In this document: positions 1 through 64,000 of the stretch, one piece after another
Numbering within the stretch: the first letter of the stretch is position 1
Layout: every line of letters begins with the position of its first letter
Origin: an uncultured Gammaproteobacteria bacterium
GTDB lineage: Bacteria > Patescibacteriota > Microgenomatia > CAZETR01 > Amesbacteraceae
Assembly: GCA_964356225.1 (NCBI GenBank)
Contig: CAYHGA010000001.1
Location: 29,573-93,572 of the forward strand
Length of the DNA stretch: 64,000 nucleotides
Reading direction: 5' to 3'
Notes under the pieces: model-generated
The model's input: the letters and a program-made list of their open reading frames with translations, nothing else
The model's database searches: none
What the model was told of the DNA's origin: nothing
Position numbers and translations under genes: made by a program

Positions 1-134
1 ATAGTTTCCGGCTTGGTGACTTCACCGTGGGACCAGGTTTTTATAATATCGGGGGAAGCCAGCTTAATTTGCAGACTGGTAAAGTCGAGGATGTTTTTGA
101 ACGAATCTTGATGGTCTATAGGTTTGGTGGTCAT
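1..134 (-). CDS. rpoC: DNA-directed RNA polymerase subunit beta' (N-terminal fragment, runs off the window)
   Basis: Minus-strand translation from 134 gives [45 protein letters not shown], the conserved beta' N-terminus. The ATG overlaps the rpoB TGA stop (ATGA). Confidence 0.85.
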
Positions 135-3100
135 ATTTGAACTGGAACCGCGGTTTCTTCCGCGATGGGGGCTACTTTAAGCTGAACTCCCTGGGGAATA
201 ACTTGCAGACCTAAACTTTGAAGTTCTTTGACCAGGACGTTGAAAGATTCCGGGACTGAAGAACTGGGAATTTCCGTGCCTTTAACGATGGCCTCAAAGG
301 CTTTGGCCCGGCCGACAACATCGTCAGATTTAATGGTTAACATTTCCTGAAGAGTGGCGGCGGCTTTGTGGGCCTCCAGACCCCAGACTTCCATCTCTCC
401 GAGACGCTGGCCACCCATTTGGGCTTTACCTCCCAGGGGCTGTTGGGTGATTAGAGAATATGGACCGGTGGAGCGGGCATGAGTTTTATCCTCCACCATG
501 TGGGACAGTTTGAGAATGTAGCCAATACCAACTACAGTGGGCTGTTCATACGGAAGCCCTGTCCGGCCATCAATAAGAGTGGCTTTGCCGGAAACCGGTA
601 AACCGGCTTGGGTTAAGCTTTGAGCAATCTGGTCTTCGGAAACTCTTTCAAAAACCGGAACTGCAACTTTTTGGCCCAGCTTGGACATAGCCCAACCCAA
701 GCGAGCTTCCAAAAGCTGACCCAAGTTCATACGAGCTAAAACAGATAAAGGGGAAATCATGATGTCGACAGTGGTGCCGTCAGCCAGATGAGGCATGTCT
801 GCGACGGGGACAATTTTGCTGATGACGCCTTTGTTACCGTGACGGCCGGCGAGCTTATCACCGACGGTGATTTTTCTGATCTGGGCTACTTTAGTAATGA
901 CCCGTTTATGGGTGCCTGGAGGAAGTTCGTCTCCGGTGTCGCGATCGAGAATCTGAATGTCTACCACAATTCCCCGCTCGCCGTGAGGCATGCGGAGTGA
1001 GGTGTCGCGGACGTCGCGGGCTTTTTCCCCAAAAATGGCCCGGAGCAAGCGCTCTTCGGCCGAAAGTTCGGTTTCTCCCTTGGGAGCAATTTTTCCCACT
1101 AAAATGTCGTTGGGGCGGACTTCGGAACCGACGGTAACAATGCCGCCTTCGTCAAGATTGGCCAGATAGATTTCGCCAACATTGGGAATGTCGCGAGTTA
1201 ACTCTTCCGGTCCAAGTTTAGTATCCACTACGTCGGCTTCGTATTCTTCGATATGAATAGAGGTTAACAAGTCTTGAGTGACCAGCTTGTCGGAGATAAC
1301 TATGGCGTCTTCGTAACCTAACCCGTCAAAAGAAGTGTAGGCAATTACCAGATTTTGTCCTAAGGATAATTCTCCGCTGTCGGTAGCTGGTCCGTCGGCC
1401 AATAAAGTACCAGGGATAACTTTTTGTCCGGTAGTAACAACCGGTATTTGGTTGTAACAAGTGCTGTGAGAAGTGCGTTTGAATTTAGTGAGATTATAAG
1501 TCTGCAAATCTCCCTTAAATGAGATGGTTTCGGTGCTGGGAGGAAGAGGAGATTTTTTGGCTAGTTTGACAACAATTTTTTGAGCGTCGACGTAGGTAAC
1601 GACACCAGGAAGAGTGGCGTAGACGGCCCAATTCATAGCGGCGGCAACATCTTTTTCCATGCCAGTACCAACTACCGGGGCGGAGGGGCGGAGAAGAGGT
1701 ACGGCCTGGGATTGCATGTTGCTGCCCATGAGAGCCCGGTTGGCGGCGTCGTTGGCCAGGAAGGGAATTAGGGAAGCAGAGGTGCCGACTACCTGGCGGG
1801 CGACTACGTCTACAAAATCCACTTGGGAGGACGGTCCTTCTGTAAAAATGTTAGCGTGGCGAATGGGCAGCCATTCGTCCAAAATATAGCCCTTGGCGTC
1901 AAGTTGCAGGTCTGAATAGGAAATTTTATATTGTTCCTCGTCGTCCGCAGTCAAATAAACGATTTCATCGGTCACATGGCGCTTAACCACCCGGCGATAC
2001 GGAGCTTCTAAAAATCCATATTCGTTAACCCGGGAATACAAGGATAAGTACGTAATTAAGCCGATGTTTGGCCCTTCCGGAGAACGGACCGGGTCGATAC
2101 GGCTATATTGGGAGGCGTTGATGTCGCGGATGCTGAAAGAGGCCCGTTCGCGAGTAAGACCGCCGGGGCCGAAAACAGATAAACGGCGAAGGTGGTCTAT
2201 TTCGGATAAGGGATTGGTCTGATCTAAAATTTGGGAGAGCTGGGAGCTTCTAAAAAATTGATTGATGGCGGAAATGACCGGCCGGGCGTTAACCAACTGG
2301 GTAGGACTGACCAGCTCCTCGGTGGAAACTAAACTCATTTTTTCGCGGATGGCCCTCTCTAAACGCAGAAGTCCTTCACGCAGGGCAGTTGCGGCTACCA
2401 GCTCACCTACCCGGCGGATGCGGCGGTTGGCCAGGTGGTCGATATCGTCGGTTTTGCCCGTGCCTTGAGAGAGGCCGATCAGGTATTTGATAGTGGAGAC
2501 TAAGTCGTCGCGGGTCAGAACCCGGGAGTCGGAAACCGTGGCCAGACGCTTGTTGATTTTGTAGCGGCCGACTGTTCCCAGATCGTAGCGGCGGGGATTA
2601 AAAAACAAATCATAAAGAAGTTTTTGGGCGTTTTCTAAGACAATGGGTTCTCCGGGGCGCATTTTTTTATAAATCTCGATCAGGGCTTCTTCGACAGTTT
2701 TAGTGGTATCTTTGGCAACGGTGGCTTCTAAACCGAAAGGGAAGAGTTCGTCAGACAAACCCATGGCCCGGAGAATGGTGGTAGCTAAAAATTTGCGGCG
2801 GCGATCGACACGGATAGAAATTACGTCAGTTTTGGAGATTTCAAATTCCAGCCACGTGCCCCGAATCGGCCGTAGTTCTGCCGTGTATAGAAGCTTACCG
2901 GTAGCTGCGTCTAGCTCGGAGCCGAAGTAGACGCCAGGGGAACGAACTATCTGATTAACGACCGCCCGTTCGACGCCGTTAATAATAAATGTGCCCTGGG
3001 GAGTCATCTGAGGAATATCCCCTAAAAAAACCTCCGAGAGGCTAGTTTTGTTGGTTTGCTTGTTGAGAAGCTTGGTATGGATACGGAGAGCGGAAGAATA

Positions 3101-3340
3101 AGTCAGACCTTTGCGCTCGGCCTGGAGTGGAGAGAGAGTAGGTTTCTCGACGGAATATTGACCAAACTCCAGCAGCCAGTTTTTACCCGTAAAATCTTCG
3201 ATGGGGGAAATTTCGGCAATAGCTTCTCCAATGCCGACACTAATAAACCACTGCCATGAATCGAGTTGGATCCGGGTCAAATTGAGGGGAGGTAGGCGGG
3301 CGGATTCCTGTCCCCAGATAAGACGGTGAGATACTGGCAT
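131..3340 (-). CDS. rpoB: DNA-directed RNA polymerase subunit beta
   Basis: 1069-aa ORF. N-terminus and the RpoB signature blocks (GNKGV, PSRMNIGQ-like, C-terminal clamp) are recognisable throughout. Confidence 0.95.
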
Positions 3341-3412
3341 TTGCTTCCCTGTAGCGCAAAAAGCCCCTCCGGTATCTCTACCGCTTGGGGTTTCTAAGCT
3401 GAGTCGACTTTA

Positions 3413-4420
3413 TCAGCGGGTCAGATATTTGTCAATATTCAAATTGTGTTCCTCTATTGTGGCAGCGAAATGAGTGGTGCCGTCGGGGGCGTGCAGGTAA
3501 AACCAATAAGGTGTGTTTTGGGGATGGCGGGCGGCTTCAATTGAAGCTAAGCCGGGGTTGGCGATGGGAGTAGGCGGCAGGCCGGTATGGATGTAAGTAT
3601 TATAAAGAGAGGGATAGCGGGTATCGGTGACGGGGGACCAGTCGCCATAAGCATATTGAACAGTGGCGTCTATTTGAAGAGGCCAACCAGCTTTGAGGCG
3701 TTTGAGAAGAATTCCGGCTACGATGGGACGATCGACGGCTGTTTTGGTCTCCCGTTCGACTAAGGAAGCCAAGATGAGAGTGCTGGTATCAATGGGGCCA
3801 ATTTTACGATTAAAGGTGGTGGTCATGGTGTTTACGATATCCGCAGGAGCGGCATAGGTAGGAATGAGGTAGGTATCAGGAAAAAGACGGCCTTCGAGGG
3901 TGGCGGTGAGAGATAAAAAATTGGCGGTCTCAAAATTTTCTAAGCTGGAAGCCAGGCGGGCGGCAATTTGTTCCCGGCGCCAGCCTTCAGGAAAAGTCAC
4001 CCAGATATCCCGGGGGCCGGATGTTAAAGAGGTGAGAAGATTTTTGAGATCGGTGGTGGGGGAAAGAAGGTAGGTGCCGGGTTTGATTTTTTTGTCCAAA
4101 CCGGAAAACACAAAATATATTTTGGCTACCTGGGGAGAGCGGATAAATTTTTGTTCAAATAGGGCTTGAGAGATGGCCGAAGCTGATTGATTGGAAGCAA
4201 TGATAAACGGGCGGGTTTGGTCAGAAGCGGGATTTAGAGGAGAAAGCTGGCGGGTCCACCAGACAAAGCCCAAAAGCGATGTTAAAGCGAGAAGGACGAA
4301 CAAACTGGCCAGGAGTTTCACCACCCTAGACCTCCTCGAACAAGGCCCGACGGTATTTGCCAGTTTCTGTTTCTTTGATAAAAATGCGGCCGCATTTTTT
4401 ACACACGATTTTGGTGCCAC
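3413..4420 (-). CDS. mltG: Endolytic murein transglycosylase MltG/YceG family
   Basis: YceG-like blocks are present: FPEGWR, LVERE, YNTY..GLPPTPI.NPG. The N-terminal TM is LLASLFVLLALTSLLGFVWW. The true start is probably an internal GTG near 4324, just after the upstream zinc-ribbon gene stop. Confidence 0.8.
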   Translation of the reverse strand: MAPKSCVKNAAAFLSKKQKLANTVGPCSRRSRVVKLLASLFVLLALTSLLGFVWWTRQLSPLNPASDQTRPFIIASNQSASAISQALFEQKFIRSPQVAKIYFVFSGLDKKIKPGTYLLSPTTDLKNLLTSLTSGPRDIWVTFPEGWRREQIAARLASSLENFETANFLSLTATLEGRLFPDTYLIPTYAAPADIVNTMTTTFNRKIGPIDTSTLILASLVERETKTAVDRPIVAGILLKRLKAGWPLQIDATVQYAYGDWSPVTDTRYPSLYNTYIHTGLPPTPIANPGLASIEAARHPQNTPYWFYLHAPDGTTHFAATIEEHNLNIDKYLTR

Positions 4421-4562
4421 TGGTGTGCTTTACGGACTTGCCGAGAACCAGATCTGTGCCGCAGCCTACACAACGGCCCTGGGAGAGAAGCCAAGCTTGG
4501 ACCGGAGCAATGACGTTTTTAAACATCAAGGTGACTTTAACTGTTTTACAGTTTTGAGTCAA
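4326..4562 (-). CDS. Small zinc-ribbon protein (CxxC-17-CxxC)
   Basis: 66–78 aa ORF between ruvX and mltG with CVGCG...CKKCG. The likely start is the ATG of MFKNV near 4526. This is the position occupied by a small conserved protein in the Firmicute-type alaS–ruvX–mltG neighbourhood. Confidence 0.55.
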   Translation of the reverse strand: MTQNCKTVKVTLMFKNVIAPVQAWLLSQGRCVGCGTDLVLGKSVKHTSGTKIVCKKCGRIFIKETETGKYRRALFEEV

Positions 4563-4896
4563 GCCAACCTTGCAAAATGACGGCGGCGGAGACTGCGTGT
4601 TCAGAAAGACGGCGTTTTTTTTGCGAGGTGTGTAATAAAGATTGGCGGGCGTCGTGAGATGAAAGAGTTTCGTCGGCTTGATGTACGACTGCTAAATCAG
4701 ATAATTTATCCAAAAAAATTTCCGGACAGTCCCCGACTACAATGCTGTCGATATTATGTTCATTAATCAATAGTTTAATTGACTGAAGTGCTTTTTCGGT
4801 TTTGATAGTTGTTAAAGGTTCGGCTAACGGCCCGGTGGCCAACGCCACTCCGGTCCTAACCGCTCCATAATCAATCCCCAAGTAATTCATACACAA
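4546..4896 (-). CDS. ruvX: Holliday-junction resolvase-like RNase YqgF/RuvX
   Basis: N-terminal GIDYGAVRTGVALA motif (YqgF family); about 115 aa. Confidence 0.85.
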   Translation of the reverse strand: MCMNYLGIDYGAVRTGVALATGPLAEPLTTIKTEKALQSIKLLINEHNIDSIVVGDCPEIFLDKLSDLAVVHQADETLSSHDARQSLLHTSQKKRRLSEHAVSAAVILQGWLDSKL

Positions 4897-4936
4897 ATTA
4901 TACTCTATAAGTTATTAGTAACTCACCCCCATCCCC

Positions 4937-4961
4937 TCTCTTAATCTAAGAGAGGGGCGTT
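4937..4961. terminator. Perfect 11-bp stem / 3-nt loop hairpin (CCCCTCTCTTA-ATC-TAAGAGAGGGG)
   Basis: Read directly from the sequence. It lies in the 188-nt gap between the sortase stop and the ruvX start, with a T-rich tract on the plus side. Confidence 0.5.
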
Positions 4962-5003
4962 ACTTTTAATTTACTAATCCAGCACGGGCAGTAACTAGTG
5001 AAA

Positions 5004-5025
5004 TCCCACCTGAAAGGTGGAATCG
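5004..5025. repeat. Hairpin motif aatcccacctgaaaggtgg, copy 1
   Basis: Stem CCACC/GGTGG with loop TGAAA. The same 19-nt motif recurs at 51697..51722. Confidence 0.5.
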
Positions 5026-5056
5026 ATACCAGCTTATTAAGCGCTGGAGAAAATAA

Positions 5057-5081
5057 TGTTCCACCTAAGAGGTGGAACATA
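5057..5081. terminator. Perfect 11-bp stem / 3-nt loop hairpin (ATGTTCCACCT-AAG-AGGTGGAACAT)
   Basis: Read directly. It sits immediately 3' of the sortase stop on the minus strand. Confidence 0.5.
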
Positions 5082-5084
5082 CAA

Positions 5085-5735
5085 TTAATTTACCAGTTCG
5101 GCGCGGGCGACGAAGCGGCGGAGGTAGGTGCCCAGGGGGACGCAAGTGATAAGGGTGAGCTCGTTTTTATCATAGCGCTGGGCCAGGACTTCGATTTGGG
5201 AAGGGTCGACTTCGGTAGTGTTGCGCACTACATATTTATAGGTCACGCCGTCGTATTGGATGGTAATGGCATCGCCGACTTTAATTTTGGGGAGAGGATT
5301 AAAAATGGAAATGGGGTCATTAGGTTTGTAGAGAGCGGGTAAAGTAGAATGGCCAAAAATAACGGTGTTGCCATAATCTCCAGGAAGGGCCGTGCCAGAA
5401 AAGTGAATGGCATTTTTTTTCAAATCTGTGCCATTGATTTCTACAGGAACATCGCGAAGACCGAGCTTGGGTATAGATAGTGTGTAGTAGCGGACGCGGC
5501 TGACAGTGGGAGTAGAACTGGAAGCAGGAAACCAGGTGGTGGATTGAGTGTAATCTGGAGTGGTGATTCCTAAAACGCTGGCGACAAAAGGTACCGGAAC
5601 CAGGGCAACAGCAGTGGGATCTAAGAGGCGGGGACGAAGACTGAAACTCAACTGAGAAAGGCCAATGGGAACGATGACGCTGACAAGGAGAACTAAACCC
5701 ACTACTACAAGAGAGAGGGAGAGAAAACGGCGCAT
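5085..5735 (-). CDS. Sortase-family transpeptidase
   Basis: N-terminal signal anchor. Catalytic His (IFGHST), TLITC active-site Cys motif and a downstream Arg. 216 aa. Confidence 0.8.
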   Translation of the reverse strand: MRRFLSLSLVVVGLVLLVSVIVPIGLSQLSFSLRPRLLDPTAVALVPVPFVASVLGITTPDYTQSTTWFPASSSTPTVSRVRYYTLSIPKLGLRDVPVEINGTDLKKNAIHFSGTALPGDYGNTVIFGHSTLPALYKPNDPISIFNPLPKIKVGDAITIQYDGVTYKYVVRNTTEVDPSQIEVLAQRYDKNELTLITCVPLGTYLRRFVARAELVN

Positions 5736-7819
5736 TATTTTAGAGAACGGACGGAGACAGTAATGTGCTTAGACAAGCGGGGCAGTGTGGCTATAAAGGC
5801 GGGAAGCCGGGGAGAAATCAGAATATCAATCTGACCGACAGCGGGTAAGGATTGGAGATATTCTTTAGCCCGAACCGGATATTTGCCAGCTATGTCTTTG
5901 GCGATTTGGGCTGTGTCTACTTGAGGCAGAAGCTGGGCAGTCACCCGGACCTGAAAAGTGACGGTGTTTTTGTCGGCTTTTTTAACAGTCATGCTTTGGG
6001 AGACGTCGGTATCAAAAACATAACCTGTGGGAATTTGCGGATTGACCTGGGCATCAACAATAGACTGGAGGTCTGATTTAGAGACCACCAGTCCGCGGGC
6101 TGTGGCCGAGAGTTTAAGAGAGACGTTGTCTGCCTCTTCCTCTACTTTGTGACTAAAGTTTTCGGACGTTGACTGAAGACTAATTGATTCGGTGATAAGC
6201 TGCTGATCGGCGCTTACTTTTTGGGTGAGCTGATCCCGGCCAAGGTTTTTTAAAGTGTCGGTCAAATCAGAACGGAGCTTGGCGACGTCGTCTTTGGCAA
6301 CTACTTTGGCTTGGCGGCTGGTGCCGCCAGAAATCGCGGCTTCGTTCTTAGCCGCAGTTTCGTTTTCAGCATAAGTGCCGACTTTAAAAACTGTTCCTGC
6401 GGACAGATTAGAGTCCCCTCCAATCTGGACTGCGGTGATCTTGGCGACGGCCTTGGCAGGTTGGAGATTAAAAACATCGCCGCTTCCCGAGGCCACAGTA
6501 ATCGTTTCGTCTAGAACAAACTTCAACCCGGAAGGAGAGGTAAGAATGGTTCCGGCGGGAAGGGAGCGGGCTGTTTTGACATTGTTGGCAACAGAGACGG
6601 CTCCGGTAGCCTTGTCACCCACCAATTTGGATCCGGTGGTGGGGACGGATTTTTCGGCAGATACGGCAGTCTCTAAATTATCTGCAGGTAAATCCTTTCC
6701 ACCTGCTATTAATTCAAACTGGTGCTCCAGATTTTTGGGGGTGACAAACAGGATAACTTCAGCTTTGGGTAAGTACCAGTAAGCTGCGCCCAATCCGCCG
6801 ACGATGGCAAGAAACGCAAACACAGAAACGAGCGCCAGTGCAGAAAAATTGAGGTGAATTTTTGGCAAGTGAATTGCGGGAAATTTAAACTTGGGTTTGG
6901 GTGGGAGAACTACCGGAACAGGTTCCGGTTCTGGGGGAGGCGGAGGTGAAGATTGGACGGCTATATCTAGATCCTGAACAAAGCCTAGATCTGCGGCTGA
7001 ATGGGTAGATTCGGAAGGGACCTCTGTTTCGGCTTCATTAGGATTAATAAGACCGGTGGCCCGGGCGACTTCTGACCCGCCGGAAAGGGCGATGGCCCGG
7101 ATGCTGAAATCAGCGGGTAAAATCTCTACCTTGGGGAAATGAAGGAAAGGTAGATGTTTTTGGGGAGACTGCCAGGGATGAGCTAAAAGCAGTTGCTTGA
7201 TTTCTTCCAGATCTATGCCGGAATCGTACAAAAGCATGCGGGAAGGAAGCATGTCTATATCGGAAAAACGGGAAAGGCCTTCGACTACATCGTCGGCCAA
7301 ATGAGAACTTTTTTGCACCAGATGAGTACCGTCAATTTTGCCTAATCTGACCAGAGTAATTTCCAATGCATGCGGCCAAAACCCAATGAGGATAATGGTG
7401 GGGGGAACGCCTTCGGTGGATTGGAGATATTTGGTAGCAGCTTCGGGAGTAACTACAAATCCTACCGGGACTAAATCCAATTTTTCGGAGAGGGCCTTAA
7501 GGAGATGAAGCTGGGAAGAAGAAATCTTGTCTACCCCAACCCAATCGGCAGGCAGACCAAAGATAACTTTGTGAATTTCTACTTTACCGGAGGGGTCGAG
7601 ATGGGAAGACGCGTCGGAGAGGGCGGCGTCGGCGGCAGTGATAAGAGAGTTTTCGGCTTTATCATCCCATGGCTGGTTGCTACTGACAGCCAAGACCTGG
7701 GGTTTGTCGTTGATGACTGACCAGACAGCGCTTTTGACTAAACCATGATCGATTTCTAAAGCGAAAAAATATTCCCGGGAAGATGAGTTTTCGTTTTTTT
7801 TAAGAAAGGGCAGTTGCAT
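5735..7819 (-). CDS. Membrane protein with an N-terminal actin-like (FtsA/PilM-like) domain, a Pro-rich linker, one TM helix and a large extracytoplasmic C-terminal domain
   Basis: FFALEIDHG and ILIGFWPHALEITLVRLG resemble the phosphate-1 and phosphate-2 motifs of the FtsA/PilM fold. PPPPPEPEPVPVVLPPKPK is followed by the hydrophobic stretch ALALVSVFAFLAIVGGLGAAYWY. Its stop overlaps the sortase start by 1 nt. Confidence 0.4.
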   Translation of the reverse strand: MQLPFLKKNENSSSREYFFALEIDHGLVKSAVWSVINDKPQVLAVSSNQPWDDKAENSLITAADAALSDASSHLDPSGKVEIHKVIFGLPADWVGVDKISSSQLHLLKALSEKLDLVPVGFVVTPEAATKYLQSTEGVPPTIILIGFWPHALEITLVRLGKIDGTHLVQKSSHLADDVVEGLSRFSDIDMLPSRMLLYDSGIDLEEIKQLLLAHPWQSPQKHLPFLHFPKVEILPADFSIRAIALSGGSEVARATGLINPNEAETEVPSESTHSAADLGFVQDLDIAVQSSPPPPPEPEPVPVVLPPKPKFKFPAIHLPKIHLNFSALALVSVFAFLAIVGGLGAAYWYLPKAEVILFVTPKNLEHQFELIAGGKDLPADNLETAVSAEKSVPTTGSKLVGDKATGAVSVANNVKTARSLPAGTILTSPSGLKFVLDETITVASGSGDVFNLQPAKAVAKITAVQIGGDSNLSAGTVFKVGTYAENETAAKNEAAISGGTSRQAKVVAKDDVAKLRSDLTDTLKNLGRDQLTQKVSADQQLITESISLQSTSENFSHKVEEEADNVSLKLSATARGLVVSKSDLQSIVDAQVNPQIPTGYVFDTDVSQSMTVKKADKNTVTFQVRVTAQLLPQVDTAQIAKDIAGKYPVRAKEYLQSLPAVGQIDILISPRLPAFIATLPRLSKHITVSVRSLK

Positions 7820-9551
7820 AGATGCGGCGGACGCCAGCCGATACCGCTTCCTGGCGGGTTATCTTTATCCTACCAATTTCCCCCGTGGATTGCACATGAG
7901 GACCGCCGCACAGCTCTTTGGAAAAGTCGCCGATAGTGTAAACAGAAGTCATTTCCGGGTATTTTTCCGGGAAAAAGGCCATGGCGCCTTCGGCCAAAGC
8001 TTGAGATTTTTGCATTTCTTTTCTTGATACTGGAATATTGGCATCAATTTTTTCGTTTATTAAATCCTGAACTTTTTTAATTTCTTCTTCAGAAAGTTTT
8101 TGGGGATGCAAAAAATCAAACCGCAATCTCTCTGCTGTAATATTGCTGCCCTTTTGGGAAACGTGAGCTCCTAATACTTGACGTAGAGCTGCGTGCAGTA
8201 AATGAGTGGCGGTATGATATTTGGTAGCTATTTCAGAGTGATCTACTAATCCCCCCTTAAACATTCCCGCCGAAGCCGTACGTGAGAGTTCTTGGTGTTT
8301 ATTAAATTCTTTTTGAAATTCTGACCGATTAATTTCATTTCCTTTTTCTTTAGCTAATTCAGCTGTCAATTCCCAGGGGAAACCGAATGTTTGAAATAGA
8401 TCGAAAGCGATTTTGCCATCAACCAATTTTAATTTATTAAACTCTCTTAATCCGCGATCTAAAGTTTTTTCAAATTTACCAATTTCTTCTTGAAGGATAC
8501 GATGTATAAGAGATTTGTGGGTTAATAATTCTGGATAAAGCGGTGACATTAGGGAAACAAATACGTCGACGAGGTCGCTGGCGGCAGAAACATAAGATTT
8601 AATTCCCAATCTGTTTAATTGAAGTGTCGCCCGGCGAATGAGCCGCCGGAGAATATACCCCCGCTCTTTATTTGAGGGAGTTACGCTGTCACAAATTACA
8701 AATGCGGTGGCTCGGATATGATCAGCAATAATACGAAAAGATTTTTCATTTCTTAAATATTGCCGGTTTGAAAGTTGAGAAATTTTTTGAATTGCGGGCT
8801 GCCAAAGTTCGGTCAGATAGTCATCGTCTAGTCCGTTAACCACAGCTAGTGTTCGTTCCAATCCCATACCAGTGTCGACATTGGGTTGGGGAAGTTTTTC
8901 AAATTCACCCTTGGCATTTTTGTTGTATTGCATAAAGACATCGTTCCAAATTTCGGAAAAGCGGCCACAAGAACAGCCAGGTTTGCAACCTGGTCCGTGA
9001 GGTTTTTGGGTTATATCGTAATACATTTCAGTGTCTGGGCCACACGGGCCGGTAGCTCCAACTGGTCCCCACCAATTGTCTTTTTTAGGATAAAAGAAAA
9101 TTCTCTCATCGGGAATTCCCAGAGATTTCCAGATTTCGGCTGACTCGATATCTTTGGGCGCATCTTGATCCCCAGCAAAGCAGGTAATGTAAATTCTGTT
9201 GGGATCCAAATTTAACTCCTTGGTAAGAAACTCGTAGGACCAGGCAATGGCCTCTTTCTTGAAATAGTCTCCCAAAGACCAGTTACCCAACATCTCAAAA
9301 AAGGTGTGGTGAATTGTATCCCCTACCTCATCGATATCATCAGTGCGCAAACATTTTTGGACATCAACAAGTCGTTTTCCGGCTGGGTGGAGTTGGCCTA
9401 AAAGATATGGGACCAGAGGGTGCATGCCAGCGGTGGTAAAAAGAACCGAGGGATCGTTTTCGGGAACCAGGGGGGCGGAGGGAACTTCTACGTGTCCCCG
9501 GTCTTTAAAAAACTTCAGATATTTTTGCCTAATTTCGTTGGCTGTAATCAT
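7800..9551 (-). CDS. alaS: Alanine--tRNA ligase (short form: catalytic, tRNA-binding and editing domains, no C-Ala domain)
   Basis: AlaRS N-terminal blocks (EIRQKYLKFF..GH, LFTTAGM) and the editing-domain HxxxH (HTATHLLHAAL). 583 aa. Confidence 0.88.
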   Translation of the reverse strand: MITANEIRQKYLKFFKDRGHVEVPSAPLVPENDPSVLFTTAGMHPLVPYLLGQLHPAGKRLVDVQKCLRTDDIDEVGDTIHHTFFEMLGNWSLGDYFKKEAIAWSYEFLTKELNLDPNRIYITCFAGDQDAPKDIESAEIWKSLGIPDERIFFYPKKDNWWGPVGATGPCGPDTEMYYDITQKPHGPGCKPGCSCGRFSEIWNDVFMQYNKNAKGEFEKLPQPNVDTGMGLERTLAVVNGLDDDYLTELWQPAIQKISQLSNRQYLRNEKSFRIIADHIRATAFVICDSVTPSNKERGYILRRLIRRATLQLNRLGIKSYVSAASDLVDVFVSLMSPLYPELLTHKSLIHRILQEEIGKFEKTLDRGLREFNKLKLVDGKIAFDLFQTFGFPWELTAELAKEKGNEINRSEFQKEFNKHQELSRTASAGMFKGGLVDHSEIATKYHTATHLLHAALRQVLGAHVSQKGSNITAERLRFDFLHPQKLSEEEIKKVQDLINEKIDANIPVSRKEMQKSQALAEGAMAFFPEKYPEMTSVYTIGDFSKELCGGPHVQSTGEIGRIKITRQEAVSAGVRRIYATALS

Positions 9552-9634
9552 ACCCCTATTTTACATCAACGCTCCCAATAACTCCCTCTTACTCTCCGCA
9601 TAGCTTAATGAATAACTATGATTAGATTTACTAA

Positions 9635-10387
9635 TTAACTCAATACGTAATCCAGTTGACTTGCAATTACTTTATTGAAATCCTGCAAAAATTGGCTTAG
9701 AAAAACTTTGGATTCAACGAGAGGAAAGAGATCATTGTAGACAAATTGGGGATCTACTAAACCGACTTTGGTTTTCACCAAGTCCCGTATTTCCGAAAGA
9801 GTCTTTTTTTCTAAAAGGGACATCAATTGTTTGATATTTGGTTTGAGCGAATAGCCGGTTTTGGCAGAAAGCTGAAGTAACCAATATATGTCGAAAACAT
9901 CCCGTCCTTTAAACGGAATTTTTTGAAACTTACCCTTGAAAAAATTTCTATTTAAAAATGCAACTATCTTATTGGCGTAAAGAGTGGGCAGATCATAAGT
10001 ATTGACAAAAAATTGACGGTTATCAGCTGTAATTAAGCTTTTTTGTACATGATATTCTTTAGTAGTAATTTTTGAAAAATCACATCTCACAAAAATATTG
10101 TCAGGAAATTTTACAAACACGGTCGCATTATTACCGGATATCTTAGTTCCGGCTGATAGATATTTACCAAGATCTTTGGCAAACGTCTGAATATCAAATG
10201 ACGTGCTTGCCGGAATATCAAAATCCAAATCTTCAGACAAACGGTTTAAACCATACACTTTACGCAAACAGGTCCCACCGGTAAAGACTAACCTGTTATA
10301 AATCCCATCGTTATATACAAAATTTAGAATCTCGTCTTGCCAACGTTCCTTTATTAGATTCCTCTGATAAGTATTATCGTCGCTCAT
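9635..10387 (-). CDS. AbiEii/AbiGii-family nucleotidyltransferase (type IV TA toxin-like)
   Basis: LVFTGGTCLRKVYGLNRLSEDLDFD is the GGT..R.S.DLD signature of the DUF1814/AbiEii nucleotidyltransferase fold. It overlaps the upstream AbiEi-like gene by 14 nt. Confidence 0.7.
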   Translation of the reverse strand: MSDDNTYQRNLIKERWQDEILNFVYNDGIYNRLVFTGGTCLRKVYGLNRLSEDLDFDIPASTSFDIQTFAKDLGKYLSAGTKISGNNATVFVKFPDNIFVRCDFSKITTKEYHVQKSLITADNRQFFVNTYDLPTLYANKIVAFLNRNFFKGKFQKIPFKGRDVFDIYWLLQLSAKTGYSLKPNIKQLMSLLEKKTLSEIRDLVKTKVGLVDPQFVYNDLFPLVESKVFLSQFLQDFNKVIASQLDYVLS

Positions 10388-11057
10388 ATAAATATTGCAA
10401 TATTTTACTCATTTTTTTTGACTTGGATTTAGTCACAATCTCTTTAAATTCTTGCATGTCTGCGGCTGTAAAAACAGTCCAATTAAACCTTGAACCGAAT
10501 AAAAACTCCCGTGTTAACTGGTCAGTTATAAGCGGAGTCAGATATATAAAATCAAACATCGCCTTGGCTGGACTGGCAATTTTGTAAGAGAAATCTCCAT
10601 AGAATCTTTGTGTATACCCCCAAAACAAACCGGGTTTGATATTCCGGTATCTAAAACTCATAAGTTTGCTCTGAAACGTCCTGGTCTTCTTGGTGGTCAC
10701 ATTTGTGATGGTATATACACTTTCTGCTAATATTCCGTAAAGTGCCAATGCGTACTCTAAAGATATATAACTATCCCGCACTATTTCGCATCCAATATAT
10801 CTTGCCAATTCTTCTGGCGCGGATGATTTTTGATACAAAGTTTCGTTTAGATAAAATCCGGGTTTAATTGTATCCAACAAGCCTGCCTTTATGAGAGACC
10901 TAATGCGATAATCCAAAGTGCGGCGGTTGTTACCTAAAAGCACCTCTAGATTTTGCCTGGTAAAAAATGGGGCCGTGCTTTCTGAGATCAGTTTCTTGTA
11001 GTCTATTTCCATATGCACATAATTATATGTGCAACCGGAAACGGAGTCAAGTAGCAA
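10374..11057 (-). CDS. AbiEi-like antitoxin / transcriptional regulator
   Basis: N-terminal wHTH-like region (TRQNLEVLLGNNRRTLDYRIRSLIKAGLL) followed by a C-terminal domain. The probable true start is the ATG of MEIDYKK near 11012. Confidence 0.6.
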   Translation of the reverse strand: MLLDSVSGCTYNYVHMEIDYKKLISESTAPFFTRQNLEVLLGNNRRTLDYRIRSLIKAGLLDTIKPGFYLNETLYQKSSAPEELARYIGCEIVRDSYISLEYALALYGILAESVYTITNVTTKKTRTFQSKLMSFRYRNIKPGLFWGYTQRFYGDFSYKIASPAKAMFDFIYLTPLITDQLTREFLFGSRFNWTVFTAADMQEFKEIVTKSKSKKMSKILQYLYERR

Positions 11058-11099
11058 TTATGTTGCAAATAGGGGTGAGAAAGTAGATAATAGCAAGTA

Positions 11100-12374
11100 A
11101 TGGATCAACTTATTCCAACTATTACGGCAGAACCTCCTAAAACTAACTGGTTACTATTTTTGTTGGTGGGAATAGTTATTTTGAGTATGGGAATTGGGAT
11201 TGGATTATTTTTGGCAAAAAATATTTATCCGCCTTTGCAAAGTCTGCCCGCTTCAACTCCTTCTCCAACCCCAATCGCCGACCCCACCGCCAACTGGAAA
11301 ACATATACAATTGAAAAATTTGGAATCCAATTTAAACTTCCAAGCAAACTAAGCACTCTCGGGGATCTGGATATAAAAGAATGTGCTGGCGAAAAAGGCA
11401 TGGAATTTAGCGCCACACTACCCTCCAACAAATCATCCGGATATCTCATTTCCGTAGTCTATGCGGGAGGAGGATGTGCCGCACATAATCTATTCAGTAT
11501 GGGTGCAGTATCTTCTGATTATGAAGCCGGAAGAAGCAGGAGATTTACCGATACAAATGGGTACGTTTCCAAAACCGGAACATATTATTGCGTTGGCCCC
11601 GGTGCGGTCAGAAATGATGAAGTTCCGAGCCATCTCGCAAAAGAAATGGTTTCTAAAAATGGAGTTACCGTGTTGAGGATCATGGGTGAAGATGAATCCT
11701 ATGGAACTTGGCCAAAACTCTGTACTCCCGGCAGTGGCAAGATAGGAGCCTTAGTTAATCTTTCCAATAATAAAACGTTCCCGGGAATTGCAATCCAAAT
11801 GGATGTGACAGATCAACTTTCAGAAAACCTATTTGACCAAATCCTCTCCACGTTTAAATTCACGGGTGTCTCGGTCACTCCAACGCCAACTCCAACTCCA
11901 ACCATCACGCCAACCTCTAATCCAAAGACAACATATATCGTTCCCACTAGCTGGAAAAGACTTACCACCCAAAGTGGCCTGAATCTGTGTTTGCCACCCA
12001 AATGGGAAGTTGAGGCCTACGACCACCTTATTTTTAATCGGGATGAGGGATACAAACCGAGCATTACCTATATTACAAACCTTCCTTATTCAGGTGGCTC
12101 ACGGCGTGAAGCGTATTTTGCCTATTGGGTACAGGAATATCCGGATGTAAAGCAATTAGTTTCCGTAGCGGACACCGATATAAACGGAAATTCCGCCCTG
12201 ACTATCTATCCGGCGAACTCTTCTGACCCCAAGACATCCCCCGAGGGGTTAACGGTAGTCTGGTTTTCCGCCGGAAAACTATGGAAAGCGGGCCTGTCTG
12301 GTTGGAATATGACCAACGCCTCGCAAACGTCTTTTCTGAAGGACTTTTACACGATGATTAGCTGTAGCTTCTAA
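11100..12374 (+). CDS. Membrane-anchored secreted protein, paralog A (signal anchor, DPTANWKTYT motif, TP linker)
   Basis: N-terminal TM helix, TPSPTPIADPTANWKTYT, an internal TPTPTPTPTITPT linker and the QILSTFKF motif shared with the 13324..14019 protein. Confidence 0.6.
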   Translation: MDQLIPTITAEPPKTNWLLFLLVGIVILSMGIGIGLFLAKNIYPPLQSLPASTPSPTPIADPTANWKTYTIEKFGIQFKLPSKLSTLGDLDIKECAGEKGMEFSATLPSNKSSGYLISVVYAGGGCAAHNLFSMGAVSSDYEAGRSRRFTDTNGYVSKTGTYYCVGPGAVRNDEVPSHLAKEMVSKNGVTVLRIMGEDESYGTWPKLCTPGSGKIGALVNLSNNKTFPGIAIQMDVTDQLSENLFDQILSTFKFTGVSVTPTPTPTPTITPTSNPKTTYIVPTSWKRLTTQSGLNLCLPPKWEVEAYDHLIFNRDEGYKPSITYITNLPYSGGSRREAYFAYWVQEYPDVKQLVSVADTDINGNSALTIYPANSSDPKTSPEGLTVVWFSAGKLWKAGLSGWNMTNASQTSFLKDFYTMISCSF

Positions 12375-12421
12375 GTAACCGGCACTCACTAATCTGTCGT
12401 AGTTTGGGGTATAATTGAGAT

Positions 12422-12667
12422 ATGAGCTCTACCAGACCATATTTTTTGTGGGATTATGATTTGACCGAGAATGACGTCAGGAGGATTCTGCGTGGGGAAA
12501 ATCAAACAGACAAGATTTGGATTATGTCGAGGATTCTGGAAAGCGCCAAGTTTGAAGATGTTTGGAAATATACAACCTTGTCTGATGTCAGATCGATGAT
12601 GCCGATATTAAAAATCAAAAAACCTATCCGTCAAGCCTGGGAACGGGCCTTAACAATATGGCAGTAA
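12422..12667 (+). CDS. Small protein resembling the C-terminal domain of the AbiEi-like antitoxin (truncated antitoxin?)
   Basis: YFLWDYDLTENDVRRIL...MSRILE aligns by eye with FLFGSRFNWTVFTAADMQEFKEI...MSKILQYL at the C-terminus of the 10374..11057 protein. A TATAAT sits directly upstream, and the ORF overlaps the following NTase gene by 10 nt. Confidence 0.4.
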   Translation: MSSTRPYFLWDYDLTENDVRRILRGENQTDKIWIMSRILESAKFEDVWKYTTLSDVRSMMPILKIKKPIRQAWERALTIWQ

Positions 12668-13320
12668 ATTACGTACTCCAAGACAAATTTTTGAATTTAT
12701 TTTTTTTCGGCCGTTTTGCAGCGGATTTTTATCTGACGGGCGGTACAGCTCTGGTACGATTTTATTTTCAGCACCGCGAAAGTGTAGATTTGGATTTGTT
12801 TAGCCAAAATCAACAGTTGGATTTTTCGGCTGTAAATTTAGAGGTTGAACGTATTGGCCGTGAGTTAAAACTAATAACTATCAAACAAGTGACCACGAAC
12901 ACTTTTTTGCAATTTATATTTGAAAGTACAGAGGGAGATACATTGAAGGTGGATGTAGTTAAGGATATTCCGGTACATTTTGGAGAGTTTAAACAAGAGG
13001 GTAAAGTGAGATTGGACTCATTGGAAAATATAGGTTCAAATAAAATCACAGCTATTTTTGGCCGGACTGATCACAAAGATTTTATTGATTTATATTACAT
13101 TTTAAATAAGACAGATTTTACATTCGAACATTTGGTTTCGCTGGCTAAGCAGAAAGATTTGGGGTTAACCGAATTTTATCTGGCCAATTCGATTGATCAA
13201 ATTGAGCAGACTTCACAAATGCCGGTCTTACTAAAACCACTTGATATAAAGAAATACAACGAATTTTACAAAAAACTTTCCCGGGATTTATTTTTAAAAA
13301 TCAAACCAGAAGATAAATAA
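12658..13320 (+). CDS. AbiEii-family nucleotidyltransferase, second copy
   Basis: FYLTGGTALVRFYFQHRESVDLDLF carries the same GGT..R.S.DLD signature. Confidence 0.7.
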   Translation: MAVNYVLQDKFLNLFFFGRFAADFYLTGGTALVRFYFQHRESVDLDLFSQNQQLDFSAVNLEVERIGRELKLITIKQVTTNTFLQFIFESTEGDTLKVDVVKDIPVHFGEFKQEGKVRLDSLENIGSNKITAIFGRTDHKDFIDLYYILNKTDFTFEHLVSLAKQKDLGLTEFYLANSIDQIEQTSQMPVLLKPLDIKKYNEFYKKLSRDLFLKIKPEDK

Positions 13321-13323
13321 TCT

Positions 13324-14019
13324 ATGGATCAACCTATTCCAACTATTTCTCCGGTCGCCCCATCTCCCAAAACCAACTGGCTATTATTTTTGTTGACAGG
13401 AGTTGTGATTTTATTGGTTGGTATCACTGCCGGGCTTGTGATCGGAAAGTATATTTATGCTCCCAAACCCACCCCAACGGCCGACCCCACCGCCAACTGG
13501 AAAACATATACCAGTAATAAATATGATTATCAATTCAAATATCCCCAAATTCCACCCGAGGCCTCCAGCGCATTTAAATTTTCACTTAACGACAAACTGT
13601 CTGAACTATGGGGACCAGACAATCTAATTTTTAGAATTGAAGTATTTGAAAATATCAACAATCCGCAACTTTGGTGGGAAAATCAAGCTATTGAACCATT
13701 TACTAAACTGGCGGTGAACAACTTTGACTTCACAGAGACAACGCTAAACAGCTATCCAGGATACTCTGCTCAGGTCAAAACAGAATTTCAAGAACCAAAA
13801 AAGGTGTTTAGAACGTATGTGCTTAGCAATAATGATAATGTGTATCTAATTCACTCAGATTATGGTCAGTGGAGTAACCAAATCCTCTCCACGTTTAAGT
13901 TTGTGGAGCAGGCAACGCCGAAGCCGACGTGCAAGCCCAGACCGGCTTGCTTAGATACTTCACCCCGCTGTCTGCTTCCGGAAACATCTGACATGTGTCC
14001 ACCAAATCAGAAGTTATAA
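13324..14019 (+). CDS. Membrane-anchored secreted protein, paralog B
   Basis: The N-terminus (MDQPIPTISPVAPSPKTNWLLFLL...DPTANWKTYT) and the C-terminal NQILSTFKF are near-identical in pattern to the 11100..12374 protein. It starts 4 nt after the NTase stop. Confidence 0.6.
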   Translation: MDQPIPTISPVAPSPKTNWLLFLLTGVVILLVGITAGLVIGKYIYAPKPTPTADPTANWKTYTSNKYDYQFKYPQIPPEASSAFKFSLNDKLSELWGPDNLIFRIEVFENINNPQLWWENQAIEPFTKLAVNNFDFTETTLNSYPGYSAQVKTEFQEPKKVFRTYVLSNNDNVYLIHSDYGQWSNQILSTFKFVEQATPKPTCKPRPACLDTSPRCLLPETSDMCPPNQKL

Positions 14020-14403
14020 CGAATGGGAGTGTGATTTAAGCCAGGATGAGATTTCTTTGACTCCTGGTTTGGAATTGTCGACATAAACCATAAAATCTGC
14101 GGCTTCTTTGCGGTTTGATTTGAGGTGATAACCATTATCCCAGAGAAATTTATGAGTTACGGTCCAAGCTGTGCGTTTGTTGCCGTCGGTAAACGGGTGA
14201 TTTAAGCAAACGGATTGCAGGAGGGCCGCGGCTTTGGCAAAAAGGGTGGGGTAAAGATCTTGACCAGCGTAGGTAGCTTTGGGCCGCTCGAGGGCAGAAT
14301 GGAGGAGAGCAAAATCGCGAACCGCTGCTTTGGTGCCAGCCCTGACAATGATTATTTCATGAATACGATAGGCCTCTTCTATATTAACGATCTGCCAGTT
14401 CAT
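14014..14403 (-). CDS. doc: Doc (death-on-curing) Fic-family toxin
   Basis: HPFTDGNKRTA matches the Doc variant of the Fic motif, HxFx(D/N)GNKR. Confidence 0.8.
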   Translation of the reverse strand: MNWQIVNIEEAYRIHEIIIVRAGTKAAVRDFALLHSALERPKATYAGQDLYPTLFAKAAALLQSVCLNHPFTDGNKRTAWTVTHKFLWDNGYHLKSNRKEAADFMVYVDNSKPGVKEISSWLKSHSHSL

Positions 14404-14665
14404 CGAGAATTTCGGCGTTCTCTTTCATAAAAACGCTAAGCCATTTTTGAAAACCTGCGTCGGATTTTCTAATTTTGGGAGAAGTTTTTTTTATAACAAT
14501 GGTAGTATCGTCTGCTGTCCCCACTAAGACCTTGCTACCAATTTTGAGATTGAGATCGGCCAGGACATCGCTAGGGATAGCGATAACTTGACTATTGCCG
14601 GCTTTGAAAATAGTTTGGAGTTGCATTGTACTAACAATGTTAGTACATAAAATTTTGCTTGTCAA
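14384..14665 (-). CDS. AbrB/MazE/SpoVT-fold antitoxin (Phd functional equivalent)
   Basis: IFKAGNSQVIAIPSDVLADLNLKIGSKV is a swapped-hairpin AbrB-type DNA-binding domain. The ORF overlaps the doc start. Confidence 0.65.
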   Translation of the reverse strand: MTSKILCTNIVSTMQLQTIFKAGNSQVIAIPSDVLADLNLKIGSKVLVGTADDTTIVIKKTSPKIRKSDAGFQKWLSVFMKENAEILDELADR

Positions 14666-14865
14666 GAGGGCTTGAGAGGCGTACCACCACGGTGGAAAAA
14701 GTGGCGGAGATGGGTGGAGAGTTCTTTGGGAGATTTGCCTTTAAACTGTTTGACGGAGGTGCGGATATCGCGCAAGAGGAGGACGGTTTCAATGGCCACG
14801 AAGACCAGAAGAATGGTCAAGGTGACAATAACTACAACGAGTAAGAATTGAGCGAGATTAGTCAT
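14662..14865 (-). CDS. Small single-pass membrane protein
   Basis: FLLVVVIVTLTILLVFVAI TM helix; coupled by 4-nt overlaps to rodZ upstream and the antitoxin gene downstream. Confidence 0.4.
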   Translation of the reverse strand: MTNLAQFLLVVVIVTLTILLVFVAIETVLLLRDIRTSVKQFKGKSPKELSTHLRHFFHRGGTPLKPS

Positions 14866-15494
14866 TTTTTAATTACGGTACGAATTTGGCTTGCCGTTTT
14901 ACCGGATTTAGAGGTGGCAATTACGGAAATAATATTGTCTCCGGCGGTTAAAGGCAAGCGGAGGAAAAAACGGCCGCCTTTTTCCAGGGCAACTAAATCC
15001 CCATTAACGGAAATGGTGGCTTCCGGGCTAGTGGTGCCTGTGATTTCTATAGTGGATTCAGTGGTCACTTGCTTATTGATGGGAGTGATTAGGCGCAGGG
15101 GGGGCGGACCGGTAAGCACCCGGTATTGAAAAATTAAATATGCCCCAAAGAGAGTGAAAATAAAAGTGATGACGGCGATTAAAGTAGTACGCGGGGTCCA
15201 AAAGCTGATTTCACTTACCGGTTTGACCATGCCCCGGGGGACAATTTGTCCTTGTTCGTTTTCCACAAAATCCCGGCGGAAAATAGCCTGGGTGGCCAAG
15301 CGGTTCAAACTCAAAAATTCGCAATAATTACGGATGAAACCCCGGGCTACGGCCCCAGAAGGCAGACGGCCATAGTCGTCGGCTTCGATGGCCTCTAGAA
15401 AACTAACCCGGATACGGGTGATGCGAGAAACGTCTTTAAGATCGAGCTTTTGGGCGTTACGGGCTGCCTGGAGGACTTGACCGACTGTCTTCAT
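14862..15494 (-). CDS. rodZ: RodZ-like cytoskeleton protein (XRE HTH, TM, C-terminal domain)
   Basis: N-terminal HTH (GQVLQAARNAQKLDLKDVSRITRIRVSFLEAIE), a central TM helix and a C-terminal beta-rich domain. Confidence 0.65.
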   Translation of the reverse strand: MKTVGQVLQAARNAQKLDLKDVSRITRIRVSFLEAIEADDYGRLPSGAVARGFIRNYCEFLSLNRLATQAIFRRDFVENEQGQIVPRGMVKPVSEISFWTPRTTLIAVITFIFTLFGAYLIFQYRVLTGPPPLRLITPINKQVTTESTIEITGTTSPEATISVNGDLVALEKGGRFFLRLPLTAGDNIISVIATSKSGKTASQIRTVIKK

Positions 15495-17604
15495 TTCTGA
15501 TTTGGTCTAGATTTTTAATAAGAATTTCCCGGGGTTTGGCGCCGTCCGCAGGACCGATCATGCCGGCCTGTTGAAGCTCATCCAGGATCCGGGCGGCCCG
15601 GGCATAGCCAATACTCAACTTGCGCTGCAAGAAGGAAGCCGAGGCGTTGTTGGCTTGGAGAATAAGACGGACAGCGTCTTCGAATAAAGGATCGCGGTCT
15701 TCACCGTTGGGAGAAATAAAGGAACTACCAGCCCGGCCTTTAATACCGACCGGCATAGAAGTGACTTCTTCGGTGTAATGAGGGGCAATCCCCTGTTTTT
15801 TCAAAAATTCGATCAGGGAGTGAATTTCTTTATCGGAAACAAAAGCCCCCTGAATACGGGTGGGTTTGGCCTGGTCCGGAGGAATGTACAACATGTCTCC
15901 CCGTCCCAGTAATTTTTCGGCGCCGGGTTGGTCGATAATGACTTTGGAATCAATCATGGAAGAAACTGCAAAAGCGATGCGGGTGGGAATATTGGCTTTG
16001 ATCAGACCGGTGATAATGTCCACAGACGGGCGTTGAGTGGCCAAAACCAAGTGAATACCGGTAGCCCGGGCCATTTGGGCAATGCGGGTGATGGCGTCTT
16101 CTACTTCTACCTGGGCGTAGAGCATAATATCGGCCAGTTCGTCGATAATGATAATGATGTACGGCAAGGCTTGAAATCCGGAAAGTTCATTGTAGGCGTC
16201 AATATTCCTGGCACCAACTTCAGCGAAAAGTTTGTAACGGCGATCCATTTCGGCGGTGGCCCACTTGAGGGCGGAAAGGACTTTGGCCGGATCGACTATG
16301 ACTGGACACAACAAGTGGGGAATACCGTTGTAATTGGTCAGCTCGACCCGTTTGGGGTCGACCATGATGAGATTGACTTCGGCCGGTGAAGTCCGGAAGA
16401 GCAGGGAACCGATAAAAGCATTGATGCAGACGGATTTGCCGGAGCCGGTGGCGCCAGCGATGAGGACGTGGGGCATTTTGGCGATATCCGCGACAAGGGC
16501 ATTTCCGGAAACGTCCAGACCTAGAGCCACGGCGAGTTTGCTCTTGTGATGCTTCATGGCATCGGATTCGAGCATTTTTCGCAAAGACACGAATTCGGGA
16601 GAGCGGTTGGGAAGCTCGATTCCCACTAAAGAACGGCCGGGAATGGGGGCTTCGATACGGACCTGGCCGGTGGGGGCAGCGAGGGCTAAGGCTAAATCGT
16701 TGGACAGGGCAGAAATTTTAGAAAGTTTTGTGCCAATGGCCACTTCCAGAGCATATTGAGTAACAGCGGGACCATAATTAATCTCGGCAACTTTAGCGAT
16801 AATACCAAAAGCATCCAGGTTTTTTTCGATGGTGTCGGCGTTGGTTTTGGTGTCTCCCCGATCGGCTTTGCCGGAAATATTTTCAGAGAGGAGGGACAGG
16901 GGTGGGAAATGCCAGGGAGAGTCGGTGGCGGAAGGTGGAGTGGGGCGGAAACTAGAGGCTGGAAACGCCGGAGTGAGAGGAAGTTTTTGTTGAGGTGGAG
17001 GCGGAGTATTGGAAGAAGCCATGCCAGAAAATTTGATGACTCTTTGGGGAAGAGCTGAGGTTTTTTCGGAGATTTTTTTGAATCGGGAAAGAAAATTTTT
17101 GAAACGGGTGAATAATTTGACAAAGAAAGCCAAAGCGTCTTCGAAAGGAATATTGAGCATAATAATCACTCCGATAAAAAGTCCGGTCAGTAAAAACAAA
17201 GCTGCGCCCGGGGAAGACAAAAAAGTGCTGCTACCCTGCCAAAGCTGAAATCCCAACTTGCCGCCGCGGGATAGACCGGAAAGGGCGGCTAAAATTACAA
17301 AGCTGCCGACGAAAACGTGGGGCTCGGCCAAGGAAGATCTGATTTTGGTAAGCATGAGGCCACCGACTATGAAGGGAAATGGCAAGAAAAAAGTAGTGAG
17401 AATGCCGAATTGAGTAGTAAGAAGAGTGTAGAGGGTGGAGAGGAGTGAGCCTTGTTTGGTGAAAGACAGCCAGATGAGGCCGGCGATGGCAAAGAGAAGG
17501 ACGGCAGTGATGGAATTAATGGTGGTTTTTTTAAGCTTAACCTTGAATGAAGTTTTACGACCAAAGAAAGCGCGTGTTCTGGGCATGAAGTTATTATACC
17601 TCAA
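15457..17604 (-). CDS. ftsK: DNA translocase FtsK/SpoIIIE
   Basis: N-terminal TM helices, Walker A (GATGSGKS), Walker B and a C-terminal gamma wHTH domain (LFEDAVRLIL...FLQRKLSIGYARAARILDELQ). Confidence 0.9.
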   Translation of the reverse strand: MRYNNFMPRTRAFFGRKTSFKVKLKKTTINSITAVLLFAIAGLIWLSFTKQGSLLSTLYTLLTTQFGILTTFFLPFPFIVGGLMLTKIRSSLAEPHVFVGSFVILAALSGLSRGGKLGFQLWQGSSTFLSSPGAALFLLTGLFIGVIIMLNIPFEDALAFFVKLFTRFKNFLSRFKKISEKTSALPQRVIKFSGMASSNTPPPPQQKLPLTPAFPASSFRPTPPSATDSPWHFPPLSLLSENISGKADRGDTKTNADTIEKNLDAFGIIAKVAEINYGPAVTQYALEVAIGTKLSKISALSNDLALALAAPTGQVRIEAPIPGRSLVGIELPNRSPEFVSLRKMLESDAMKHHKSKLAVALGLDVSGNALVADIAKMPHVLIAGATGSGKSVCINAFIGSLLFRTSPAEVNLIMVDPKRVELTNYNGIPHLLCPVIVDPAKVLSALKWATAEMDRRYKLFAEVGARNIDAYNELSGFQALPYIIIIIDELADIMLYAQVEVEDAITRIAQMARATGIHLVLATQRPSVDIITGLIKANIPTRIAFAVSSMIDSKVIIDQPGAEKLLGRGDMLYIPPDQAKPTRIQGAFVSDKEIHSLIEFLKKQGIAPHYTEEVTSMPVGIKGRAGSSFISPNGEDRDPLFEDAVRLILQANNASASFLQRKLSIGYARAARILDELQQAGMIGPADGAKPREILIKNLDQIRNEDSRSSPPGSP

Positions 17605-19249
17605 CTACGACCGGGAGAATCATGGGGCGGCGGCCGGTACGGTCGAAGAAGAAATGTTCCAAGACATCGGCGGCAACTTCACGCACTTGACGATCAGAAT
17701 CAATATGCCCTTGGCGCTTGGCCAGAGCAAGCTTTAAGGTTTGGCTGCCCTGGTTTAAGAGATTGGAATTTTCCTTACCAAAAACAAAACCGCGGCTGAT
17801 AAGATCTATGTTTTCGATTTGGGAGAGCTGGTTTTGTTTGGCTTGGATAACGGCGACCACTACGCCTTCTTCGGCTAAAACCTGACGATCACGTAAGACC
17901 ACGTGGCCAACATCACCGACTCCCAGGCCGTCAACCATGACGTTTTTAACGTCAACTACCGGGCCGGTTTTAACGGTTTCGGGGGTGACTTCAATAGTCT
18001 GGTTATATTCCGGCAAGAGAATTTGCGCTTCTTGGTAGCCCATGGATTGAGCAAGCCGGGAATATTGGACCATGTGGCGGTAAGTGCCGCCAATGGGGAT
18101 TAAATATTTGGGCCGGGTGAGAGCCATCATTAAAAGCAGATCCTGTTGGCTGCCGTGGCCGGAGACGTGCAAATTGTCGGTAATATTTGAGTAAACCACG
18201 GTGCCTCCCAATTTGGAGAGAGAGTCAATAAGGGACTGGGTGGCAGACTCGGTGCCGGGGATATAATCGGAGGAGAAAACTATTTTGTCTCCGGGTTTAA
18301 TAGTAGCGTCCTGATGTTCGCCCATGCCGAGGCGTTCCATAGCCGATCCGGTTTGGCCCTGGGAACCGGCTACTAACAAACACAAATTTTGCGGGGGCAT
18401 GCGGCGGGCTTGTTTGGGGTCGATAAGTACTCCTTTGGGAACTTTGATGTACCCTAAGTTTTGAGCCACGTTTAAATTGCGGCCAATGGAACGGCCAAGA
18501 ATAGCCACTCTGCGTCCGTGGCGGATGGCGGCGTCGATGGCCTGGCGAAAACGGCTGATGTTGCTACCCATAGTGGTAACGATAAATTTTCCGGGGCAAT
18601 TATTGATTTCCCGCTCAAACATCTCTTCCAGAGTTTTTTCGGAAGGCGTGTACCCCTTGCGCTCACTACCTAGACAATCGGAAAGAAGAAGGTGCACCCC
18701 GGAATTGCCGGCGGCGGCGATGCGGCCAACGTCGGGAAGGACGCCATCTACAGGGGAAAAATCGAACTTAAAGTCACTGCCGTGGTAGATGGTACCGACG
18801 GGGGTTTTAATAATTAAATTGGTGGCGTCGGGGATGGAATGAGATATGCGGGTAGACTCGACTGTAAATTTTCCTAAGGTCAGCGGTTGGCCGGGAATTA
18901 AGATGTTGACTTGTTTAGGAACCCCTTGATATTCGGCTAGTTTTTCCATGACCAGGTGAGCGGTGAGTTTACTGGCGTAAACCGAGACGCTTTTGAGTTG
19001 AGGGAGGATATAAGGGAGAGCGCCGGTATGGTCTTCGTGACCATGAGTAAGAACCAGGGCTTTGATGTGATTAATTTTGTTCTTGAGATATGAAATGTCG
19101 GGAATCAATAGATCCACCCCCAGCATGTCTTCGGTAGGAAAACCGATGCCGCAATCGACCAGTAAAATATCGTCTGCGTACTCATAGACGAACATGTTGG
19201 AAGTGACTTTGCCAAATCCCCCGAGGGAAATTATTTTTAAGCTATCCAT
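17594..19249 (-). CDS. rnj: Ribonuclease J (metallo-beta-lactamase / beta-CASP)
   Basis: HGHEDHTG metal-binding motif and a beta-CASP arrangement; 551 aa. Confidence 0.88.
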   Translation of the reverse strand: MDSLKIISLGGFGKVTSNMFVYEYADDILLVDCGIGFPTEDMLGVDLLIPDISYLKNKINHIKALVLTHGHEDHTGALPYILPQLKSVSVYASKLTAHLVMEKLAEYQGVPKQVNILIPGQPLTLGKFTVESTRISHSIPDATNLIIKTPVGTIYHGSDFKFDFSPVDGVLPDVGRIAAAGNSGVHLLLSDCLGSERKGYTPSEKTLEEMFEREINNCPGKFIVTTMGSNISRFRQAIDAAIRHGRRVAILGRSIGRNLNVAQNLGYIKVPKGVLIDPKQARRMPPQNLCLLVAGSQGQTGSAMERLGMGEHQDATIKPGDKIVFSSDYIPGTESATQSLIDSLSKLGGTVVYSNITDNLHVSGHGSQQDLLLMMALTRPKYLIPIGGTYRHMVQYSRLAQSMGYQEAQILLPEYNQTIEVTPETVKTGPVVDVKNVMVDGLGVGDVGHVVLRDRQVLAEEGVVVAVIQAKQNQLSQIENIDLISRGFVFGKENSNLLNQGSQTLKLALAKRQGHIDSDRQVREVAADVLEHFFFDRTGRRPMILPVVVEV

Positions 19250-19250
19250 A

Positions 19251-19937
19251 TCAAAACAAGCTAGGTTGACTGGGGGTATTATCCTCTATTTTTGGTTGAG
19301 GCGCCAGCAGGTTTTTTAACTTGGCAAAGTCTTCTTTAAATGCGTTCATCATGGCGGTGCCGCGTAAAGCCGCCGCCGGATGATACATGGGGAATATAAT
19401 TAGTTTATAGTTCATTGTTGATAGTTCGTAGAAACGCGCTTGGCCGTGGATTTGGGAAATAGTCGCGCCAGGGATAAATTTGGCCATACTGAAGCGACCT
19501 AAAGTGACAATAATTTTGGGAGAAATGATTTTTATCTGGCGGTCCAGCCAGTCGGCACAAGCGGCAATTTCGGAATCATTCGGGTCGCGATTATCCGGAG
19601 GCCTAAATTTGACAATATTAGTAATAAATACTTCTTCCGGTTTGATGCCGGTAGTTTCGAATAAAGTTTTGCGCATAAGTTGTCCGGATTGGCCTACAAA
19701 AGGCCGACCGGTTGCGTCTTCCACCTGGCCCGGAGCTTCGCCGATAAACATGATCTTTGCGTCGGGGTCACCTTCGCCTGGTACGGCATGGGTGGCATTT
19801 TTGGCAATATCCAAACCCTTAAAATTTCTAATTTCATCGGCAATTTTTTGCAGTTCTGTCTTTTTTTCATCTGTGGTCATATTTCTTTCCAAATTTTTTC
19901 TAATCTTTCTTTCACAGAAATATATGAGATAGGCCAA
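19251..19937 (-). CDS. Uracil-DNA glycosylase, family 4
   Basis: GEAPGQVEDATGRPFVGQSGQLM is the family-4 UDG motif. The true start is probably MTTDEKK at about 19880, directly after the upstream stop. Confidence 0.8.
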   Translation of the reverse strand: MAYLIYFCERKIRKNLERNMTTDEKKTELQKIADEIRNFKGLDIAKNATHAVPGEGDPDAKIMFIGEAPGQVEDATGRPFVGQSGQLMRKTLFETTGIKPEEVFITNIVKFRPPDNRDPNDSEIAACADWLDRQIKIISPKIIVTLGRFSMAKFIPGATISQIHGQARFYELSTMNYKLIIFPMYHPAAALRGTAMMNAFKEDFAKLKNLLAPQPKIEDNTPSQPSLF

Positions 19938-20299
19938 AGATAAAGCCAGCCGGAAAGGTGTTTGGCGCTGTTATTTATGTCCCAGGTTAATTTTTTTGAT
20001 TTGATGAATTTCATGCTCGCTTTGATGGCGATTAGCTCCTCGGCAACCCTAAACCCTGGATCAAAAAAATATTTTAAGGCGAATTTAAGAACACCGGCCT
20101 TTTTGATTCTTTTGATGTGGGTTTGTTCGTGAATTAGATGAGCGATATTTAACGAGTCGGGGCTAGTTTTTTGCAAATCTTTGTGTATGTTCTTTGGGAA
20201 ATAAATATTGGGGTACAGGGCCGTGGCAGTTTGATCAGATATCCATGGAATAAGATTCCAATATTTAGATTTTAATTTGACATTTGAATCGAGTTTCAT
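19877..20299 (-). CDS. Putative zinc metallopeptidase (HExxH protein)
   Basis: Single HEQTH motif in a 140-aa protein. No other family features are recognisable. Confidence 0.35.
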   Translation of the reverse strand: MKLDSNVKLKSKYWNLIPWISDQTATALYPNIYFPKNIHKDLQKTSPDSLNIAHLIHEQTHIKRIKKAGVLKFALKYFFDPGFRVAEELIAIKASMKFIKSKKLTWDINNSAKHLSGWLYLWPISYISVKERLEKIWKEI

Positions 20300-20330
20300 A
20301 TTAATTATAAAAAATAAAAAACTTAACCTT

Positions 20331-20750
20331 TCATGTTAATGGGTCAACAATTTTAATATCTCTCATAGGGAAATGCCTGGTATTGCAAGTAATGAGGGCT
20401 ATTTTTTTTATCCTGCAAGTCGCAGCGATCAAATAATCTATCAAATTACTATTAACACTTCGGTATCTATGCCAATATTCTCCCGCTAGTTTGGCTATCG
20501 TAAAATCTATGGGGATCTGATTATGCCACTTGAAAAAATGCCGGTTTGATGGTTCTTCTTCGGGAAAAGAATTTTTGTAAATTTCGCTAACGGTTAAAAC
20601 AGAAATAACTACGGACTGGTCATTCACTATTTTTGAAACGGCTTCAATTATCTTTTTATTTCCTCTGATTATCCAAATTGAAACATCTGAATCAAGCAAA
20701 AATCTACTTTTTGCTTTTGGTTTTGGCATAGGGAATATATGAGTAATCAC
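20331..20750 (-). CDS. vapC: PIN-domain toxin VapC
   Basis: LLDSDVSIWIIRG and the downstream acidic residues fit a PIN fold. The ORF overlaps the vapB stop. Confidence 0.7.
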   Translation of the reverse strand: MITHIFPMPKPKAKSRFLLDSDVSIWIIRGNKKIIEAVSKIVNDQSVVISVLTVSEIYKNSFPEEEPSNRHFFKWHNQIPIDFTIAKLAGEYWHRYRSVNSNLIDYLIAATCRIKKIALITCNTRHFPMRDIKIVDPLT

Positions 20751-21015
20751 GATTAGCCGCAGCCCGACCTTTGTTTACCCAATTTACAATATTTTCTATA
20801 TTTTCCCATCCGGGCCTACTTCTTATACCCAACACGCCGGTAAATTTTCTCAACGCGTCTGCGTAGGAAGTCTTTTTTCTTCCCAATTTCAACTGTTTGC
20901 TAACAGCCATGGCCACAAAACGACTTCTTTGTCTAGTGGATACCCGATCTTTTAAATCCAAATATAAATCCCAAGGTAATGTAAAATTTACTCTGGTCAT
21001 TGTTTGCATATACAC
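20704..21015 (-). CDS. vapB: Ribbon-helix-helix antitoxin VapB
   Basis: TRVNFTLPWDLYLDLKDRV...RSRFVAMAV reads as an RHH/CopG-like N-terminus. Confidence 0.6.
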   Translation of the reverse strand: MYMQTMTRVNFTLPWDLYLDLKDRVSTRQRSRFVAMAVSKQLKLGRKKTSYADALRKFTGVLGIRSRPGWENIENIVNWVNKGRAAANRDYSYIPYAKTKSKK

Positions 21016-21042
21016 ACTTTATATACCATCTCTACACACTTG

Positions 21043-22023
21043 TCAATAAGTGGGCAGGAATTGTTTGAGATTATCGGCTGTAATGTAAAATTCCTTGCCT
21101 TTGCCTTCAACTATGAGTTTGGCGGTTTTTCTAACGATACCCTGAATCGTGCGCTCCAGAGTTCTAATGCCGGCGTCAAAACCTAAGGGGCGGACGATTT
21201 GGGGCCAGACGGCATCGTCAATTTTGAGAGCTGTTTCAGGAAGAGACGCGTTTTTAATTTCGATAGGCAAGACATAATTGCGGGCGATTTTGATTTTTTC
21301 CTCGTCGTTGTAAGACGGCATGGTCAGAGGCTCGAGGCGATCCATAACGGCCGTGGAAATATTAGTGGTGTTGTTGCAGGTAGCAATGAATAAAACCTGG
21401 GAAAGATCGAACGGATAATCGATGTAATGATCGGTAAAACCAGCGTTTTGTTCAGGGTCGAGAAGCTCGACTAAAACTCCCATAATTTCGGATCTGGTGG
21501 ATTCGGCTACCCGGTCGATTTCATCAAGTAGAATGACCGGATTTTTGGCTCCGGCCCGGCGGATATTTTTGATGATCTGACCCGGCTCGGCGTCGGGATA
21601 AGTGCGGGATTGACCACGCAATTCTAGAGCTGAGCCCATGCCGCCAAAAGGAATACGCACAAATTTGCGGCCCATGGCCTCGGCAATTGATTTGGCGAGA
21701 GTTGTTTTGCCGGTACCGACCAAGCCGACTAATAATAAAATCGGGGCATGGTAGATGAGGCTTTTTTGCTGATTTAAAATGAGAACGGAGAGATATTCTA
21801 AAATGCGCTGTTTCAAATCTTCTAATCCGTAATGATGCTGGTCAAGAATTTGCTTAGCGTGACCTAAATCCAGGATATCTTTAGTGGTTTTGTCCCAAGG
21901 AAGAGAGGTGATCCAGTCTATGTAGTGAGTGGTTTGTTCGGGATTGGTACCACGAGTCAAGATTTCTTCGGCTCTGGCACGGAGATCATCGGGTAACGTG
22001 GCAGATTTTAATTTGTCATCCAT
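21043..22023 (-). CDS. Lon-like AAA+ ATPase with no peptidase domain
   Basis: Close match to the Lon AAA+ module (HYGLEDLKQRILEYLSV, Walker A GLVGTGKTTLAKSIA, LLDEID, sensor region). The protein ends at 326 aa with no Ser-Lys protease domain. Confidence 0.75.
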   Translation of the reverse strand: MDDKLKSATLPDDLRARAEEILTRGTNPEQTTHYIDWITSLPWDKTTKDILDLGHAKQILDQHHYGLEDLKQRILEYLSVLILNQQKSLIYHAPILLLVGLVGTGKTTLAKSIAEAMGRKFVRIPFGGMGSALELRGQSRTYPDAEPGQIIKNIRRAGAKNPVILLDEIDRVAESTRSEIMGVLVELLDPEQNAGFTDHYIDYPFDLSQVLFIATCNNTTNISTAVMDRLEPLTMPSYNDEEKIKIARNYVLPIEIKNASLPETALKIDDAVWPQIVRPLGFDAGIRTLERTIQGIVRKTAKLIVEGKGKEFYITADNLKQFLPTY

Positions 22024-22063
22024 TAGTTTAAGTATATCTCATGAGTGCCAATATTGTGGATCA

Positions 22064-22201
22064 ATACTTCGGAATGAGATGAGCTTGCCCGGGATCTTCG
22101 GCGAAGCCGTTTAGCTCTTCTATTATCTCTAAGCGTAGGCTCTTTTCCAGTTTACGAAAATTTTTTTCAAATTGGGGAGAATAGTAAAATTTCTTAATCA
22201 T
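22064..22201 (-). pseudogene. Truncated RelE/ParE-like toxin remnant (about 45 aa)
   Basis: Minus-strand ORF MIKKFYYSPQFEKNFRKLEKSLRLEIIEELNGFAEDPGQAHLIPKY* overlaps the Phd stop by 8 nt, as in a TA operon. It terminates before the conserved RelE C-terminal half. Confidence 0.4.
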
Positions 22202-22472
22202 CTAAAAACTCGGAAAAATCGGTGGTAGATTTGAGCTTGCCTGCTTTAAAATCCACTTCAGTCTGTTTAATACCCTGTAACAGCTTCTCGTCTTCCAGCT
22301 CTTGGATCCTGTCGAGAATTTTTTGCAGTTTTCCGACGTTTAGCATAGCCACTTCCGGCTTGTTATTACGCATTACAACCACTGGCTGGTTTCCAGATTT
22401 GGCCAGGTTTAAAATCCTGGCAGAATCCCGTTGCAAATCGGAAGCAGAAACAAGAGTAGGAAGTATGTTCAT
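22194..22472 (-). CDS. Phd/YefM-family antitoxin
   Basis: A 92-aa protein with the typical Phd/YefM N-terminus (SASDLQRDSARILNLAKSGNQPVVV). Confidence 0.7.
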   Translation of the reverse strand: MNILPTLVSASDLQRDSARILNLAKSGNQPVVVMRNNKPEVAMLNVGKLQKILDRIQELEDEKLLQGIKQTEVDFKAGKLKSTTDFSEFLDD

Positions 22473-22517
22473 ATATATATATTATCTTATGTATTAAACT
22501 ATGTCAAGAAGTATATA

Positions 22518-24656
22518 TCAAAAGCGGCGGCGGTCGTCACGACGTTGGGGAGCACGGAAAGGGCCGCGGTCGTCTCTGCGTGGACCGAAGTCCCGACGTG
22601 GAGCACGCTCTTCGCGGGCTTTGACCAGAGGTTGGCCGGCGGCATCAAAAAGCATAGAGAGATTGATACGATTTTGGGAGTCAATTTCAGTGACCCAGAC
22701 TCTAACTTTATCGCCTTCGTGAACGACAGTGTTGGGATCAGAGACAAAACCCTGGGCCATTTGAGAAACGTGGACCAGGCCGTCTTTGCCGGGGAGGATG
22801 TTTACGAACGCGCCAAAAGGCTGGATGCGGGCCACGGTGCCTTCATAGACTTCTCCGGGTTTGGCTTCTTGGCCTAAAGAGCCAATCCAGCCAATGGCGG
22901 AGCTGACTCCATCTTGATCGGTGCCGGAAACGAAAACTGAACCATTGTCGTTGACGTCGATAGTGACATTGAAGTCAGCCATGAGTTTTTTGATGACCTT
23001 GCCGCCCGGGCCAATGAGCTCGCCGATTTTGTCTACGGGAATGGTGACGACATGAATCTTGGGGGCATATGGGGATAATTCTTTTCTAGGTTCGGGAATG
23101 GCTTTGAGCATAGTAGAGAGGATAGCCATGCGGGCAACCCGGGTCCGTTTGAAAGTTTCTTCACAAATTTCCAGAGAAATCCCTGGGATTTTAACGTCCA
23201 GCTGGATAGCGGTAACGCCTTTTTCCGTGCCGGCCACTTTGAAATCCATATCTCCATAATGATCTTCGCCGCCATTGATATCAGTGAGAAGAACGTATTT
23301 ATCTGCCTCTTGTATCAAACCTGTGGAAATTCCGGAGACGGGGGCCAAAAGCGGAACACCGGCATCCATGAGAGATAAAGTGGATCCACAGGTGCTGGCC
23401 ATAGAGGTGGAGCCATTGGAACTCATAATTTCAGAGACAACCCGAATAGCGTAAGGGAAATCAGTTTCAGTGGGAATAACCGGGGCCAGGGCCCTTTCGG
23501 CTAAAGCTCCATGACCTATTTCCCGGCGGCCGGGTGAGCCCATGCGGCCAGTTTCTCCGGTGGAAAACGGAGGAAAATTGTAGTGGTGCATGTAACGCTT
23601 GGTTTCCTCGCCTTCGGCGGATTCTAGAGATTGAGACAAAGAGGGAGCTCCCAGGGTGGTGACGGTTAGGGCTTGAGTTTCTCCACGCTGAAAAATAGCG
23701 GAGCCATGGACCCGGGGCAAGACTCCGACTTCGGCTGAGAGGGGGCGGATTTCATCCAGTTTACGGCCGTCGGCCCGCTTGCCGGCCAGAATATTTTTGC
23801 GGAAAGTTTGGGAGAATAATTCTTCGACAATTTCTTTGACTTCAGCCTGATCTTTGGAGTCAAAACTGGAAACAAGGGGTTCTATTTCAGTTTCATCTTT
23901 TAAGTCTTTGGCAGCTTTTTGGACAGCGGAAAGCAGTTCCGGATTATGATCTTTAGAGGGGACGGGGATTTTGGCGTGCCCAACTTCTTTAACCAGATCG
24001 TTAATGAGGGCGATAATTTTTTTGTTCTCTGCAAACCCGATTTTTAGAGCTTCTAAAACTGTTTCCTCCGGAACTTGGTTGGCGCCGGCTTCGATCATGG
24101 GGATGACAGATTCTGAACTGGCGATAACCAAGTCCAGGTCCGCACCGAAGCGGTTTCCATTTTCTGGATTAATCACTAATTTGCCGTCGATTAGGCCCAT
24201 ACGAACTGCGGCTACGGGGCCGTTCCAGGGAATGGGAGAGATGGCTAAAACGGCGGAGGTGGCAATGAGACCTAAAACGTCAGCGTCGTTGGCAGTATCC
24301 ACAGAGAGAACGGTAATAACTACCTGGGCTTCATTTTTAAGGTTTTTTGGGAAAAGCGGGCGGATGGAGCGGTCGATAAGCCGAGCCGATAGAACTTCGG
24401 CGTCGGTAGGACGACCTTCACGTTTGACCCAACGGGAACCTTTGATGCGGCCCCCGGCATATAAACGTTCCTGGTATTCGACAGACAAAGGAAAATAATC
24501 TTTTTTAAGGTCTTCTTTACCGAGGACCACTGTGGCCAAAAGTGTAGTGTCGCCGTAACGGGCAAAAACGGCCGATGTAGCCCGGGCGGCAAAACGGCCG
24601 ACTTCCAGGGTAAGCGTGCGTCCGGCTAATTCTAAAGTTTTACTGACTAATTTCAT
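22518..24656 (-). CDS. pnp: Polyribonucleotide nucleotidyltransferase (PNPase)
   Basis: Two RNase PH domains plus KH and S1 domains, followed by an Arg-rich tail. Confidence 0.93.
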   Translation of the reverse strand: MKLVSKTLELAGRTLTLEVGRFAARATSAVFARYGDTTLLATVVLGKEDLKKDYFPLSVEYQERLYAGGRIKGSRWVKREGRPTDAEVLSARLIDRSIRPLFPKNLKNEAQVVITVLSVDTANDADVLGLIATSAVLAISPIPWNGPVAAVRMGLIDGKLVINPENGNRFGADLDLVIASSESVIPMIEAGANQVPEETVLEALKIGFAENKKIIALINDLVKEVGHAKIPVPSKDHNPELLSAVQKAAKDLKDETEIEPLVSSFDSKDQAEVKEIVEELFSQTFRKNILAGKRADGRKLDEIRPLSAEVGVLPRVHGSAIFQRGETQALTVTTLGAPSLSQSLESAEGEETKRYMHHYNFPPFSTGETGRMGSPGRREIGHGALAERALAPVIPTETDFPYAIRVVSEIMSSNGSTSMASTCGSTLSLMDAGVPLLAPVSGISTGLIQEADKYVLLTDINGGEDHYGDMDFKVAGTEKGVTAIQLDVKIPGISLEICEETFKRTRVARMAILSTMLKAIPEPRKELSPYAPKIHVVTIPVDKIGELIGPGGKVIKKLMADFNVTIDVNDNGSVFVSGTDQDGVSSAIGWIGSLGQEAKPGEVYEGTVARIQPFGAFVNILPGKDGLVHVSQMAQGFVSDPNTVVHEGDKVRVWVTEIDSQNRINLSMLFDAAGQPLVKAREERAPRRDFGPRRDDRGPFRAPQRRDDRRRF

Positions 24657-24681
24657 GTACTCTTATTCAATCAAGAAGTCT

Positions 24682-24706
24682 GAAGAAGAGGGTCACTTCT
24701 CTTCGC
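24682..24706 (-). promoter_or_regulatory. rpsO–pnp intergenic stem-loop (rpsO terminator / pnp leader)
   Basis: GAAGAAGAGGGTCACTTCTCTTC hairpin lies between the rpsO stop and the pnp start. By analogy to E. coli this could be the RNase III-processed or terminator hairpin. Confidence 0.4.
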
Positions 24707-24720
24707 ACCTCTCGATTGAT

Positions 24721-24990
24721 TTATTTTGTTAAACCTAACTTTTTAACCAGGTCATTATACCTTTTAATATCTTTCCTCTGCAAGTAGAACAATAACCGGC
24801 GGCGTTTGTTGACCATGGATAAGAGGCCGCGGCGGGAATGCTCGTCCTTTTTGTGGGCCTGCAAATGTTCGGTAAGTTTACTGATTTTTTCAGTCAGCAG
24901 GGCGGCCTGGACTTCGGGAGAACCGGTGTCCCCTTTGCCCTGGGCAAATTTCTTGATGACGTCTACTTTTGATTTGGGATCTAGTGCCAT
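24721..24990 (-). CDS. rpsO: 30S ribosomal protein S15
   Basis: 89-aa full-length S15. Confidence 0.93.
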
Positions 24991-25271
24991 ATTTGCGAAT
25001 TTCTAATTGACCTAATTTCCAAAAACTAAATAATAAGAGATAGGGCGAGTGCGAGTCCGATGAACTTCGGACAAACCTCCGTTAATGTCTCTTAGTGCCT
25101 GCAGTATACCATACTGTCTATTCTATTCGGAAGGGGGATTTTGGGATGGAACGTAACACACCCACGGGTTCTGATTATCGTTGGTTGAATACGAATTTGT
25201 TATAGTATTTGTTACTTGACTCACCAACAATAAAACTGTTTAATTAACTCAACCAAATAAAACCCAAATTT

Positions 25272-26135
25272 ATGCTTCAACCAAGAACATCAAACGTTGT
25301 AAATTCGCAGTGCCGTCATAAAAAATACGGAATTGAACAGTTTCTTAATGAGGTGATAGAAGGTGACTGTCTAGATGTGATGGTCGGTATTCCTGATAAA
25401 TCAGTAGACATGATTCTTTGTGATCTCCCATACGGTACAACCCAGAACCAGTGGGATAGTGTTATTCCGTTGGATGAACTATGGGAGCAATACGAAAGAA
25501 TAATAAAAGATAAGGGAGTAATTGTGTTAACATCGCAGGGAATATTTACTGCAAAGCTAATTTTAAGCAACGAAAAGCTCTTCCGATATAAAATCGTTTG
25601 GGAAAAATCGAAACCAACGAACTTCCTAAACGCAAAAAAGCAACCATTGAGAGCCCATGAAGATATATGTATCTTTTACAAGAATCATAAAAACCAACCA
25701 ACATACAATCCGCAGATGAGTAGTGGGACTCCCTATAACAAAGGGACTAGAAAAAATCAACATAGCGGTAGCTACGGGAACTTTGACCCAGTAGTGGTCA
25801 AGAGTGATGGACAAAGGTATCCTCTCGACGTTGTTTACTTCAAAACCGCCGAAAGTGAAGGTCGTATATATCACCCCACTCAAAAACCTGTGGAGTTGGC
25901 TCGCTATCTAATAAGAACATATACAAACGAAGGAGATACTGTCTTAGATAACACTTGCGGAAGTGGGAGTTTTCTTGTTGCTGCCGTGCTTGAAAAAAGG
26001 TCTTTTATAGGTGTAGAAAAAAATGAAGAGACAATATTGCATAAAGAAAAGAAAATAGATCTTATAGAAGTCTGCAACGCGCGAATAAAAGAAGCTCAAA
26101 ATTCTATGGAAAGTATGTTGCCTATATTCCTTTAA
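25272..26135 (+). CDS. Beta-class N6-adenine/N4-cytosine DNA methyltransferase (Type II modification)
   Basis: Motif IV (CDLPYG) precedes motif I (DNTCGSGS), and HPTQKP is present. Confidence 0.8.
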   Translation: MLQPRTSNVVNSQCRHKKYGIEQFLNEVIEGDCLDVMVGIPDKSVDMILCDLPYGTTQNQWDSVIPLDELWEQYERIIKDKGVIVLTSQGIFTAKLILSNEKLFRYKIVWEKSKPTNFLNAKKQPLRAHEDICIFYKNHKNQPTYNPQMSSGTPYNKGTRKNQHSGSYGNFDPVVVKSDGQRYPLDVVYFKTAESEGRIYHPTQKPVELARYLIRTYTNEGDTVLDNTCGSGSFLVAAVLEKRSFIGVEKNEETILHKEKKIDLIEVCNARIKEAQNSMESMLPIFL

Positions 26136-27042
26136 AATCTTCCCTCGGTAAAATTTTTTGAACCTTTTCTAAAACTGTGTCATCTACTTTATTTTTCTCC
26201 TTTAACCACACAAGAACGTGGCGATATTGATTAGGATGTAGAAATGGCTTAATAACTGTCTCTACTTCGAGCTCTTTCCTAACATATTTCAAATGCTCTT
26301 CTTTAAGTAAACCTCTACCGATTAAATCGTAAATTATTCTAACGGCGTCAACAGAAGTTAGATTAAGACCTCCTAATCGTTTTTCGTCCTGACCTACGTC
26401 TTCCTTCGTTAATTCAAATAACTCTTCCACGGCACTGATCCCGTTGAGGTTTTTATTATAAAACTCTATCTCCTGTCCTCTGTACGGAAACCATCCAGAA
26501 ATACCCCGTTCAGTCAAAGATCCACGAGGGAGGTAAACCCCTTCCCTTTTCGCTCTTCCTTTAGAAACCCAACCACATACATAAAGCTTCCATTTTCTCT
26601 GCCTCGACGTGCCAGGCAACGTTCCAGGCTTGGGCCTTTCTAGATGAGTCATCAAGTAAATATCAGTATCTAGTCGGTTGTCAAATACCTGTCTTGCAAA
26701 GAGGTTGTGTTTTGCTTCTCTAGGGATTCCATCGCTACTTGTGTATTTCTCCAAAAAGGGCTTTTCTCCACCTCTGCACTTAACGTCAATCTTTATACCG
26801 TTTGGTGTAAATATGTCATAAGCAAGAGATTGATTTTTATCTTTTTCAACTTTCAACCCTAACTCTTTTCTTATTACCATTTCCGTTAACAACCCATATC
26901 CTTGCTGGTCTTCAGAACCCCGTTCTGCCCCAGACATATTCTTATTTTTCTGAAGGTGTTTATAGGCCTCATTTCTTAATTCAAAACCGCTACTACCAGA
27001 AAGGTCGATTGCGAAAGGTGTAGGCCAACGGTATTTGTACAT
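26122..27042 (-). CDS. Putative Type II restriction endonuclease (PD-(D/E)xK)
   Basis: Convergent with the methyltransferase with a 14-nt overlap. Candidate catalytic core is YDIFTPNGIKIDVKCRGG (D..(I)D-V-K). Confidence 0.5.
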   Translation of the reverse strand: MYKYRWPTPFAIDLSGSSGFELRNEAYKHLQKNKNMSGAERGSEDQQGYGLLTEMVIRKELGLKVEKDKNQSLAYDIFTPNGIKIDVKCRGGEKPFLEKYTSSDGIPREAKHNLFARQVFDNRLDTDIYLMTHLERPKPGTLPGTSRQRKWKLYVCGWVSKGRAKREGVYLPRGSLTERGISGWFPYRGQEIEFYNKNLNGISAVEELFELTKEDVGQDEKRLGGLNLTSVDAVRIIYDLIGRGLLKEEHLKYVRKELEVETVIKPFLHPNQYRHVLVWLKEKNKVDDTVLEKVQKILPREDFKGI

Positions 27043-27064
27043 TTGGTCTTTTTATTCTAACAGA

Positions 27065-27823
27065 TTACGAAACTGTGGTGCCGGAAAAGACTTTGGGAGT
27101 ATACCAGTCGGGTTGAGGTGGTTGGTCGTTAGTCATTGGCTGTTGGTCGCTGGCTGGAGGAGTGTAGACGTCGTGGCGGCGGGCACCGTGGCGCATGAGA
27201 GCGGCAGCAATTTCAAAAGTATCGGCGGTGACGTTGGTTGTAAAATTGGAGGTGGATTTTTCTATGCCGGCTAAAAGATTTGAGGCTGCGTCGTTGGAAA
27301 TGGGGAGTTTGAGGGTTTCAAGAAGACGAGCTGTTTCCTGTGAAGTGCTCAAAGAAAATTGCTTGGATTGGGCAAAAACTTCCGGAATTTCTGCGCCTCC
27401 AACTGGAATTATGAGATCGGCTTGAGCGCCTCCTGAAATGAAATTCAATTTACGGTGGTCAATGCCCGGAGTGTTGGGTTTGGGAGTGACCACCAGATTC
27501 AATTCTCCCCGATCGTCAATATGATAACTGACTTTATCGACAATTTCGGTTTGGCCGGGGAAAGTGATAACCAGATTGCGGCTGCCAAAATTGGAAATAA
27601 CCGTATCCGCCCCAACCAGACGATGAAATTCTACTGTCATGGAGTCGGGGCAGGTGACCAGGGCGGGTTTGCCAAATTGGTCTAAGGAAAGTTTGAGGGA
27701 GAGGGCGGCGGCCACAGCGTCTAATTCCGGATTTTTGGGGAGAAGAATGGCCACCGAATGAGCAGAATCCAGCAGGCTTTTGAATTGATTGGTATCAACT
27801 GGCGCCATGTATAGTGACGGCAA
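27065..27823 (-). CDS. DHH-family (NrnA-like) protein with degenerate catalytic motifs
   Basis: Pattern SVAILLPKNPELDAVAAALSLKL...GK parallels the NrnA N-terminus (IHRH.RPDPDAxGS), but His/Asp are replaced. The DHH position reads IDDR. Confidence 0.4.
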   Translation of the reverse strand: MPSLYMAPVDTNQFKSLLDSAHSVAILLPKNPELDAVAAALSLKLSLDQFGKPALVTCPDSMTVEFHRLVGADTVISNFGSRNLVITFPGQTEIVDKVSYHIDDRGELNLVVTPKPNTPGIDHRKLNFISGGAQADLIIPVGGAEIPEVFAQSKQFSLSTSQETARLLETLKLPISNDAASNLLAGIEKSTSNFTTNVTADTFEIAAALMRHGARRHDVYTPPASDQQPMTNDQPPQPDWYTPKVFSGTTVS

Positions 27824-29309
27824 TTATAGTATCGCCAATCTTGAAGTCAACAGGAGGAAAGAAAACGGCTCCGAATTCCTGACCGGTTTTGATTTTTTCA
27901 ACTTCGGTTTTGCCGACTTTAAGTGATTTAATTTTAGTAATTTTATCAACCACCCGAATCGAATCGGTCTTGAGTATCTCCCCTTCTATACATTTGCTAC
28001 CAGCTACCTGGAGGTTGCCTATTTTAAACTCGGCCAGAATTTGGGCTCGGCCGGTAATAGTTTCAGTTCCGGGAGAATGGATTAATTTTTCAACAGCGTC
28101 TAACAATTCGTAAATAATTTTAAAATTGCGGATGATAATTTTCTCGGTTTCGGCTAATTTGGCGACGCTCCCAGGAATTTTGACGCTGAAACCCACCAGA
28201 TGAGCGTTGATGGACTGAGCCATTGAGACGTCCGACTCGGTGATGTCTCCCGTGCTGGAGAAAACAACTTCGATTTCAGCAGGCAAAGCAGCCAAAACTG
28301 CTTCGAGGGAACCGAGAGTGTCGGCCTTGAGAATGAGTTTGACTTCTCCGGGTACCTCACCCTTTCGTCCCTCTCCTAATTTCTCGCTAGCTCGTGGCTG
28401 TGCCGCAGGAGAGGGAAATAGTATGGAACCGACGGGGATGACGGAGGTGAGGCCCAGTATTTCAACTGGGGTAGAAGGCAAGGCAGGATCGACGGACAGA
28501 GCTTTGGCCTTGCCGACTAATTTATCTAAAAATAATTCCTGACCGGTTTTCAGAGTGCCGTTTTTGACGATAACGACGGCCAGAGGACCGCGACGGGTAT
28601 CAAGGTGAGACTCTAAAACCACGGCCTCGAGAGGAGCGGAGGGATCGGAAGTTGGAGGTTGGAGGCTAGAAACCAAATTAATCATCTCCAAAAGTTCCGG
28701 GAGGCCGGCGCCGGTTTTGGCAGATACGGGTACTACGGGCACGTCTCCTCCGAAACCCTCAACTAAAACTTCATTTTCGGCTAATTGGGATTTGATGGTA
28801 TCTATGGAGGCGCCGGGAAGGTCCATTTTATTAATGGCGACTATCATAGGAATGCTTGCGGCTTTGATAGTGGCAATGGATTCCTTAGTTTGGGGCATGA
28901 CTCCATCTACGGCAGAAACTACCAAGATAGCAATATCAGCAATATCGGCTCCCCGGCTGCGCATCTGAGAAAAAGCAGCATGCCCAGGCGTATCAATAAA
29001 TGTAATATTGTTTACTTGAAAAGCTCTGGTGCTTTGAGTTATGCCACCGACCTCATGGGCGGCAACATCGGATTTACGTAGAGCGTCAAGAAGGGAAGTT
29101 TTGCCATGGTCTACATGGCCCAAAATGACGACGATCGGTGGTCTGTTTTGCATTTCATTCTTTCTTTTCGGAGGTGCCTTTTTCACCAACGATATCGATA
29201 TGATATCCGGTAAGCTTGCCGGCCAGTTTGGCGTTTTGACCTTCACGGCCAATGGCGAGAGATAGTTGGTCGGCAGGAGCCGTGACAACTGCTTCGGCTT
29301 TTTTGGCAT
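27795..29309 (-). CDS. infB: Translation initiation factor IF-2 (short form)
   Basis: G domain ([12 protein letters not shown]) plus the downstream IF-2 domains. The ORF track start overlaps nusA by 155 nt; the real start is probably the Met of [13 protein letters not shown] near 29153. Confidence 0.9.
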
Positions 29310-30147
29310 TGATTTTGACTGTCAGGCCAGTGGCTGGAGAGAGAGCGGAAGCGATAAATTTATCCGTTTCTTCACTAAATTGGATAATGTCGATTTTTTC
29401 GCCGTTGAGCTCACCGATGACAGCCTGAACCCGGACCCCTTTTTGGCCCACGCAAGAACCAACCGGGTCGACGCCGGACTGATGAGAGTAAACGGCAATT
29501 TTAGTGCGGGATCCGGGGTCACGGGCAATAACTTTGACTTCTACAGCTCCGGAATTAACTTCGGGGACTTCCCTTTTGAAAAGTTCTTTGATGAGGCCGG
29601 TGTTGGCCCGGGAAACAATCACTTCCCGACCGCGCAAAGAGTCACGGATGGAATCCAGGTAGAAAGTTAAACGCTGGTTGATGTGATAGTCTTCGGAATA
29701 GACTTGTTCGGCAGGAGGCATAACCGCTTCGGTTTTGCCAATGTCTACAATAATATCGTTACCGACGAAGCGGAGGATCATACCATTGACCAAAGCGCCC
29801 AGGCGTTTTTCGTATTCGGCAACTGTAGCTGATTTTTCGGCTTCGCGGATTTTTTGGAGAATAACCTGCTTAGCGGTTTGGGCAGCAATGCGGCCAAAGC
29901 CGGGAGGCGTGATATCGGTTTTCTTCTTGTTATCAATTACGTAAACCTTGGCTTCTCCGGATTGGGAATTGAGGTCCACGTCGTAAGTTTTGGTCTCGTC
30001 GTACTGACCAGGGTGATCTTTCCTGAAAGCGGCGATAATGGCTTGTTTAATGGTATCCAAAACCACTTCCGGGTCCAGGTTGCGTTCGTGCGCCACCTGA
30101 TTTAAAGCGGAAGCAAATTCAGTTCTTGCTTGTAAAACTTTGGCCAT
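29155..30147 (-). CDS. nusA: Transcription termination/antitermination factor NusA (short, no C-terminal AR repeats)
   Basis: N-terminal domain, S1 and two KH domains; 330 aa. Confidence 0.88.
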
Positions 30148-30163
30148 ATAGTGGCCAATTTTA

Positions 30164-31015
30164 TCACTCTTCTGCGAATTCTTCTAGGAGCTCTTTTTGA
30201 CGACGAGAAAGGTGGGAGGGAAGGCCGATGACCAGGCGGATGTAGAAGTCGCCACGATTGGCGCGGGACAGGGCGTGGAGCTGGGGGGCACCCTTACCGG
30301 ACAATCTAACCATGGTCCCCGGTTGAGTACCGGGGCGGATTTTGAGCTTGAGATTTTCTTCCAGGGTGGGTACTGAAGTGGTGCCACCGAGAATAGCCAA
30401 AGTGAAAGGAATTTTGTGGTCTATATATATGTCTGCCCCGTCGCGACGAAAAACCGGGTCGGACTCGACTTCGAAAGTAATATCAAATTCGGTAAAGCGC
30501 AAGTGAGTCCCAGTATCGGCACCGGCGGGAATTTTGATGGCGTGAGTTTTGCCGTCGATGGTGACGCTTTCGGTCCCGCCCTTAATGGCTGTCATAAAGG
30601 GAATGCGCAGAGAATAGTGGGGTTTGGCGGGCCGGCTGCGGCCAAAGGGCGAAGCGCCACCAAAAAACTGTTCAAAGATTTCAAATGGATCTCCCATATC
30701 TCCAAAGGGGTTTTCTCCGCCGGGAGTGGAGTATGAATATTGGAACGGACCTTGCTGTTGGAAACCACCAAAACCTCCAAAACCGGGCCCGCCGGGCGGA
30801 GTGTGACCAAATTGATCGTATGTTTGTTTCTTTTGAGAATCAGATAGAATCTGATAGGCTTCGTTAATTTCTTTAAATTTGGCTTCGGCTTCGGGGGATT
30901 TGTTTTTGTCGGGATGCCACTGCATGGCCATCTTGCGGTAAGCCGATTTAATCTCGGCGTCGGAAGCGTTTTTAGAAACACCCAAGACGTCGTAATAATC
31001 TCTCTTTGCAGCCAT
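30164..31015 (-). CDS. J-domain chaperone (DnaJ class B/CbpA-like, no zinc-finger domain)
   Basis: J domain with HPD (YRKMAMQWHPDKN), a G/F-rich region and C-terminal substrate-binding domains. There are no CxxCxGxG repeats. Confidence 0.75.
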   Translation of the reverse strand: MAAKRDYYDVLGVSKNASDAEIKSAYRKMAMQWHPDKNKSPEAEAKFKEINEAYQILSDSQKKQTYDQFGHTPPGGPGFGGFGGFQQQGPFQYSYSTPGGENPFGDMGDPFEIFEQFFGGASPFGRSRPAKPHYSLRIPFMTAIKGGTESVTIDGKTHAIKIPAGADTGTHLRFTEFDITFEVESDPVFRRDGADIYIDHKIPFTLAILGGTTSVPTLEENLKLKIRPGTQPGTMVRLSGKGAPQLHALSRANRGDFYIRLVIGLPSHLSRRQKELLEEFAEE

Positions 31016-31017
31016 AG

Positions 31018-33225
31018 TTGTACTGGCAATTGTACCCCAAGACTGCTAATGATGCCAGTGTGTTAAAATTACGTGCTATGGCTGCGGATATAAAGACTAC
31101 TAATAGGATAGTGCCGTTGGATCGGGTGCGGAATATTGGCATAATTGCCCATATCGACGCCGGAAAAACGACGACTACGGAGCGGATTTTGTTTTATACC
31201 GGTAAATCCTACAAGATCGGAGATATTGATGAAGGCGACACGCAAATGGACTGGATGGAACAGGAGCGGGAACGGGGAATTACCATTGTCTCTGCGGCCA
31301 CGACGACGTTTTGGACTGTAAACGACCCGGTTTCCCCTGTCGAGACCGGCTCGTACCGGATTAATATCATTGACACCCCGGGGCATGTGGACTTTACGGC
31401 GGAAGTAGAAAGATCTTTGCGGGTTTTGGACGGAGCAGTGACTGTACTGGATGCAGAAGAAACTGTGCAATCGCAGACGGAAACGGTGTGGCGGCAGGCG
31501 GATAAATATAAAGTGCCGCGGATAATTTTTGTGAATAAGGTGGATAAGCTGGGAGCGAATTTTGAAGGGACAGTAAAAGCCGTTATCGATAGATTGGGGG
31601 CCAACCCGGCAGTGATGGCTTATCCGATCGGAGCTGAAAATACTTTCCGGGGGGTGGTCTTGCTACTGGAAAGAAAAGCTTTGATTTGGCAGGGTGACGA
31701 GACCGGGGCCAAGTTTGTGGAAGAAGAAGTGCCAGCAGATATGAAAGAGGTGGTAGAGAAATGGCGGACTAAACTTATCGAGCAAATTTCAGAAACAGAT
31801 GATGGTCTGTTAAACAAATTTCTGGCAGGAGAAGAGCCGGGTATCGCTGAACTGAAAGCAGCACTACGCCGGGCAACGATTGCTTATAAATTGGTGCCGA
31901 TGTATTCCGGAGCCAGCCTTCGCAACAAGGGAGTACAGCCGCTTTTGGACGCGGTCGTAGAATTTTTGCCGTCACCGGTGGATATTGATCATGTCAAAGG
32001 TTTAAACCCTAAAACCGGGGGAGAAGAAATAAGAAAAACCATTAATGAGGAAAAATTTTGCGGGTTGGCTTTTAAGATCCAGACCGATCCCCACGTGGGC
32101 CGGCTGACGTATTTAAGAATTTATTCGGGTAAATTAGAAGCAGGACAGGGTTTGTATAATGCCTCCAAGGATAAAGAAGAACGGATTTCGCGGATGCTTC
32201 TAATGCACGCTAATAAACGGGAAGAGATTGACGCGGCATACGCGGGAGAGATTGTAGCTTTGGTAGGATTACGGGAAACGAGTACAGGACATACTCTGTG
32301 TGACAAAAGCGCACCAATTATACTCGAGTCTATTACGTTTCCAGAACCAGTTATCTCGCTGGCTATTGAGCCAAAAACCAAACAAGATCAGGAAAAGATG
32401 GGGTTGGCTTTGAATAAATTATCCGATGAAGACCCAACTTTCAGGATTAAATCGAATTTGGAAACCGGGCAAACGATTATTTCGGGCATGGGAGAGCTGC
32501 ACTTGGAAATTATTGTGGACCGGATGAAACGGGAATTTGGAGTAGAGGCCGCCACCGGCGCCCCGCAGGTTGCGTATAAAGAAACTATTAGAAAAACCGC
32601 GGAGGCAGAAGGTAAGTACATTAAACAGTCCGGCGGACATGGCCAGTATGGTCACTGCTGGATTAAACTGGAACCCCTTCCCCGGGGCAGCGGGTTTGAG
32701 TTTGAAAATGACATCAAAGGGGGTGCCATTCCTTCTGAATTTATTCCGGCAATTGAAAAAGGAATTAAAGAGGCTATGGAAAACGGAGTCCTGGCAGGGT
32801 TCCCGGCGGTGGATATTAAAATTTCCCTGTATGACGGGACTTATCACGACGTGGACTCTTCGGAGATGGCGTTTAAGATCGCCGGGTCGATGGCTTTTCA
32901 ACACGGAGTGAAGCTGGCTGATCCATGCTTGCTGGAGCCAATTATGAAAGTGGAAGTGTCTACCCCGGAGGAATATATGGGGGACGTAATCGGCGACTTA
33001 TCCAGCAAGCGGGCACAAATTTTGGGAACGGACAAGCGGGGACACCTAACGATCATCAATGCTTACGTGCCTTTAGCTGAACTTTCTGGATATTCCACCA
33101 AGCTGCGGTCTATGTCTGCCGGCCGGGCCACCTATTATATGGAGCCGTCACACTACGAAGAGGTACCGAAGAATATTGCCGAGAACATCATTGCTAAATC
33201 TGGTAAAGTAGCGGCAAATGCTTAA
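31018..33225 (+). CDS. fusA: Elongation factor G
   Basis: [15 protein letters not shown] domain plus EF-G domains II–V. The probable start is MAADIK near 31078. Confidence 0.93.
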
Positions 33226-33793
33226 GTGGATTGTCATAATTTTGGTTTTAATAGGCGGAATGATATGGCTGGTAAGTGGACAGGGAAGTTTGCCGGGGGA
33301 AATGGTTGTAGATCAGGGGCGGGAACATTGGGAACACGCCAAACTGGATGAGTTTAAGTACAATTCTAATCCCCCGGTTTCCGGGCCCCATGATGTCGAT
33401 TGGATCCGCCCCGGGATTTACGGCGAGGTGCAGGATAAATATAAATTACTGCACTCACTGGAGCATGGATATATCGTCGCCCACTATAATTGTGGGCTCC
33501 AAATTTCTAATTTTCAATTTTTAATTTTTAATGCTAGTGCACATGAAGATAATGGAGTAGCAACGGATAGCGGGACAGTTAAAACTAATTGCGCGCTGGG
33601 GCAGACTTTGGGAGATTTTGCCAAGAAAATGACACTGTTTAAAATAATCGTGGCGCCAAATCCGACAATTGATAAACCCATAATTATGACGGCGTGGGGC
33701 AGAATGCTAAAAATGGACGCTTGGGACGAAAAGCAGGCGGAAAAGTTTGTAAAAGCCTTCCGCAATAAAGGCCCAGAAGCTACAATGGAGTAG
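33218..33793 (+). CDS. DUF3105-family membrane protein
   Basis: N-terminal TM helix, then NPPVSGPHD ... [19 protein letters not shown]. The HxxEHG motif is the DUF3105 signature. Confidence 0.55.
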
Positions 33794-33794
33794 T

Positions 33795-34355
33795 ATGGCT
33801 GAACCGGGGTACAAGTCACTACTTTCCTATAAGCTTGCTCAAATTGCTTTTGATTTGGGATGGGGGTTTGTGCCCCTTTACTACTGTAAATACGAAGACA
33901 ACCGCCAACGCGATCAGATCAAACAGGCTTTACGCTCGTTAAAACAAAACATCGTAGAGGGTTCTTCCGAAAGAAGTCTTTCTACTAAACTAAAGCTTTA
34001 CGATGTAGCCAAAGCCTCAGGCATGGAAGCTCGAGAAGATTTTGAGGATATTCTGCGACGTATGGGGCTATCGCGCTGGAGCAAAGATGATTCCCGACTG
34101 GCTAAAACCCGGAAGATTTTTGAGTCTTCTCCTTCTATTTCCCCCTCACTTCTCCCTATTTCCCTCTGGGTAACCAAGAAGGAAAAAGAAGGAAGAGAGG
34201 GATTAGAGGAAATAGTAAATTATGAACTGGATCTGCTAATCCGCTGTGGATATTTACTAGATCAGCAAATCCGGGCGGTAGAGAAAAAGCACATGGAAGA
34301 GGGCGGATACTCCGAAAAACTACTTAGAAAGCGCTTAGAGTATCGCAGATCGTGA
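33795..34355 (+). CDS. Four-helix-bundle protein (23S rRNA IVS-protein-like), extended C-terminus
   Basis: QNIVEGSSERSLSTKLKLYDVAKASGMEAREDFE resembles the NIAEG...ARGS..E block of TIGR02436-type four-helix-bundle proteins. Confidence 0.4.
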   Translation: MAEPGYKSLLSYKLAQIAFDLGWGFVPLYYCKYEDNRQRDQIKQALRSLKQNIVEGSSERSLSTKLKLYDVAKASGMEAREDFEDILRRMGLSRWSKDDSRLAKTRKIFESSPSISPSLLPISLWVTKKEKEGREGLEEIVNYELDLLIRCGYLLDQQIRAVEKKHMEEGGYSEKLLRKRLEYRRS

Positions 34356-34417
34356 ATAATGGAGTGAATTTCCCCCTTGCGTAGAAAAAAGTTATCGTTT
34401 AGAATTGAGAGCGTCGT

Positions 34418-35596
34418 ATGGCTACATTTGTGAGAAATAAACCACATGTGAATATCGGAACCATTGGTCACGTGGATCACGGGAAGACGACTTTGACGTC
34501 GGCTATTACCATGGTTCTCGCTAAAAAAGGAATGGCCACCGCTAAGAAATATGAGGAAATTGATTCAGCTCCGGAAGAAAAAGCCCGCGGAGTAACTATT
34601 AATCTTTCCCATCAAGAATACGAAACCGAAAAGAGGCATTACGCTCACATTGACGCTCCGGGTCACGCAGACTACATCAAAAATATGATTACGGGGGCCG
34701 CCCAGATGGACGGAGCTATTTTGGTGGTCTCGGCTCCAGACGGACCCATGCCCCAAACCCGGGAGCATATTCTGTTGGCCAAACAGGTAAATGTGCCCGC
34801 AATCGTGGTGTTTTTGAATAAGTGTGACATGGTGGATGATGCAGAACTTCTGGATCTAGTGGAAATGGAAGTCCGGGAACTGTTAACTAAGTACGGATTC
34901 CCCGGCAACGAGGTACCCATAATCCGCGGGTCGGCTCTGAAAGCTACCGAAGGAGATGCCAAGGCAGAGGAAGCAATTTTAGAGTTGATTAAGAAAGTGG
35001 ATGAATATATTCCAGACCCAGTGCGGGAACTAGACAAGCCGTTCTTGATGCCAGTCGAGGACGTCTTTTCTATTAAGGGCCGGGGAACGGTGGTGACGGG
35101 GAGAATTGAGCGCGGAAAGGTGAAGATTAACGAAACGATCGAGATTGTGGGAATCAAGGCTACGCAGACTACGGTGGTTACGGGTGTAGAAATGTTTAGA
35201 AAACAACTGGACGAAGGGTTGGCCGGAGACAACGTGGGTATATTGCTAAGAGGAATTGAAAAAGATCAGGTAGAGAGAGGCCAAGTATTGGCCAAGCCAG
35301 GAACGATTACTCCACATACAGAATTCGATGCCGAAGTATACGTCCTGACTAAAGAAGAGGGGGGAAGGCATACTTCTTTCTTCTCCGGATACCGACCTCA
35401 ATTCTTCATCCGAACCACGGACGTGACGGGTGAAGTAACATTGGCAACCGGAGTGGAAATGGTGATGCCGGGAGACAATGCTAAAGTGAAAGTAAAGCTA
35501 ATTGCTCCAGTAGCTTTGGAAGAGGGACTGCGGTTTGCTATCCGTGAAGGCGGCAAGACCGTGGGAGCAGGCGCGGTGACCAAGATCATCGCTTAA
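34418..35596 (+). CDS. tuf: Elongation factor Tu
   Basis: [15 protein letters not shown]; full-length 392 aa. Confidence 0.95.
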
Positions 35597-35613
35597 TTTT
35601 CAAGCACCTTAAT

Positions 35614-35922
35614 ATGGCAAAAGGAAGACTACGTGTCCGCTTAAAGTCTTTTGACCATCGAGTCATTGACGAAACGGCGGCCAAAATACTAGAAACAGCT
35701 CTGGCTACCGGAGCTAAAGTTTCGGGACCTATTCCTTTGCCGACTGACCGAAAATTAATAGTAGTAACCTCTTCACCTCATGTAGATAAAAATGCCCGGG
35801 AACACTTCGAGATGCTGGTGCACAAAAGATTGATAGATATTCTGGATCCCACCCCTAAGACAATTGAATCTCTCTCCAATTTGGAACTGCCCGCGGGAGT
35901 GGATATTGAGATTAAGATGTAA
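35614..35922 (+). CDS. rpsJ: 30S ribosomal protein S10
   Basis: 102-aa S10. Confidence 0.93.
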
Positions 35923-35925
35923 GTC

Positions 35926-35934
35926 TGGTATAAT
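35926..35934 (+). promoter_or_regulatory. Extended -10 promoter-like element (TGGTATAAT) directly after the rpsJ stop
   Basis: TGnTATAAT read directly from the sequence, about 70 nt upstream of the hairpin/T-tract. Confidence 0.3.
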
Positions 35935-35936
35935 GG

Positions 35937-36572
35937 TTGCACTGTCGTGATTACAGTACGCATACTGCGGTTAACGTAAGTGCGGAAGGGACTTGTTTAT
36001 TGAAGTGCCGTCCGGCACTTTTTTTATTGCACAGCATAGACATGCTAAACACTATATTTGCCAAAAAAAAGGAGATGAGCATGAGGTACACTCCTGACGG
36101 GAGACAGCTAGGCGTGACTGTACTGTCTATATTACCGGCTACTGAAGCCGGTTCACGCACAAAAGAAAAACATGGATATGAGGCGAAACAACTCAAAATT
36201 CAAATGTCAAAATTTAAAACTATAATAAGAGAAGTCCGCGATTCAAAAGAGGCGGACTTTTTAGTTGGGGACGTGGTGCAGGTGAAGGGGATTTCCAAAG
36301 GCAAGGGATGGGCGGGAGCGGTGAAAAGACATGGATTTGCGGGCGGACCGAGAACTCATGGTCAATCAGATAGAGAAAGGGCGCCAGGATCAAGTGGACA
36401 AACTACAACTCCGGGACGGGTGCTGCGGGGAAAAAGAATGGCAGGACGGATGGGGGGAGAAACCGTGACGGTAAAGGGGTTGAAGATTCTGGATATTAAC
36501 GAAAAAGAGATGGCGGTTATTGGCGCAGTCCCCGGACACCGGGGATCTTTTGTAACTGTTTCAAAAATATGA
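35937..36572 (+). CDS. rplC: 50S ribosomal protein L3
   Basis: L3 sequence. The true start is probably MLNTIFAKK at about 36042, downstream of the hairpin. Confidence 0.9.
36003..36026 (+). terminator. Intrinsic-terminator-like hairpin plus T7 tract between rpsJ and rplC
   Basis: AGTGCC-GTCC-GGCACT followed by TTTTTTT, about 15 nt upstream of the rplC ATG. Confidence 0.5.
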
Positions 36573-37183
36573 TTTCAGCAATAACTTATAACTTGAAGGG
36601 AGAAAAAGTCGAGTCAACTCCCCTGCCCGGCTCCATTTTTGAAATTAAAGTCGAGCCGGCACTGCTAGCACAGGCGGTGCGGGTGTGGCTATCTAACCAG
36701 CGGCGGGCCGGAGCGTCTACAAAAACCAGGAGTGAAGTCGCTAAGACTACGGCTAAGCCGTATAAACAAAAAGGCACGGGTAGAGCGAGACATGGCAGCT
36801 CGGCCGCCCCGATATTTGTGGGCGGGGGAATTGCTCATGGACCAAGCGGGGAACAAAACTACAAAATGACAATGCCGGCTAAAATGAGGAGACTGGCTCT
36901 GCTGGGGGCTTTGTCGGCAAAAGCTGAGGCTAAACAAATTATGGTAGTTACTGGAGCCGAGAAGGCCAGCGGAAAAACAAAGCAAGTGAGTTGGCTGGCA
37001 GATGGAAGGTGTCTAGTGGTAACCGCCAGCGGCCAAGATAAATTCAAACAAGCCACGCGGAATTTAAATGCCGCTCAATTAAGCGGCGTGAGCAGCTTGT
37101 CTGCCTACACGGTGCTAGCTCACAAACGGCTGATATTAACCAAGGAAACGTTAGCTGAAATTAAAAAAACATATGCTGCTTAA
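36569..37183 (+). CDS. rplD: 50S ribosomal protein L4
   Basis: L4 family sequence; overlaps rplC by 4 nt. Confidence 0.92.
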   Translation: MISAITYNLKGEKVESTPLPGSIFEIKVEPALLAQAVRVWLSNQRRAGASTKTRSEVAKTTAKPYKQKGTGRARHGSSAAPIFVGGGIAHGPSGEQNYKMTMPAKMRRLALLGALSAKAEAKQIMVVTGAEKASGKTKQVSWLADGRCLVVTASGQDKFKQATRNLNAAQLSGVSSLSAYTVLAHKRLILTKETLAEIKKTYAA

Positions 37184-37448
37184 AGCCGTGGTCACTGAAA
37201 AATCTATGAGAGAGGCCCAAAATAAAAGGTACACTTTTGCGGTGACTCCGGAGGCAACTAAGCCGAAAATAAGAAAGGCGGTAGAGGAAATGTTTGGGGT
37301 GGAAGTGCTAAGAGTGCAAACTCTGATTATGCCCGGTAAGTCCCGGCGCAGCCGACGGATGGGTGGAGAAACCACGGCTCCGGACTGGAAAAAAGCGATA
37401 GTACATATTAATTCTAAACAGAGCATTGACCTATGGAAAAAAGATTAA
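37173..37448 (+). CDS. rplW: 50S ribosomal protein L23
   Basis: 91-aa L23. Confidence 0.92.
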   Translation: MLLKAVVTEKSMREAQNKRYTFAVTPEATKPKIRKAVEEMFGVEVLRVQTLIMPGKSRRSRRMGGETTAPDWKKAIVHINSKQSIDLWKKD

Positions 37449-38173
37449 CTTGGACTTTACCTAAAAACTCCGGCCGGAATTCTACCGGGGTGGTGACTAC
37501 CCGGCATCAGGGAGCCAGAGAAAAGAGACGCTACCGGGATATTGATTGGAAACGGGATAAGCGGGATGTGCCGGGACGAGTGGTGGCTATCGAGTACGAT
37601 CCAAACCGCACGGCTGATGTGGCTTTGATCCAATACGCGGACGGGGCCAGAAAATATATCCTGGCACCGGATGGAATGAAAGCGGGACAACGGGTAGTGA
37701 GCGGAGAAGCCGCCCCACTGACTGCGGGAAACGCTTTGCCCTTGAAAGCAATTCCGGTGGGCACAATGATACACTGTCTAGAGGTAACGGTTGGCCGAGG
37801 GGCAAAACTAGTGCGCGGGGCTGGAGGAGCAGCGGTAATTCAGGGTTTCGAAGAAGGGTGGGCTCTGGTAAAATTGCCATCGGGCGAAATCCGACGCATA
37901 AGGCCCGAAGCGTATGCCACAATTGGGCAAATCGGTAATTTAGTCTGGAAGAATGTAAATCTGGGCACGGCGGGAAGAAAGAGGCATATGGGAATCCGGC
38001 CAACTGTCCGGGGAACGGCACAAAATCCCAGGTCCCATCCTCACGGCGGCGGAGAGGGTCGGTCTGGAGAGGGAATGCATCCCAAGACGCCGTGGGGTAG
38101 ATCAGCCAGAGGGAATAGGACCAGAAATAAATTTAAATATTCGCACAAGATGGTTGTGCAAAGACGCAAATGA
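37433..38173 (+). CDS. rplB: 50S ribosomal protein L2
   Basis: L2 with the conserved C-terminal GGGEG...HP region. Confidence 0.94.
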
Positions 38174-38424
38174 AGGCACCATATATTGATCAGAAATTAA
38201 TGGCCAAGGTGGGTAAAAAAATGAATCCCATCAAGACCTGGGCTAGAAATAGCCAGATACCTCCGGAGTTTGTGGGGACGACTTTTCAGGTGCACGACGG
38301 CCATAAATTTGTGGACGTATTTATCAATGAGTCGATGGTGGGACACCGTTTGGGGGAGTTCTCTCCAACCCGAACATTTAGGGGCCATGGAGCAATAGTT
38401 AAGAGAACCATGGAGAAAACATGA
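38170..38424 (+). CDS. rpsS: 30S ribosomal protein S19
   Basis: 84-aa S19. Confidence 0.93.
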
Positions 38425-38780
38425 CGACGGTTAAAGCCAAAGCCAGTTTTATCATGTCCAGTCCACGCAAGTTGCGGCTGGTAGCAGACGCAGTCCGGGG
38501 TTTGTCTCCAAAGACCGCTATCGATCAACTAAAAATGCTTCCTAAAAGAGCCGCCGGAGTATTGCTGTCCGTTTTTGAGCAAGCGATGGGCAATGCAAAA
38601 AATAATTTCAAATTGTCCCCAGAAAATTTGAGAATTAAATCGCTATCGATTAACGATGGGCCGCGGGGGCCAAAACGAATGGACCGGTCTCACGGAGCCA
38701 GATTTGATAGAGGTGTGAAAAGACGAAAGTATGCACATGTTAGTTTAGAGCTGGAGGAAAAAACCGCAGATGGGAAATAA
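38421..38780 (+). CDS. rplV: 50S ribosomal protein L22
   Basis: L22 family. Confidence 0.92.
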
Positions 38781-39429
38781 AGTTAACCCGGTAGGATACC
38801 GGCTACCACTGTCCCCGACTGCAACCTGGAAATCCAGGTGGTTTACTACCAACCCCAAAAAATACCGGGGGTATTTGGCTACGGATGTTAAATTAAGAAA
38901 AGCGCTGATGGAAAAACTTAAAGTGGCCGGAGCAACAAGAGTGAATATTGAAAGATCGCTGAAAAACATGAAGGTGGTGATCTATGTAACCCGCCCGGGG
39001 GTGGTGATTGGGCGGGGGGGGGCGGGAATCGACGAGCTGAAAAAATTCATTTCCAAGACTTTAGGCCGCCAAGATCTAAAAGTGGAACAGCCGCAAATTG
39101 AGGAAGTAAAAATGCCGGACTTGAATGCGCACCTGGTAGCGTCTAAAATTGCCGAGCAAATTGAGCGCAGATTGCCAGCCCGGCGGGTAGCTAAAAAATC
39201 TATCGAACGGACCATGCAGGCGGGAGCAAAAGGCATAAAAGTATTGATTGCCGGCAGAATTAACGGGGCGGAAATTTCCCGACGGGAGCTGTATCACGAA
39301 GGATCGGTGCCGCTACAGACCTTGAGAGCGGATATTGATTACGCCCAAGTACCGGCACTGACCCGCTCCGGATACGTGGGAGTTAAAGTGTGGATTAATC
39401 GAGGAGAAACAAACTATGCTACAACCTAA
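38770..39429 (+). CDS. rpsC: 30S ribosomal protein S3
   Basis: KH domain plus the S3 C-terminal domain. Confidence 0.93.
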
Positions 39430-39826
39430 AAAACAAAAATACCGAAAACAGTTCCGGGGCCATATGAATGGGTCGGCCAGCCGGGGCAACGCTTTGAGTT
39501 TCGGAGAATACGGCATGAAAGCTATAAGCCGGGGGTGGTTATCAGCAAAGCAAATTGAAGCTGCCAGAAAAGCCATTACTCATTATTCCCAAAGAGGGGG
39601 TAAAGTATGGATTCGGGTTTTTCCAGATAAACCGATTACTAAGAAAGCTCTGGGGACAAGAATGGGTTCTGGTAAGGGGGACATTGTCGATTATGTAGCG
39701 GTAATCACTCCGGGCAGAATTATTTTTGAAATCGCCGGAGTAAGTGAAGATGTAGCCCGAACGGCGTTTGCTAGAGCGATAGCCAAATTACCGTTTAAAT
39801 TCAGGATAATTTCTAAAAATGATTAA
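39416..39826 (+). CDS. rplP: 50S ribosomal protein L16
   Basis: L16 family. Confidence 0.93.
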
Positions 39827-39986
39827 ATTTAAATCCCAAGTTAAAATATTGAATCCTGAGGAGCTGGCGGTCAAGATCAGGGAGCTGGTGACTCAGATCG
39901 CCAGAGCCAGGGTGGAAAAGAAACCGACCCATAAACTGCTTAAACAGTTAGCTATTGTAAAAACATATGCGCGTAATAACCGGTAA
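39819..39986 (+). CDS. rpmC: 50S ribosomal protein L29 (55 aa, below the ORF-track length cutoff)
   Basis: Hand translation gives [55 protein letters not shown]. The ATG overlaps the L16 stop and the stop overlaps the rpsQ start. Confidence 0.8.
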
Positions 39987-40191
39987 AGTCATCTCGGACA
40001 AAATGAATAAAACTGTAGTGGTAGAGGCGGGGCGGTTGGCTGTTCATCCTAAATATCATAAACGGATAAAAAGAACGCAAAAGTTTCATGCCCACAACGA
40101 GCTGGGGGTAAAAGTGGGAGATGTGGTAAAGATTGTAGAGGTTAAGCCGGTTTCGGCAACTAAATCCTGGAAAGTGACTGAAAAAATATGA
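39967..40191 (+). CDS. rpsQ: 30S ribosomal protein S17
   Basis: 74-aa S17. Confidence 0.93.
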
Positions 40192-40559
40192 TTCAACTAC
40201 GCACTATATTACAACCTGCGGATAACAGCGGTGCTAAAAAGCTGCGGGTAATCCAGATTATGGGATCCTGGAAGCGCAAATGGGGCACTTTGGGAGATGT
40301 AGCTACCGCTATAGTAGACGGAGCGGACTCTACCGGCGTGGTTAAAGATTCAGAAGTGGTAAAAGTGGTTATTGTGCGTATCCGCAAAGAGAAGAGGCGG
40401 AAAGACGGCAGCTACATCCGCTTTGACGATAACGCCGGAGTCGTGATTGATCCTAAGACCGGCGAACCCAGAGGAAGCCGGATTTTCGGGCCGGTGGCCC
40501 GGGAAGTAAAAGATGCCGGATTTAATAAAATTGCGTCGCTGGCGGCTGAAGTCATATGA
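40188..40559 (+). CDS. rplN: 50S ribosomal protein L14
   Basis: L14 family. Confidence 0.94.
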
Positions 40560-40897
40560 AACTACATAAAGGAGACAAAATTCTAGTAACCGCCGGAAAA
40601 GACCGGGGGCGGGAAGGCGTGGTGGAGAGAACCTGGAAAGAGGCGGCCAAGGTGTTAATTCCCGGGATAAACCAGTACAAGAAACACCGCAAACCCCAAG
40701 GGGAAAATCATCCCGGAGAAATTTTGACGCTGAACCGGCCGCTACCAATAGGCAATGTGGCCCTGGTTTGCCCAAAATGTAAACAACCAACCCGGATAGG
40801 ATACCGGATAGTGGGAGACAAGAAAACAAGGATCTGCCGCAAATGTGATATGGAAATAGATGAAAAACCTAAGTTAAAAGCTAAAAGTAAAAAATAA
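40556..40897 (+). CDS. rplX: 50S ribosomal protein L24 with a C-terminal zinc-ribbon extension
   Basis: KOW domain ([17 protein letters not shown]) plus a C-terminal CPKC...CRKC. Confidence 0.9.
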
Positions 40898-40899
40898 AT

Positions 40900-41379
40900 A
40901 TGTGGGAACCAAAAATCACTAAAGTTGTTTTAAATATCGGTCTTAAAGAGGCAGTGCACGATAAAGGGGTACTGGAAAAAGCCTCCGAACAATTGGCAGC
41001 AATTGCCGGACAAAAGCCTAAAGTTACCCGGGCAAAAATATCTATTGCCAATTTTAAGGTGCGGCAAGGTGACCCGGTAGGGCTAACGGTCACCCTGCGA
41101 GGCAAAAGAATGCAAGATTTCGTGACTAAGCTAATCAGCATCGTCTTGCCCAGGGTGCGGGATTTCCACGGAGTATCCGGAACAGCTTTTGATAAAAAGG
41201 GGAATTACACATTGGGATTTACGGAGCAGATCGTTTTCCCGGAAATAGATTATGCAAAAATTGATAAAATCAGAGGCTTGGAAGTTACTTTAGTAACCTC
41301 GGCTACAAATCCAGAGCAATCCAGAAAGTTACTTGAATTATTGGGCATGCCTTTCAAAAAAAATGGCAAAAACATCTAA
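40900..41379 (+). CDS. rplE: 50S ribosomal protein L5
   Basis: L5 family. Confidence 0.93.
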
Positions 41380-41551
41380 AGTTGTAAAACAAGAAAAAGG
41401 TTACTTAAAGTATCCGACGCAATACCGCAACCGGTGCGGACGTTGCGGGCGACCGCGAGGCTATATGCGGATGTTTGGTTTGTGCCGGCTGTGTTTTAGA
41501 GAGCTGGTGCACCGCGGCGAATTGCCAGGAGTGAAAAAAGCATCATGGTAA
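41333..41551 (+). CDS. rpsZ: 30S ribosomal protein S14, type Z (zinc-binding)
   Basis: CGRCGRPRG...CRLCFRE. The likely start is MAKTSKV near 41363, giving 61 aa. Confidence 0.9.
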
Positions 41552-41925
41552 ACGATCCCTTATCAGATTTGGTGGCCAGAATTAAGAACGGTTACCGGGC
41601 CGGAGCTCGTGAAGTACGTCTGCCGTGGAGCCGGATAAAAGAAGACGTGGCCCGGGTGTTAACGGAGCAAAAATTGGTGGAGAGACATGAAAAGAAAGAG
41701 AACGAGTTAGTGATTGGCTTGCGGTACGACGGTAAAACTCCAGCACTGACCGATATCCGCCGGGTAAGCAAACCGGGGGTACGGATTTATTCCGGAGTGA
41801 AAAAACTACCCCGGGTTTTGGGAGGATTGGGAATTAATATTTTGTCTACACCTGCCGGCATTATGGCGGATAAGCAAGCTAAAAAGTTACATGTGGGGGG
41901 CGAAATTATCGCTCAAGCTTGGTAA
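41545..41925 (+). CDS. rpsH: 30S ribosomal protein S8
   Basis: S8 family. Confidence 0.93.
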
Positions 41926-42481
41926 AAATATGTCAAGAATAGGTAGATTACCGATCATCATTCCAGAGACAGTCACTGTGTCTATAAACGGCAGCAAGGT
42001 AGGGGTAACCGGGCCTAAGGGGTCGCTGGAATGGATGATGCCTGGCGGAGTTGAGGCAAAAAATGAAGAAGGGGAAATTGTGGTAAGTGCAAAACTATCA
42101 AATTTGCACGGCTTATCCAGGTCTCTGATTGCCAACATGGTCAAAGGGGTAAGCGACGGATGGAGTAAAACTCTAGAATTGTCCGGAACCGGATACCGGG
42201 CCAGCACTAACGGAACAGAGTTAAATTTATCTTTAGGGTTTTCGCATCCAGTAGTGGTCAGGGCGCCGGAAGGGATGAGCTTTGAGGTGGTGGAAAATAA
42301 AATTAAGGTCTTAGGAATAGATAAGGCGAAAGTAGGAGAAATGGCTGCTAAAATTAGGCTACTGCGGCCGGCTGATCCTTATAAGGCCAAGGGGTTAAAA
42401 TACGAAGGCGAAGTTATCAGGCGGAAAGCCGGAAAAGCGGCTAAAGCCGGAGCTGTAGGAGCCGGTACCGGAGGAAAATAA
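41891..42481 (+). CDS. rplF: 50S ribosomal protein L6
   Basis: Two L6 repeats. The likely start is MSRIGRLPI near 41930. Confidence 0.92.
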
Positions 42482-42482
42482 T

Positions 42483-42722
42483 ATGAGATTAACTGTATTC
42501 CGATCAAATAAATATATTTATGCCCAAGCGATTGACGATGCCAAGAGGGTGACTGTCGCGGAGGCACACGGGAAAAATCCCTCTGAAGTGGGCAAGCTGG
42601 TGGCCCAAAGAGCAGTGAAAGCGGGAGTAAAGAAAATTGCTTTTGACCGGGGACGTTATCGATACCATGGCCAAATTAAAGTTTTGGCGGATGGGGCCCG
42701 GGAAGGAGGGTTAGCATTTTGA
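42483..42722 (+). CDS. rplR: 50S ribosomal protein L18 (short)
   Basis: L18 family, 79 aa. Confidence 0.85.
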
Positions 42723-43192
42723 GACCATTTGTAAGAACCGGACAATTTAGCGCTGAACCCCGGGAGTTTGATGAAAAAACGGTGCAAGTGAACAGGGTAA
42801 GTAAAAAAACTAAAGGCGGGAACCGGGCTAGTTTCTCGGTATTGGTAGTGGTGGGAAACAAAAAAGGCCGGGTAGGGGTGGGCCTGGGAAAAGCGGCGGA
42901 TGTGACTTCGGCTATGCGGAAAGCCAGCCTGTATGCCCAAAAACATTTGATTACTGTCCCCTTGAAGGGCAGAACAATCCCCCACGAAGTCCGGGTTAAG
43001 GTGGGCGCAGCGCAGATAATTATGAAACCGGCCCCAGACGGAACCGGGGTTATCGCTGGCGGTCCGGTGCGGGCAGTGGTAGAAGCGGCAGGTATCCGGG
43101 ATATCGTGAGTAAAATTTTAGGAACAAAGAATAAGGCGTCTAATGTATATGCGGCGTTTGAAGCGCTAAAGCGACTGCGGCCGCTTAGTTAA
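42719..43192 (+). CDS. rpsE: 30S ribosomal protein S5
   Basis: S5 dsRBD plus the C-terminal domain. Confidence 0.93.
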
Positions 43193-43196
43193 TAAT

Positions 43197-43616
43197 ATGG
43201 ATATAAATAAATTACCAAAAATAATTACCAGACCCAAGAAGAGGGTGGGACGGGGTATGGGATCAGGTAAAGGCAGTCATACCGCGGGGAGAGGTACAAA
43301 GGGGCAAAAAGCCCGCGGAAAAGTGCATATTTTATACGAAGGAACTAAAACCAAAAAATCTCTGGTGAAGCGCATCCCAAAGTTGCGCGGCAAAGGCAAA
43401 TTTGAAGCTAAAAAAGGACGGGTTATTTTGCATTTAGGAGATTTGGCTGATCTGCCGGCCGGGTTTGAGGTGACGCTGGAAAGCTTAATTAAAAAAGGGT
43501 TGCTAGAAGAAGGAACGAAACGGGTCAAGATTCTGGGCGGGGGGGAAGCTAAACAGGCTCTAGTCATCAAAGTACCGGCATCGGCCGCAGTGGTAAAATT
43601 GAAGGCGAATGAATAA
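43197..43616 (+). CDS. rplO: 50S ribosomal protein L15
   Basis: L15 family. It follows S5 directly, with no L30 gene. Confidence 0.92.
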
Positions 43617-44895
43617 AGTACTGACTAGTCTGAAACAAATTTGGGGGACGCCAGAGATACGCAGGAAGTTATTGTTTACGGCGGCCATACTGCTGGTGTA
43701 CCGGATGCTGGCCCATATTCCGGTGGCCGGGATTGACCGCCAAGCTCTAGCTAATTTATTTTCCGGGTCACAGCTGCTGGGACTTCTGGATATTTTTTCC
43801 GGAGGAACACTGGCTAACTTCTCCCTAATCGCACTGGGCCTGGGACCGTACATTAACGCCTCGATCATTTTGCAGCTGCTAACGATGGTGTTTCCTAAAT
43901 TGGAAGAGCTGTCTAAAGAGGGGGAATATGGGCGGGAGATGATTAATCAATATACCCGGTGGCTGACGGTGCCGATCGCGGTATTGCAGGGGTTTGGAAT
44001 GTATACTCTGCTGCGGGGTCAAAATGTAATCGGGCAATTAAATATAGGATCGCTGGCGGCGCTGATTGTAACAATGACTGCGGGGACAGTGTTGGCGGTA
44101 TGGTTGGGAGAGTTAATTACTGAATATGGAGTAGGCAATGGAGTATCTCTGCTCATTTTTGCCGGAATTGTGGGCCGGCTGCCGGTAACTCTAGGACAAA
44201 CTGCGGTGACTCTGGAAACTTTGTCTTTGGGAAATTTGGGAGTGTTTGGACTAGTGGGGCTAATATTGGTTGCAGCGGTAGTATTTATGAACGAGGCCTC
44301 GCGAAATATCCCGGTGCAGTATGCCAGGCGGATCCGGGCTGGAAAAGTGTACGGCGGACAATCAACGCATTTGCCACTGCGGGTAAATCAGGCGGGGGTG
44401 ATTCCGATTATTTTTGCCGTGTCGCTGGTGTTGCTCCCCTCTTTAGTGGGACAATTTTTACAAAATGTAAATAATCTCCAGGTGGCTTTAGCAGCCAGAT
44501 CGGTGCTAGCTTTTATGCAACCAAACGGATGGGCATATAACCTAATTTATTTCTCTCTAGTAGTTGGGTTTACTTATTTTTATACAGCCGTGGTGTTTAA
44601 CCCGGTAAAGATCTCTGACGAGATTAAAAAACACGGAGGTTTTGTGCCGGGGATTAGACCGGGAGAGGCCACGGCTCATTATTTAAATGGGATTATGAAC
44701 CGGGTAACTTTGGCGGGGGCGGTGTTTTTGGGAACGATTGCAATTATGCCGGCAATTGTGCAGGTGGCGTTTAGAATTCCTACCTTGTCACTGGGGGGAA
44801 CGGGAATTTTGATTGTAGTCTCGGTGGTATTGGAAACCGTGAAATCTTTGCAGTCCCAATTATCTGTTAGAAATTACGACAGCTTCTTGTTGTGA
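43609..44895 (+). CDS. secY: Preprotein translocase subunit SecY
   Basis: Ten-TM SecY, 428 aa. Confidence 0.94.
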
Positions 44896-45440
44896 ATATA
44901 ATCATCTTGGGACCACAGGGATCGGGAAAGGGAACACAGGCGCAATTGTTGGTTGAGAAACTAGGATTGTCTTATTTTGAGGTAGGGAAAATTTTGCGGA
45001 GTATCGCCGCTTCAGATAACCAACACGCGGAAACAGTAAAAATGGCTCTAAATAGCGGTAATTTGGTACCAGATGAATTAGTAAGATTGCTTGCCTGGGA
45101 TTTTATTAACAAACACAAAAACGGAGGATTTATTTTTGACGGGTATCCCAGATCAGTGGCGCAATACGAACATTTGCAAGATATGCTAATGAAATTCGGT
45201 AAAAAAATTGACAAAGTAATTGACCTGGAAATTTCGGGGGAGGAAACTATTAAGAGGTTAATAAAAAGGGGGAGAGAAGACGACACTCCGGAAGCGATTA
45301 GAAAAAGGTTAGAGCTGTGGCGGCAGCAAACTAGGCCGGTTGTGGAAAGAGCAAAACGTGAGGGAATTTTGTTGGAAATTGACGGAGAAAGGCCGATAGA
45401 GGTTATTCGCCAAGATATTTATGACCAAATTAAGCATTAA
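44892..45440 (+). CDS. adk: Adenylate kinase
   Basis: P-loop [10 protein letters not shown], short form without the zinc lid. Confidence 0.92.
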
Positions 45441-46170
45441 GTCAGAGGCGGAGATAAGGGTGATGGCAGAGGGAGGACAGCGGTTGGCAGAAATTAGAGA
45501 TAAAGTTGCAAGAGCTGTAAAGCCGGGAATAACCGGGTTAGAACTGGACAGACTAGTTGATAAACTGATTGCAAAGGCTGGAGGAGAAGCGTCGTTTAAG
45601 ATGGTGCCGGGGTATAAATGGGCGACGTGCGTAAACATCAACGACGTGGTAGTGCACGGTATACCAGACGGTTACAAAATTAAGATAGAAGACAAAGTGG
45701 GAATAGATGTGGGGATGTATTACAAAGGATTTCACACAGATACGTCAATAACGGTGGGTGGGCCGGAAAAATTTCTGGAAGTTGGCCGGCTGGGGCTGAA
45801 ACGGGCGATTGCGCAAGCCCGGATTGGGAGAAGGGTGGCGGATATTTCGGCTGCTATGCAAAAAACTGTGGAGGAAGCTGGGTACAATGTGGTACGGGCT
45901 CTGACTGGACATGGGGTAGGAAGAGAGCTGCATGAAGAACCGGCTATCCCCTGCTTTGTGATAGATAAATACGAGCGCAGCCCGAAGCTGACTGCCGGGA
46001 TGGTTATCGCCATTGAAATTATGTATAACGCCGGTTCAAGCGAGGTGGTGTATAAGAACGACGATGGTTGGACAATAGTCACGGCTGATGGTAAAATATC
46101 GGGGCTGTTTGAAGAGACCGTGGCTATAGCCAGTCACGGTCCGATCGTTTTAACATGCCAAACTCATTAA
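45421..46170 (+). CDS. map: Methionine aminopeptidase, type I
   Basis: MetAP fold with its metal ligands. Confidence 0.92.
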   Translation: MTKLSIKSEAEIRVMAEGGQRLAEIRDKVARAVKPGITGLELDRLVDKLIAKAGGEASFKMVPGYKWATCVNINDVVVHGIPDGYKIKIEDKVGIDVGMYYKGFHTDTSITVGGPEKFLEVGRLGLKRAIAQARIGRRVADISAAMQKTVEEAGYNVVRALTGHGVGRELHEEPAIPCFVIDKYERSPKLTAGMVIAIEIMYNAGSSEVVYKNDDGWTIVTADGKISGLFEETVAIASHGPIVLTCQTH

Positions 46171-46376
46171 CTTTCGAGGTAGAAGGGGAAGTCGTAGAAA
46201 ATCTACCTAATACCTCTTTCCGGGTCAAGTTAAACGGCTCGGGAAAGATCGTGCTGTGCCACCTGGCCGGCAAGATGCGAATCCACTGGATCCGCCTGCT
46301 GCCCGGAGACCGCGTGAGAGTGGCAATGGCGGGTCCTGATGAAACATTAGGAAGAATTATTTTTAAACTAAAATGA
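46155..46376 (+). CDS. infA: Translation initiation factor IF-1
   Basis: S1-like IF-1, 73 aa. Confidence 0.93.
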
Positions 46377-46486
46377 AAGTACAAGCTAGTGTCAAAACCA
46401 GATGTAGAAACTGCAAAATCGTAAAGCGGAAAGGGGTGTTATTTGTGATTTGCACCAACCCCAAGCATAAACAGCGCCAAGGATAA
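46373..46486 (+). CDS. rpmJ: 50S ribosomal protein L36 (37 aa, below the ORF-track length cutoff)
   Basis: Hand translation gives [37 protein letters not shown]. The ATG overlaps the infA TGA (ATGA). Confidence 0.85.
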
Positions 46487-46488
46487 AT

Positions 46489-46896
46489 ATGCCGAGAATT
46501 GCCGGACGAGATATTCCAGAAAATAAAAAAATAGAGTTTTCGCTGCGGTATGTTTACGGCATCGGATCGACAAACGCCTTAGAAATATTGGCTAAGGCAA
46601 AAGTGGACGAGAATAAAAGGACGAAGGATCTAACAGCCGAGGAACTGGCGAGACTGCAGAAAGCGGTGGACGAGGTAAAAGTAGAGGGAGATTTACGTAA
46701 GGAAATTCAGCAAAATATATCCAGATTAAAAGAGATCGGATCTTACCGGGGACACAGACACTCTAAGGGGTTACCGGTGCGGGGCCAGCGGACCCGGACT
46801 AATGCCCGGACCAAGCGGGGAAAGAGAATGACTATCGGAGCGTTGAAGAAAGAAATATTGGCCACCAAAGAAGCGCCTAAGGAGGAAAAGAAATGA
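46489..46896 (+). CDS. rpsM: 30S ribosomal protein S13
   Basis: S13 family. Confidence 0.93.
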
Positions 46897-47234
46897 CCGG
46901 AAAAGCTTTTATTACAGCCACTTTTAATAATACGCTGGTAACCATAACTGATATGACTGGCAACGCTATCGCCTGGGGATCGGCGGGAGCGGCCGGGTTT
47001 AAGGGGGCCAGGCGGGCAACTCCATACGCGGCCACAACGGCGGTGGAAGCGGCGGCCAGGAAAGCCATCGTGGCCGGAATTAAAGAGGTGGAAGTATATT
47101 TGAAGGGCCCCGGATCCGGGCGGGATGCGGCCTTACGCGCATTAAAAGCCGCCGGATTAAAAATGAATCTGATTGCCGACGTCACTCCCGTTCCCCACAA
47201 CGGAACCAGGCCAAGTAAAAAGAGGAGAGTTTAA
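46893..47234 (+). CDS. rpsK: 30S ribosomal protein S11
   Basis: S11 family. It is the last gene of the run, convergent with dnaK. Confidence 0.93.
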
Positions 47235-49108
47235 TTTACTACTTCGCCTTCTTCGGCTTTTTTGGCGTCGGCCGGTTTTTCTTCTGTGGGTTTTTCTTCT
47301 GTGGGGGGAGGAGTTTGTTTGTACATTTCGGCTCCTAATTTCTGCAGAGAGTCCATGAGGTCTTTGGATTTGGCTTCCAGATCTTCTTTAGTACCGGACT
47401 CGAGAATGGCTTTGAGAGCGGCCACTTTATCTTCCACTTCTTTTTTCAAGTCTGCGGGAGCTTTGTCGCCGGTGTCTTTGAGAGTTTTCTCAGCAGTAAA
47501 GATAAGACTGTCGGCTTGATTTTTAGCCTCTATTTTGGATTTCTTTTCGGCGTCCTCGGCAGCATGGGCTTCGGCTTCTTTGCGCATGCGCTCGACTTCT
47601 TTCTCGTCTAAATTGGTGGAGTTAGTAATGGAAATATGTTGCATTTTGTTGGTGGCTTTGTCGAGGGCTTTGACGTTAAGAATGCCGGAGGCATCAATAT
47701 CGAAAGTAACTTCTATTTGAGGCACTCCGCGGGGGGCGGGAGGAATACCGTCTAGAATAAAACGGCCGAGAGTTTTGTTGTCGGTGGCCATAGGCCGCTC
47801 CCCCTGGAGGACGTGGATTTCGACGGAGGTTTGGGAATCGGCGGCGGTGGAAAAAACTTGAGATTTAGAAGTGGGAATGGTGGTATTCCTCTCGATGAGA
47901 GGAGTCATGACAGATCCTAGAGTTTCCAACCCCAGAGTTAGAGGAGTGACGTCTAAAAGAACGACGTCTTTGACGTCGCCCGTAAGAACGCCTCCCTGGA
48001 TGGCCGCGCCGACAGCGACTACCTCGTCGGGATTGACGGATTTATTGGGCTCTTTACCAAAGAATTTCTTGACTACTTCGATAACGGCCGGCATACGGGT
48101 CATGCCGCCAACCAGGACCACCTCGTCGATTTTGGAAACATCGGTCTTGGCGTCTTTGAGACAGGCTTTAACGGGAGCGATAGTTTTTTGAATTAGAGAG
48201 TCAACTAGAGACTCCAGCTTGGCCCGGGTGAGTTTGAGATTGAGATGCAAGGGTTGGCCGTTATTTTGAGTGATGTACGGCTGGTTAATCTCCGTCTCCA
48301 TGGCAGAAGATAATTCAATTTTGGCTTTTTCGGCGGCATCGCGGACACGCTGTAAAGCCTGGGTGTCTTTTTTGAGATCCAGGCCATTGTCTTTCTTAAA
48401 CTCGGAGACAATCCAATCCATAATAACCTGATCGAAATCGTCTCCGCCTAAGTGGGTGTCGCCGTTGGTGGCTTTAACTTCAAAAACGCCATCGCCCAAC
48501 TCGAGGACAGAAATGTCAAAAGTGCCTCCGCCTAAATCATAGACGGCGACGGTGTGAGCGTTTTTCTTATCCAGGCCGTAGGCTAATGCGGCCGCAGTGG
48601 GTTCGTTGATAATGCGTTCTACTTTGAGACCGGCAATTTCGCCAGCTTGCTTGGTAGCCTGACGCTGGGAGTCATCGAAATAAGCAGGAACAGTAATGAC
48701 GGCCCGATCAACAGGGCCGCCGAGATAGGCTTCGGCGTGGGTTTTCATGGCTTGGAGAACCTTAGCAGAAATTTCCTGGGGAGTATAAACTTTGCCGTCC
48801 ACTTCGACGCAAGCCATATTGTCTTTACCGGATACAATTTTGTAAGGAACCATTTCTATGGTCCTTTTAACCTCGGGGTCGGAGAATTTGCGGCCCATCA
48901 AGCGCTTGATGGAATAAATAGTATTTTTGGAGTTAAGGATCATCTGGCGTTTGGCTATGTCACCCACCAGATTTTTGACCGGTTCTACGATGGAAGGAGT
49001 AGTGTTGCGGCCGGTGTCGGCGGCAGGAATTACTTTAGGAGTTCCTCCCTCCATGACAGTCACGCAGCTGTTGGTAGTCCCCAGATCGATGCCGATAATT
49101 TTACTCAT
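47231..49108 (-). CDS. dnaK: Chaperone DnaK (Hsp70)
   Basis: [10 protein letters not shown] and DLGGGTFD motifs with an acidic C-terminal tail; 625 aa. Confidence 0.95.
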
Positions 49109-49517
49109 GTTTAAAAACTTTTACTTTAGCTGGGCGAATAACATAATTGTTAATTTTATAACCCTTGGTGATGATTTCTGCAAGGGTATTATCGGGCTCT
49201 CCGGGCAAAGTTTCAAGACACTCATACAGTGAATGGTCGTAAACATCGCCTACTGCGGGAGAAATTTCCTGCAGTCCTTCTCCGGCTAAAACGTCTTTGA
49301 ACTGCTTGACAGCCATTTGTACTCCTTGGTCTTGGGAGTGGGCGGCGGCTAATTCTAAAATGTCCAGAGTGGGCAGAAGCTTGGCCATAATGTTGGCGGT
49401 GGCGTAGGTGACAAAATCTTTTTTGTCGGCATCAACGCGTTTAACCAAATTGTGATAATCGGCCAGGGCGCGTTTCCAATTTTCTTCGAGAGTTTTATTG
49501 GTGATTTTTGCAGGCAT
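49101..49517 (-). CDS. grpE: Nucleotide exchange factor GrpE (short)
   Basis: GrpE C-terminal coiled-coil and beta-sheet domain. It lies between hrcA and dnaK. Confidence 0.8.
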
Positions 49518-49519
49518 AG

Positions 49520-50263
49520 TTACCAGCTGGCGGTCATGCCAGAAATTAATTCAGAAAAATAACGCAGGGTGGGAAGGACGACAGGAAAATTGAGACGGCA
49601 AGGACCAATAAGGCCCAGAATGCCCCGGCGGCCGGAGCCGGCAGCAAAAGGAGTAAAGGCGAAACCTACCGGCTCGAAAAAGTCTCCCCAGCCTAAGTCT
49701 TGGCCAAAGACGATATGGACCGCTTCGGCGGGATCGTACTGGCGTTCAAAAAAGAGCTGACGGATGCGGGCCTCCTGATCCAGGAGAGTCAGGACGGTGC
49801 GGGTGACATCGATATCAAAAAATTCCGGGGTGGAGAGAATGTTGGCGGTTCCGGCGTAATAGACGTCGCCGGCATCGGTAATCGCCACGGATAGGTTTTT
49901 AGTGCGGTCTGCCAAAGCCAGGGTGGTGTGACGCATGAGGTGATCGAAATCGAAACGGGAGTCCCAGATTTTTTCCTTGGCGGCCACTTCTTCGGTGACA
50001 GACATTTTTTTTTCCTGCATGAGATGGTCAACGTAGAAACGGAGAGCGGTTGGGGTGGGTACCCGGCCGGCGGAGGTGTGAAGCTGTTTTAATAAGCCTT
50101 TCTTAGTAAGGGCGGCCATTTCGTTACGAATGGTGGCCGGGGAAATGCCTAAGGAATATTTGCGGTCTAAAACTTCACTGCCTACAGCCTCGGCGGTATT
50201 GATGTATTCCTCGACCAGGTGTTTAAGGATTTGGGTTTGGCGAGGGGTGAGATCGATATCCAT
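49520..50263 (-). CDS. hrcA: Heat-inducible transcription repressor HrcA
   Basis: N-terminal wHTH (LTPRQTQILKHLVEEYINTAEAVGS) plus the HrcA C-terminal domain. It directly precedes grpE–dnaK. Confidence 0.85.
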   Translation of the reverse strand: MDIDLTPRQTQILKHLVEEYINTAEAVGSEVLDRKYSLGISPATIRNEMAALTKKGLLKQLHTSAGRVPTPTALRFYVDHLMQEKKMSVTEEVAAKEKIWDSRFDFDHLMRHTTLALADRTKNLSVAITDAGDVYYAGTANILSTPEFFDIDVTRTVLTLLDQEARIRQLFFERQYDPAEAVHIVFGQDLGWGDFFEPVGFAFTPFAAGSGRRGILGLIGPCRLNFPVVLPTLRYFSELISGMTASW

Positions 50264-50264
50264 G

Positions 50265-50291
50265 TTGTCACTCTTATACCAAGAGTGCTAA
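50265..50291. promoter_or_regulatory. CIRCE operator (TTGTCACTC-N9-GAGTGCTAA)
   Basis: A 9-N9-9 inverted repeat matches the TTAGCACTC-N9-GAGTGCTAA consensus at 16 of 18 positions, 2 nt upstream of the hrcA start codon. Confidence 0.8.
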
Positions 50292-50329
50292 CGGTTGTCA
50301 AGGGGGAAGCCTTAGGATAGAATCAGAGG

Positions 50330-51649
50330 ATGAAGAGAGATCAGATTATTTCATTTGGGGGAGTGGCTATATTGGCTTTGGCTTTGCCCTTACTGCTGAA
50401 GGGAGTAAATTACGTTCAGAGGCTGATGATAGGGGCAGAGGGAAGATTGGCGGCGATTACAGTAGAAACAGACCATGTATTGGGGCCGATGCCACAACCA
50501 TGGCGGGCGCTGGCCCAAGGCGGTGAAGATCTATTGGGTTTTATGGATCAGGCCGGGGGGCAAGTGGCAGGGATGAAGACGCAGTATGTACGCATAGATC
50601 ATATTTATGACGGTTTCAATGTGGTGGGGCCGGGTTTGACTTTTAACTGGACAAGTTTGGATCAGGTGGTAGGTAAAATCCGGGCGGCGGGAGCGACGCC
50701 GTTTCTATCATTGTCTTATATGCCAATCGCTATTTCCAAGAGCGATATTTTGGACGAGCCAAAAAACTGGAACGATTGGACTCAAGTAGTCCAGAAGACA
50801 ATTGAACACTTTAGCGGAGAAAAAAATATCCCGGGAATGTATTACGAAGTATGGAATGAGCCGGATTTGTTTGGTAAATGGAGGATGGGCGGAGCTAAAG
50901 ATTACAAAAAACTGTATTTGTATGCTTCGCGGGGGGCGCAAGCGGCCCGGGTATTACAGACATTTAAATTTGGCGGACCGGCGACGACCGGTTTATATCG
51001 AAATTGGCTGGACAGCTTTTTTCCGTTTATATTGGAAAACCGGTTAAGACTGGACTTCTTTTCCTGGCATAGATATGACACAGATTTGAGTAAATACAGC
51101 GGGGACGTGGCCTCTGTAAATTTGTGGATAGAAAGCCATCCGTATTTTGCCAATGTGGAGAAAATAATTTCGGAAATGGGGCCGAACAGCGAGAAAGGCG
51201 GGGAAAACGATACCCGGGCGGGAGCAGCTCATTTACTGGCAGTGACAAGAGAGGTGCTGTCACAAATAAAATACGTGTTTACTTTTTCAGTGACCGGGCA
51301 GTGGGGAGTAGTAGGTAAACCTAGGTACGAAGCCTTGAAGCTACTATCTGACCTGGGGGATCAACGATTGGCGGTAACGGGGGACGGAACGTGGGTAAAA
51401 TCTTTTGGAGCTAAAAATGGGAATACATATCAAATATTAGTAGTAAACTATGATCCCAAAGGAGCGCATAGTGAGGTAGTGCCGGTGACGTTTGTAAATT
51501 TGGTTAATCAGAATTTTTTGCTGCGGCAGATAACTATGGGCGGAGGGACAACCCAATCCGAAGTGGCCACAACGGAAGCTATGCTGCAAAGAGAAATATC
51601 CCTGACTCCTAACTCCGCGGTGTTGTTGGAGCTTACACCTAAACCATAA
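50330..51649 (+). CDS. Secreted glycoside hydrolase (clan GH-A-like, NEP catalytic motif)
   Basis: Signal peptide, then YYEVWNEPD. The NEP acid/base motif is typical of GH5/GH39-type (beta/alpha)8 hydrolases. Confidence 0.45.
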   Translation: MKRDQIISFGGVAILALALPLLLKGVNYVQRLMIGAEGRLAAITVETDHVLGPMPQPWRALAQGGEDLLGFMDQAGGQVAGMKTQYVRIDHIYDGFNVVGPGLTFNWTSLDQVVGKIRAAGATPFLSLSYMPIAISKSDILDEPKNWNDWTQVVQKTIEHFSGEKNIPGMYYEVWNEPDLFGKWRMGGAKDYKKLYLYASRGAQAARVLQTFKFGGPATTGLYRNWLDSFFPFILENRLRLDFFSWHRYDTDLSKYSGDVASVNLWIESHPYFANVEKIISEMGPNSEKGGENDTRAGAAHLLAVTREVLSQIKYVFTFSVTGQWGVVGKPRYEALKLLSDLGDQRLAVTGDGTWVKSFGAKNGNTYQILVVNYDPKGAHSEVVPVTFVNLVNQNFLLRQITMGGGTTQSEVATTEAMLQREISLTPNSAVLLELTPKP

Positions 51650-51689
51650 GTCTCAAATCCCAATATCTTTTCTGCATTCTAGAATCCCA

Positions 51690-51723
51690 GAATCCCACCT
51701 GAATCCCACCTGAAAGGTGGGAT
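51690..51723. repeat. Hairpin motif copy 2 (gaatcccacctgaatcccacctgaaaggtgggattt) between convergent genes
   Basis: Direct triplication of GAATCCCA(CCT) followed by the stem AATCCCACC/GGTGGGATT with loop TGAAA. It shares aatcccacctgaaaggtgg with 5004..5025. Confidence 0.5.
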
Positions 51724-51742
51724 TTGAGGTTTGATGTCATTT

Positions 51743-53530
51743 TTAAACTTTCAAAATTGACAGGAAGGCTTCTTGGGGGATGTCGATGCGGCCGACACGC
51801 TTCATGCGGGCTTTGCCTGCTTTCTGTTTTTTGAGAAGCTTGTCTTTGCGGGTTTGGTCTCCCCCACTAAGTTTGGCGATAACGTCTTTGCGGTAAGCTT
51901 TGACGTCGGCCCGGGCTAAAATTTGGCTGCCGATAGCGGCTTGAATGGAAACTTCAAAATTCTGGCGGGGGATGATGTTTTGCAAAGTGACAACCAGGTT
52001 TTTAGCTAAATACGGAGTCAAGGCTTGGGGAACAATTTGAGACAAGGCGTCTATTTTGTCACCAGCGACGAGAATGTCCAGTTTTACTAAATCTGCGGCT
52101 TGGTAGCCGGCTAATTCGTAATCCAAGGTGGCGAATCCCTGGGAGACGCTTTTGAGGGAATCGTTAAAGCCGCGGATAAGTTCGGCCAGGGGCAAAATGT
52201 AAGATAACTGGACTAAACGGGATAAATATTGAATGTGGGTTTGAGTACCACGATGGTTTTGACAGAGCTGGATAACCGGACCGACGTATTCCTGGGGAAC
52301 AAAAATTGAAAGGTTTAGTATGGGCTCGCGAATTTCTTTTATCACGGACGGGTCGGGTAAGCCTGAAGGCTGGTTAATAGTTATTAGTTCATTGTTCATA
52401 GTAAGAACTTGATAGGAAACGGATGGGGCGGCGGCGATAAGGTCCAGACCGAATTCGCGCTCCAGCCTTTCTTGAACAATATCAGCGTGAAGCAAACCCA
52501 AGAAACCAACACGGAAACCGTTACCCAGAGCCGGAGAAAATTCCGGGGTAAAAATGAGAGCCGAATCGGAAAGCTGAAGTTTGCCTAAAGCGCTGCGCAG
52601 AGTATTTATTTCAGACCCTTGGGTAGAATAAAAACTGACGAAGACTACCGGTTTGATGGGTTTGTAGCCGGGGAGCGGGTTCATAGTTCTTAGTTCATAG
52701 TTCATAGTAGTAAGCGTGTCGCCGACGGTGAGAAGAGATAAATCTTTGAGGTTGGTGACGACATAACCTACAACGCCTGCGGAAAGAAGAGGGACCGGGG
52801 TGCGTTGGGGAGTGAAAAATCCAACTTCGATAGCGGTAGCCGGAGCGTGGGTGCCCAGTAAAAAAAGTTTGTCGTGGGTGGAAATTTGACCGTCGACGAT
52901 GCGCACCCAGGCGATAACACCCAAGTGGGGGTCGAAATTGGAATTAAAAACAAGAGCTCTGGTTAGTTGGTTAGTTGGTTTACGGTTTATAGTAGATGGG
53001 GAAGGAACGCGCTTAATAACTGCTTCCAGTAATTCCGGGACGCTGGCGCCGGTTTTGGCGGAGACCAAAAGTATCGAGTCTAAGTCTAAGTTTAAGATTT
53101 CAGAAAGCTGGCGTCTAGTGCCTTCGATGTCCGCAGTGATTATGTCTATTTTGTTAATGACAGGAATAATGGCTAGGCCTAACTTTTGGGCTTGATGATA
53201 GTGGGCCAAGGTTTGGGCCTGAACGCCCTGGGTGGCATCAACAAGTAAAATTGCTCCTTCACAGGCGGCCAGAGAACGATTAACCTCATAGGAAAAATCC
53301 ACGTGGCCGGGAGTGTCGATGAGATTAAGAATGTAATTTTGATAATGCATGCGGACGGGGGCAAGTTTGATGGTTATCCCCCGCTCGCGCTCGATGGGAT
53401 TGCTGTCCAGAAGCTGGGACTGCATGAGACGTTTAGAAACTGTGCCGGTAATTTCCAGAAAACGGTCGGCCAGCGTGGACTTGCCGTGATCCACGTGGGC
53501 AATAATGGCGAAGTTGCGAATGTTCTGCAT
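51743..53530 (-). CDS. lepA: Elongation factor 4 (LepA)
   Basis: AIIAHVDHGKSTL G domain plus LepA-specific C-terminal domains. Two short low-complexity inserts are encoded by nucleotide tandem repeats. Confidence 0.93.
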   Translation of the reverse strand: MQNIRNFAIIAHVDHGKSTLADRFLEITGTVSKRLMQSQLLDSNPIERERGITIKLAPVRMHYQNYILNLIDTPGHVDFSYEVNRSLAACEGAILLVDATQGVQAQTLAHYHQAQKLGLAIIPVINKIDIITADIEGTRRQLSEILNLDLDSILLVSAKTGASVPELLEAVIKRVPSPSTINRKPTNQLTRALVFNSNFDPHLGVIAWVRIVDGQISTHDKLFLLGTHAPATAIEVGFFTPQRTPVPLLSAGVVGYVVTNLKDLSLLTVGDTLTTMNYELRTMNPLPGYKPIKPVVFVSFYSTQGSEINTLRSALGKLQLSDSALIFTPEFSPALGNGFRVGFLGLLHADIVQERLEREFGLDLIAAAPSVSYQVLTMNNELITINQPSGLPDPSVIKEIREPILNLSIFVPQEYVGPVIQLCQNHRGTQTHIQYLSRLVQLSYILPLAELIRGFNDSLKSVSQGFATLDYELAGYQAADLVKLDILVAGDKIDALSQIVPQALTPYLAKNLVVTLQNIIPRQNFEVSIQAAIGSQILARADVKAYRKDVIAKLSGGDQTRKDKLLKKQKAGKARMKRVGRIDIPQEAFLSILKV

Positions 53531-53542
53531 GTGGGTATTCTC

Positions 53543-53932
53543 TCACAAACTAGTGGCTTCTTGTATTCCATCAGACAAACATTTATACGATTGTAATTGG
53601 TATTTTAGGGGTGATGGATACAATTCCAGGTGAGTAGCAGCAACTGCTATTGGTTCGTGAAGTTGATCTTTGCTTGAAAGCATCGTTAATTCCTTTGGTT
53701 TTAAAGACTTAAGCATGTTCTGTATATTTTGGTCTGCAGCATGGGACAACTCCAAACTTGCTCGGACTTCCTCGTACACCATTTCTATTTCAGGTGGAGG
53801 AATTACGGTATGCAGCAAAAGGGCGGTAGCTATTTTTGGATATTTTTTTGATATTTCTAACGCACGGGCGCCATTTAAATTAATACGTTCAATAAGGGGG
53901 GCGTAACTTTTTAATGGTTCCTGATCTTGCAT
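53543..53932 (-). CDS. Hypothetical 129-aa soluble protein
   Basis: No recognisable motifs. The start codon overlaps the stop of the upstream 33-aa peptide gene. Confidence 0.35.
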   Translation of the reverse strand: MQDQEPLKSYAPLIERINLNGARALEISKKYPKIATALLLHTVIPPPEIEMVYEEVRASLELSHAADQNIQNMLKSLKPKELTMLSSKDQLHEPIAVAATHLELYPSPLKYQLQSYKCLSDGIQEATSL

Positions 53933-54033
53933 TATTTTCTAGTGCCCAAATACACTACTAAGGCGAGGATACCGACCAAGACAATGAGCGTCCAGGGGTT
54001 GTTAACAACTTTTACAAAGAGCTCTGGATTCAT
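53932..54033 (-). CDS. Small hydrophobic peptide (33 aa, single TM helix)
   Basis: Hand translation: MNPELFVKVVNNPWTLIVLVGILALVVYLGTRK*. The stop overlaps the downstream ATG by 1 nt. Confidence 0.35.
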   Translation of the reverse strand: MNPELFVKVVNNPWTLIVLVGILALVVYLGTRK

Positions 54034-54035
54034 GG

Positions 54036-54152
54036 TTACTTACGCTGGGATTTAGATTTGTTGGCCAAATAAAGGATCCATGCAGCAAAAAGGATAGAGG
54101 CAATTAGGCCACTAACAAAAGCAAAATTTATGCGAGTAGTTATGTCATTCAT
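54036..54152 (-). CDS. Small hydrophobic peptide (38 aa, single TM helix)
   Basis: Hand translation: MNDITTRINFAFVSGLIASILFAAWILYLANKSKSQRK*. The ATG overlaps the stop of the 70-aa ORF, and its own stop lies 2 nt from the next ATG. Confidence 0.35.
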   Translation of the reverse strand: MNDITTRINFAFVSGLIASILFAAWILYLANKSKSQRK

Positions 54153-54357
54153 TGTGTATACTCTGACTTAATTTTAACCCAATCTGGACAAATATCCAGC
54201 ACGAAATGGTGCCAACAACAAAGAGAGCTAGTCTGAGAGATGAAACAATATCCGAAACACTGATTGATCCGATGACTCCACTGATGAACCACGCTTTAGC
54301 AAGATCAAAACAAAGGTTAGAAAGAGACTTAAATTGAAATTGATTTAATTTATCCAT
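54145..54357 (-). CDS. Small membrane protein (70 aa)
   Basis: ORF-track ORF with a C-terminal TM helix (LALFVVGTISCWIFVQIGL). An extended -10 (TGGTATATT) sits about 8 nt upstream. Confidence 0.4.
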   Translation of the reverse strand: MDKLNQFQFKSLSNLCFDLAKAWFISGVIGSISVSDIVSSLRLALFVVGTISCWIFVQIGLKLSQSIHNE

Positions 54358-54377
54358 TAGAGTTTAATATACCATAA

Positions 54378-56018
54378 CTAATTTTGATCCGGGGCGGAGA
54401 GGATGACGGGCTCGGCGGGGACGGGAGATAAGATGTTTTTCCACTGGGCAATTCGTTTAATTAAATCGATGAAAGTTGCTAATTCGGGAATTTTGAAAAA
54501 CGCAGACAGGGAAAAATAAACCGATAAGCCAATGAGGGTAGTGATCCCCGTCAAGAGAAGTAAAGGAAGAGTACGGGTGGTATCAAAAACAAATTGATCC
54601 AGTAAACGCATGGGTATCCATAGGAAAAGGCCGGTGACGAGGCTGGTAAAAATCATTTTGGCCAGAGGGATAAAAACTTTATGCGGGGCCACTGAAACAC
54701 GGTGGTATAACAGCCAGGAAAGAACCAGAGTTTCCAAAATGGCGGTGGTAGAGATGGCTACCGCTATTCCCAGAATTCCCCACCCTAACCAGGTGACGGC
54801 TAATATGGATAATGTCGAACTAAAAATGGCGGCGATTATGCCGACTATAAGCGGGGTGCGGGTATCGTGCAGGGCATAAAAACCGCGAATGACTAACTGC
54901 ATGACGGCGTAAAAAGCGGCCGAAGCACAGAGAATGGCCAGTGTTTTCCCGGTCAAAAGAGTGGCGGTCCAAGGAAAAGTTTTGGCACCAAAAATGATAC
55001 GGACGATGGGGATCCTCAAGATAATGAACAAGGTGCTAAGAGGAAGGGCCATAAAAGCGATTTGCAAAAAGGAGGAAACCAGAGTGCGCCTGAATTGGTC
55101 CAGATCGGAATGGGCCGCTTCTTTGGAAAGCTGGGGAAAGGCGGCCTGACCAATGGTAACTCCAAAGAGAGAAGTGGGAATAGTAAAAAGGAGGCGGGAA
55201 GCATTAAGAAGGGACAAAGAGCCGGAAGCCAGAAGCGAGGCTAGAGTGACGGCCACAAATTGCTCTATTTGATCAATGCCCAGAGCCAGGACTCGGGGGG
55301 GCATAAGACGGCCTATTTCACGAACCCCGGGGTGGAAAAAATCCAAAGATAAAGAGGGGCGAAAACCTAGGCGGAAAGCCAAAGGCAATTGGATAAACAT
55401 ATGCAAAATTGCTCCCAGGACAACTCCCAAGGCCGGACCGAGGATGCCCAGGGTGGGAGAAAGGAAGACGATGCCGGCGATAATCCCCAGGTTGTAGGCT
55501 ACGGGGGCCAAGGCAGGGATAAGAAAACGCTGGTGAGATTGGATGATACCGGTCAAAAAACCGGAAATGGAAAAGAATATTTGAGCCACAAGCATGATCC
55601 GCAAAAGTTGAACCATGACACTAATTTGGGAAACGGTGAAGCCGGGAGCAATCAGCCGAGAGAGGGGGTATGCAAATATAAAGATGACGGTCGAGAGAAG
55701 GGTAAAAACAAGAATAATCAGATTCATGGTGGTGGAGGTCATAGCCCAGGCTTCTTTTTCGTTCTTGGCCAGATACTTGTTAAAGGTGGGAATAAAGGCG
55801 GCAGAGAGGGAACCGATGACTAGAAGCTGAAAAATAGTATCCGGGATAACAAAGGCGGCATAGTAGACGTCAAGCAGCGGGGATTGAGTGCTAAAAAAAG
55901 AGGAAATCAGCAGGCGGGTCTTGACCAAACCAATGAGATGAGACAGGCTATAAGTGGCCATGATAATGAAGGCGGCAGAAAGAATGTGGTTTTGGCGCCG
56001 GAAGAAAATATCCCGCAT
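54378..56018 (-). CDS. murJ: Lipid II flippase MurJ/MviN
   Basis: A 546-aa polytopic protein with a MOP-superfamily MurJ pattern. The true start may be the internal Met of MATYSL. Confidence 0.85.
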   Translation of the reverse strand: MRDIFFRRQNHILSAAFIIMATYSLSHLIGLVKTRLLISSFFSTQSPLLDVYYAAFVIPDTIFQLLVIGSLSAAFIPTFNKYLAKNEKEAWAMTSTTMNLIILVFTLLSTVIFIFAYPLSRLIAPGFTVSQISVMVQLLRIMLVAQIFFSISGFLTGIIQSHQRFLIPALAPVAYNLGIIAGIVFLSPTLGILGPALGVVLGAILHMFIQLPLAFRLGFRPSLSLDFFHPGVREIGRLMPPRVLALGIDQIEQFVAVTLASLLASGSLSLLNASRLLFTIPTSLFGVTIGQAAFPQLSKEAAHSDLDQFRRTLVSSFLQIAFMALPLSTLFIILRIPIVRIIFGAKTFPWTATLLTGKTLAILCASAAFYAVMQLVIRGFYALHDTRTPLIVGIIAAIFSSTLSILAVTWLGWGILGIAVAISTTAILETLVLSWLLYHRVSVAPHKVFIPLAKMIFTSLVTGLFLWIPMRLLDQFVFDTTRTLPLLLLTGITTLIGLSVYFSLSAFFKIPELATFIDLIKRIAQWKNILSPVPAEPVILSAPDQN

Positions 56019-56030
56019 GTGTGATATTAT

Positions 56031-56279
56031 ATGGCGGATATGCCTATAACTAAAGGTGCAATCAGGAAGCTACGGGCGGATAAAGGTAAGGCCCGGGTTA
56101 ATAACGTAATAAAACGGGCGTTTAGGGAATCCGTGTCTAAGATGCGCAAGCATCCGACCGTAAAAAATTTGGTGGAGGTCTACCGGAAACTGGACCGGGC
56201 GGCTAAATCTAAAGTGATTCACAAGAATAAAGCGAATCGGTTGAAATCTAGACTGTCCAAGTTGCTGAAAAAGAAGTAG
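56031..56279 (+). CDS. rpsT: 30S ribosomal protein S20
   Basis: 82-aa S20. Confidence 0.9.
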   Translation: MADMPITKGAIRKLRADKGKARVNNVIKRAFRESVSKMRKHPTVKNLVEVYRKLDRAAKSKVIHKNKANRLKSRLSKLLKKK

Positions 56280-56296
56280 TGTTGTACACTGGAAGA

Positions 56297-58114
56297 ATGC
56301 TACGAAAAGGATTTGTTGGTATCGAGTTGGCAGTAATGGTGGTGATGGTAATGGGGCTGATCGCTGGAACAAAGCAAATTTCAGATCTCACCCAAAAGTT
56401 CCTAATCAAGAACAAAGCGGCTGGACAAGTTACTTGTTCTTCAAATTGCGCATCTGGTTCCAGTGGTGAATATAATTTCTGCTACAACGAATGCGTTCCG
56501 GGGAAAACCGGTTACTCCCGGCCCATTGGTTGTAATTCCAGTGGTTGGGTGAGAGGAAATGATCAAGTTGATTCGGCTTGCGGCTCCGCACCCGCGCCTA
56601 CTCCGGTATCCCCAGGTCCCACTCCGACTGGCGCTCCAACTCCAGGTGATGGACCTTACGGTAAAAATTGGGGGAATACGTGTAACGGTATAAATTATGG
56701 GGGCTGCAGTCCTGGTTACCGTTGCGTAGGCAATCTTTGTAGTGGATATAACTGTTTTAAGCTTGATTCGTCATGTGGGGGAGTACCACCGTCAACTATC
56801 TGTCAACCTGGCCATTGTGATTACGGAGGATCAAACCTAGGCTGGAGAAAGTGCAATGGCAACGGCACGGCTTACGACGGAAATAAATACACAGATAATA
56901 CTTGCTCCACTGTCGCCGGTGGAGGACCTACCCCAACTCCAAAATCCGGTGCGACACCTACGCCAAGACCTACTCCGACTCCACCTTCGACATGTGCTCA
57001 ATATTACAGTCTCGCTGATTGTAATAGTGCTTCATGCTCTTGGTATAACTGTGGGGGCAAGTCTCCGGGCTGTTTCCCGGGTGGGACGTTGATGGCGGTT
57101 GCCTGTCCCACCACCCCAACCCCAACGCCGACCCCAAGACCTACTCCAACCCCGACTCCTGTTGTGGATTGTACCAAGATTCCCTACTCTGACTGTAATA
57201 CTTCACTTAACAATGGAAACTCTCGGTGTGCTTGGTACAACTGTTATGATGGAACAGCTGGCTGTTTTTCTAAAGGTACGCCAGATACTGTTGCTTGTCC
57301 AAACCTCGCTCCAACGCCAACCCCAACGCCAACCCCAAGACCTACTCCCACCCCGACCCCAAAACCCACGCCCACTCCGACTCCAACCCCTAAATCCGAA
57401 CCTAGATATAATTATGATCTCTCTACTTATCGCTGTGTTGAGGCTCAAGATGGATATTATCCTTCTTTCTCCGCTTGTGAACAGAACTATGCTGTACTAA
57501 ATGTGCCATACTGTAAGTCGGATGGGTTTCTGTGTTATGCAGCAAATACCGATGGATCTTGTAAGACTACAATACAATGTTATCCAGGAACTGTTTGCAC
57601 AGGCTCACCAAGATTCGCTAAATGTGCTCTCGCTTCTTCTCCCCCCACTCCCACTCCAACTCCGACGCCTGCTGCTGAGAATAACGGCTGGACTGGTCAA
57701 TACTGTGCTGGAGGGCTCCTTGGATCTCCGAAGAGTATCTGCAAACCCGGTCTGCCTCCTACATGCGAGCCCTGCAATAGTTGCTCCGGAAATTACGGAT
57801 ACGCCGTAGGCGCTGGTTGTTCTCCAATTTCAACCCCAACTCCAACCCCAACTCCAACTCCTACGCCCGTCGCTGGCCAAGGCTGGACTAATCAATACTG
57901 CACAGGAGGGTCTTCGAGAAGTATCTGCACTTTTAGTTTCCCTCCTACATGTTCCCCTTGCAACAGTTGTTCCGGAAATATTGGGTATGCCGTGTGCAAC
58001 GGTTCTTCGCTAATTCCTACGACCGATTCTACTCCCGCGGTTGCTCCTAAGACCCCTCGTCCTTTCTACTGCATAAACTTCTTTGGCTGGAACCCATGTG
58101 GAGTTGTCCAGTAG
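56297..58114 (+). CDS. Type IV pilin-like protein with a large C-terminal region of Cys-rich modules separated by (TP)n linkers
   Basis: Class III signal peptide MLRKG|FVGIELAVMVVMVMGLIAG (cleavage-site Gly, Phe at +1, Glu at +5). The following ~580 aa carry more than 60 Cys in repeated modules (DC..C.WYNC...GCF..GT...VACP twice; GW..QYC.GG......C.....PPTC.PCNSCSGN.GYAV twice) joined by TPTPTP runs. The ORF track's 56279 start is a GTG overlapping the rpsT stop. Confidence 0.6.
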   Translation: MLRKGFVGIELAVMVVMVMGLIAGTKQISDLTQKFLIKNKAAGQVTCSSNCASGSSGEYNFCYNECVPGKTGYSRPIGCNSSGWVRGNDQVDSACGSAPAPTPVSPGPTPTGAPTPGDGPYGKNWGNTCNGINYGGCSPGYRCVGNLCSGYNCFKLDSSCGGVPPSTICQPGHCDYGGSNLGWRKCNGNGTAYDGNKYTDNTCSTVAGGGPTPTPKSGATPTPRPTPTPPSTCAQYYSLADCNSASCSWYNCGGKSPGCFPGGTLMAVACPTTPTPTPTPRPTPTPTPVVDCTKIPYSDCNTSLNNGNSRCAWYNCYDGTAGCFSKGTPDTVACPNLAPTPTPTPTPRPTPTPTPKPTPTPTPTPKSEPRYNYDLSTYRCVEAQDGYYPSFSACEQNYAVLNVPYCKSDGFLCYAANTDGSCKTTIQCYPGTVCTGSPRFAKCALASSPPTPTPTPTPAAENNGWTGQYCAGGLLGSPKSICKPGLPPTCEPCNSCSGNYGYAVGAGCSPISTPTPTPTPTPTPVAGQGWTNQYCTGGSSRSICTFSFPPTCSPCNSCSGNIGYAVCNGSSLIPTTDSTPAVAPKTPRPFYCINFFGWNPCGVVQ

Positions 58115-58159
58115 ATTGTAAATACTACTAAAGCCGGAAATAATTGTTATACTAAGAAC

Positions 58160-58687
58160 ATGGCTGCCCTGGGTAGTATTAATTTGTTGCCTAAGTCTGA
58201 TTTTGAGGCTTCTTTCTGGGGGAAATTTTTGAAGTGGGGACTGACCACCGGGAGATACTTAGTGATTTTGACGGAGCTAGTAGTAATCGCCGCGTTTTTA
58301 TCCAGATTTAAATTGGATTGGGATTATGCGGCAGTAAGAGACAGAATTAATGGAAAAAGAGCGGTGTTGACGGCGATGGCCGAAACGGAAAGAAGATTTA
58401 GATTGGCCCAGAGCAGGCTGGGAGCAGCCGGAAAAATTATGGGGGGGCAATTAGAAGCGGCGAAGGAAATCGAAAAAGTGACAGCCAAAGTTCCCGCGGG
58501 AGTGGTGTTAACTGATGTGACCGTGTCTGACAAAATGATAACGGTTTCGGGAAGCGCCAGCAGTGCGGATAAATTTGGAATCTTTTTGTCCCGTTTGACG
58601 GCAAGCGGTGACTGGAAAAGCGTAGGGGTGAAAAGTTTATCAGATGACGGACAAGCGGGATTTAAATATTTAATATGGCTCAATTAG
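58160..58687 (+). CDS. PilN-like pilus assembly protein
   Basis: N-terminal INLLP signature, a single TM helix and a periplasmic domain. Confidence 0.6.
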   Translation: MAALGSINLLPKSDFEASFWGKFLKWGLTTGRYLVILTELVVIAAFLSRFKLDWDYAAVRDRINGKRAVLTAMAETERRFRLAQSRLGAAGKIMGGQLEAAKEIEKVTAKVPAGVVLTDVTVSDKMITVSGSASSADKFGIFLSRLTASGDWKSVGVKSLSDDGQAGFKYLIWLN

Positions 58688-59235
58688 ATTACAAAAGCAG
58701 TTTGGCCCAATACCGCAGATATTTGGCGGCGGTGCGAGAGCAACCCTTATTTGCCGCCAGTTTGGGGTTGGTGCTGTCTCTGACGTTAATAATAATTCTG
58801 GTGTTAGCAGCCCTGCGGCCAACTTTAGTGACTATTGCCTCACTGCTAGGAAATATTCAGCAACAAAGCGATGTGGAGAAAAGACTGGACAAAAAAATTG
58901 CAGAGATAACTGCGGCCCAAGCAGAGTATTTGAAAAACGAATCCAGGTTGGGTGTGCTGGATGAAGCATTGCCGGTGGGCCAGAAATATGCGGCCTGGGG
59001 AATGAGATTGGAGACCGCCGCTTCTGAAAGCGGTGTGAAAGTGATGGAATGGTCGCTTCTGGATGGAAAAGATTTCAGTGTTTCTTTAAGCGGAGACGTG
59101 GCGGGATTGAAACGGTTTTTGGCCACTATGGAAAACTTGCGGCGGTTGGTGGAAGTCAAGAGTATACAGTTTGCTAAAGAAAAAGAACTGACGTTAGTTG
59201 TGAAGGGAGTCTTAAAATCATATGAAGAAAAATAA
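58675..59235 (+). CDS. PilO-like pilus assembly protein
   Basis: TM helix plus a coiled-coil and PilO-like periplasmic domain. It overlaps the PilN-like gene. Confidence 0.45.
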   Translation: MAQLDYKSSLAQYRRYLAAVREQPLFAASLGLVLSLTLIIILVLAALRPTLVTIASLLGNIQQQSDVEKRLDKKIAEITAAQAEYLKNESRLGVLDEALPVGQKYAAWGMRLETAASESGVKVMEWSLLDGKDFSVSLSGDVAGLKRFLATMENLRRLVEVKSIQFAKEKELTLVVKGVLKSYEEK

Positions 59236-59422
59236 AACTGACCGGCAAGTTGTGGTAGTGCTGGTTATGACTTTGATTACGCTGGTAGCCTGGGTGGGGT
59301 TTGAAGTTTACCGGACATATACTCTGGTAAACATCCCCCCAGTTTCCGACAAACTGCTGCTGGAGTTGTCTCCCACGCTGGATATTTCCGTGCTGGAAAA
59401 ATTAGAAAGCAGGACACCATGA
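59222..59422 (+). CDS. Small membrane protein in the pilus locus
   Basis: 66 aa with one TM helix, overlapping both neighbouring genes. Confidence 0.35.
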   Translation: MKKNKTDRQVVVVLVMTLITLVAWVGFEVYRTYTLVNIPPVSDKLLLELSPTLDISVLEKLESRTP

Positions 59423-60690
59423 GAAAAAGAGAGCTGACTATTCCTACAATTTTGGGAGTTCTGGCTATAATCGGAGGGCTGATAGGGGGAGTAGTGTTAT
59501 TGAACAAACCATTAAGAGGTTTGGTGGGGGCTAGCCCGGAAGAAACTCCAAAAGAAGTCAAGATTACTAATATTTCCGACACCAGTTTTGTGGTGAGCTG
59601 GGTGACAGACAAATCCACTTCCGGTTATGTCCAATATAACGGAGGATTGGTGGTGTCCGATGACCGGGATCAAGAACGAGGGGAAATCGGAAACTATTTT
59701 ACCCATTTGGTGACTATTAAGGCGCTCAAAGCGGAGACGGGGTACAGTTTTAAAATAGGATCGGGGAAAAGTTTGTATGATAATTCGGGGAAGTTGTATC
59801 AGATAACAACGGCTACCGCAGTAAGCCAGGTTCCGGTAGCGGACGTGGCTTATGGGCAAGTGGTTACAGCCAGCGGTGATCCGGTAGAGGGAGCAATTGT
59901 ATATTTGTCCCTGCCAGGAGCGGTTTCCCAGGCAGCACTAACTAAGTCTTCGGGGTCATGGGTAATTCCAATGGCGGTTGCCAGAAGCGCAGATCTAACT
60001 GGTTATGCGGCTTATGACCGGGAAAAAGAAAAGATCGAAATAACGGTTCAAGCCGGAGCATTGGGAACTTCTGTGGTCAATACTACGACGGGGACGACTA
60101 AGCCGGTGGCAAATATAACTTTGGGGGAAAACAGAAGCGGAGAAACACCGGCACCTACACCGGTAGCGGGATCAAAGTTTTCCCCGGGAGCGCTGGCCAC
60201 TGATACGGGGGAGACTCTGGTGATTTTGACTCCTAAATCCGGGGAAAAAGTTAATTCCCAGAAACCGGAAATTATGGGTAAGGCCCCGGCGGGAAGCAAA
60301 GTGACTATTAAAGTGGAATCTTCCCAATTATTTACCGAGACTTTAACTGCGAGCGAAAATGGGGACTGGACTTATGGAGTTCCGGAAGACTTGGAACCGG
60401 GTGAGCATACGATAACAGTAACTTCGATTATTGATGGGGTAACAAAAACTATTAAGAAAAGTTTTGTGGTGGAAGCGGCGGGAGTTTCCAATGCCCCCGC
60501 CAGAGTGGCCACTCCGTCAGCAACACTAAAACCCACTCCTAAACCGACGCCCACAATTGCTCCAAGGGTGGCTTACCCGTCTACTGAATCCGGGACGCCC
60601 ACGTCCGGTAACTTGACTCCGACTTTAATTTTACTCATACTGGGAGCGGGGCTGGTGTTAGCTGGTGCCACTTCATATAGAAAAATCTAA
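59419..60690 (+). CDS. Membrane-anchored surface protein with FN3-like and Ig-like domains and a C-terminal TM anchor
   Basis: N-terminal signal anchor; KEVKITNISDTSFVVSWVTDKSTSGYVQY is FN3-like; a later Big-like region; C-terminal LTPTLILLILGAGLVLAGATSYRKI. Confidence 0.45.
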   Translation: MRKRELTIPTILGVLAIIGGLIGGVVLLNKPLRGLVGASPEETPKEVKITNISDTSFVVSWVTDKSTSGYVQYNGGLVVSDDRDQERGEIGNYFTHLVTIKALKAETGYSFKIGSGKSLYDNSGKLYQITTATAVSQVPVADVAYGQVVTASGDPVEGAIVYLSLPGAVSQAALTKSSGSWVIPMAVARSADLTGYAAYDREKEKIEITVQAGALGTSVVNTTTGTTKPVANITLGENRSGETPAPTPVAGSKFSPGALATDTGETLVILTPKSGEKVNSQKPEIMGKAPAGSKVTIKVESSQLFTETLTASENGDWTYGVPEDLEPGEHTITVTSIIDGVTKTIKKSFVVEAAGVSNAPARVATPSATLKPTPKPTPTIAPRVAYPSTESGTPTSGNLTPTLILLILGAGLVLAGATSYRKI

Positions 60691-62012
60691 TGGATCCTGT
60701 CCAAGACCCGAAAACTAATTTACCGCCAACGATTATGCCAACGACTGAAGACGTTGTTCCTACTCCCCCACCTACTCCCATATCCCCTCCCTCACCCGTC
60801 CCGATAATTGAGCCCCCAATAGGTCCGGCGCCGGTTCCGGCGAGCGACAGTGGCGACAACGCCCAGATTATAAAACCAAAGGTTAAATGGGGCAAGGGAG
60901 CGCTGATCGGAAGTGTGGCGGCATTGATGGTGCTGGTGGTGGGGTTGGGTTTTGGGTTGTGGCAGATAAGACAAAATCAAAATATAAAACCTTTAAAAGC
61001 AGGGCTTTGTGATTCCACCTCCCCCAATATCACTTGTGTAATTACTGACAACAAATGCGTCTGGAAACCAGATAATTCAGGGGCCTGTCTGGATAACTGG
61101 TATATTCCGGGTACTGAATATTTTTGCGGTGAAGGAGCTCCTGGGCAAACCATAACTTATGGTTGTACGGATGGATATTATCCGACCAAGGCAACTTGTG
61201 ACGCAAGAGACGGGGGAGTTCAAGGATCTAGCGTATGTCAGGGTTCTAGCGGTGGGCCGACGCCGACGCCGACACCGCCGGGGGCGACGTGTAATTCGAC
61301 AACCACAGCGGAAGTAAATATAAACGGGAGTGGATGGACAAGTAGTAATGGGCTAGTGAGACCGGGAGATAGTGTGCAATTTAGAGCGGCACCGGCTGGC
61401 GGGAGAACTGCGCTGCTACTTAATACCACTGGGCAAACGGGCAGCCAGTGTTCAAGCGACCCGGGAGCAGGGGTTGCATGTCCAGGCGGGCCGGTGTTGA
61501 TGGATAACGGTTGGTGGGGAAACTATGTGGGGCAAACTATAAGTGTGAGTGCGTTTCAATTCGGAAGTAACTGGTACACGTCGCTCGGCGGAAGTTGTGA
61601 AGATAGTTTGAGCTTGACGATTGTGCCTATTGGCCCCACTCCGACGCCCACTCCAACACCAATTTCTACCCCGACCCCCACTCCGACGCCCACTCCAACA
61701 CCAACGCCGCCGCCGGGGCCGAGTTCGCAGTGTCAGAGAATGATAGCTATCCGAGGTACGGAGGAAATTGCTTCGGCCAATTGGGTCACCACTTTACAGC
61801 CCGGAGACGTGGTGGTGTTCAGAGGGTTTGCCAGTGCCAGTAACACTACGGTGACGGCAATTAATTTCTCGATTACTATAAATGGCGGAACTCCACAGCA
61901 AATTCCGGGGACTAATTTTCAGCTGGTGGGGGGCGTGTGGCAAGCGGATACGGGATCGATAACTATTGCAGCCGGAAGTTATTCGGTGGTGGCTACCCCG
62001 ATTTACCCATAA
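60690..62012 (+). CDS. Membrane-anchored Cys-rich surface protein with (TP)n linkers
   Basis: Pro-rich N-terminus, a TM helix, Cys-rich modules, and PTPTPTPP and TPTPTPTPISTPTPTPTPTPTPTPPP linkers. Confidence 0.45.
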   Translation: MDPVQDPKTNLPPTIMPTTEDVVPTPPPTPISPPSPVPIIEPPIGPAPVPASDSGDNAQIIKPKVKWGKGALIGSVAALMVLVVGLGFGLWQIRQNQNIKPLKAGLCDSTSPNITCVITDNKCVWKPDNSGACLDNWYIPGTEYFCGEGAPGQTITYGCTDGYYPTKATCDARDGGVQGSSVCQGSSGGPTPTPTPPGATCNSTTTAEVNINGSGWTSSNGLVRPGDSVQFRAAPAGGRTALLLNTTGQTGSQCSSDPGAGVACPGGPVLMDNGWWGNYVGQTISVSAFQFGSNWYTSLGGSCEDSLSLTIVPIGPTPTPTPTPISTPTPTPTPTPTPTPPPGPSSQCQRMIAIRGTEEIASANWVTTLQPGDVVVFRGFASASNTTVTAINFSITINGGTPQQIPGTNFQLVGGVWQADTGSITIAAGSYSVVATPIYP

Positions 62013-62586
62013 TTTTATGGATGCAAAACCACAAATTAATGTTATCAGACCAAAGGGCGGTTTTAGCCTGCCGAAACTGCCTAAACTCAACCCGGTGATG
62101 ATAGTGGTGGCTACGGTGATTTTAGCTCTGGTGTCGGTAATTTCGGCCATACTGCTGTATCAGAAAAAACAAGAGCCAGTGGCGCCGAATGTGGGCGTGC
62201 CCAGCCGGGCAGCGGAAGGAACAGCGTGTGTGGCCAACTTTATAATATCTGCTTCCCCAACTCCTACACCAACTGAAGGACCAACGCCTACCCCAACACC
62301 GACACCCACGCCAACCCCCACGCCGGGATCCGGGAAGCCAAATAATTGTGGTGGAACTTGTGGATCAAATGCCAATTGTGAAGGCGGGCTGTTCTGCTAT
62401 GACACCGGAGTGCAAAAATATTGCCGGAACCCGCAAAATCCAACCAGCGAGACGTGTGCTGGAGCGGCTCCAACACCTACTCCAGCGGCATTGCAACAAG
62501 CTGGAGACGTGATGGGGACGTGGACTGTTTCAATCGCGGGAGCGATATTACTAATACTTGGATCTGTGGTAATGTTTGCGCTATAA
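61966..62586 (+). CDS. Small Cys-rich membrane protein with a TP linker and a C-terminal TM anchor
   Basis: The probable start is MDAKPQ near 62017. It has a TM helix, PTPTPTEGPTPTPTPTPTPTPTPG, the module CGGTCGSNANCEGGLFCYD...C and a C-terminal hydrophobic anchor. Confidence 0.4.
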   Translation: MQPEVIRWWLPRFTHNFMDAKPQINVIRPKGGFSLPKLPKLNPVMIVVATVILALVSVISAILLYQKKQEPVAPNVGVPSRAAEGTACVANFIISASPTPTPTEGPTPTPTPTPTPTPTPGSGKPNNCGGTCGSNANCEGGLFCYDTGVQKYCRNPQNPTSETCAGAAPTPTPAALQQAGDVMGTWTVSIAGAILLILGSVVMFAL

Positions 62587-62589
62587 AAA

Positions 62590-63786
62590 TCAGCGCCAGG
62601 AGGGAAGCCAAAAGTATTGATCGACCAAGGTTTTAGGAAGGTGAATGCCTACCCACATTGGATAAAAATAGATAAAGGCTCCCAGAATTAAGATACTAGA
62701 TGTTATGGTGGCCCATCTGGGCAATTTAGAAAGAGTATAGGCCAAAGCAATGCAGAGAAAAGGGACCGAGGGAAGATAATGATAGAGAAACATAATGCGA
62801 GGAGCGCGGGCCCAGGGGAGCCAGAAAGTTAAATATCCAATCACGATAATTCCCAATTTCCAATCACGTTTTTTCAAGGCGTGATACGCTGTAAAAACAA
62901 TGGCCGGGATGCCCAGCCACCAGAGAATGGGGTTGCCCATACCGTAAATGTTGGCGATTTTATCGCCGGCGTAATCTACAAAGTACCAAACCGGCCGGAG
63001 CATAACAGGCCAAGTCCACCAGGAGGATTGGTAAGTATGAGTGGCTTTGAGGCTAGTGTTGTACCACCACATTTGATTTTGTAATTCCAGGAAATTTTTC
63101 CAGGAGCCGCCGAGAATAAAATATTGAGAATATGAAAGAACATATAAAACTGCAGGAATAAAAATCAACGAAATAAAAATAGAGGGCCATTTGCGAAAGC
63201 GGGTAATATTCTGTAAACCAATCCATGTTCCAAAAACAGCAATGGCGTAAAGGCCTGTCCATTTGGTAGCAATCAAGAGACCGAGAGAAAACGCGAGAGG
63301 GATTAGGTTATAGGTTCTAGGTTTTAGTTGATAGCGAATAAAGGTCCAGAAAGATAGCAGAATGAAAAAGGTGGCGACAATGTCGTTCATATTAATACGC
63401 GATGAAGTAAGAAGCAGGCCATCGAGGGCCGCCAGGGCGGCTGCGAAAAGAGCCCAACGCTTGGAGCTTAGTAAATCACTGGAAATTAAATAAACAAGAT
63501 AAACAACGCCGGTGCCGATTAAAACGTTGGCGATGCGCCAGCCGAAAGAATTGGGGCCAAAAATGAGAATACCGGTGGCGCCCATTAACTTAGCAAGTGG
63601 TGGGTGTGTCCAACCATAAGCGGTACCCGGAGGGGTGGTATGAAACCATTCGTAGGCGTCTTTGTTACCTTTAGCCATTTCCAGAGTAGTAAATGCGTTA
63701 TAGACCTCGTCGAAATAAAAGTTGGGCGGGTAGGAAATATTGAAAACGCGGGTTATAAAAGTAAAGGCTAGAATTAGGCCGAGCAT
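62590..63786 (-). CDS. PMT-family (GT39/PMT_2-like) polyprenol-phosphate-sugar glycosyltransferase
   Basis: The N-terminal loop-1 motif FDEVY and the HPPLAKL block are characteristic of protein O-mannosyltransferase-type GT-C enzymes. It is polytopic, 398 aa. Confidence 0.6.
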   Translation of the reverse strand: MLGLILAFTFITRVFNISYPPNFYFDEVYNAFTTLEMAKGNKDAYEWFHTTPPGTAYGWTHPPLAKLMGATGILIFGPNSFGWRIANVLIGTGVVYLVYLISSDLLSSKRWALFAAALAALDGLLLTSSRINMNDIVATFFILLSFWTFIRYQLKPRTYNLIPLAFSLGLLIATKWTGLYAIAVFGTWIGLQNITRFRKWPSIFISLIFIPAVLYVLSYSQYFILGGSWKNFLELQNQMWWYNTSLKATHTYQSSWWTWPVMLRPVWYFVDYAGDKIANIYGMGNPILWWLGIPAIVFTAYHALKKRDWKLGIIVIGYLTFWLPWARAPRIMFLYHYLPSVPFLCIALAYTLSKLPRWATITSSILILGAFIYFYPMWVGIHLPKTLVDQYFWLPSWR

Positions 63787-63802
63787 ACGCTAAAATAATA
63801 GC

Positions 63803-64000
63803 ATGATAGAGTTGGTTTTGGGGACATTGTTAGGAACTTGGGCAAGTTTCCTGGCGTCTTTGATGACAAAACAGGTTGAGGTATGGCCGTTTGTGGCAGT
63901 ATTTGCCGCGTGCACAGGGTCTCTCCTTGTACGTCTGCGGCCGAACAAGGAAAGACCCTCTTCTTGGTTGTTTTGGCTGACAATCGTGGGGTGGGGGGCG
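63803..64000 (+). CDS. Partial ORF for a membrane protein (runs off the window)
   Basis: Hand translation from the ATG at about 63803: MIELVLGTLLGTWASFLASLMTKQVEVWPFVAVFAACTGSLLV..., hydrophobic with no stop before the window end. Confidence 0.3.
   Translation, partial: MIELVLGTLLGTWASFLASLMTKQVEVWPFVAVFAACTGSLLVRLRPNKERPSSWLFWLTIVGWGA

Follow-up and report, generated by a model that had tools for sequence, protein, structure and literature searches.

The window, a 64-kb stretch of DNA from an uncultured groundwater Microgenomates (CPR) bacterium, contains a sortase gene that forms part of an overlapping string of genes on the reverse strand. The sortase is preceded in this string by the gene for a large bitopic membrane protein, which we refer to as the partner, and by alaS:

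7800..9551 (-), alaS, 583-aa alanyl-tRNA synthetase, upstream in the same overlapping gene string (ORF, synteny)
5735..7819 (-), sortase partner gene, 694-aa bitopic membrane protein (ORF list, homologs)
5085..5735 (-), sortase gene, 216 aa (ORF list)
5056..5080 (-), terminator-like hairpin, 11-bp stem followed by a T-rich tail (consensus scan)

The alaS products of the orthologous loci contain tRNA-synt_2c and tRNA_SAD domains, and the stop of alaS overlaps the start of the partner gene by 20 nt. At the next junction, TAATG, the partner stop (TAA) and the sortase ATG have one base in common; an earlier note on this DNA had recorded the overlap. The hairpin lies 5 nt past the sortase stop and probably marks the end of an alaS-partner-sortase transcription unit, on evidence that is weak because such sites are no commoner in this region than in shuffled sequence.

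Comparison of synteny in related CPR genomes, which the note had proposed, was carried out on 80 GTDB species loci, which belong to Ames-, Shapiro-, Gottesman-, Davies- and Chisholmbacteria. Partner and sortase genes are neighbours in 76 of these, in the gene order alaS-[X-sortase]-ruvX-Zn ribbon-mltG-rpoB, where X is the partner. The translational coupling read from the window alone is conserved across the class: the sortase start lies -4 to +3 nt from the partner stop in 55/76 loci (ATGA junctions in 25, TAATG in 10, abutting genes in 9 and a spacing of 1-3 nt in 11), a count slightly inflated by the preference given to sortase start codons near the partner stop. The two genes are still adjacent in three loci (L059, L062 and L082) with no alaS within 6 kb upstream, and in about 13 Gottesmanbacteria-type loci with no ruvX downstream. 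In four further loci (L056, L066, L067 and L078) the partner gene is full-length and fully conserved and has no neighbouring sortase gene, and the function of the partner is therefore not strictly tied to adjacency. Partner and sortase thus constitute a conserved two-gene module of the Microgenomates, in which the sortase has a new and probably non-enzymatic partner.

The features of the sortase itself are as follows:

5655..5723 (-), N-terminal signal-anchor, residues 5-27
5088..5486 (-), catalytic domain, residues 84-216
5349..5351 (-), His129 (FGHS)
5142..5144 (-), Cys198, in LITC
5115..5117 (-), Arg207

The assignment of this ORF as a sortase is borne out by matches to Pfam PF04203 (88.5 bits, cut-off 26.6) and TIGR01076 (63.4 bits, cut-off 39.35), and the catalytic triad is retained in 75 orthologs (His129 in 75/75, Arg207 in 75/75 and Cys198 in 74/75, with one gap). 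The N-terminus, MRRF followed by a 23-residue hydrophobic stretch, is an anchor that would place the catalytic domain outside the cell; there is no C-terminal TM helix, and the segment that links the anchor to the catalytic domain contains the invariant residues P40 and W68-F69-P70. The nearest solved structures are 4d70 and 8t28, the latter a class C sortase. The best NCBIfam class score is likewise that of class C, although the protein falls below every class cut-off (class C 63.4 versus 160, class D 49.5 versus 165, class E 46.5 versus 160, class F 30 versus 166 and class GN 30.6 versus 158).

In its fold family, its N-terminal membrane anchor only and its His-Cys-Arg triad with a TLxTC-type motif (here LITC), the protein resembles the housekeeping sortases of classes A and E, and also D. 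These also act on proteins that carry a signal of motif, TM helix and basic tail, as predicted here, and the window apparently contains only a single sortase copy. It differs from them in scoring below every curated class model, in the invariant P40 and W68-F69-P70 of its family, in a predicted recognition motif that has Ser instead of Thr and V, T or I as often as L at position 1, and in being translationally coupled to a large partner protein. To our knowledge no such coupling has been described for the sortases studied so far. The proposal that this is not a pilus sortase appears reasonable, given the missing C-terminal TM helix, the failure of the class models including that of class C and a candidate substrate in which no YPKN-type pilin Lys motif was seen by eye. 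The sortase family is near-universal in Microgenomates (PMC6744442). In the literature searched, on CPR/Patescibacteria sortases, on Microgenomates baseplate J and on sortases with PilM or actin-like proteins, we encountered only passing mentions of sortases and no description of the sorting signal, substrate or partner of a Microgenomates sortase.

The partner belongs to a large family (3,403 clusters at 50% identity, E<=1e-30) for which we found no literature, and its full-length homologs show 43-83% identity. Its main features are:

7052..7777 (-), minimal ASKHA (actin-like) domain, residues ~15-256 (AF2 model)
7124..7147 (-), F225-L-H-F-P-K-x-E232 motif (43-sequence alignment)
6851..7051 (-), disordered cytoplasmic linker, residues 257-323 (pLDDT below 50)
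6980..6985 (-), Gly279-Phe280 of the linker ('DLGF'), present in 43/43 sequences
6773..6850 (-), single TM helix, residues 324-349, NFSALALVSVFAFLAIVGGLGAAYWY (sequence; model helix 325-349)
5738..6772 (-), extracytoplasmic domain, residues 350-694

The AF2 model (pLDDT 82) predicts a folded N-domain (~15-256), a disordered Pro-rich segment (257-323), a helix (324-349) and a folded C-domain of 345 aa, in agreement both with the sequence and with the architecture first proposed, namely an N-domain, a Pro-rich linker, one TM helix and an outer domain. The linker is acidic, then Pro-rich and then Lys-rich, and since the Lys-rich residues lie N-terminal to the TM helix, the positive-inside rule suggests an N-in, C-out orientation. 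The sortase domain and the C-domain of the partner would then lie on the same, outer side of the membrane. The C-terminus of the partner (LPAFIATLPRLSK...) was considered as a sorting signal and rejected, as neither a TM helix nor a basic tail is present and conservation is limited to scattered prolines.

The modelled N-domain has the ASKHA core of two RNase-H-like lobes, each a beta-beta-beta-alpha-beta-alpha-beta-alpha unit, and lacks 1C and 2B insertions. FFALEIDHG and ILIGFWPHALEI, which had been taken as marks of an actin fold, are predicted to form strand 1 and the strand 1-2 hairpin of the two lobes and fall on the 'phosphate 1' and 'phosphate 2' positions of the fold. Both motifs are degenerate in the window protein and variable across the family. 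In an alignment of 43 members from across the Microgenomates, residues 22-27 and 146-151 vary and contain neither a conserved Asp nor conserved Gly-rich loops (position 22 is E16/K5/N5/Q4/L4), DxGxG is absent at 146-151, and the phosphate 1, phosphate 2 and adenosine motif positions are not conserved. The suspected degeneracy of the ATP ligands is thus a property of the family, and the ATP site, and with it nucleotide binding, has probably been lost. Conservation in the cytoplasmic domain is highest in the patch formed by the invariant W216 and FLHFPKxE (F225, H227, P229, K230 and E232 in 43/43, L226 in 42/43 and F228 in 41/43), which may represent a partner-binding surface.

PilM is among the best structural matches of the N-domain model, with 20% identity to T. 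thermophilus PilM, and the aligned core comprises ~215 residues of the ~240-aa domain against targets of 333-370 aa, each lobe being reduced to the bare core. Searches of PDB sequences with phmmer and with a profile produced no matches other than spurious ones to HIV gp41 coiled coils, the Pfam families FtsA, SHS2_FTSA, PilM_2 and MreB had no match in 25 diverse members at E<=5, and hhalign against the DnaK encoded in the window returned a probability of 0.05, so that the ASKHA domain is detectable through structure prediction only. We therefore describe the partner as FtsA/PilM-like in core fold and not as a member of either family, because it lacks subdomain 1C and the sequence signatures of these families; the original FtsA/PilM assignment holds to this extent. 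The partner further differs from FtsA and PilM in being anchored by a real TM helix and in continuing into a 345-aa outer domain. We found nothing to link the pair to FtsZ or the divisome, and the suggested association with cell division is not supported.

The outer domain is predicted to comprise a beta-rich module of baseplate-wedge type (J/gp47/gp6-like) and, after it, an alpha/beta module, and in the model has a fold in common with solved wedge proteins. The Baseplate J family PF04865 matches at 21.5 bits against a threshold of 21.1 over profile positions 20-110 of 255 only, and precomputed matches are present in only some of the homologs. This likeness was absent from the first account of the locus. 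Baseplate-wedge modules oligomerise in phage baseplates. In contrast to P2 J, Mu gp47, T4 gp6, PVC Pvc11 and Afp11, the module of the partner would be exported and membrane-tethered, it covers only part of the J profile, and its gene is chromosomal and lies in a housekeeping setting that lacks sheath, tube, spike and gp25/gp7 partners. No other baseplate, tail or contractile-injection-system (CIS) genes accompany it in the 80 loci, where its neighbours are alaS, the sortase gene, ruvX, mltG and rpoB, and a search of 2.9 million IMG/VR viral contigs with N-domain patterns found no relatives.

The overall design of the partner has parallels in secretion and pilus systems. GspL/EpsL consists of a non-ATPase cytoplasmic actin-like domain, one TM helix and a periplasmic domain. 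GspL (T2SS), PilO2Bp/PF06864 (R64-type pilus) and PilM-PilN fusions have this combination in common with the partner. Published work on these systems includes papers on PilO2Bp (PMC3984277) and on GspL (PMC3815138). The outer domain of GspL, PilN and PilO, however, is small and ferredoxin-like rather than baseplate-J-like, the partner has no Pfam match to the families of GspL, PilO2Bp or the fusions, and its operon mate is a sortase, not a set of secretion or pilus genes. A precedent for a non-catalytic accessory protein encoded beside a sortase is S. pyogenes SipA, reported to be an essential sortase-locus helper that derives by degeneration from a different enzyme family (PMC4049620). Unlike the partner, SipA is signal-peptidase-like, is encoded in a pilus island, differs in fold and genomic context and has no cytoplasmic domain.

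A candidate substrate of the sortase is encoded 52 kb from the pair, at the end of a pilN-pilO operon on the forward strand:

58160..59422 (+), pilN, pilO and orf66, leading directly into the candidate cargo gene
58160..58687 (+), pilN, INLLP motif at residues 7-11 (Pfam PilN 29.4 bits, above cut-off)
58675..59235 (+), pilO (Pfam PilO 21.5 bits, just below the 22.0 cut-off; E 2.8e-4)
59222..59422 (+), orf66 (ORF)
59419..60690 (+), candidate sortase substrate, 423-aa secreted Ig-like/fn3 protein (C-terminal TM scan, Pfam, orthologs)
60595..60690 (+), C-terminal sorting signal of this protein, TPTSGN-LTPT-LILLILGAGLVLAGATS-YRKI (sequence)

The earlier note had stated that there is no LPXTG substrate in the 64 kb. 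Scanning every stop-to-stop segment for LPXTG, under strict and under loose patterns, gave nothing credible, and it is correct that no ORF of the window ends in a literal L-P-x-T-G with an anchor. The first pattern, however, excluded Thr at position 1 and for this reason missed TPTSG, and a motif-free scan for an N-terminal signal together with a C-terminal TM helix identified the 423-aa protein, which contains Big_13, Pur_ac_phosph_N and CarboxypepD_reg domains (Pfam). Among its orthologs, 117/120 carry [VTIL]-P-x-[S>T]-G-[N/Y/D] and a TM helix, and 116 of these 117 have a K/R tail. The LPXTG_anchor model TIGR01167 matches some of the orthologs (for example P0187, 20.3 bits versus a cut-off of 15.9), with the TPTSG tail of the window protein itself below the model. 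The surface proteins of the window are thus not devoid of a candidate sortase substrate. This variant signal is the only one in the window. The search for sorting signals that the note had wanted genome-wide was extended over 10 kb past the right edge and over the ~4 kb that remain on the contig past the left one, where rpoC and one more ORF lie; it found none, and there is no LPXTG neighbour in these flanks.

Two other readings of possible signals were rejected. The VPxSG tail could be regarded as a PEP-CTERM/VPDSG-CTERM (exosortase) signal, but none of the NCBIfam models for these matched, whereas LPXTG_anchor did; no exosortase-like gene is present among the annotated genes of the window. 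Two ORFs of 63 and 38 aa that follow the sortase gene in another locus (L001) were considered as substrates and are not conserved in the window.

The starts and stops of pilN, pilO, orf66 and the candidate cargo gene overlap, and the same four-gene operon, in which the cargo gene is last, is found in L083-L086. Wall-building genes surround it (murJ and PMT, with LCP and two FemAB genes just outside the window); these and the pilN-pilO operon are the only contextual link of the cargo gene, which together with pilN-pilO is never adjacent to the partner-sortase pair (82 loci). From its sorting signal we infer that the 423-aa protein is a cognate cargo of the window sortase.

The explanation that best accommodates these observations, which taken as a whole falls somewhat short of probable, combines a sortase-partner module, a variant sorting signal and a partner that serves as a scaffold. 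The two genes would be co-transcribed with alaS and would yield roughly equal amounts of sortase and partner. The sortase would be an active, N-terminally anchored enzyme of housekeeping type that most likely recognises [V/T/I/L]-P-x-S-G-[N/Y/D], cleaves within this signal and joins the cargo to a peptidoglycan precursor, the Ig-like protein encoded after pilN-pilO being one such cargo. The partner, which is probably not an enzyme, would have an FtsA/PilM-like fold that has lost nucleotide binding and has kept its invariant surface (W216 and FLHFPKxE) and the GF peptide of the linker. We infer that it may act as a transmembrane scaffold in the manner of GspL or PilM-PilN, one that holds or positions the sortase at the external side of the membrane and couples it to a cytoplasmic partner. 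Sortase and partner would then interact physically.

It is also possible, if rather unlikely, that the two proteins are co-transcribed and independent, the 694-aa protein having its own role in the envelope or in growth and the sortase merely sharing its transcript. Operon partners can be functionally unrelated, and the overlapping string does include the functionally unrelated alaS. Such a role is suggested by the fixed place of the partner in the ancient alaS-ruvX-mltG neighbourhood, where nearly all loci have mltG/yceG, from a family of peptidoglycan strand terminases, two genes downstream, and four lineages retain the partner with no sortase adjacent. On the other hand, most of the 76 loci retain the start/stop overlap of precisely these two genes, their adjacency survives changes of both flanks, and the main domains of both products are predicted to face the same side of one membrane.

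Decidedly improbable is an appendage machine divided between two loci, in which the actin-fold domain would be the missing PilM-like component for the orphan PilN-PilO, and would form with orf66, the sortase and the VPxSG Ig-like protein a platform that assembles or anchors a surface structure. Consistent with this, PilM is among the best structural matches, pilN encodes a PilM-binding INLLP N-terminus with no pilM adjacent in the window, L083 or L084, and the only sortase-type cargo of the window ends the pilN-pilO operon. The partner nevertheless lacks subdomain 1C, and in the solved PilM:PilN complexes (2ych, 5eou) the PilN peptide reportedly binds a groove that involves 1C. The separation of the two loci and the cargo's lack of a visible pilin motif also count against such a machine, and as CPR genomes generally carry the canonical PilM family (PMC6744442), a pilM may be located elsewhere in the genome. 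It is highly unlikely that the partner is a genuine orthologue of FtsA or of PilM which depends on ATP in a division or pilus role and has simply gained a membrane anchor by fusion, given the variable nucleotide-site positions, the lack of 1C and 2B with only ~215 core residues aligned, and the lack of FtsA, PilM or MreB matches in Pfam. A prophage or CIS remnant with a stranded chromosomal baseplate J gene is close to refuted by the absence of other phage or CIS genes nearby, by the same housekeeping locus across the whole class, by a J-like module that is tethered extracellularly through a TM helix and joined to an actin fold, and by the viral contig search with N-domain patterns.

Returning to the sortase-scaffold module, a wider version of this interpretation, which we consider clearly unlikely, would be a Microgenomates envelope machine in which a ring-forming, baseplate-like outer platform rests on the nucleotide-free FtsA/PilM-like domain and operates with the sortase and PilN-PilO-orf66. 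If correct, this would imply a covalently anchored Ig-like surface structure that is assembled or positioned by the platform. Such a machine would combine components of a type-IV-pilus platform, a phage baseplate and a sortase system, and would have no equivalent among cultured bacteria. Attachment to other cells is thought to be the way of life of CPR/Patescibacteria, which makes the building and decoration of their surface central to their biology, and this surface biology is almost unstudied because few of them have been cultured. The partner family appears to pair a dead actin fold inside the cell with a phage-baseplate wedge module outside it, a phage structural module that would have been recruited into a core cellular locus. 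Testable handles are provided by the predicted recognition motif [VTIL]PxSG, by a named cargo family and by a very large conserved partner family with an unprecedented domain combination. The FLHFPKxE motif of this family was also picked automatically as a search pattern.

The sortase gene forms a tightly coupled pair with a gene encoding a 694-aa membrane protein (hereafter the partner), as the earlier note had recognised from the overlap of the two reading frames:

5085..5735 (-), sortase gene, ORF of 216 aa
5735..7819 (-), partner gene, ORF of 694 aa
7800..9551 (-), alaS; the partner ATG lies 20 nt inside its end

The partner stop and the sortase start are combined in TAATG, with one base common to both, and a terminator-like hairpin, in itself weak evidence, is located 5 nt 3' of the sortase stop. 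A synteny check, also suggested in that note, was made by scanning relatives with one genome per GTDB species. This revealed 140 relatives, the best 80 loci of which were examined (Ames-, Shapiro-, Gottesman-, Davies- and Chisholmbacteria), and the sortase directly follows the partner in 76 of these 80; several records with placeholder titles ('uncultured Gammaproteobacteria') show identical synteny. The sortase start lies between -4 and +3 nt from the partner stop in 55 of the 76 loci (ATGA in 25, TAATG in 10, abutting in 9 and +1 to +3 in 11), counts in which the choice of start codon favoured nearby sortase starts. The usual gene order across the 80 loci is alaS, partner, sortase, ruvX, a gene for a 66-78-aa Zn-ribbon protein, yceG/mltG and rpoB. 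The pair remains intact at three loci that have no alaS within 6 kb upstream (L059, L062 and L082) and at approximately 13 that lack the downstream ruvX, and the partner is found without a neighbouring sortase at four (L056, L066, L067 and L078). We tentatively favour a model in which the sortase is active, of housekeeping type and directed at VPxSG-type signals, and is made stoichiometrically with the partner, which would serve as its dedicated, non-enzymatic bitopic scaffold. Co-transcription alone, with partner and sortase functionally unlinked, seems unlikely.

Profile matches identify the 216-aa product as a sortase (PF04203, 88.5 bits with the cut-off at 26.6; TIGR01076, 63.4 with the cut-off at 39.35), and no second sortase is encoded elsewhere within the 64-kb window. 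The catalytic triad is effectively invariant among orthologs (His 75/75, Arg 75/75, Cys 74/75). In the segment that joins the membrane anchor to the catalytic domain, the orthologs also share Pro40, which is invariant, and a W-F-P triplet at residues 68-70 (region 40-70, 5526..5618 (-)); the position resembles that of the lid in class C sortases, although the motif differs.

The earlier note remarked that LPXTG is absent, and no literal LPXTG sorting signal occurs in the ORFs of the window; its premise that there is no substrate is not borne out, as a variant signal, TPTSG, is present. A motif-free scan for an N-terminal signal combined with a C-terminal TM helix identified a candidate substrate (the cargo):

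59419..60690 (+), cargo, 423 aa, with fn3/Pur_ac_phosph_N, CarboxypepD_reg and Big_13 domains

The protein ends in ...PSTESG-TPTSGN-LTPT-LILLILGAGLVLAGATS-YRKI. The signal is retained in 117 of the 120 best homologs, with per-position counts of [V39 T34 I19 L19]-P113-x-[S94 T10]-G117-[N68 Y17 D11]; a TM stretch lies within a few residues of the motif, and all but one of the 117 (116) have a K/R tail. One cargo ortholog (P0187) passes the LPXTG_anchor model TIGR01167 (20.3 bits versus 15.9) and the isolated C-terminal tail of another (P0207) falls exactly at the cut-off (15.9 bits). Exosortase-type CTERM models gave no match. The window copy itself does not match LPXTG_anchor, so that the assignment of its signal rests on positional homology. 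It is the only such signal within the window, and none was found in the 10 kb past the right edge or in the ~4 kb past the left edge, at which point the contig covering that side ends.

An operon of overlapping genes, pilN-pilO-orf66-cargo (58160..60690 (+)), ends with the cargo gene; its pilN has an INLLP N-terminus and its orf66 is a 66-aa TM ORF. The same arrangement is observed in four other contigs (L083-L086), and no pilM adjoins the operon in the window. A two-locus appendage machine, comprising the PilM-like domain of the partner, PilN, PilO and the sortase, is on balance quite improbable. Genes for murJ and a PMT glycosyltransferase are located near the cargo, and an LCP gene and two FemAB genes just beyond the window:

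L085 3133..8311 (~1.7-6.9 kb past the right window edge), LytR-CpsA-Psr gene and two FemAB-family genes, adjoining the PMT gene

In staphylococci the sortase nucleophile is the peptidoglycan cross-bridge built by FemAB enzymes, and the FemAB genes near the cargo fit with wall anchoring. Two further products are encoded close by. A 206-aa PT-rich, Cys-containing protein (61966..62586 (+)) and its ortholog (L083 10719..11759) have a common C-terminus, L-x-x-A-G followed by six residues and a TM helix (...LLILGS..MFAL) without a basic tail, perhaps an unusual C-terminal signal of a second kind or else a plain membrane anchor. A 611-aa secreted protein (56279..58114 (+)), very rich in Cys and (PT)n linkers, contains repeated CNSCSGN(Y/I)GYAV-type modules and has no Pfam match.

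The partner has hundreds of full-length homologs (43-83% identity), and the few that bear names belong to Candidatus Amesbacteria or to other Microgenomates. When 1.84 billion representative proteins were searched with a profile, 11,749 clusters were retrieved at E<=1e-3 and 3,403 at the stricter E<=1e-30; most of the best 150 are complete (617-822 aa), and a few are truncated at the N-terminus (526 and 646 aa). No match was obtained to NCBIfam models or, in sequence searches, to PDB sequences, and the single Pfam match is a borderline one to Baseplate_J (residues 401-500, 21.5 bits versus 21.1). An AF2 model built from an alignment of 31 homologs (mean pLDDT 82) predicts the following:

residues ~15-256, N-domain, two successive beta-beta-beta-alpha-beta-alpha-beta-alpha lobes
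residues 257-323, disordered linker, acidic, then PPPPPEPEP, then Lys-rich
residues 324-349, single hydrophobic helix
residues 350-694, C-domain, folded and beta-rich

Because a Lys-rich stretch precedes the helix and there is no signal peptide, the positive-inside rule predicts a cytoplasmic N-domain and an external C-domain. Foldseek matches to the N-domain agree on the ASKHA superfamily, no one family standing out, which establishes the actin fold at the level of the predicted structure and upholds the earlier fold call; 'FtsA/PilM-like' appears marginally the best label for the core. Only this core of ~215 residues aligns, and the N-domain has neither a 1C nor a 2B subdomain. Pfam ASKHA families gave no match to 25 diverse partner members even at E<=5, and a profile of this set found no ASKHA protein among PDB sequences. 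Across the class, as represented by 43 aligned sequences, the phosphate-1 position varies (E16/K5/N5/Q4/L4...), as do the phosphate-1 (residues 24-27) and phosphate-2 (146-151) hairpins. The missing subdomains, lack of profile matches and variable phosphate motifs argue against membership of the FtsA/PilM family, and a true FtsA or PilM orthologue is very improbable. Conservation resides instead in W216, G160, P192 and the motif F225-L-H-F-P-K-x-E232, which shows no variation at F225, H227, P229, K230 and E232 and almost none at L226 and F228. From this pattern the N-domain may be read as a nucleotide-free interaction module. G279-F280 ('DLGF', 6980..6985 (-)), invariant inside the otherwise variable disordered cytoplasmic linker, looks like a candidate short linear binding motif.

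Modelled separately, the C-domain reaches a pLDDT of 90, and it matches the PHROGs family phrog_6 'baseplate wedge subunit' (E 3.6e-7); a J/gp47-type wedge module is thus part of the outer domain. That the partner is a phage or CIS remnant is scarcely credible, and N-domain patterns found no relatives in IMG/VR viral contigs.

In the scaffold model that we favour, the outer wedge-like module could oligomerise in the manner of baseplate J proteins and then hold the catalytic domain of the sortase, which lies on that side of the membrane too, and the invariant cytoplasmic patch and GF peptide would take positional or regulatory input. The design of the partner, in which a dead actin-like domain inside the cell is joined through one TM helix to an outer domain, parallels that of GspL and PilM-PilN-type platform proteins. 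We infer that partner and sortase interact, that the 423-aa protein is the cargo and that the partner acts as a scaffold; a lean towards cell division, as proposed earlier, is unsupported. In the literature searched there is no description of the partner, the coupling, the sorting motif or the substrate, and in genome papers 'a sortase' receives no more than a passing mention. That a sortase family is near-universal in Microgenomates was known before (PMC6744442). The novelty lies in the sortase, which forms a new and unclassified branch within a known family, together with a partner of new domain combination, the latter visible by structure prediction only.

The remaining genes in the window are housekeeping (rpoB, ftsK, RNase J, PNPase, infB, nusA, dnaJ/dnaK, fusA, tuf, ribosomal proteins, secY, lepA and murJ), interspersed with toxin-antitoxin genes. 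A defence/toxin-antitoxin cluster (9635..14403 and 20331..20750; two AbiEii, one AbiEi, Fic/DOC and PIN) is placed between the conserved alaS and ftsK blocks, and a related locus (L001) also has an AbiEii gene. The AlaRS comprises 583 aa, with catalytic and editing/SAD domains, and is shorter than the bacterial norm of ~870 aa. Between ruvX and yceG, a 78-aa CxxC...CxxC zinc-ribbon ORF (4326..4562 (-)), present in most loci at 46-83% identity, overlaps the longest yceG ORF, so that the true yceG start probably lies further downstream. For the L085 region, contig names indicate an origin in Hainich groundwater metagenomes (ERZ1292621). On the + strand, nearly all 2-kb bins of 1..64000 show a positive GC skew, regardless of gene strand, and the cumulative skew climbs steadily; PMC7143001 reports strand-composition disparity in another Microgenomates genome.

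Follow-up and report, generated by a model that had tools for sequence, protein, structure and literature searches.

A small stretch of the genome of an uncultured groundwater bacterium carries toxin-antitoxin (TA) cassettes nested among surface-protein paralogs, a moderately interesting pattern of genome architecture. In the window, the 64 kb stretch of DNA that was analysed (64,000 nucleotides), this region is flanked by alaS on one side and by rodZ-like and ftsK genes on the other. It is best read, on balance, as a small variable island built on a tandem pair of PsbP-like membrane-anchored paralogs. The gene boundaries of this island hold three self-contained, mutually unrelated TA cassettes, namely AbiEi-AbiEii, a small helical protein with an AbiEii-like nucleotidyltransferase (NTase), and MazE/AbrB-Doc (Table 1). 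We favor the explanation that independent TA cassettes accumulate in a recombination-prone surface-protein array acting as a shared landing or retention site, and the nearness of toxin and surface protein is probably positional, not mechanistic. All six open reading frames that a first-pass annotation had described in 9635-14019 were found at their coordinates (ORF check).

Table 1 Features of the island, with positions in the window.
Feature	Position	Strand	Remarks
AbiEii-1 (NTase-1), DUF1814/AbiEii nucleotidyltransferase toxin	9635..10387	-	250 aa; TGGT...RLSEDLDF and RDVFDIYW motifs
AbiEi-1, full-length AbiEi antitoxin/regulator	10374..11012	-	probably 212 aa, ATG at 11012; 14-nt overlap with AbiEii-1 start
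Predicted AbiE-1 operon promoter, TTGACT-17-TATAAT	11014..11050	-	promoter scan, 11/12, sigma-70-like
Membrane protein 1	11100..12374	+	424 aa; signal anchor, DPTANWKTYT box, variable domain, QILSTFKF box, PT linker, second C-terminal domain; family HMM match
Conserved 5' edge of cassette 2	12405..12421	+	TATAAT box 12410-12415, 6 nt 5' of ATG
81-aa all-helical protein, presumed cognate antitoxin of NTase-2	12422..12667	+	conserved family, weakly DUF6922-like
NTase-2, AbiEii/DUF1814-family nucleotidyltransferase toxin	12658..13320	+	220 aa; start overlaps small gene by 10 nt
Membrane protein 2	13324..14019	+	231 aa; signal anchor, predicted PsbP-like extracytoplasmic domain between DPTANWKTYT and NQILSTFKF, Cys-rich tail TCKPRPACLDTSPRCLLPETSDMCPPNQKL
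Doc-type Fic toxin, third TA pair	14014..14403	-	129 aa; HPFTDGNKR motif in translation; PF02661 Fic/DOC E=9e-18
AbrB/MazE-fold antitoxin, Doc partner	14384..14626	-	80-aa gene call on near-identical contig; PF04014 E=1.1e-8

The two membrane proteins are paralogous, as the first-pass annotation had proposed: identity reaches 58% across the first 84 aa, and both have the signal anchor and the ANWKTY and QILSTFKF boxes. Genuine ANWKTY motifs occurred only in these two proteins within the 64 kb, and five other loose W[KRQ][TSV][YF] matches all lay in stop-interrupted frames. No Pfam model matched the membrane proteins of the window; among their homologs, two exceeded the 27-bit cut-off of PF18933 PsbP_2 and the rest fell slightly below it, with one match spanning the whole profile. 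The AF2 model of membrane protein 2 (pLDDT 78) comprised a TM helix at residues 19-44 and an alpha/beta domain, and matched PsbP at 2.7e-4 with a TM score of about 0.5, DcrB and LpqN being among the weaker matches (Foldseek). The C-terminal half of membrane protein 1 shares 87% DNA identity with the member that ends the array of locus L092. The family is fast-evolving, with conserved boxes and a variable middle, and the box at either end of a paralog is conserved in its DNA sequence as well.

The same chromosomal site is occupied by different content in related genomes. With MB denoting a gene of the membrane-protein family and small-NT the small helical protein gene plus the NTase gene, the order was alaS, MB, Doc-MazE, rodZ, ftsK in L032; alaS, MB, small-NT, MB, rodZ, ftsK in L135; and alaS, MB, AbiE, MB, small-NT, MB, Fic-MazE in L169. 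Between alaS and ftsK, the window and L135 have the order MB-small-NT-MB in common though their NTases are just 45% identical; this is long-term conservation, and it counts against the explanation favored here. GC content was 33-37% in TA genes, 39-47% in membrane genes and 47-52% in the flanks. In the third TA pair, the AbrB/MazE-fold ORF reaches 14665, and a promoter-like site lies at 14665-14637 (promoter scan, 10/12). Beyond the island, the window also encodes a PIN toxin and a Phd antitoxin.

The genes lying between membrane-family paralogs were surveyed in a reference set of 79 loci, which yielded 66 such genes. These were mostly TA (HicA x6, PIN x4-6, Fic x3, AbiEii x3, HicB x3, DUF433 x2, DUF5615 x2, Phd x2, HEPN and Gp49), TA components accounting for at least 28 of the 66, and about 38% of the interleaved genes lay on the opposite strand. 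Outside the window, at least eight TA families were represented among the modules interleaved with membrane paralogs. Within a single array the TA pairs were mutually unrelated, with the exception of one recent duplication. Among 150 control genes situated at least four genes away, every TA family had at most one member, the Pfam census of the controls giving aggregate counts only. The gene calling and the family HMMs used in the analysis were home-made. It is conceivable, if rather unlikely, that TA cassettes are locked into such arrays: by killing cells that delete array segments through recombination between boxes, they would be kept between paralogs and would stabilise a surface-protein contingency array. 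The regular MB-TA-MB-TA alternation in L169, L055, L049 and L074 fits this idea, as do the several unrelated TA families per array and the DNA-level boxes at both paralog ends, which could drive deletions, and there is a precedent in TA systems that stabilise superintegron arrays in Vibrio (PMC7167474). On the other hand, many arrays contain long paralog runs free of TA genes: five members in L012 and eight consecutive ones out of nine in L037, with L010 and L015 likewise lacking them. In addition, two sister assemblies from the same population carry a frameshifted D44N allele of NTase-2, which suggests decay rather than maintained function.

The accumulation of independent cassettes also accounts better for the adjacency of NTases and membrane proteins than does a dedicated functional unit, the idea of the first-pass annotation, in which small protein, NTase and membrane protein would form an operon coupling the toxin to a surface protein, for example as a phage/host-contact sensor or receptor. 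NTase-2 and membrane protein 2 are indeed closely spaced on one strand, with a gap of 3 nt, and the order small-NT-MB was also found in L089-L093, L122, L135, L150, L151, L167 and L074. After de-replication, a membrane-family gene lay directly downstream in 7/31 cassettes (~23%) and directly upstream in 4/29, against a background adjacency of 3/149 (2%; upstream and downstream combined, Fisher OR 11, p=9e-5), and in an unbiased set this adjacency was spread over five groups of the NTase tree. The linkage noticed earlier therefore recurs in other genomes of the candidate phyla radiation (CPR); its specificity for NTases does not hold, since TA genes of the other families adjoin membrane genes too, and in both orientations. 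About 77% of the de-replicated cassettes had no membrane-family gene directly downstream, and the closest out-group cassettes lay in a ribosomal operon (L007), beside dnaN (L004) and beside Rhs genes (L001). Furthermore, between orthologous loci the cassette 2 DNA is 83% identical, yet the middle domain of the downstream protein is unrelated, and module 1 points away from the membrane gene beside it instead of running in the same direction. The breadth of TA families interleaved and the unrelated contexts of most cassettes argue against a dedicated NTase-surface-protein unit, a reading that is already weakened and that we consider improbable. The roughly ten-fold enrichment, together with the alternation of membrane and TA genes, could nevertheless reflect selection for joint function instead of neutral accumulation.

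The two NTase modules had been described as a duplicated, partly inverted module. This description was not borne out: the NTases align over the GGT..DLD motif only (E=3e-4), their partner proteins are unrelated to each other, and each cassette has its own sharp homology boundaries. DNA homology of cassette 1 to L049, where the AbiEii-1 ortholog resides, spans exactly 9642-11052 at 76.7% identity. Homology of cassette 2 begins at 12405-12406 in five loci and stops at the NTase stop codon in three of these; in L089 and L090 it reaches into the gene of membrane protein 2, taking in ~155 nt of the conserved 5' end. Given the motif-only similarity, separate boundaries, separate predicted promoters and a GC content below that of flanks and membrane genes, cassettes 1 and 2 are taken to be independent units.

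Both NTases belong to the AbiEii/DUF1814 family, as first proposed. Against PF08843 (cut-off 22.5 bits), AbiEii-1 scored 74.8 bits (E=1.3e-20) and NTase-2 59.9 bits (E=4.5e-16), and both matched many PADLOC AbiEii models (AbiEii-1 at 6.4e-29). This supports AbiEii-type TA toxins rather than housekeeping enzymes. The TGGT...RLSEDLDF and KGRDVFDIYW motifs of AbiEii-1 match those of the DUF1814 structures 4O8S and 6Y56 (alignment). The gene 5' of AbiEii-1 is a full-length AbiEi, in agreement with the earlier assignment: AbiEi-1 matched PADLOC AbiEi at 2.8e-40 over residues 28-224 and NCBIfam TAA_AbiEi at 4e-8, and the wHTH match to AbiEi_4 was weak (E=1.2e-4, slightly under the cut-off). Its start was placed at 11012 rather than at the ORF end, 11057, because homologs have 205-214 aa and a 212-aa gene was called on a near-identical contig. 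This start codon lies ~10 nt 3' of the predicted -10 box, on which a perfect 8+8 palindrome, TGCACATA-ATTA-TATGTGCA (11014-11033; inverted-repeat search), is centred. The palindrome is a putative AbiEi operator, and a predicted promoter with an inverted repeat is consistent, as a sequence pattern, with negative autoregulation.

The second cassette pairs its NTase with a different kind of protein. NTase-2 retains 17/17 family-invariant positions, including G28, G29, T30, H39, R40, S42, D44, D46, S121, K129, R136, D141 and D144 (family alignment), and its closest solved relative is the H. pylori DUF1814 protein 4O8S (E=1e-9). The position of the TATAAT box upstream of the small gene suggests that cassette 2 has its own -10 promoter and a leaderless or near-leaderless transcript; a TAnAAT box with 5/6 positions invariant was kept across 14 cassettes of unrelated context, and several of these have a TGn extended -10. 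The first-pass annotation took the 81-aa protein for a fragment of the AbiEi C-terminus. The protein does hold the AbiEi position, 5' of an AbiEii-type gene, and some family members of ~140 aa carry an N-terminal extension, so that a degenerate AbiEi retaining only its antitoxic C-terminal domain might be imagined; this is very improbable. BLASTP against AbiEi-1 found nothing, family-family hhalign gave a probability of 0.1%, no fold match to AbiEi was detected, and the extensions contained no Pfam domain above the curated cut-off. The protein is of full length for its own family, uniformly about 80-100 aa, and the AbiEi-fragment assignment was rejected. Thus an AbiEi-related gene precedes NTase-1 but not NTase-2, and the puzzle of a crippled antitoxin disappears. 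An AbiEii-type NTase ORF followed the small gene in 75/80 cases, the reading frames overlap, and the two proteins are fused in P0254 and P0334; this gene context indicates that the 81-aa protein is a conserved cognate partner of the NTase-2 subfamily. No antitoxin described so far resembles it detectably, so its predicted antitoxin role derives from this context; on the favored reading it would represent a new family of antitoxins acting on a toxin already known. Its match to Pfam DUF6922 (15.4 bits, E=0.013) is under the 27-bit gathering threshold, and only 9/40 family members gave weak matches (best E=0.004); the two families may be distantly related.

That the genes adjoin by chance, the genome being small and rich in TA genes, is a reading for which the PIN and Phd genes in the window and the compactness of CPR genomes might speak; it is effectively refuted by the enrichment that persists after de-replication and by the contrast between interleaved and control genes. 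In the model that we prefer, that of cassettes accumulating at a shared site, each NTase would stop growth by attaching nucleotides to the 3' ends of tRNA, an activity predicted from homology with AbiEii/MenT, and would be neutralised by its upstream partner. The palindromic operator would in addition let AbiEi-1 repress its own promoter. By analogy with the unrelated antitoxins MenA1 and MenA3, which were shown to induce toxin auto-phosphorylation (PMC10435456, PMC11375011), the 81-aa protein may act on NTase-2 by direct binding, which might induce auto-phosphorylation of S42, a residue of the conserved R-x-S-x-D-x-D loop. By motif, the R-x-S/T-x-D loop corresponds to R76/S78 of MenT3 (PMC11375011) and T39/D41 of MenT1 (PMC10435456). 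Mobile TA cassettes of many families would repeatedly insert, or be preferentially retained, in membrane-family arrays as recombination-prone accessory regions.

AbiE (AbiEi-AbiEii) is a TA/abortive-infection system of Streptococcus agalactiae and Lactococcus, historically assigned to type IV; a 2026 preprint reportedly proposes type VII. Module 1 resembles it in its full-length AbiEi with an N-terminal wHTH-type region, in the DUF1814 NTase that overlaps it downstream and carries GGT and R-x-S-x-D-x-D motifs, and in a predicted promoter with an inverted repeat. It differs in being only distantly related in sequence (33 bits against the NCBIfam AbiEi equivalog, cut-off 150) and in its host, an uncultured member of the Microgenomates/Patescibacteria. 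Module 2 resembles MenAT1 of Mycobacterium tuberculosis, in which the DUF1814 toxin MenT1 is paired with the short 68-aa antitoxin MenA1: here, too, a short helical protein that does not look DNA-binding is encoded just upstream of a DUF1814 NTase. MenAT1 sets a precedent for the control of DUF1814 toxins by antitoxins unrelated to AbiEi, which bind the toxin directly and induce it to auto-phosphorylate the S/T that precedes the catalytic Asp by two residues (PMC10435456, PMC11375011). The small protein of module 2 has no profile or fold similarity to MenA1 and no detectable homology with it. The island as a whole recalls Vibrio superintegrons and genomic islands in that an array of accessory genes is interspersed with several TA modules of unrelated families and cassette content varies among related genomes at a conserved chromosomal site. 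It differs from a superintegron in that its array is made up of paralogs from a single surface-protein family and in that gene orientation is mixed. An integron gene-cassette array was rejected, as the island has no attC-like repeats, its intergenic gaps of 3-47 nt lack inverted repeats, and the gene maps, both for the window and for related loci, show no integrase. Finally, the surface proteins resemble the PsbP/Mog1 fold (PF18933 PsbP_2, DcrB, LpqN) in the predicted fold of membrane protein 2 and in the matches of its homologs at or around the PsbP_2 cut-off. Beyond this fold, the family has a signal anchor at the N-terminus, two conserved boxes that enclose a variable core, and a conserved C-terminal tail with four Cys.

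All open reading frames of the first-pass annotation were present in the island, which comes from a groundwater (Hainich aquifer) genome of the Patescibacteria/Microgenomates type, and the same genes were found between alaS and the rodZ-like gene plus ftsK on contigs 99.8% identical to the window. Directly after membrane protein 2 lies a third toxin-antitoxin (TA) pair. The GC content of the TA genes is 33-37%, against 47-52% in the flanks. Both nucleotidyltransferases (NTases) scored well above the Pfam AbiEii threshold and matched many PADLOC AbiEii models; their assignment to the AbiEii type is thus confirmed, and the scores argue against the housekeeping NTase that had been considered as an alternative. 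No tRNA genes were found in the window, and a tRNA-linked island was therefore rejected, as was an integron-like array, since the intergenic space is too short for attC sites and inverted repeats are absent. Beyond the island, the window contains a gene for a PIN-domain protein, preceded by a small partner gene (20331-21015), and a Phd/YefM antitoxin gene (22194-22472), indicating that the genome is generally rich in TA genes.

Genes of the island with their window coordinates
Feature	Position	Strand	Remark
AbiEii-1	9635-10387	-	ORF confirmed
AbiEi-1	10374-11057	-	ORF confirmed; start at 11012 more likely
Membrane protein 1	11100-12374	+	ORF confirmed
81-aa gene	12422-12667	+	ORF confirmed
NTase-2	12658-13320	+	ORF confirmed
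Membrane protein 2	13324-14019	+	ORF confirmed
Doc-type Fic toxin	14014-14403	-	Third TA pair, outside the first-pass annotation
AbrB/MazE-fold antitoxin	14384-14626	-	Partner of the Doc-type Fic toxin in the third TA pair

The two cassettes, AbiEi-1 with AbiEii-1 and the 81-aa protein with NTase-2, had been described as a duplicated module. In pairwise BLASTP, the NTases aligned across the GGT...DLD catalytic motif only (E=3e-4) and the two upstream proteins shared nothing, ruling out a duplication of the cassettes. True paralogy, as proposed, is confined to the two membrane proteins: their N-terminal 84 residues are 58% identical, both carry QILSTFKF, and they have matching DNA repeats. Each cassette has sharp homology boundaries of its own. 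A Gottesmanbacteria contig (L049) was 76.7% identical to the window over exactly 9642-11052, that is, AbiEii-1 plus AbiEi-1, and showed no similarity beyond. In five other loci homology to cassette 2 began at 12405-12406, 16-17 nt before the small gene, and three of the five matches ended with the NTase-2 stop codon; those in L089 and L090 continued past it, reaching about 155 nt into the membrane protein 2 gene at its conserved 5' end. AbiEi-1 matches AbiEi models along its full length and has homologs of 205-214 aa. Upstream of the ATG at 11012 lies a promoter (TTGACT-17-TATAAT, an 11/12 sigma-70 match) with a perfect palindrome, TGCACATA-ATTA-TATGTGCA, centred on its -10 box, a sequence pattern that would fit the expectation for an autoregulated AbiE operon. 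More distant relatives of cassette 1 were found in unrelated contexts: in a glycan-synthesis cluster, beside ribosomal protein genes and next to PIN or BrnT TA pairs.

The 81-aa protein had been read as a fragment of AbiEi, and hence as a truncated antitoxin that left the control of the toxin unexplained. A word-indexed search retrieved 239 relatives; nearly all of the 120 listed were 73-107 aa long, so that 81 aa is a normal length for this conserved family, and 16 residues were invariant among these 120. A full profile search gave 408 representative clusters. Among the 80 small genes with enough downstream sequence, 75 were directly followed by an AbiEii-family ORF, usually in an overlapping frame, and in two representatives the small domain was fused to an AbiEii domain. 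Profile-profile comparison with the AbiEi alignment gave a probability of 0.1%, and a profile search of all PDB sequences returned nothing below E=0.5. Taken together, family length, co-occurrence, fusions and the failed comparisons with AbiEi and PDB demonstrate that the protein is not an AbiEi remnant; the supposed truncation thus disappears, and the gene context points to the small protein as the cognate partner of this NTase subfamily. Its only Pfam signal was DUF6922, and membership was rejected since the matches were sub-threshold; a full-text literature search found no paper on DUF6922. Relatives of about 135-165 aa (P0242-P0286) carry an N-terminal extension of about 60 aa with no Pfam match above the curated cut-off, and a Pfam scan of the extensions of the ~140-aa relatives detected no DNA-binding domain. 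Very large proteins (P0260, 3622 aa; P0355, 1315 aa; P0370; P0390), one of which has an AAA_16-like region, likewise carry the small domain, at their extreme C-terminus. The five small genes with no recognisable AbiEii ORF downstream (L126, L129, L132, L155 and L131) are followed by ORFs of 298-619 aa or by ORFs on the other strand, which may be alternative partners.

A TAnAAT box, often accompanied by a TGn extension, was conserved 6-7 nt before the start codon of the small gene in 14 cassettes from unrelated contexts, suggesting that cassette 2 is a self-contained, near-leaderless transcription unit. Of three relatives of the cassette, one has Rhs genes as neighbours, one adjoins dnaN and one lies inside a ribosomal protein operon before secY. 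The last of these (L007, 6001-6896) is a close relative, its NTase being 80% identical; it stands between a NUDIX gene and secY and carries its own TGnTAAAAT box.

NTase-2 retains all 17 family-invariant positions, including G28 G29 T30, R40-x-S42-x-D44-x-D46, K129, R136, D141 and D144, and among solved structures a Helicobacter DUF1814 protein is closest to it. DUF1814 toxins, among them MenT1, MenT3, MenT4 and AbiEii, extend the 3' ends of tRNAs with nucleotides. The antitoxins that control them, such as the short MenA1 and the AbiEi-like MenA3, are structurally unrelated to one another; each of these two binds the toxin and induces auto-phosphorylation of a Ser/Thr two residues before the catalytic Asp (PMC10435456; PMC11375011; bioRxiv 10.64898/2026.01.19.700257). 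Since the S-x-D arrangement is present in both window NTases, we propose a MenT/MenA-type logic for them: both would add nucleotides to tRNA 3' ends, and their antitoxin partners would bind the toxin and induce auto-phosphorylation of the Ser before the catalytic Asp, the 81-aa protein being a candidate third kind of DUF1814-toxin partner. Two other assemblies of the same population (L008/L009) showed 30 and 38 differences from the window over 20.7 kb, of which 25/30 and 25/38 fell within 12694-12893, a 200-bp tract at the 5' end of NTase-2. Among the differences in this tract are a 2-bp deletion, which shifts the NTase-2 reading frame near codon 17, and D44N, a change in an invariant catalytic Asp; part of the population thus appears to carry a dead toxin, and the segment looks like a recombination tract with a dead toxin allele.

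For membrane protein 2, structure prediction gave a transmembrane helix (19-44) and, after it, an alpha/beta domain whose fold matches PsbP, with weaker matches including DcrB and LpqN; homologs of the protein match Pfam PsbP_2 at or around the 27-bit cut-off. Common to the family are the signal anchor, the DPTANWKTY and QILSTFKF boxes and a four-Cys tail (TCKPRPACLDATPRCxIPETSDMCPPNQKL), and the region between the boxes is essentially unalignable. Membrane protein 1 has a second domain in place of the tail. Across Microgenomates, many proteins of the family terminate in this strongly conserved tail (13927-14019; P0122-P0170). When the window was compared with the orthologous locus L089, DNA identity was 76-83% for the cassette and for the two ends of membrane protein 2, whereas the middle of that protein (13478-13877, against L089 1458-1914) showed no detectable DNA similarity, and the breakpoints lay at the two conserved boxes, suggesting domain replacement or extreme diversification of the middle domain. 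The QILSTFKF box (window 13877-13907 and 11828-11863; family members in L010-L168) is conserved at the DNA level beyond the protein requirement: of 108 paralogs, 81%, 77% and 69% had the codons ATC, CTC and TCC, respectively, whose family-wide use is 21%, 14% and 16%, and blocks of 30-36 nt were 94-100% identical between genomes. A role of the box in recombination, or as an RNA/DNA signal, is conceivable. A literature search found nothing on PsbP-like proteins in the candidate phyla radiation (CPR).

The repeated linkage of NTase and membrane protein noted in the first-pass annotation was borne out. Loci retrieved via the small protein form a sample unbiased with respect to the membrane family, and in 10/46 cassettes with downstream sequence a family member followed the NTase immediately on the same strand. 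After de-replication at 90% NTase identity, such a neighbour was found downstream in 7/31 and upstream in 4/29, against a background of 3/149 for genes at least three positions away (odds ratio 11, p=9e-5). In a neighbour-joining tree (without support values), adjacent cases fell into five separate groups of this unbiased set and five more among loci found via the membrane protein, interspersed with non-adjacent relatives. The enrichment and the scattered groups demonstrate that the linkage is real.

The linkage is not specific to the NTase. In 79 reference-genome loci found via the membrane family and analysed with home-made gene calls and family HMMs, the family often formed arrays of 2-9 copies. 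The assemblies, here as elsewhere in the analysis, are all metagenomic. Sixty-six genes were wedged between copies (median 94 aa), and their Pfam census, given as aggregate counts only, included HicA (6), PIN (4-6), Fic, AbiEii and HicB (3 each), DUF433, DUF5615 and Phd (2 each), HEPN, Gp49 and DUF2283; in a control set of 150 genes from the same loci, each four or more genes distant, every TA family was represented by at most one member. About 38% of the interleaved genes were on the opposite strand. A recent duplicate in L074 aside, the TA pairs within an array were mutually unrelated, and the idea that membrane gene plus TA had been duplicated as a unit was therefore rejected. One membrane-family gene and one TA pair alternate regularly at least three times in L055 (2192-5878), L049 (1399-9471) and L169 (2344-7007), with different TA families within the same array. 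The content of the alaS-ftsK site also differs among relatives: one membrane gene plus Doc-MazE in L032; a small-protein/NTase cassette between two membrane genes in L135; and membrane gene, AbiE, membrane gene, small-protein/NTase cassette, membrane gene and Fic-MazE in L169.

The best-supported reading of these data is that surface-protein paralogs form a recombination-prone array into which mobile, independent TA cassettes repeatedly insert, or in which they are retained; the window locus is one instance. Its main rival, possible by analogy with superintegrons, is a selected role in which the cassettes would act as locks, securing the array against deletions between the conserved boxes. We consider it rather doubtful that PsbP-like arrays are a dedicated TA nest in Microgenomates-type CPR, with membrane-TA-membrane order selected lineage-wide and not passive, either as TA locks on a contingency array of host- or phage-interaction proteins or through conserved DNA boxes serving as portable homology arms that move TA between genomes. 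A dedicated NTase-membrane-protein machine, which the same-strand adjacency might bring to mind, is unlikely with so many TA families wedged into the same arrays, and chance adjacency is excluded by the enrichment over background.

Within a major group of uncultured and probably episymbiotic bacteria, a single fast-diversifying surface-protein family thus has TA modules of many kinds concentrated between its copies. If selection is responsible, TA biology would be tied to the maintenance or diversification of CPR cell-surface repertoires; if insertion preference is, the array would mark a recombination hot spot that helps in interpreting the plasticity of CPR genomes. The small-protein family provides undescribed, presumed antitoxins for the widespread DUF1814/AbiEii/MenT toxins, and cassette 2 is a compact, self-promoted two-gene unit open to direct testing. 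Set against AbiEi/MenA3 and MenA1, the small protein would represent a third, structurally distinct partner type. For TA cassettes as locks, superintegron arrays are the precedent (PMC7167474), and under the rival reading the membrane-protein arrays would be a similar case.

Follow-up and report, generated by a model that had tools for sequence, protein, structure and literature searches.

Do a Lon-like ATPase, toxin–antitoxin (TA) genes and a putative metallopeptidase that share one short interval work together? The question arises from a 64,000-nucleotide (64-kb) stretch of DNA, here the window, in which the initial annotation described an AT-rich island of five co-directional small genes between a uracil-DNA glycosylase (UDG) gene and pnp, and saw in ATPase, TA genes and metallopeptidase a possible functional combination. 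The open reading frames (ORFs) proved real and lie where they had been placed, all on the minus strand; they number six. All six have homologues, with dN/dS of 0.02–0.17, so they are not chance ORFs. The interval and its flanks contain the following features:

19251..19880, minus strand: family-4 uracil-DNA glycosylase (Pfam UDG, 1.9e-37), conserved downstream neighbour of the ATPase gene
19877..20299, minus strand: 140-aa HExxH...EE (HEQTH) protein of an unnamed Patescibacteria family
20331..20750, minus strand: PIN-domain (VapC-type) toxin, about 132–139 aa (Pfam PF01850, 5.7e-10)
20704..21015, minus strand: 103-aa VapB-like ORF, presumed antitoxin of the PIN toxin, overlapping the PIN ORF
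21043..22023, minus strand: stand-alone Lon-type AAA+ ATPase, 326 aa (Pfam AAA 8e-21, Lon_lid 8.8e-10)
22023..22201, minus strand: YafQ/RelE-type toxin pseudogene, an N-terminal stub plus an out-of-frame C-terminal remnant
22194..22472, minus strand: Phd/YefM-family antitoxin, 92 aa, intact (Pfam PF02604, E = 3.5e-8)
22479..22507, minus strand: promoter-like site TTGACA-17-TAATAT with 10/12 consensus matches, between the pnp stop and the Phd start
22518..24656, minus strand: pnp (PNPase) ORF, conserved upstream neighbour of the ATPase gene

We conclude that the interval is very probably a mosaic and not a system. The stand-alone Lon-type AAA+ ATPase, abbreviated LonAAA, is the resident core gene, with variable AT-rich cargo at both of its junctions. 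Homologous loci, designated by L-numbers, were compared by synteny.

A Lon-type ATPase and its missing protease domain

The 326-aa protein is a genuine Lon AAA+ module, as had been proposed. It consists of an AAA+ alpha/beta domain and a Lon lid (PF22667), following an N-terminal segment that we take to correspond to the helical bundle found ahead of the LonA AAA+ module. Residues 5–323 align with B. subtilis Lon (PDB 3m6a, 4.5e-80), with the C-terminal end at the AAA/protease linker, and an exhaustive search placed identity to the LonA AAA+ module at roughly 42–47%. The protein matches model positions 274–570 of 795 in TIGR00763 with 322.2 bits, below the cutoff of 608, and scores 258.7 bits against NF008053, below the cutoff of 891. 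Set beside LonA (endopeptidase La; MEROPS S16, TIGR00763; B. subtilis 3m6a and Meiothermus taiwanensis), it shares the AAA+ module and the preceding helical segment end to end, including Walker A and B, sensor 1, Arg finger, sensor 2 and the Lon-specific lid. Unlike LonA, LonAAA has neither the N-terminal LAN substrate-binding domain nor the S16 Ser-Lys protease domain, and Ala, Gly or Thr occupies the pore-loop-2 Trp/Phe position.

This architecture defines a family for which we found no description in the literature. LonAAA proteins cluster on their own, sharing 56% identity or more and scoring at least 350 bits, with canonical LonA at 280 bits or less. At least 120 closest database homologues span 295–368 aa, none with Lon_C, and the ORF measures 310–467 aa (median 354) in 89 of 90 loci, the one exception (L089, 94 aa) being cut by a contig end. 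All share the C-terminal ending ...N[IVL]K.[FY][LI]P.., and many carry a ...FLP.[YW] tail. Among 86 LonAAA sequences, Walker A GK[TS], Walker B DE, sensor-1 N217, R229 and R287 are 100% conserved, the exceptions being single outliers in Walker A.

The 326-aa ORF is not a decayed full-length lon, a reading we rule out. Absence of the protease domain, and nothing more, would point to a frameshift or truncation in this genome, and the chance of this is negligible: every locus with a complete ORF, like the at least 120 closest homologues, is protease-less, dN/dS is 0.02–0.04 (about 0.03), and the next gene begins 28 nt past the ATPase end. The check for a frameshifted lon gene that the initial annotation advised came back clean. 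S16 and LAN HMMs built from 61 full-length Lons matched nothing in six-frame translations of the window and 91 related loci (1.29 Mb), and the S16 serine motif G[PD]S[AG]G is absent from every ORF. The initial annotation's description of the ATPase as a Lon paralog is not supported by the window and loci examined, in which no full-length Lon was seen.

The pore loops of the ATPase depart from those with which Lon grips its substrates. In MtaLonA, Tyr397 and Trp431 both touch substrate and both are needed for degradation (PMC8503904). The window ATPase keeps the pore-loop-1 tyrosine (Tyr142) and has Thr176 at the pore-loop-2 position, so the gripping pair of pore-loop-1 Tyr and pore-loop-2 Trp/Phe is incomplete. 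Across the family, the pore-loop-1 aromatic position holds F in 35 sequences, H in 26, Y in 12, L in 6, R in 4 and M in 2, and the pore-loop-2 position holds A in 66, G in 12 and T in 3. Pore loop 1 reads RGQSRxxPDAEPG, versus RGHRRTY[IV]GAMPG in LonA, and its acidic D-A-E is invariant.

These loops bear on whether LonAAA could be one half of a split Lon, with an S16 domain from a separate gene docking in trans on the ATPase ring. ClpX/ClpP and HslU/HslV pair a stand-alone AAA+ unfoldase with a separate peptidase, and LonAAA, itself a stand-alone AAA+ polypeptide, could by analogy dock on one. The protein stops exactly at the AAA/protease linker, many members share the conserved tail, and intact ATPase motifs under strong purifying selection would suit such a role. 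However, LonAAA belongs to another AAA+ clade than ClpX and HslU, and no partner peptidase was found nearby, with no S16-like ORF within 8 kb of the ATPase gene in 91 loci or anywhere in the 64-kb window. Moreover, the pore-loop-1 aromatic is not conserved and the pore-loop-2 position is Ala or Gly in the family, where MtaLonA requires both of its aromatics. A review describes all known Lons as single-chain (PMC9569914). We consider a split Lon quite unlikely.

A core gene in a conserved array

LonAAA is a vertically inherited, highly conserved core (housekeeping) gene of Microgenomates. In nearly all of 80 species-representative (GTDB) Microgenomates genomes it occupies the array rpsO-pnp-[LonAAA]-(UDG)-RNase J-FtsK, within the longer conserved order nusA-infB-x-rpsO-pnp-[LonAAA]-(UDG)-RNase J-FtsK. 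The position between pnp and UDG/RNase J holds in Amesbacteria, Woesebacteria, Levybacteria, Gottesmanbacteria, Shapirobacteria and Roizmanbacteria. By tblastn, 67 of the 72 loci with enough upstream sequence have pnp ahead of the ATPase gene in the same orientation (adjacent in 51), and 74 of 77 have UDG or RNase J downstream (adjacent in 58). A short form at 44% identity (P0175) is still sited between pnp and FtsK. The window's UDG scores 189.8 bits against TIGR00758 (cutoff 125.3). The closest TA-free relative, L001 (88% identity), runs rpsO-pnp-LonAAA-UDG-RNase J-FtsK without inserts, with gaps of only 18 and 42 nt from pnp to LonAAA to UDG; L003–L005 have the same order plus a metallophosphoesterase insert.

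Such constant company might mean that the ATPase is a partner of PNPase, RNase J and S15, a ribonucleoprotein or degradosome-like remodeller co-transcribed with pnp. The adjacency counts speak for this, as do gaps that are often below 100 nt and an ATPase conservation as high as that of rpsO. When five core genes are compared, LonAAA ranks first in conservation at 34 of 47 loci, a ranking biased because the loci were chosen by LonAAA similarity. Yet the array order is also kept for many genes with no functional relation to one another, UDG and FtsK among them, promoter-bearing inserts are tolerated between pnp and the ATPase gene in 16 loci and in the window, and the acidic D-A-E in pore loop 1 does not point to nucleic-acid threading. 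A role in RNA decay is in our view unlikely, and we retain the reading of LonAAA as a core gene whose junctions receive cargo.

Variable cargo at the two junctions

Base composition separates the ATPase gene from everything inserted around it. The description of the region as an AT-rich island holds for the accessory genes (GC 0.34–0.42) and fails for the ATPase gene, whose GC of 0.464 equals the window mean of 0.47. Since only the accessory genes are AT-rich and the ATPase is native in composition, the region resolves into two AT-rich insertions flanking a native gene. The upstream junction, between pnp and LonAAA, holds Phd/YefM with its own promoter-like site and a dead toxin; the downstream junction, between LonAAA and UDG, holds the VapB-like/PIN pair and the HExxH gene.

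The upstream cargo is an antitoxin that has lost its partner. Phd/YefM, identified as such from the start, scores 33.5 bits against PF02604 (cutoff 29.8) and 17.4 bits against TIGR01552, below the cutoff of 20.8. Its dN/dS relative to L006 is 0.02 and its GC 0.42. The promoter-like site ahead of it is the top score in a consensus scan of positions 19000–25300, and is a consensus match only. Decay of the partner toxin, also noted at the outset, is confirmed: a 46-aa stub (22061–22201, GC 0.37) is followed by an out-of-frame C-terminal remnant, 'LIHNIGTHEIYLN', that extends to 22023, where the pseudogene's stop codon overlaps the LonAAA ATG. Alignment to L006 DNA reveals a single 94-nt internal deletion that shifts the frame. 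Orthologues of Phd/YefM, each with an intact 89–90-aa toxin, occur in L006, L007, L008, L010 and L088, and the 90-aa L006 toxin matches Pfam YafQ_toxin (1e-7, 32.5 bits, cutoff 30). These five genomes, with LonAAA identities of 74–97%, all have the Phd-YafQ module directly against the start codon of the ATPase gene. In the window no intact cognate toxin lies downstream of Phd; the deletion has killed the toxin, and the antitoxin is orphaned yet still appears to be under selection.

The downstream VapB-like/PIN pair is apparently intact. The VapC assignment stands, as the PIN protein scores 40.3 bits against PF01850 (cutoff 23.6), and against NCBIfam VapC equivalogs it falls below cutoff (32.9 vs 140). 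GC of the PIN gene is 0.34. The 103-aa VapB-like ORF (dN/dS 0.07, GC 0.39) has no match in Pfam, NCBIfam, PADLOC, PHROGs or PDB sequences. It accompanies the PIN gene in L002 and L011, and in L086/L087 a 91–101-aa ORF occupies the same place upstream of PIN, a likeness of position alone. Both pairs resemble type II TA systems in having antitoxin then toxin in overlapping frames, with Pfam matches above cutoff for Phd, PIN and the L006 toxin. They differ from such systems in that the window's Phd partner is inactivated and the VapB-like ORF matches no antitoxin family. In function, the TA pairs would be type II addiction or stress modules of the usual kind.

The HExxH protein belongs to a Patescibacteria family that numbers at least 356 proteins, each about 140 aa long; the family is without a Pfam entry and is a candidate for a new family definition. 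Its gene has a GC of 0.36, and its stop codon overlaps the UDG ATG (ATGA). H57, E58, H61, E87 and E88 are invariant in 105 family sequences, which provides the conserved HExxH and predicted third metal ligand of a zincin. Matches to zincin peptidases are weak, and the protein matched no non-peptidase family. It is a candidate minimal zincin-like metallopeptidase, its closest systems being MPTase-PolyVal PF18818 (as the ArdC C-terminal domain), Peptidase_M56/BlaR1 and M48, and may act as a small metal-dependent hydrolase independent of the ATPase. At least four related contig types (L086/L087, L088/L090, L091 and the window) have the gene between LonAAA and UDG; within 8 kb on either side, it is absent from 80 of 80 species-representative LonAAA loci. 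Distant family members have unrelated small genes as neighbours, and neither LonAAA nor TA genes.

Cargo differs from one locus to the next. Of 80 loci, only 7 contain homologues of the accessory genes found in the window, and the same two junctions are empty or differently filled in close relatives. L006 carries MNT/HepT and a HIT protein; L007 def, a membrane protein and a 218-aa ORF; L011 a VapB-like/PIN pair and an ORF resembling the L003 metallophosphoesterase; and L010 def, two other ORFs and one that likewise resembles a metallophosphoesterase. With the exception of the L006 HIT protein, these labels were assigned by eye or by similarity to annotated neighbours elsewhere. L086 carries SNase, MNT/HepT, VapB-like/PIN, a glyoxalase-family protein, HExxH and LAGLIDADG. 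Nothing marks the window's inserts as a mobile genomic island: we found no integrase, IS element or flanking repeats to account for them, the boundaries show no significant repeats, direct or inverted, and none of the six ORFs is a recombinase.

The strongest form of the proposed combination is a two-component ATP-dependent protease for TA control, in which the ATPase unfolds Phd or VapB and the HExxH protein replaces S16. In its favour, the genes run in one direction and are closely packed, E. coli Lon is known to degrade antitoxins, the family never varies in its HExxH and EE residues, and several close relatives carry TA and HExxH genes at the same junctions. Against this, the HExxH gene is missing from the 80 representative loci and its distant relatives keep other company, most LonAAA genes have no TA neighbour, and L001 is TA-free. 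GC content sets the accessory genes apart from the ATPase gene, the threading loops are degenerate across the family, and the zincin assignment is weak. Such a protease is highly improbable. With a core ATPase, variable accessory genes and unrelated HExxH contexts, a Lon-ATPase/TA/metallopeptidase module is not supported, and the mosaic remains our reading. TA genes nonetheless recur next to the ATPase in the Amesbacteria-like clade (Phd-YafQ, VapBC, MNT-HepT and HTH-PIN_3); given this recurrence and the Phd-YafQ modules at five ATPase starts, a clade-specific functional link may exist.

LonAAA in the Lon lineage

Judged from its sequences, the LonAAA family is a LonA-derived ring without protease, without N domain and with degenerate pore loops. 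Because all catalytic residues are invariant, the ATPase would form a Lon-like hexamer that hydrolyses ATP. Without a protease chamber, an N domain and, in most members, pore-loop aromatics, it is most likely a non-proteolytic remodelling or chaperone ATPase; alternatively, it might feed a partner encoded elsewhere. Loss of one of the two Lon activities has precedent in LonC of Meiothermus taiwanensis and in stand-alone Lon protease-domain proteins, according to two reports (PMC3391209, PMC13069640). LonC is the mirror image of LonAAA: it kept the protease and lost ATPase activity, whereas LonAAA keeps every ATPase residue and loses the protease.

Lon ATPase, TA genes and metallopeptidase stand side by side as a by-product of two variable-cargo junctions, and adjacency of this kind is easily over-read in small, gene-dense genomes. 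We tentatively raise the wider possibility, which we hold to be somewhat doubtful, that LonA has been replaced, in Microgenomates and in one or more remoter Patescibacteria lineages, by a protease-less, N-domain-less Lon ring that bears rewired, acidic pore loops and is as conserved as a ribosomal protein. If so, the Lon lineage would gain a fourth functional type in LonAAA, either a non-proteolytic unfoldase or remodeller or half of a two-component protease. IMG names LonAAA proteins "ATP-dependent Lon protease", and some pipelines annotate them as "Lon protease". If Microgenomates have only protease-less Lon, reconstructions that list an ATP-dependent Lon protease overstate their proteolytic repertoire, and how ultra-small bacteria turn over misfolded proteins and antitoxins would become a question to answer. 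For AAA+ mechanism, LonAAA offers a natural experiment, being a strongly selected Lon ring that has neither a degradation chamber nor the canonical pore-loop aromatics.

Gene content of the pnp-UDG interval

ORF calling finds six ORFs between pnp and UDG in the window, all on the minus strand.

Genes of the pnp-UDG interval and its flanks
22518-24656, minus: pnp, one flank of the interval
22194-22472, minus: Phd/YefM antitoxin (PF02604, 33.5 bits against a cutoff of 29.8)
22061-22201, minus: toxin stub of 46 aa, no family match
21043-22023, minus: LonAAA, a stand-alone Lon-type AAA+ protein of 326 aa (Pfam AAA, 8e-21; Lon-specific lid, 8.8e-10)
20704-21015, minus: VapB-like ORF of 103 aa, overlapping the PIN ORF
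20331-20750, minus: PIN-domain ORF (PF01850, 5.7e-10)
19877-20299, minus: HExxH protein of 140 aa, containing HEQTH
19251-19880, minus: family-4 UDG, the other flank

All ORFs lie where the initial annotation placed them and its gene identifications were right, with six ORFs where it counted five genes. Its AT-rich island holds for the accessory genes (GC 0.34-0.42) but not for the ATPase, whose GC of 0.464 equals the window mean of 0.47 and marks it as native to the window. We rejected a known defence system, as PADLOC returned only generic AAA matches for the ATPase (P-loop stretches of the DolB, IetA and TRIP13-like kind) and nothing for the four other proteins. A phage origin was likewise rejected, with no PHROGs match for the VapB-like or HExxH protein. 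A repeat search at the island boundaries returned only short AT-rich chance matches, and no repeats or recombinase border the accessory-gene inserts.

A Lon-type ATPase ending before the protease domain

LonAAA carries the Lon AAA+ module and stops before any peptidase domain, as first described. Its match to the LonA model TIGR00763 covers positions 274-570 of 795 and scores 322 bits against a cutoff of 608. Residues 5-323 align with the AAA+ part of Bacillus subtilis Lon (3m6a, E = 4.5e-80), and the alignment halts at the linker to the protease domain. A frameshifted full-length lon would instead hide the protease domain in a downstream frame. We built HMMs for the S16 protease domain and the LAN N-terminal substrate-binding domain from 61 full-length Lons of the exhaustive search. 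Neither matched any of the six frames of the 64-kb window and 91 related loci (1.29 Mb in total), and the S16 serine motif occurs in none of the window's ORFs. In a control, the S16 HMM recovered 10 of 19 Lon-like proteins that are 600-760 aa long. The absence of S16 and LAN signal in any frame, the start of the next ORF after a gap of 28 nt and the conserved architecture led us to reject the frameshift.

This protease-less LonAAA belongs to the conserved core genes of Microgenomates. Among database homologues, the 120 best (65-100% identity, all 295-368 aa), from Amesbacteria and other Patescibacteria, have AAA and Lon_lid in every case and Lon_C, the Pfam model of the S16 domain, in none. 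Three homologues on long contigs share the order nusA-infB-x-rpsO-pnp-[LonAAA]-(UDG)-RNase J-FtsK, and one related locus (L001, 88% identity) carries pnp-LonAAA-UDG free of TA genes, the gaps being 18 and 42 nt. Taking one genome per GTDB species gave 80 loci, spread over Amesbacteria, Woesebacteria, Levybacteria, Gottesmanbacteria, Roizmanbacteria, Shapirobacteria and Cerribacteria. Of 72 informative loci, 67 have a co-directional pnp upstream of LonAAA, and in 51 it adjoins the ATPase gene; on the downstream side, UDG or RNase J is present in 74 of 77 loci and adjoins in 58. The ORF spans 310-467 aa (median 354) in 89 of 90 loci measured, the exception, L089, being cut at a contig end, and every C-terminus falls at one shared position, ...N[IVL]K.[FY][LI]P... 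Even a short form from a more distant lineage (P0175, 44% identity) sits between pnp and FtsK.

The family stands apart from canonical LonA. In the exhaustive representative search its members have at least 56% identity and at least 350 bits, whereas canonical LonA (770-840 aa) reaches 42-47% identity and at most 280 bits. Cluster names of the nearest relatives are mostly uninformative; one is Dependentiae and one Clostridiales. The top scorers of the exhaustive search, P0132-P0137 and similar proteins of 1000-1700 aa, have an unusual architecture of 2-4 tandem Lon-type AAA+ stretches; P0132 (1113 aa), from outside the window, is named 'AAA family ATPase [Candidatus Dependentiae bacterium]'.

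Variable cargo around the ATPase

The TA and HExxH genes are variable cargo at two junctions of the conserved array, pnp-LonAAA and LonAAA-UDG, while the ATPase is resident. Only 7 of the 80 species loci contain homologues of the window's accessory genes: Phd and toxin at L006, L007, L008 and L010, VapB-like and PIN at L011, and weak single matches at L025 and L032. Checking the gene set in related genomes showed that the cargo following the ATPase differs among close relatives.

Cargo after the ATPase at related loci (labels by eye or by similarity to annotated neighbours elsewhere, except the L006 HIT protein and the L086 genes)
L006: MNT/HepT and HIT protein
L007: def, membrane protein and 218-aa ORF
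L010: metallophosphoesterase-like ORF similar to that of L011, def and two more ORFs
L011: VapB-like/PIN and an ORF resembling the L003 metallophosphoesterase
L086: SNase, MNT/HepT, VapB-like/PIN, glyoxalase-family protein, HExxH and LAGLIDADG

The comparative evidence does not support the proposal that Lon ATPase, TA genes and metallopeptidase form a functional combination. A clade-specific link between TA modules and LonAAA is still conceivable in Amesbacteria-like genomes, because TA modules of several families recur beside LonAAA there.

The toxin beside Phd has decayed, as the initial annotation held. Intact orthologues of 89-90 aa follow Phd at L006, L007, L008, L010 and L088, and the L006 copy matches YafQ_toxin (RelE fold; 32.5 bits against a cutoff of 30). 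DNA alignment with L006 reveals one 94-nt internal deletion in the window gene. The resulting frameshift puts the C-terminal 'LIHNIGTHEIYLN' in another reading frame. Phd itself is intact (dN/dS 0.02 against L006) and is preceded by a promoter-like TTGACA-17-TAATAT at 22507-22479, the best in the region by consensus match only. In the window and L006 the toxin gene's stop codon overlaps the ATG of the ATPase; ORF coordinates give the same one-base overlap in L007 and L008, and L010 has 57 nt between the end of its toxin ORF and the point where the tblastn match to LonAAA begins.

The HExxH protein is a candidate metal-dependent hydrolase, a reading its motif supports, and possibly a minimal zincin. 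Searching with the single sequence gave 11 homologues, of which several occupy the same LonAAA-UDG junction (L086/L087, L088/L090, L091). Profile searching raised the family to at least 356 proteins from Woesebacteria and other Patescibacteria, nearly all about 140 aa and none with a Pfam domain. H57, E58, H61, E87 and E88 are invariant in 105 members. Weak matches under the cutoff link 47 of these 105 to MPTase-PolyVal (best E = 1.6e-4) and 25 to Peptidase_M56, and no non-peptidase family was matched. Three distant members lie among acetyltransferases, NUDIX, MazG, HAD, methyltransferases and similar small genes, none near LonAAA or a TA gene. In the window, the HExxH stop codon overlaps the UDG start (ATGA).

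Other loci show further variation at the UDG gene. A 310-aa LAGLIDADG_3 protein (1.2e-7) lies directly upstream of UDG and overlaps its start at L086 (5420-6352), L088 (5308-6243) and L002 (10146-11081). At L086 and L088 the HExxH gene in front of it overlaps with it as well; at L002 the gene in front is a PIN gene, and the search detected no homologue of the HExxH protein. One possible role is that of a free-standing homing endonuclease adding to turnover at the LonAAA-UDG junction. At L006 (3810-4383, Amesbacteria GW2011_GWA1_47_20), UDG is split into two overlapping ORFs, by either a frameshift or an assembly error.

Elsewhere the window holds other possible accessory genes. A second AT-rich insertion in the same conserved array (25272-27042, GC 0.38-0.39) lies between rpsO and a conserved 252-aa gene adjoining infB. 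It encodes an N6/N4 DNA methylase (PF01555, 3.7e-30) and, in convergent orientation, a 306-aa ORF unmatched in Pfam and PHROGs; the two may form a restriction-modification pair. A 129-aa Fic/DOC-family ORF (14014-14403, minus strand; PF02661, 9.2e-18) near a conserved RodZ-like HTH_25 gene may represent one more toxin-like accessory gene. The stretches at 8000-8600, 9600-10800, 12600-13400 and 54000-54400, where GC falls below 0.38, may be additional accessory insertions.

Constraint, predicted activity and naming of the LonAAA family

LonAAA is under strong constraint. Across 86 distinct sequences, Walker B (DE), sensor-1 Asn217, Arg229 and sensor-2 Arg287 are invariant, as is Walker A GxxGxGK[TS] save for single outliers. 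dN/dS against four close relatives is 0.02-0.04, values that are approximate because dS is near saturation. LonAAA ranks first in conservation among five array genes at 34 of 47 loci, with median identity of 59.6% against 57.5% for S15, 55.1% for FtsK, 53.7% for PNPase and 44.4% for RNase J, a comparison biased in its favour by choosing loci on LonAAA similarity.

The pore loops, which grip substrate in LonA, depart from the canonical pattern. Degradation by MtaLonA requires Tyr397 of pore loop 1 and Trp431 of pore loop 2, both of which touch the substrate (PMC8503904). Across the LonAAA family the first position is F35, H26, Y12, L6, R4 or M2, within RGQSRxxPDAEPG with near-invariant acidic residues, and the second is A66, G12 or T3; the window protein has Tyr142 and Thr176. 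We infer from sequence that LonAAA would act as an ATP-hydrolysing Lon-like ring, not a conventional processive protein translocase.

The real interest of the locus is the LonAAA family itself. We found no description in the open-access literature of a protease-less Lon or of Lon in CPR/Patescibacteria, and according to a paper on Lon classification every Lon has an ATPase as well as a protease domain (PMC9569914). Databases name the homologues "AAA family ATPase" (NCBI) or "ATP-dependent Lon protease" (IMG); the IMG/JGI name is carried by protease-less proteins of about 347 aa, and UniRef calls one 'Lon protease'. The protease names are over-annotations, and they could mislead metabolic reconstructions of Patescibacteria.

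Follow-up and report, generated by a model that had tools for sequence, protein, structure and literature searches.

A probable horizontally acquired Type II restriction-modification cassette in the nusA-infB-rpsO-pnp cluster of a groundwater Candidatus Amesbacteria genome

The DNA analyzed here (64 kb in total, hereafter the window) comes from a groundwater Candidatus Amesbacteria (Microgenomates, CPR; class Microgenomatia). Read along the minus strand, dnaJ, nusA, infB and a 252-amino acid (aa) open reading frame (ORF) are followed by a restriction-modification (R-M) gene pair and then by rpsO and pnp, so that the pair has the DHH-like 252-aa gene on one side and rpsO on the other. ORFs and domain matches agree with the original prediction, in which infB was followed by a degenerate DHH gene, a convergent pair and rpsO-pnp, and the coordinates of the two genes reproduce the 14-nt overlap reported there. 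An identical cassette arrangement was found on the four contigs displayed, which come from different samples. The features of the locus, in window coordinates, are as follows.

22518-24656, minus strand: pnp, beyond rpsO
24721..24990, minus strand: right flank, rpsO (ribosomal protein S15; PF00312 at 2.3e-35)
24991..25111, minus strand: predicted native rpsO promoter (TGGTATACT) and conserved, structured 5' leader; 40% GC; aligns with the empty-site relatives L010-L012
25112..25193, no strand: 82-bp segment; 45% GC; no homology to other module copies or to empty sites
25194..25271, plus strand: conserved M-upstream region, the right module end; 24% GC; homology with L027 and L029 stops at 25194
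25272..26135, plus strand: M gene, beta-class DNA methyltransferase, 287 aa (ORF coordinates)
26122..26135, no strand: overlap of the convergent R and M 3' ends, 14 nt
26122..27042, minus strand: R gene, putative restriction endonuclease, 306 aa (ORF coordinates)
27043..27064, minus strand: spacer from the DHH-like stop codon to the R start codon, 22 nt, including the left module end
27065..27823, minus strand: left flank, 252-aa degenerate DHH-domain protein, identified by profile search against structures

M matched PF01555 (N6_N4_Mtase) at 3.7e-30 over residues 45-255 and the PADLOC model MTase_II PDLC03251 at 4.1e-72, and its relatives in the PDB (CcrM, M.RsrI and M.MboIIA) are all N6-adenine enzymes. 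Both motifs on which a beta-class assignment had been proposed were found; because DLPY (motif IV) occupies residues 51-54 and CGSGS (motif I, SAM-binding) lies near residue 230, motif IV precedes motif I, in keeping with the beta-class order (IV-VIII, target-recognition region, X, I-III). M therefore carries the SAM-binding and catalytic motifs of a Type II methyltransferase. The window's M and all nine family methylases inspected have DLPY instead of the usual DPPY. Judging by the DxPY motif and the nearest relatives (CcrM, RsrI, MboIIA, YhdJ-type), the target base is probably adenine, methylated at N6. No N-terminal regulatory domain was found in the window's M, a headless type shared by 4 of 64 distinct loci among its relatives; the others carry an unassigned head of ∼80-100 aa (45 loci), a complete LexA-like repressor/autoprotease head (LexA_DNA_bind plus Peptidase_S24; 13 loci) or an HTH_17 head (2 loci). 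A literature search found no description of a methylase with a LexA_DNA_bind plus Peptidase_S24 head. Plasmid methylases with 60% identity to M were considered as a clue to specificity and set aside as uninformative, because their neighbors are large proteins of ∼910 aa (one annotated as N-6 DNA methylase, one hypothetical) and not nucleases of the R family.

The AF2 model of R (pLDDT 85.9, pTM 0.84) has a PD-(D/E)XK fold, with the core at approximately residues 10-200 and a helical C-terminal domain at approximately residues 200-306 (pLDDT of only 62.5 when modeled separately). The IDVK motif that had marked R as a PD-(D/E)xK candidate corresponds to I85-D86-V87-K88, and residues D76, D86 and K88 are invariant in 15 aligned sequences, down to 23% identity. 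In the model, helix 44-60, carrying E54, precedes the strands of the putative active site; D76 is positioned just before strand 77-78 and D86/K88 within strand 84-92, which is the arrangement of a PD-(D/E)XK core (D at the start of strand 2, (D/E)xK in strand 3). The cassette thus holds the separate endonuclease gene of a Type II system, with nuclease fold and conserved active site, and the model suggests that R is a putative Mg2+-dependent PD-(D/E)XK endonuclease. Foldseek ranked NhoI, DpnI and EcoRV highest in the PDB, and 26 BFVD matches at E≤1e-3 included phage proteins named “restriction endonuclease”. Family searches gave no assignment to a non-nuclease family: R had no family model in Pfam, NCBIfam, PADLOC or PHROGs, no sequence match in the PDB (single sequence and profile) and no helicase or ATPase domain. 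A marginal similarity of the C-terminal domain to acyl carrier proteins (E about 0.01) was put down to chance or to the generic likeness of helical bundles. The family comprises >500 sequences, here mainly from Patescibacteria; only three contigs were found in IMG/VR, and R had no tblastn match in collections of plasmids and phages. A Pfam scan of ten small remote homologues (175-245 aa) for a bridging family yielded nothing relevant.

R and M behave as one obligately linked unit. R homologues occur at 90 loci; at 88 of them an orthologous M (67-87% identity) lies directly downstream and convergent, and the remaining two have <150 bp of contig left, so that the genes are linked tail-to-tail in 88/88 loci with enough sequence. 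The overlap between them is mostly 4 or 14 nt, with 14 nt common to the closest copies (L027-L032) and 4 nt in most other family members. Pairwise identities of R and M are correlated (r = 0.86; 2016 pairs, 64 distinct loci), and the module occurs in ∼40 unrelated neighborhoods (59 loci gave 38 distinct contexts on the upstream side, and 54 loci gave 41 on the downstream side). Only these two genes are conserved between copies and their neighbors vary, leaving no ATP-dependent motor or specificity subunit of a Type I or Type III system. These observations bear out the R-M pair of the original prediction. The alternative that M is an orphan or regulatory methylase beside an unrelated nuclease (repair or Holliday-junction-resolvase-like) is highly unlikely given this fixed geometry in unrelated contexts and the co-divergence of the two proteins; the pair is also missing from close relatives (see below), which is unexpected for a housekeeping repair nuclease. 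A reading in which R depends on modification (Type IIM or IV, NhoI/DpnI-like) and M marks another sequence or protects in some other way, so that the pair is no classical cognate R-M system, is extremely unlikely. Although the two best-ranked structural neighbors, NhoI and DpnI, do recognize methylated DNA, they are only 12-15% identical to R, within the generic PD-(D/E)XK core, and such enzymes normally occur alone, with no obligate methylase partner that evolves alongside them.

Empty sites delimit the insertion. In three Amesbacteria relatives (L010, L011 and L012) the gene order is nusA-infB-DHH-like-rpsO-pnp, the DHH-like gene and rpsO being only 93-187 bp apart; these genomes lack the whole pair, not the methylase alone. 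Amino acid identity between the window and these relatives is 83-97% for the DHH-like protein, NusA, RpsO and a Lon-like ATPase and 72-95% for InfB and Pnp. Over window positions 27062-25194, the module copies nearest to this one are 84.6 and 79.4% identical in nucleotide sequence, and they sit in a different locus, with an SNase gene on one side and tRNA-Gln on the other. Homology with L027 and L029 begins at 27062 and stops at 25194, so ∼1.87 kb is conserved between copies, and the inserted stretch is ∼1.95 kb (roughly 25112-27062). The insert has a GC content of 38.5%, ∼11 points below its flanks (50.4 and 49.2%), in agreement with the AT-richness originally noted for the pair and its ∼280-bp spacer. 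The M-side spacer measures 281 bp (24991-25271) and is composite, with parts of 24, 45 and 40% GC. Only 1.2% of insert-sized windows across the 64 kb are as GC-low, all of them over an AbiE toxin-antitoxin islet, and the GC content of the module is 36-38% whatever that of the host flanks (40-50%). Matches around the insert resembling a target-site duplication or terminal inverted repeats were short and at chance level, and no integrase or mobility gene that would explain movement of the cassette was found. The 82-bp segment at 25112..25193 may derive from the ancestral spacer or may have moved along with the module. It is very unlikely that the pair is instead ancestral and was precisely deleted in the three relatives, or that it is in decay, a remnant in which the methylase survives beside an inactive nuclease. 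One deletion event would be enough if L010-L012 form one clade, and the 82-bp stretch at the junction, homologous to neither module copies nor empty sites, also speaks for this reading; against it stand the GC deficit of the insert, the constancy of module GC across hosts and the location of the nearest copies in a different locus, while decay is contradicted by two full-length ORFs and by the retention in the window's R of every alignment-invariant residue. The empty sites, the related module elsewhere and the deviant composition all support the horizontal acquisition that had been proposed, and we conclude that the cassette is very probably a Type II restriction-modification system of two intact genes, acquired horizontally. 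In this reading the insertion is recent: after the lineage of the window had split from its sequenced relatives, the cassette entered the short stretch that separates the DHH-like gene from the rpsO promoter, and it disrupted no gene.

It had also been proposed that the pair displaced rbfA and truB. Both genes are indeed absent from the window: no TruB GTLDP-type motif occurs in its six frames, tblastn with real RbfA and TruB gave no match at E≤0.33, and Pfam found neither in its unassigned ORFs. Displacement, however, did not hold up, as L010-L012 carry no cassette and likewise lack both genes at the site. In 14 Patescibacteria loci, the 10-17 kb surrounding the DHH-like gene contained no RbfA- or TruB-like sequence, and rbfA has been reported lost across the class Microgenomatia (PMC12641178). 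Given the gene content of the insert-free relatives and this class-wide loss of rbfA, the cassette is an intergenic insertion that removed no gene; the absence of rbfA and truB reflects lineage-wide loss or relocation in Microgenomates. In infB-rbfA-nrnA-truB clusters, the place of the 252-aa gene is occupied by an NrnA-like gene. The family link of the 252-aa gene needed a profile search against the PDB, which matched DHH-family structures (4ls9 at 8.8e-11, NrnA and Rv2837c) over the DHH domain only; a genuine DHH/DHHA1 protein also matched the ORF directly (3.7e-7), and Pfam gave no matches on distant DHH-like homologues. Because DHHA1 and the canonical DxD and DHH motifs are missing from the ORF, the label “degenerate DHH” is a fair one.

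Promoter-like elements were read from the conserved module ends; a consensus promoter and terminator scan of the region returned no more sites than in shuffled sequence. A TGn-extended -10-like element, TGTTAGAAT (27062-27054), ends 11 nt ahead of the R ATG and, as a promoter of R, would give a near-leaderless mRNA. The M-upstream region holds TGTTATAGT (25198-25206) and TTGACT-17 nt-TTTAAT (25216-25244), which are read as putative promoter elements. The insertion left the rpsO promoter and leader intact; the leader has a consensus stem-loop of 19 pairs, three with compensatory changes, and an Rfam search of 24600-27300 found no match. In the mechanism we propose, the methylase would transfer a methyl group from SAM to an exocyclic amino group within a specific sequence of the host chromosome, and R, through a predicted active site of D76, D86 and K88, would cut unmethylated copies of that sequence, such as those in phage DNA entering the cell. 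Transcription would start from each gene's own promoter-like element at the outer edges of the cassette and converge on the shared 3' ends. This copy lacks any controller protein or regulatory domain, so promoter strength and convergent transcription presumably determine how R and M are balanced, with a possible contribution of read-through from the nusA-infB-DHH-like genes ending 22 nt ahead of R. Neither the window nor 549 kb of flanks from genomes with the module nor 248 kb of controls showed a clearly avoided palindrome (lowest observed/expected ratios of 0.62-0.74), and for this reason no recognition target can be proposed.

The cassette resembles Type IIP-style pairs such as RsrI, PvuII and MboII in having a separate methylase (PF01555, motif IV before I) and a separate PD-(D/E)XK nuclease in a compact, tightly linked and mobile unit, for which tail-to-tail is one standard orientation. 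It differs from them in motif IV (DLPY, not DPPY), in the conserved ∼100-aa helical C-terminal domain of R and in the sequence of R, for which no similarity to a solved or modeled restriction enzyme was detectable. NhoI (8q5n, 8rpx) and the catalytic domain of DpnI (4esj, 4kyw), only 12-15% identical to R, are methylation-dependent enzymes without a cognate methylase, and are about half the size of R or have different DNA-binding domains. The methylases M.SsoII, M.EcoRII and M.MspI autoregulate through an N-terminal HTH; most methylases of the window's family similarly have an N-terminal DNA-binding head (HTH_17, LexA-like or the unassigned domain), whereas the window's own is headless. Insertion of R-M gene units into genomes without other mobility genes has been described (Furuta, Abe and Kobayashi 2010, PMC2853133), and the present cassette is similar in that an R-M pair alone was inserted, the site is empty in relatives, the composition deviates and related copies are tRNA-adjacent. 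It differs from those units in lacking a long target duplication and flanking inverted repeats, and in its location within the spacer of a housekeeping cluster of a CPR bacterium. The insertion is an ordinary kind of event, and the sole new aspect of the cassette is a nuclease family outside all family libraries searched.

The locus documents the well-delimited entry of a bare R-M pair into a CPR genome, with empty site, boundaries and donor-like copies, inside a conserved translation-gene cluster, and it corrects the tempting inference that such a cassette displaced rbfA and truB. Because the R family falls outside Pfam, NCBIfam, PADLOC and PHROGs, automated defense surveys of CPR bacteria would register only orphan methylases at these loci and so underestimate the number of R-M systems. 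More speculatively, and on balance doubtfully, these loci may form a CPR-wide family of selfish R-M modules with an interchangeable control element. If so, LexA-headed versions would couple the balance of methylase and nuclease to DNA damage via RecA-stimulated self-cleavage, the headless copy in the window would be controlled by convergent, overlapping transcription, and read-through from the growth-regulated nusA-infB operon would tie restriction activity to the expression of host translation genes. The LexA-headed methylases of sister loci would then represent a new form of R-M regulation, and R, if characterized, could supply a new specificity.

On the minus strand, genes were ordered dnaJ, nusA, infB, a 252-amino-acid (aa) ORF with a degenerate DHH domain (the DHH-like gene), the putative restriction endonuclease gene R, the DNA methyltransferase gene M (opposite strand), rpsO, pnp, a PhdYefM-type antitoxin gene and a Lon-like AAA ATPase gene. 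The features of the R/M pair (the module) and its borders were as follows (promoter elements are putative, from reading the sequence):

24721-24990, minus strand, rpsO
25198-25206, -10-like element of M, TGTTATAGT
25216-25244, promoter-like TTGACT-17 nt-TTTAAT of M
25272-26135, plus strand, M gene (ORF, 287 aa)
26122-26135, convergent 3′ ends shared by R and M (14 nt)
26122-27042, minus strand, R gene (ORF, 306 aa)
27062-27054, -10-like element of R, TGTTAGAAT, ending 11 nt before the ATG
27065-27823, minus strand, DHH-like ORF (252 aa)

GC content was 38.2% in M, 39.4% in R and 38.5% across the inserted stretch, compared to 50.4% and 49.2% in the flanks and 47.0% in the whole window; equally low GC occurred in 1.2% of same-length windows of the 64 kb, and these cover an AbiEii/AbiEi toxin-antitoxin islet. 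The sequence-level statements of the original prediction (ORFs, 14-nt overlap, AT-richness and gene order) were all borne out. The infB gene is short (27795-29309, minus strand; its longest ORF gives 504 aa, the public records 452 aa), with a 3′ end that runs into the beginning of the DHH-like gene; this compact overlap is kept in relatives. Housekeeping genes are interrupted by further AT-rich accessory islets (9635-11057, 12658-13320, 14014-14665, 20331-21015 and 22194-22472). These hold AbiEii/AbiEi pairs and another AbiEii, a pair of small genes (14014-14665), a PIN toxin preceded by a small ORF, and the PhdYefM antitoxin that separates pnp from the Lon-like ATPase; small selfish or defence modules are thus scattered through this genome.

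M matched Pfam N6_N4_Mtase (PF01555; 3.7e-30, residues 45-255) and the PADLOC Type II methylase model (4.1e-72), with CcrM (2.1e-15), M.RsrI (3.3e-13) and M.MboIIA (8.9e-12) as solved relatives. As in beta-class enzymes, motif IV (DLPY, residues 51-54) lies ahead of motif I (CGSGS), which binds SAM, and DLPY took the place of DPPY in M and in all nine family methylases inspected. N6-adenine is suggested as the methylated base by the aspartate in motif IV and by the adenine specificity of the nearest relatives. The nearest non-CPR relatives of M (∼60% identity) are on Lactobacillales and Rhizorhabdus plasmids (L008, CP042402.1, 2438-6062; L009, CP021186.1), where the methylase is followed by a ∼910-aa protein, annotated “N-6 DNA methylase” in one case and hypothetical in the other. 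These partners may be Type IIG/IIS-like, and the M lineage therefore seems to pair with unrelated nucleases.

R had no match in Pfam, NCBIfam, PADLOC or PHROGs. Against PDB sequences it gave only a marginal acyl-carrier-protein (ACP)-like match (E ∼0.01) over residues ∼203-264 (26122-26457, minus strand), where the invariant LNLTSVDA of the C-terminal domain sits at the DSLD serine region of ACP; this resemblance is probably a coincidental similarity of helical bundles. Relatives of R comprised 512 database proteins (E ≤ 1e-3), the best 120 of which were all ∼305 aa and 56-87% identical; the few named ones among these 120 came from Patescibacteria or Gracilibacteria MAGs, all “hypothetical”. 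When 1.84 billion cluster representatives were searched exhaustively with a profile, only 64 matched (18 below 1e-30); the family is narrow. Its remotest members are stand-alone proteins of ∼175-245 aa spanning only R residues ∼25-210. A conserved helical domain makes up residues ∼200-306; its structure was predicted with low certainty when it was modelled by itself. An AlphaFold2 model of R (30 homologues; pLDDT 85.9, pTM 0.84) placed NhoI, DpnI and EcoRV at the top ranks of a Foldseek search against the PDB and matched 26 viral models (E ≤ 1e-3), the best being phage proteins of 160-206 aa, some named “restriction endonuclease”. In the model, D76 lies directly ahead of a short strand and D86-V-K88 in the next long strand, after helix 44-60; D76, D86, K88, N113, Q118, G157, G174 and E193 were invariant in an alignment reaching down to 23% identity. 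Given this placement and the invariance of D76, D86 and K88, the “IDVK” of the original prediction provides, as modelled, the (D/E)xK part in a true PD-(D/E)XK site. The endonuclease family is without an entry in the four libraries searched (REBASE may list it as putative), and to our knowledge it has no characterised member.

To examine the linkage of R and M, 90 loci with an R homologue were gathered from metagenomes, genomes and IMG/VR. An orthologous methylase (67-87% identity) lay directly downstream of R on the opposite strand in 88 of them, and the remaining two contigs stop within 150 bp of R. The R/M overlap was mostly 4 nt (14 nt in the window's subfamily), and pairwise identities of R and M were strongly correlated (Pearson 0.86; 2016 pairs, 64 distinct loci), so R and M travel together. 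By translated similarity the flanks differed, with 38 distinct neighbourhoods upstream (59 loci) and 41 downstream (54 loci), and no third gene was conserved beside R and M across the compared loci. Such linkage with variable flanks is what marks out a two-gene R-M unit that is mobile. Neither of the findings that the original prediction named as speaking against it (R in a non-nuclease family, or the gene order lacking a methylase) was made. All defining Type II R-M features open to in silico test were present, and the pair is, in predicted function and architecture, a Type II R-M system of a beta-class methylase and a PD-(D/E)XK endonuclease.

Species-representative genomes were scanned with the 252-aa DHH-like neighbour, yielding three close relatives with nusA-infB-DHH-like-rpsO-pnp and no R-M genes: L010 (CAYHNU010000013.1) and the Candidatus Amesbacteria MAGs GW2011_GWA1_47_20 (L011) and GW2011_GWC2_45_19 (L012), in which 134, 93 and 187 bp, respectively, separate the DHH-like stop from the rpsO start. 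The label of L010 (“Gammaproteobacteria” MAG) is probably wrong because its nusA, Lon-like ATPase and rpsO are 92, 95 and 97% identical to the window. More widely, “uncultured Gammaproteobacteria” or “Pseudomonadales” MAG records (L010, L018-L020, L024 and L025) encode a Patescibacteria-type DHH-like protein, L010 having the whole Amesbacteria-type cluster, and their labels look wrong. The borders of the insert follow from homology to the empty sites, which stops at ∼27060-27065, where the DHH-like gene has its stop codon, and picks up again at ∼25099-25111, immediately upstream of the -10 element of rpsO and of a conserved hairpin in the leader. This stem-loop (25033-25095, minus strand) has 19 predicted pairs, three of them with compensatory changes among four Amesbacteria sequences; it had no Rfam match at E ≤ 1 and probably represents an uncatalogued type of S15 autoregulatory leader.

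The nearest module copies (L027-L032; R 83-87%, M 86-87% identity) are at another locus, with a staphylococcal-nuclease-like gene on one side and tRNA-Gln(CTG) on the other, and window 27062-25194 aligned to them at 84.6% (L027) and 79.4% (L029) nucleotide identity. The module end lies ∼40 bp from the tRNA gene (L027:7889-7960, L029:7889-7962, L031:5889-5960). tRNA genes are classic landing sites for mobile DNA; no integrase was found in the sequenced surroundings of the L027, L029 and L031 modules. An 82-bp stretch (25112-25193) matched neither module copies nor empty sites, and no target duplication, terminal inverted repeat, integrase or transposase was found around the window insert. Furuta et al. 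(PMC2853133) described a class of bare RM-unit insertions, which the insert fits except that it lacks their long target duplication. Module GC was 36-38% whatever the host flanks (40-50%). The identical arrangement was found on contigs from several independent samples, and the insertion is therefore fixed in that population.

The original prediction also held that the pair had displaced rbfA and truB, neither of which was found in the window. However, both are equally missing from the locus in the R-M-free Amesbacteria relatives, and no RbfA- or TruB-like sequence was found in 10-17 kb around the DHH-like gene at 14 Patescibacteria loci. A survey of 30,000 genomes reported rbfA as lost in Dojkabacteria, WWE3 and Microgenomatia (PMC12641178), and Amesbacteria belong to the Microgenomates group (taxonomy lookup). 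Displacement is thus contradicted; judging from these comparisons, the cassette displaced no gene. A Clostridia MAG from the same scan (L026) has the classical infB-rbfA-DHH/DHHA1-truB order, its DHH protein matches the 252-aa ORF directly (3.7e-7), and a profile built from the 252-aa family aligns only with the DHH domain of DHH-family structures such as 4ls9, NrnA and Rv2837c. On these grounds the gene, correctly predicted to encode a degenerate DHH protein, is the degenerate positional counterpart of the NrnA-like gene.

In operation, M would methylate its target in host DNA and R would cut unmethylated copies; neither word-avoidance analysis nor the genomic context of the 60%-identical plasmid methylases gave a lead on the recognition sequence. 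Each gene is preceded by a TGn-extended -10-like element inside the conserved module ends, and the distance from TGTTAGAAT to the ATG implies a near-leaderless R mRNA; a generic promoter scan of the region gave sites not above chance. Since R has the orientation of the DHH-like gene and starts 22 nt past its stop codon, transcription of the nusA-infB genes may read through into R. No terminator was found between R and M, and transcription would converge across their overlap.

In most relatives (64 distinct loci) the methylase has a regulatory head. In 13 of the 64 (e.g., L003:1382-2830, minus strand; L049, L035, L038 and L111; M genes ∼482-496 aa) this is a complete LexA-like N terminus, a DNA-binding domain plus an S24 peptidase (LexA_DNA_bind 8e-17, Peptidase_S24 1.7e-30) with an AAG cleavage-site-like motif, a GNSM serine and an LKK lysine; the fusion suggests R-M control via self-cleavage or DNA damage. 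No description of a LexA-like N terminus fused to an R-M methylase was found in the literature. An HTH_17 head occurs in two (L001 among them), and 45 have an 80-100-aa extension (MASNQIFKAVYF...LWYLRKNLG; e.g., L066 M, 365 aa) with no Pfam match, presumably another regulatory or DNA-binding head. The remaining four, the window's subfamily included, are headless.

Restriction enzymes of novel families are commonly found, and the insertion of RM units is a well-known event. The pair in the window represents a further Type II R-M system, of which the new aspect is an endonuclease family outside the searched libraries.
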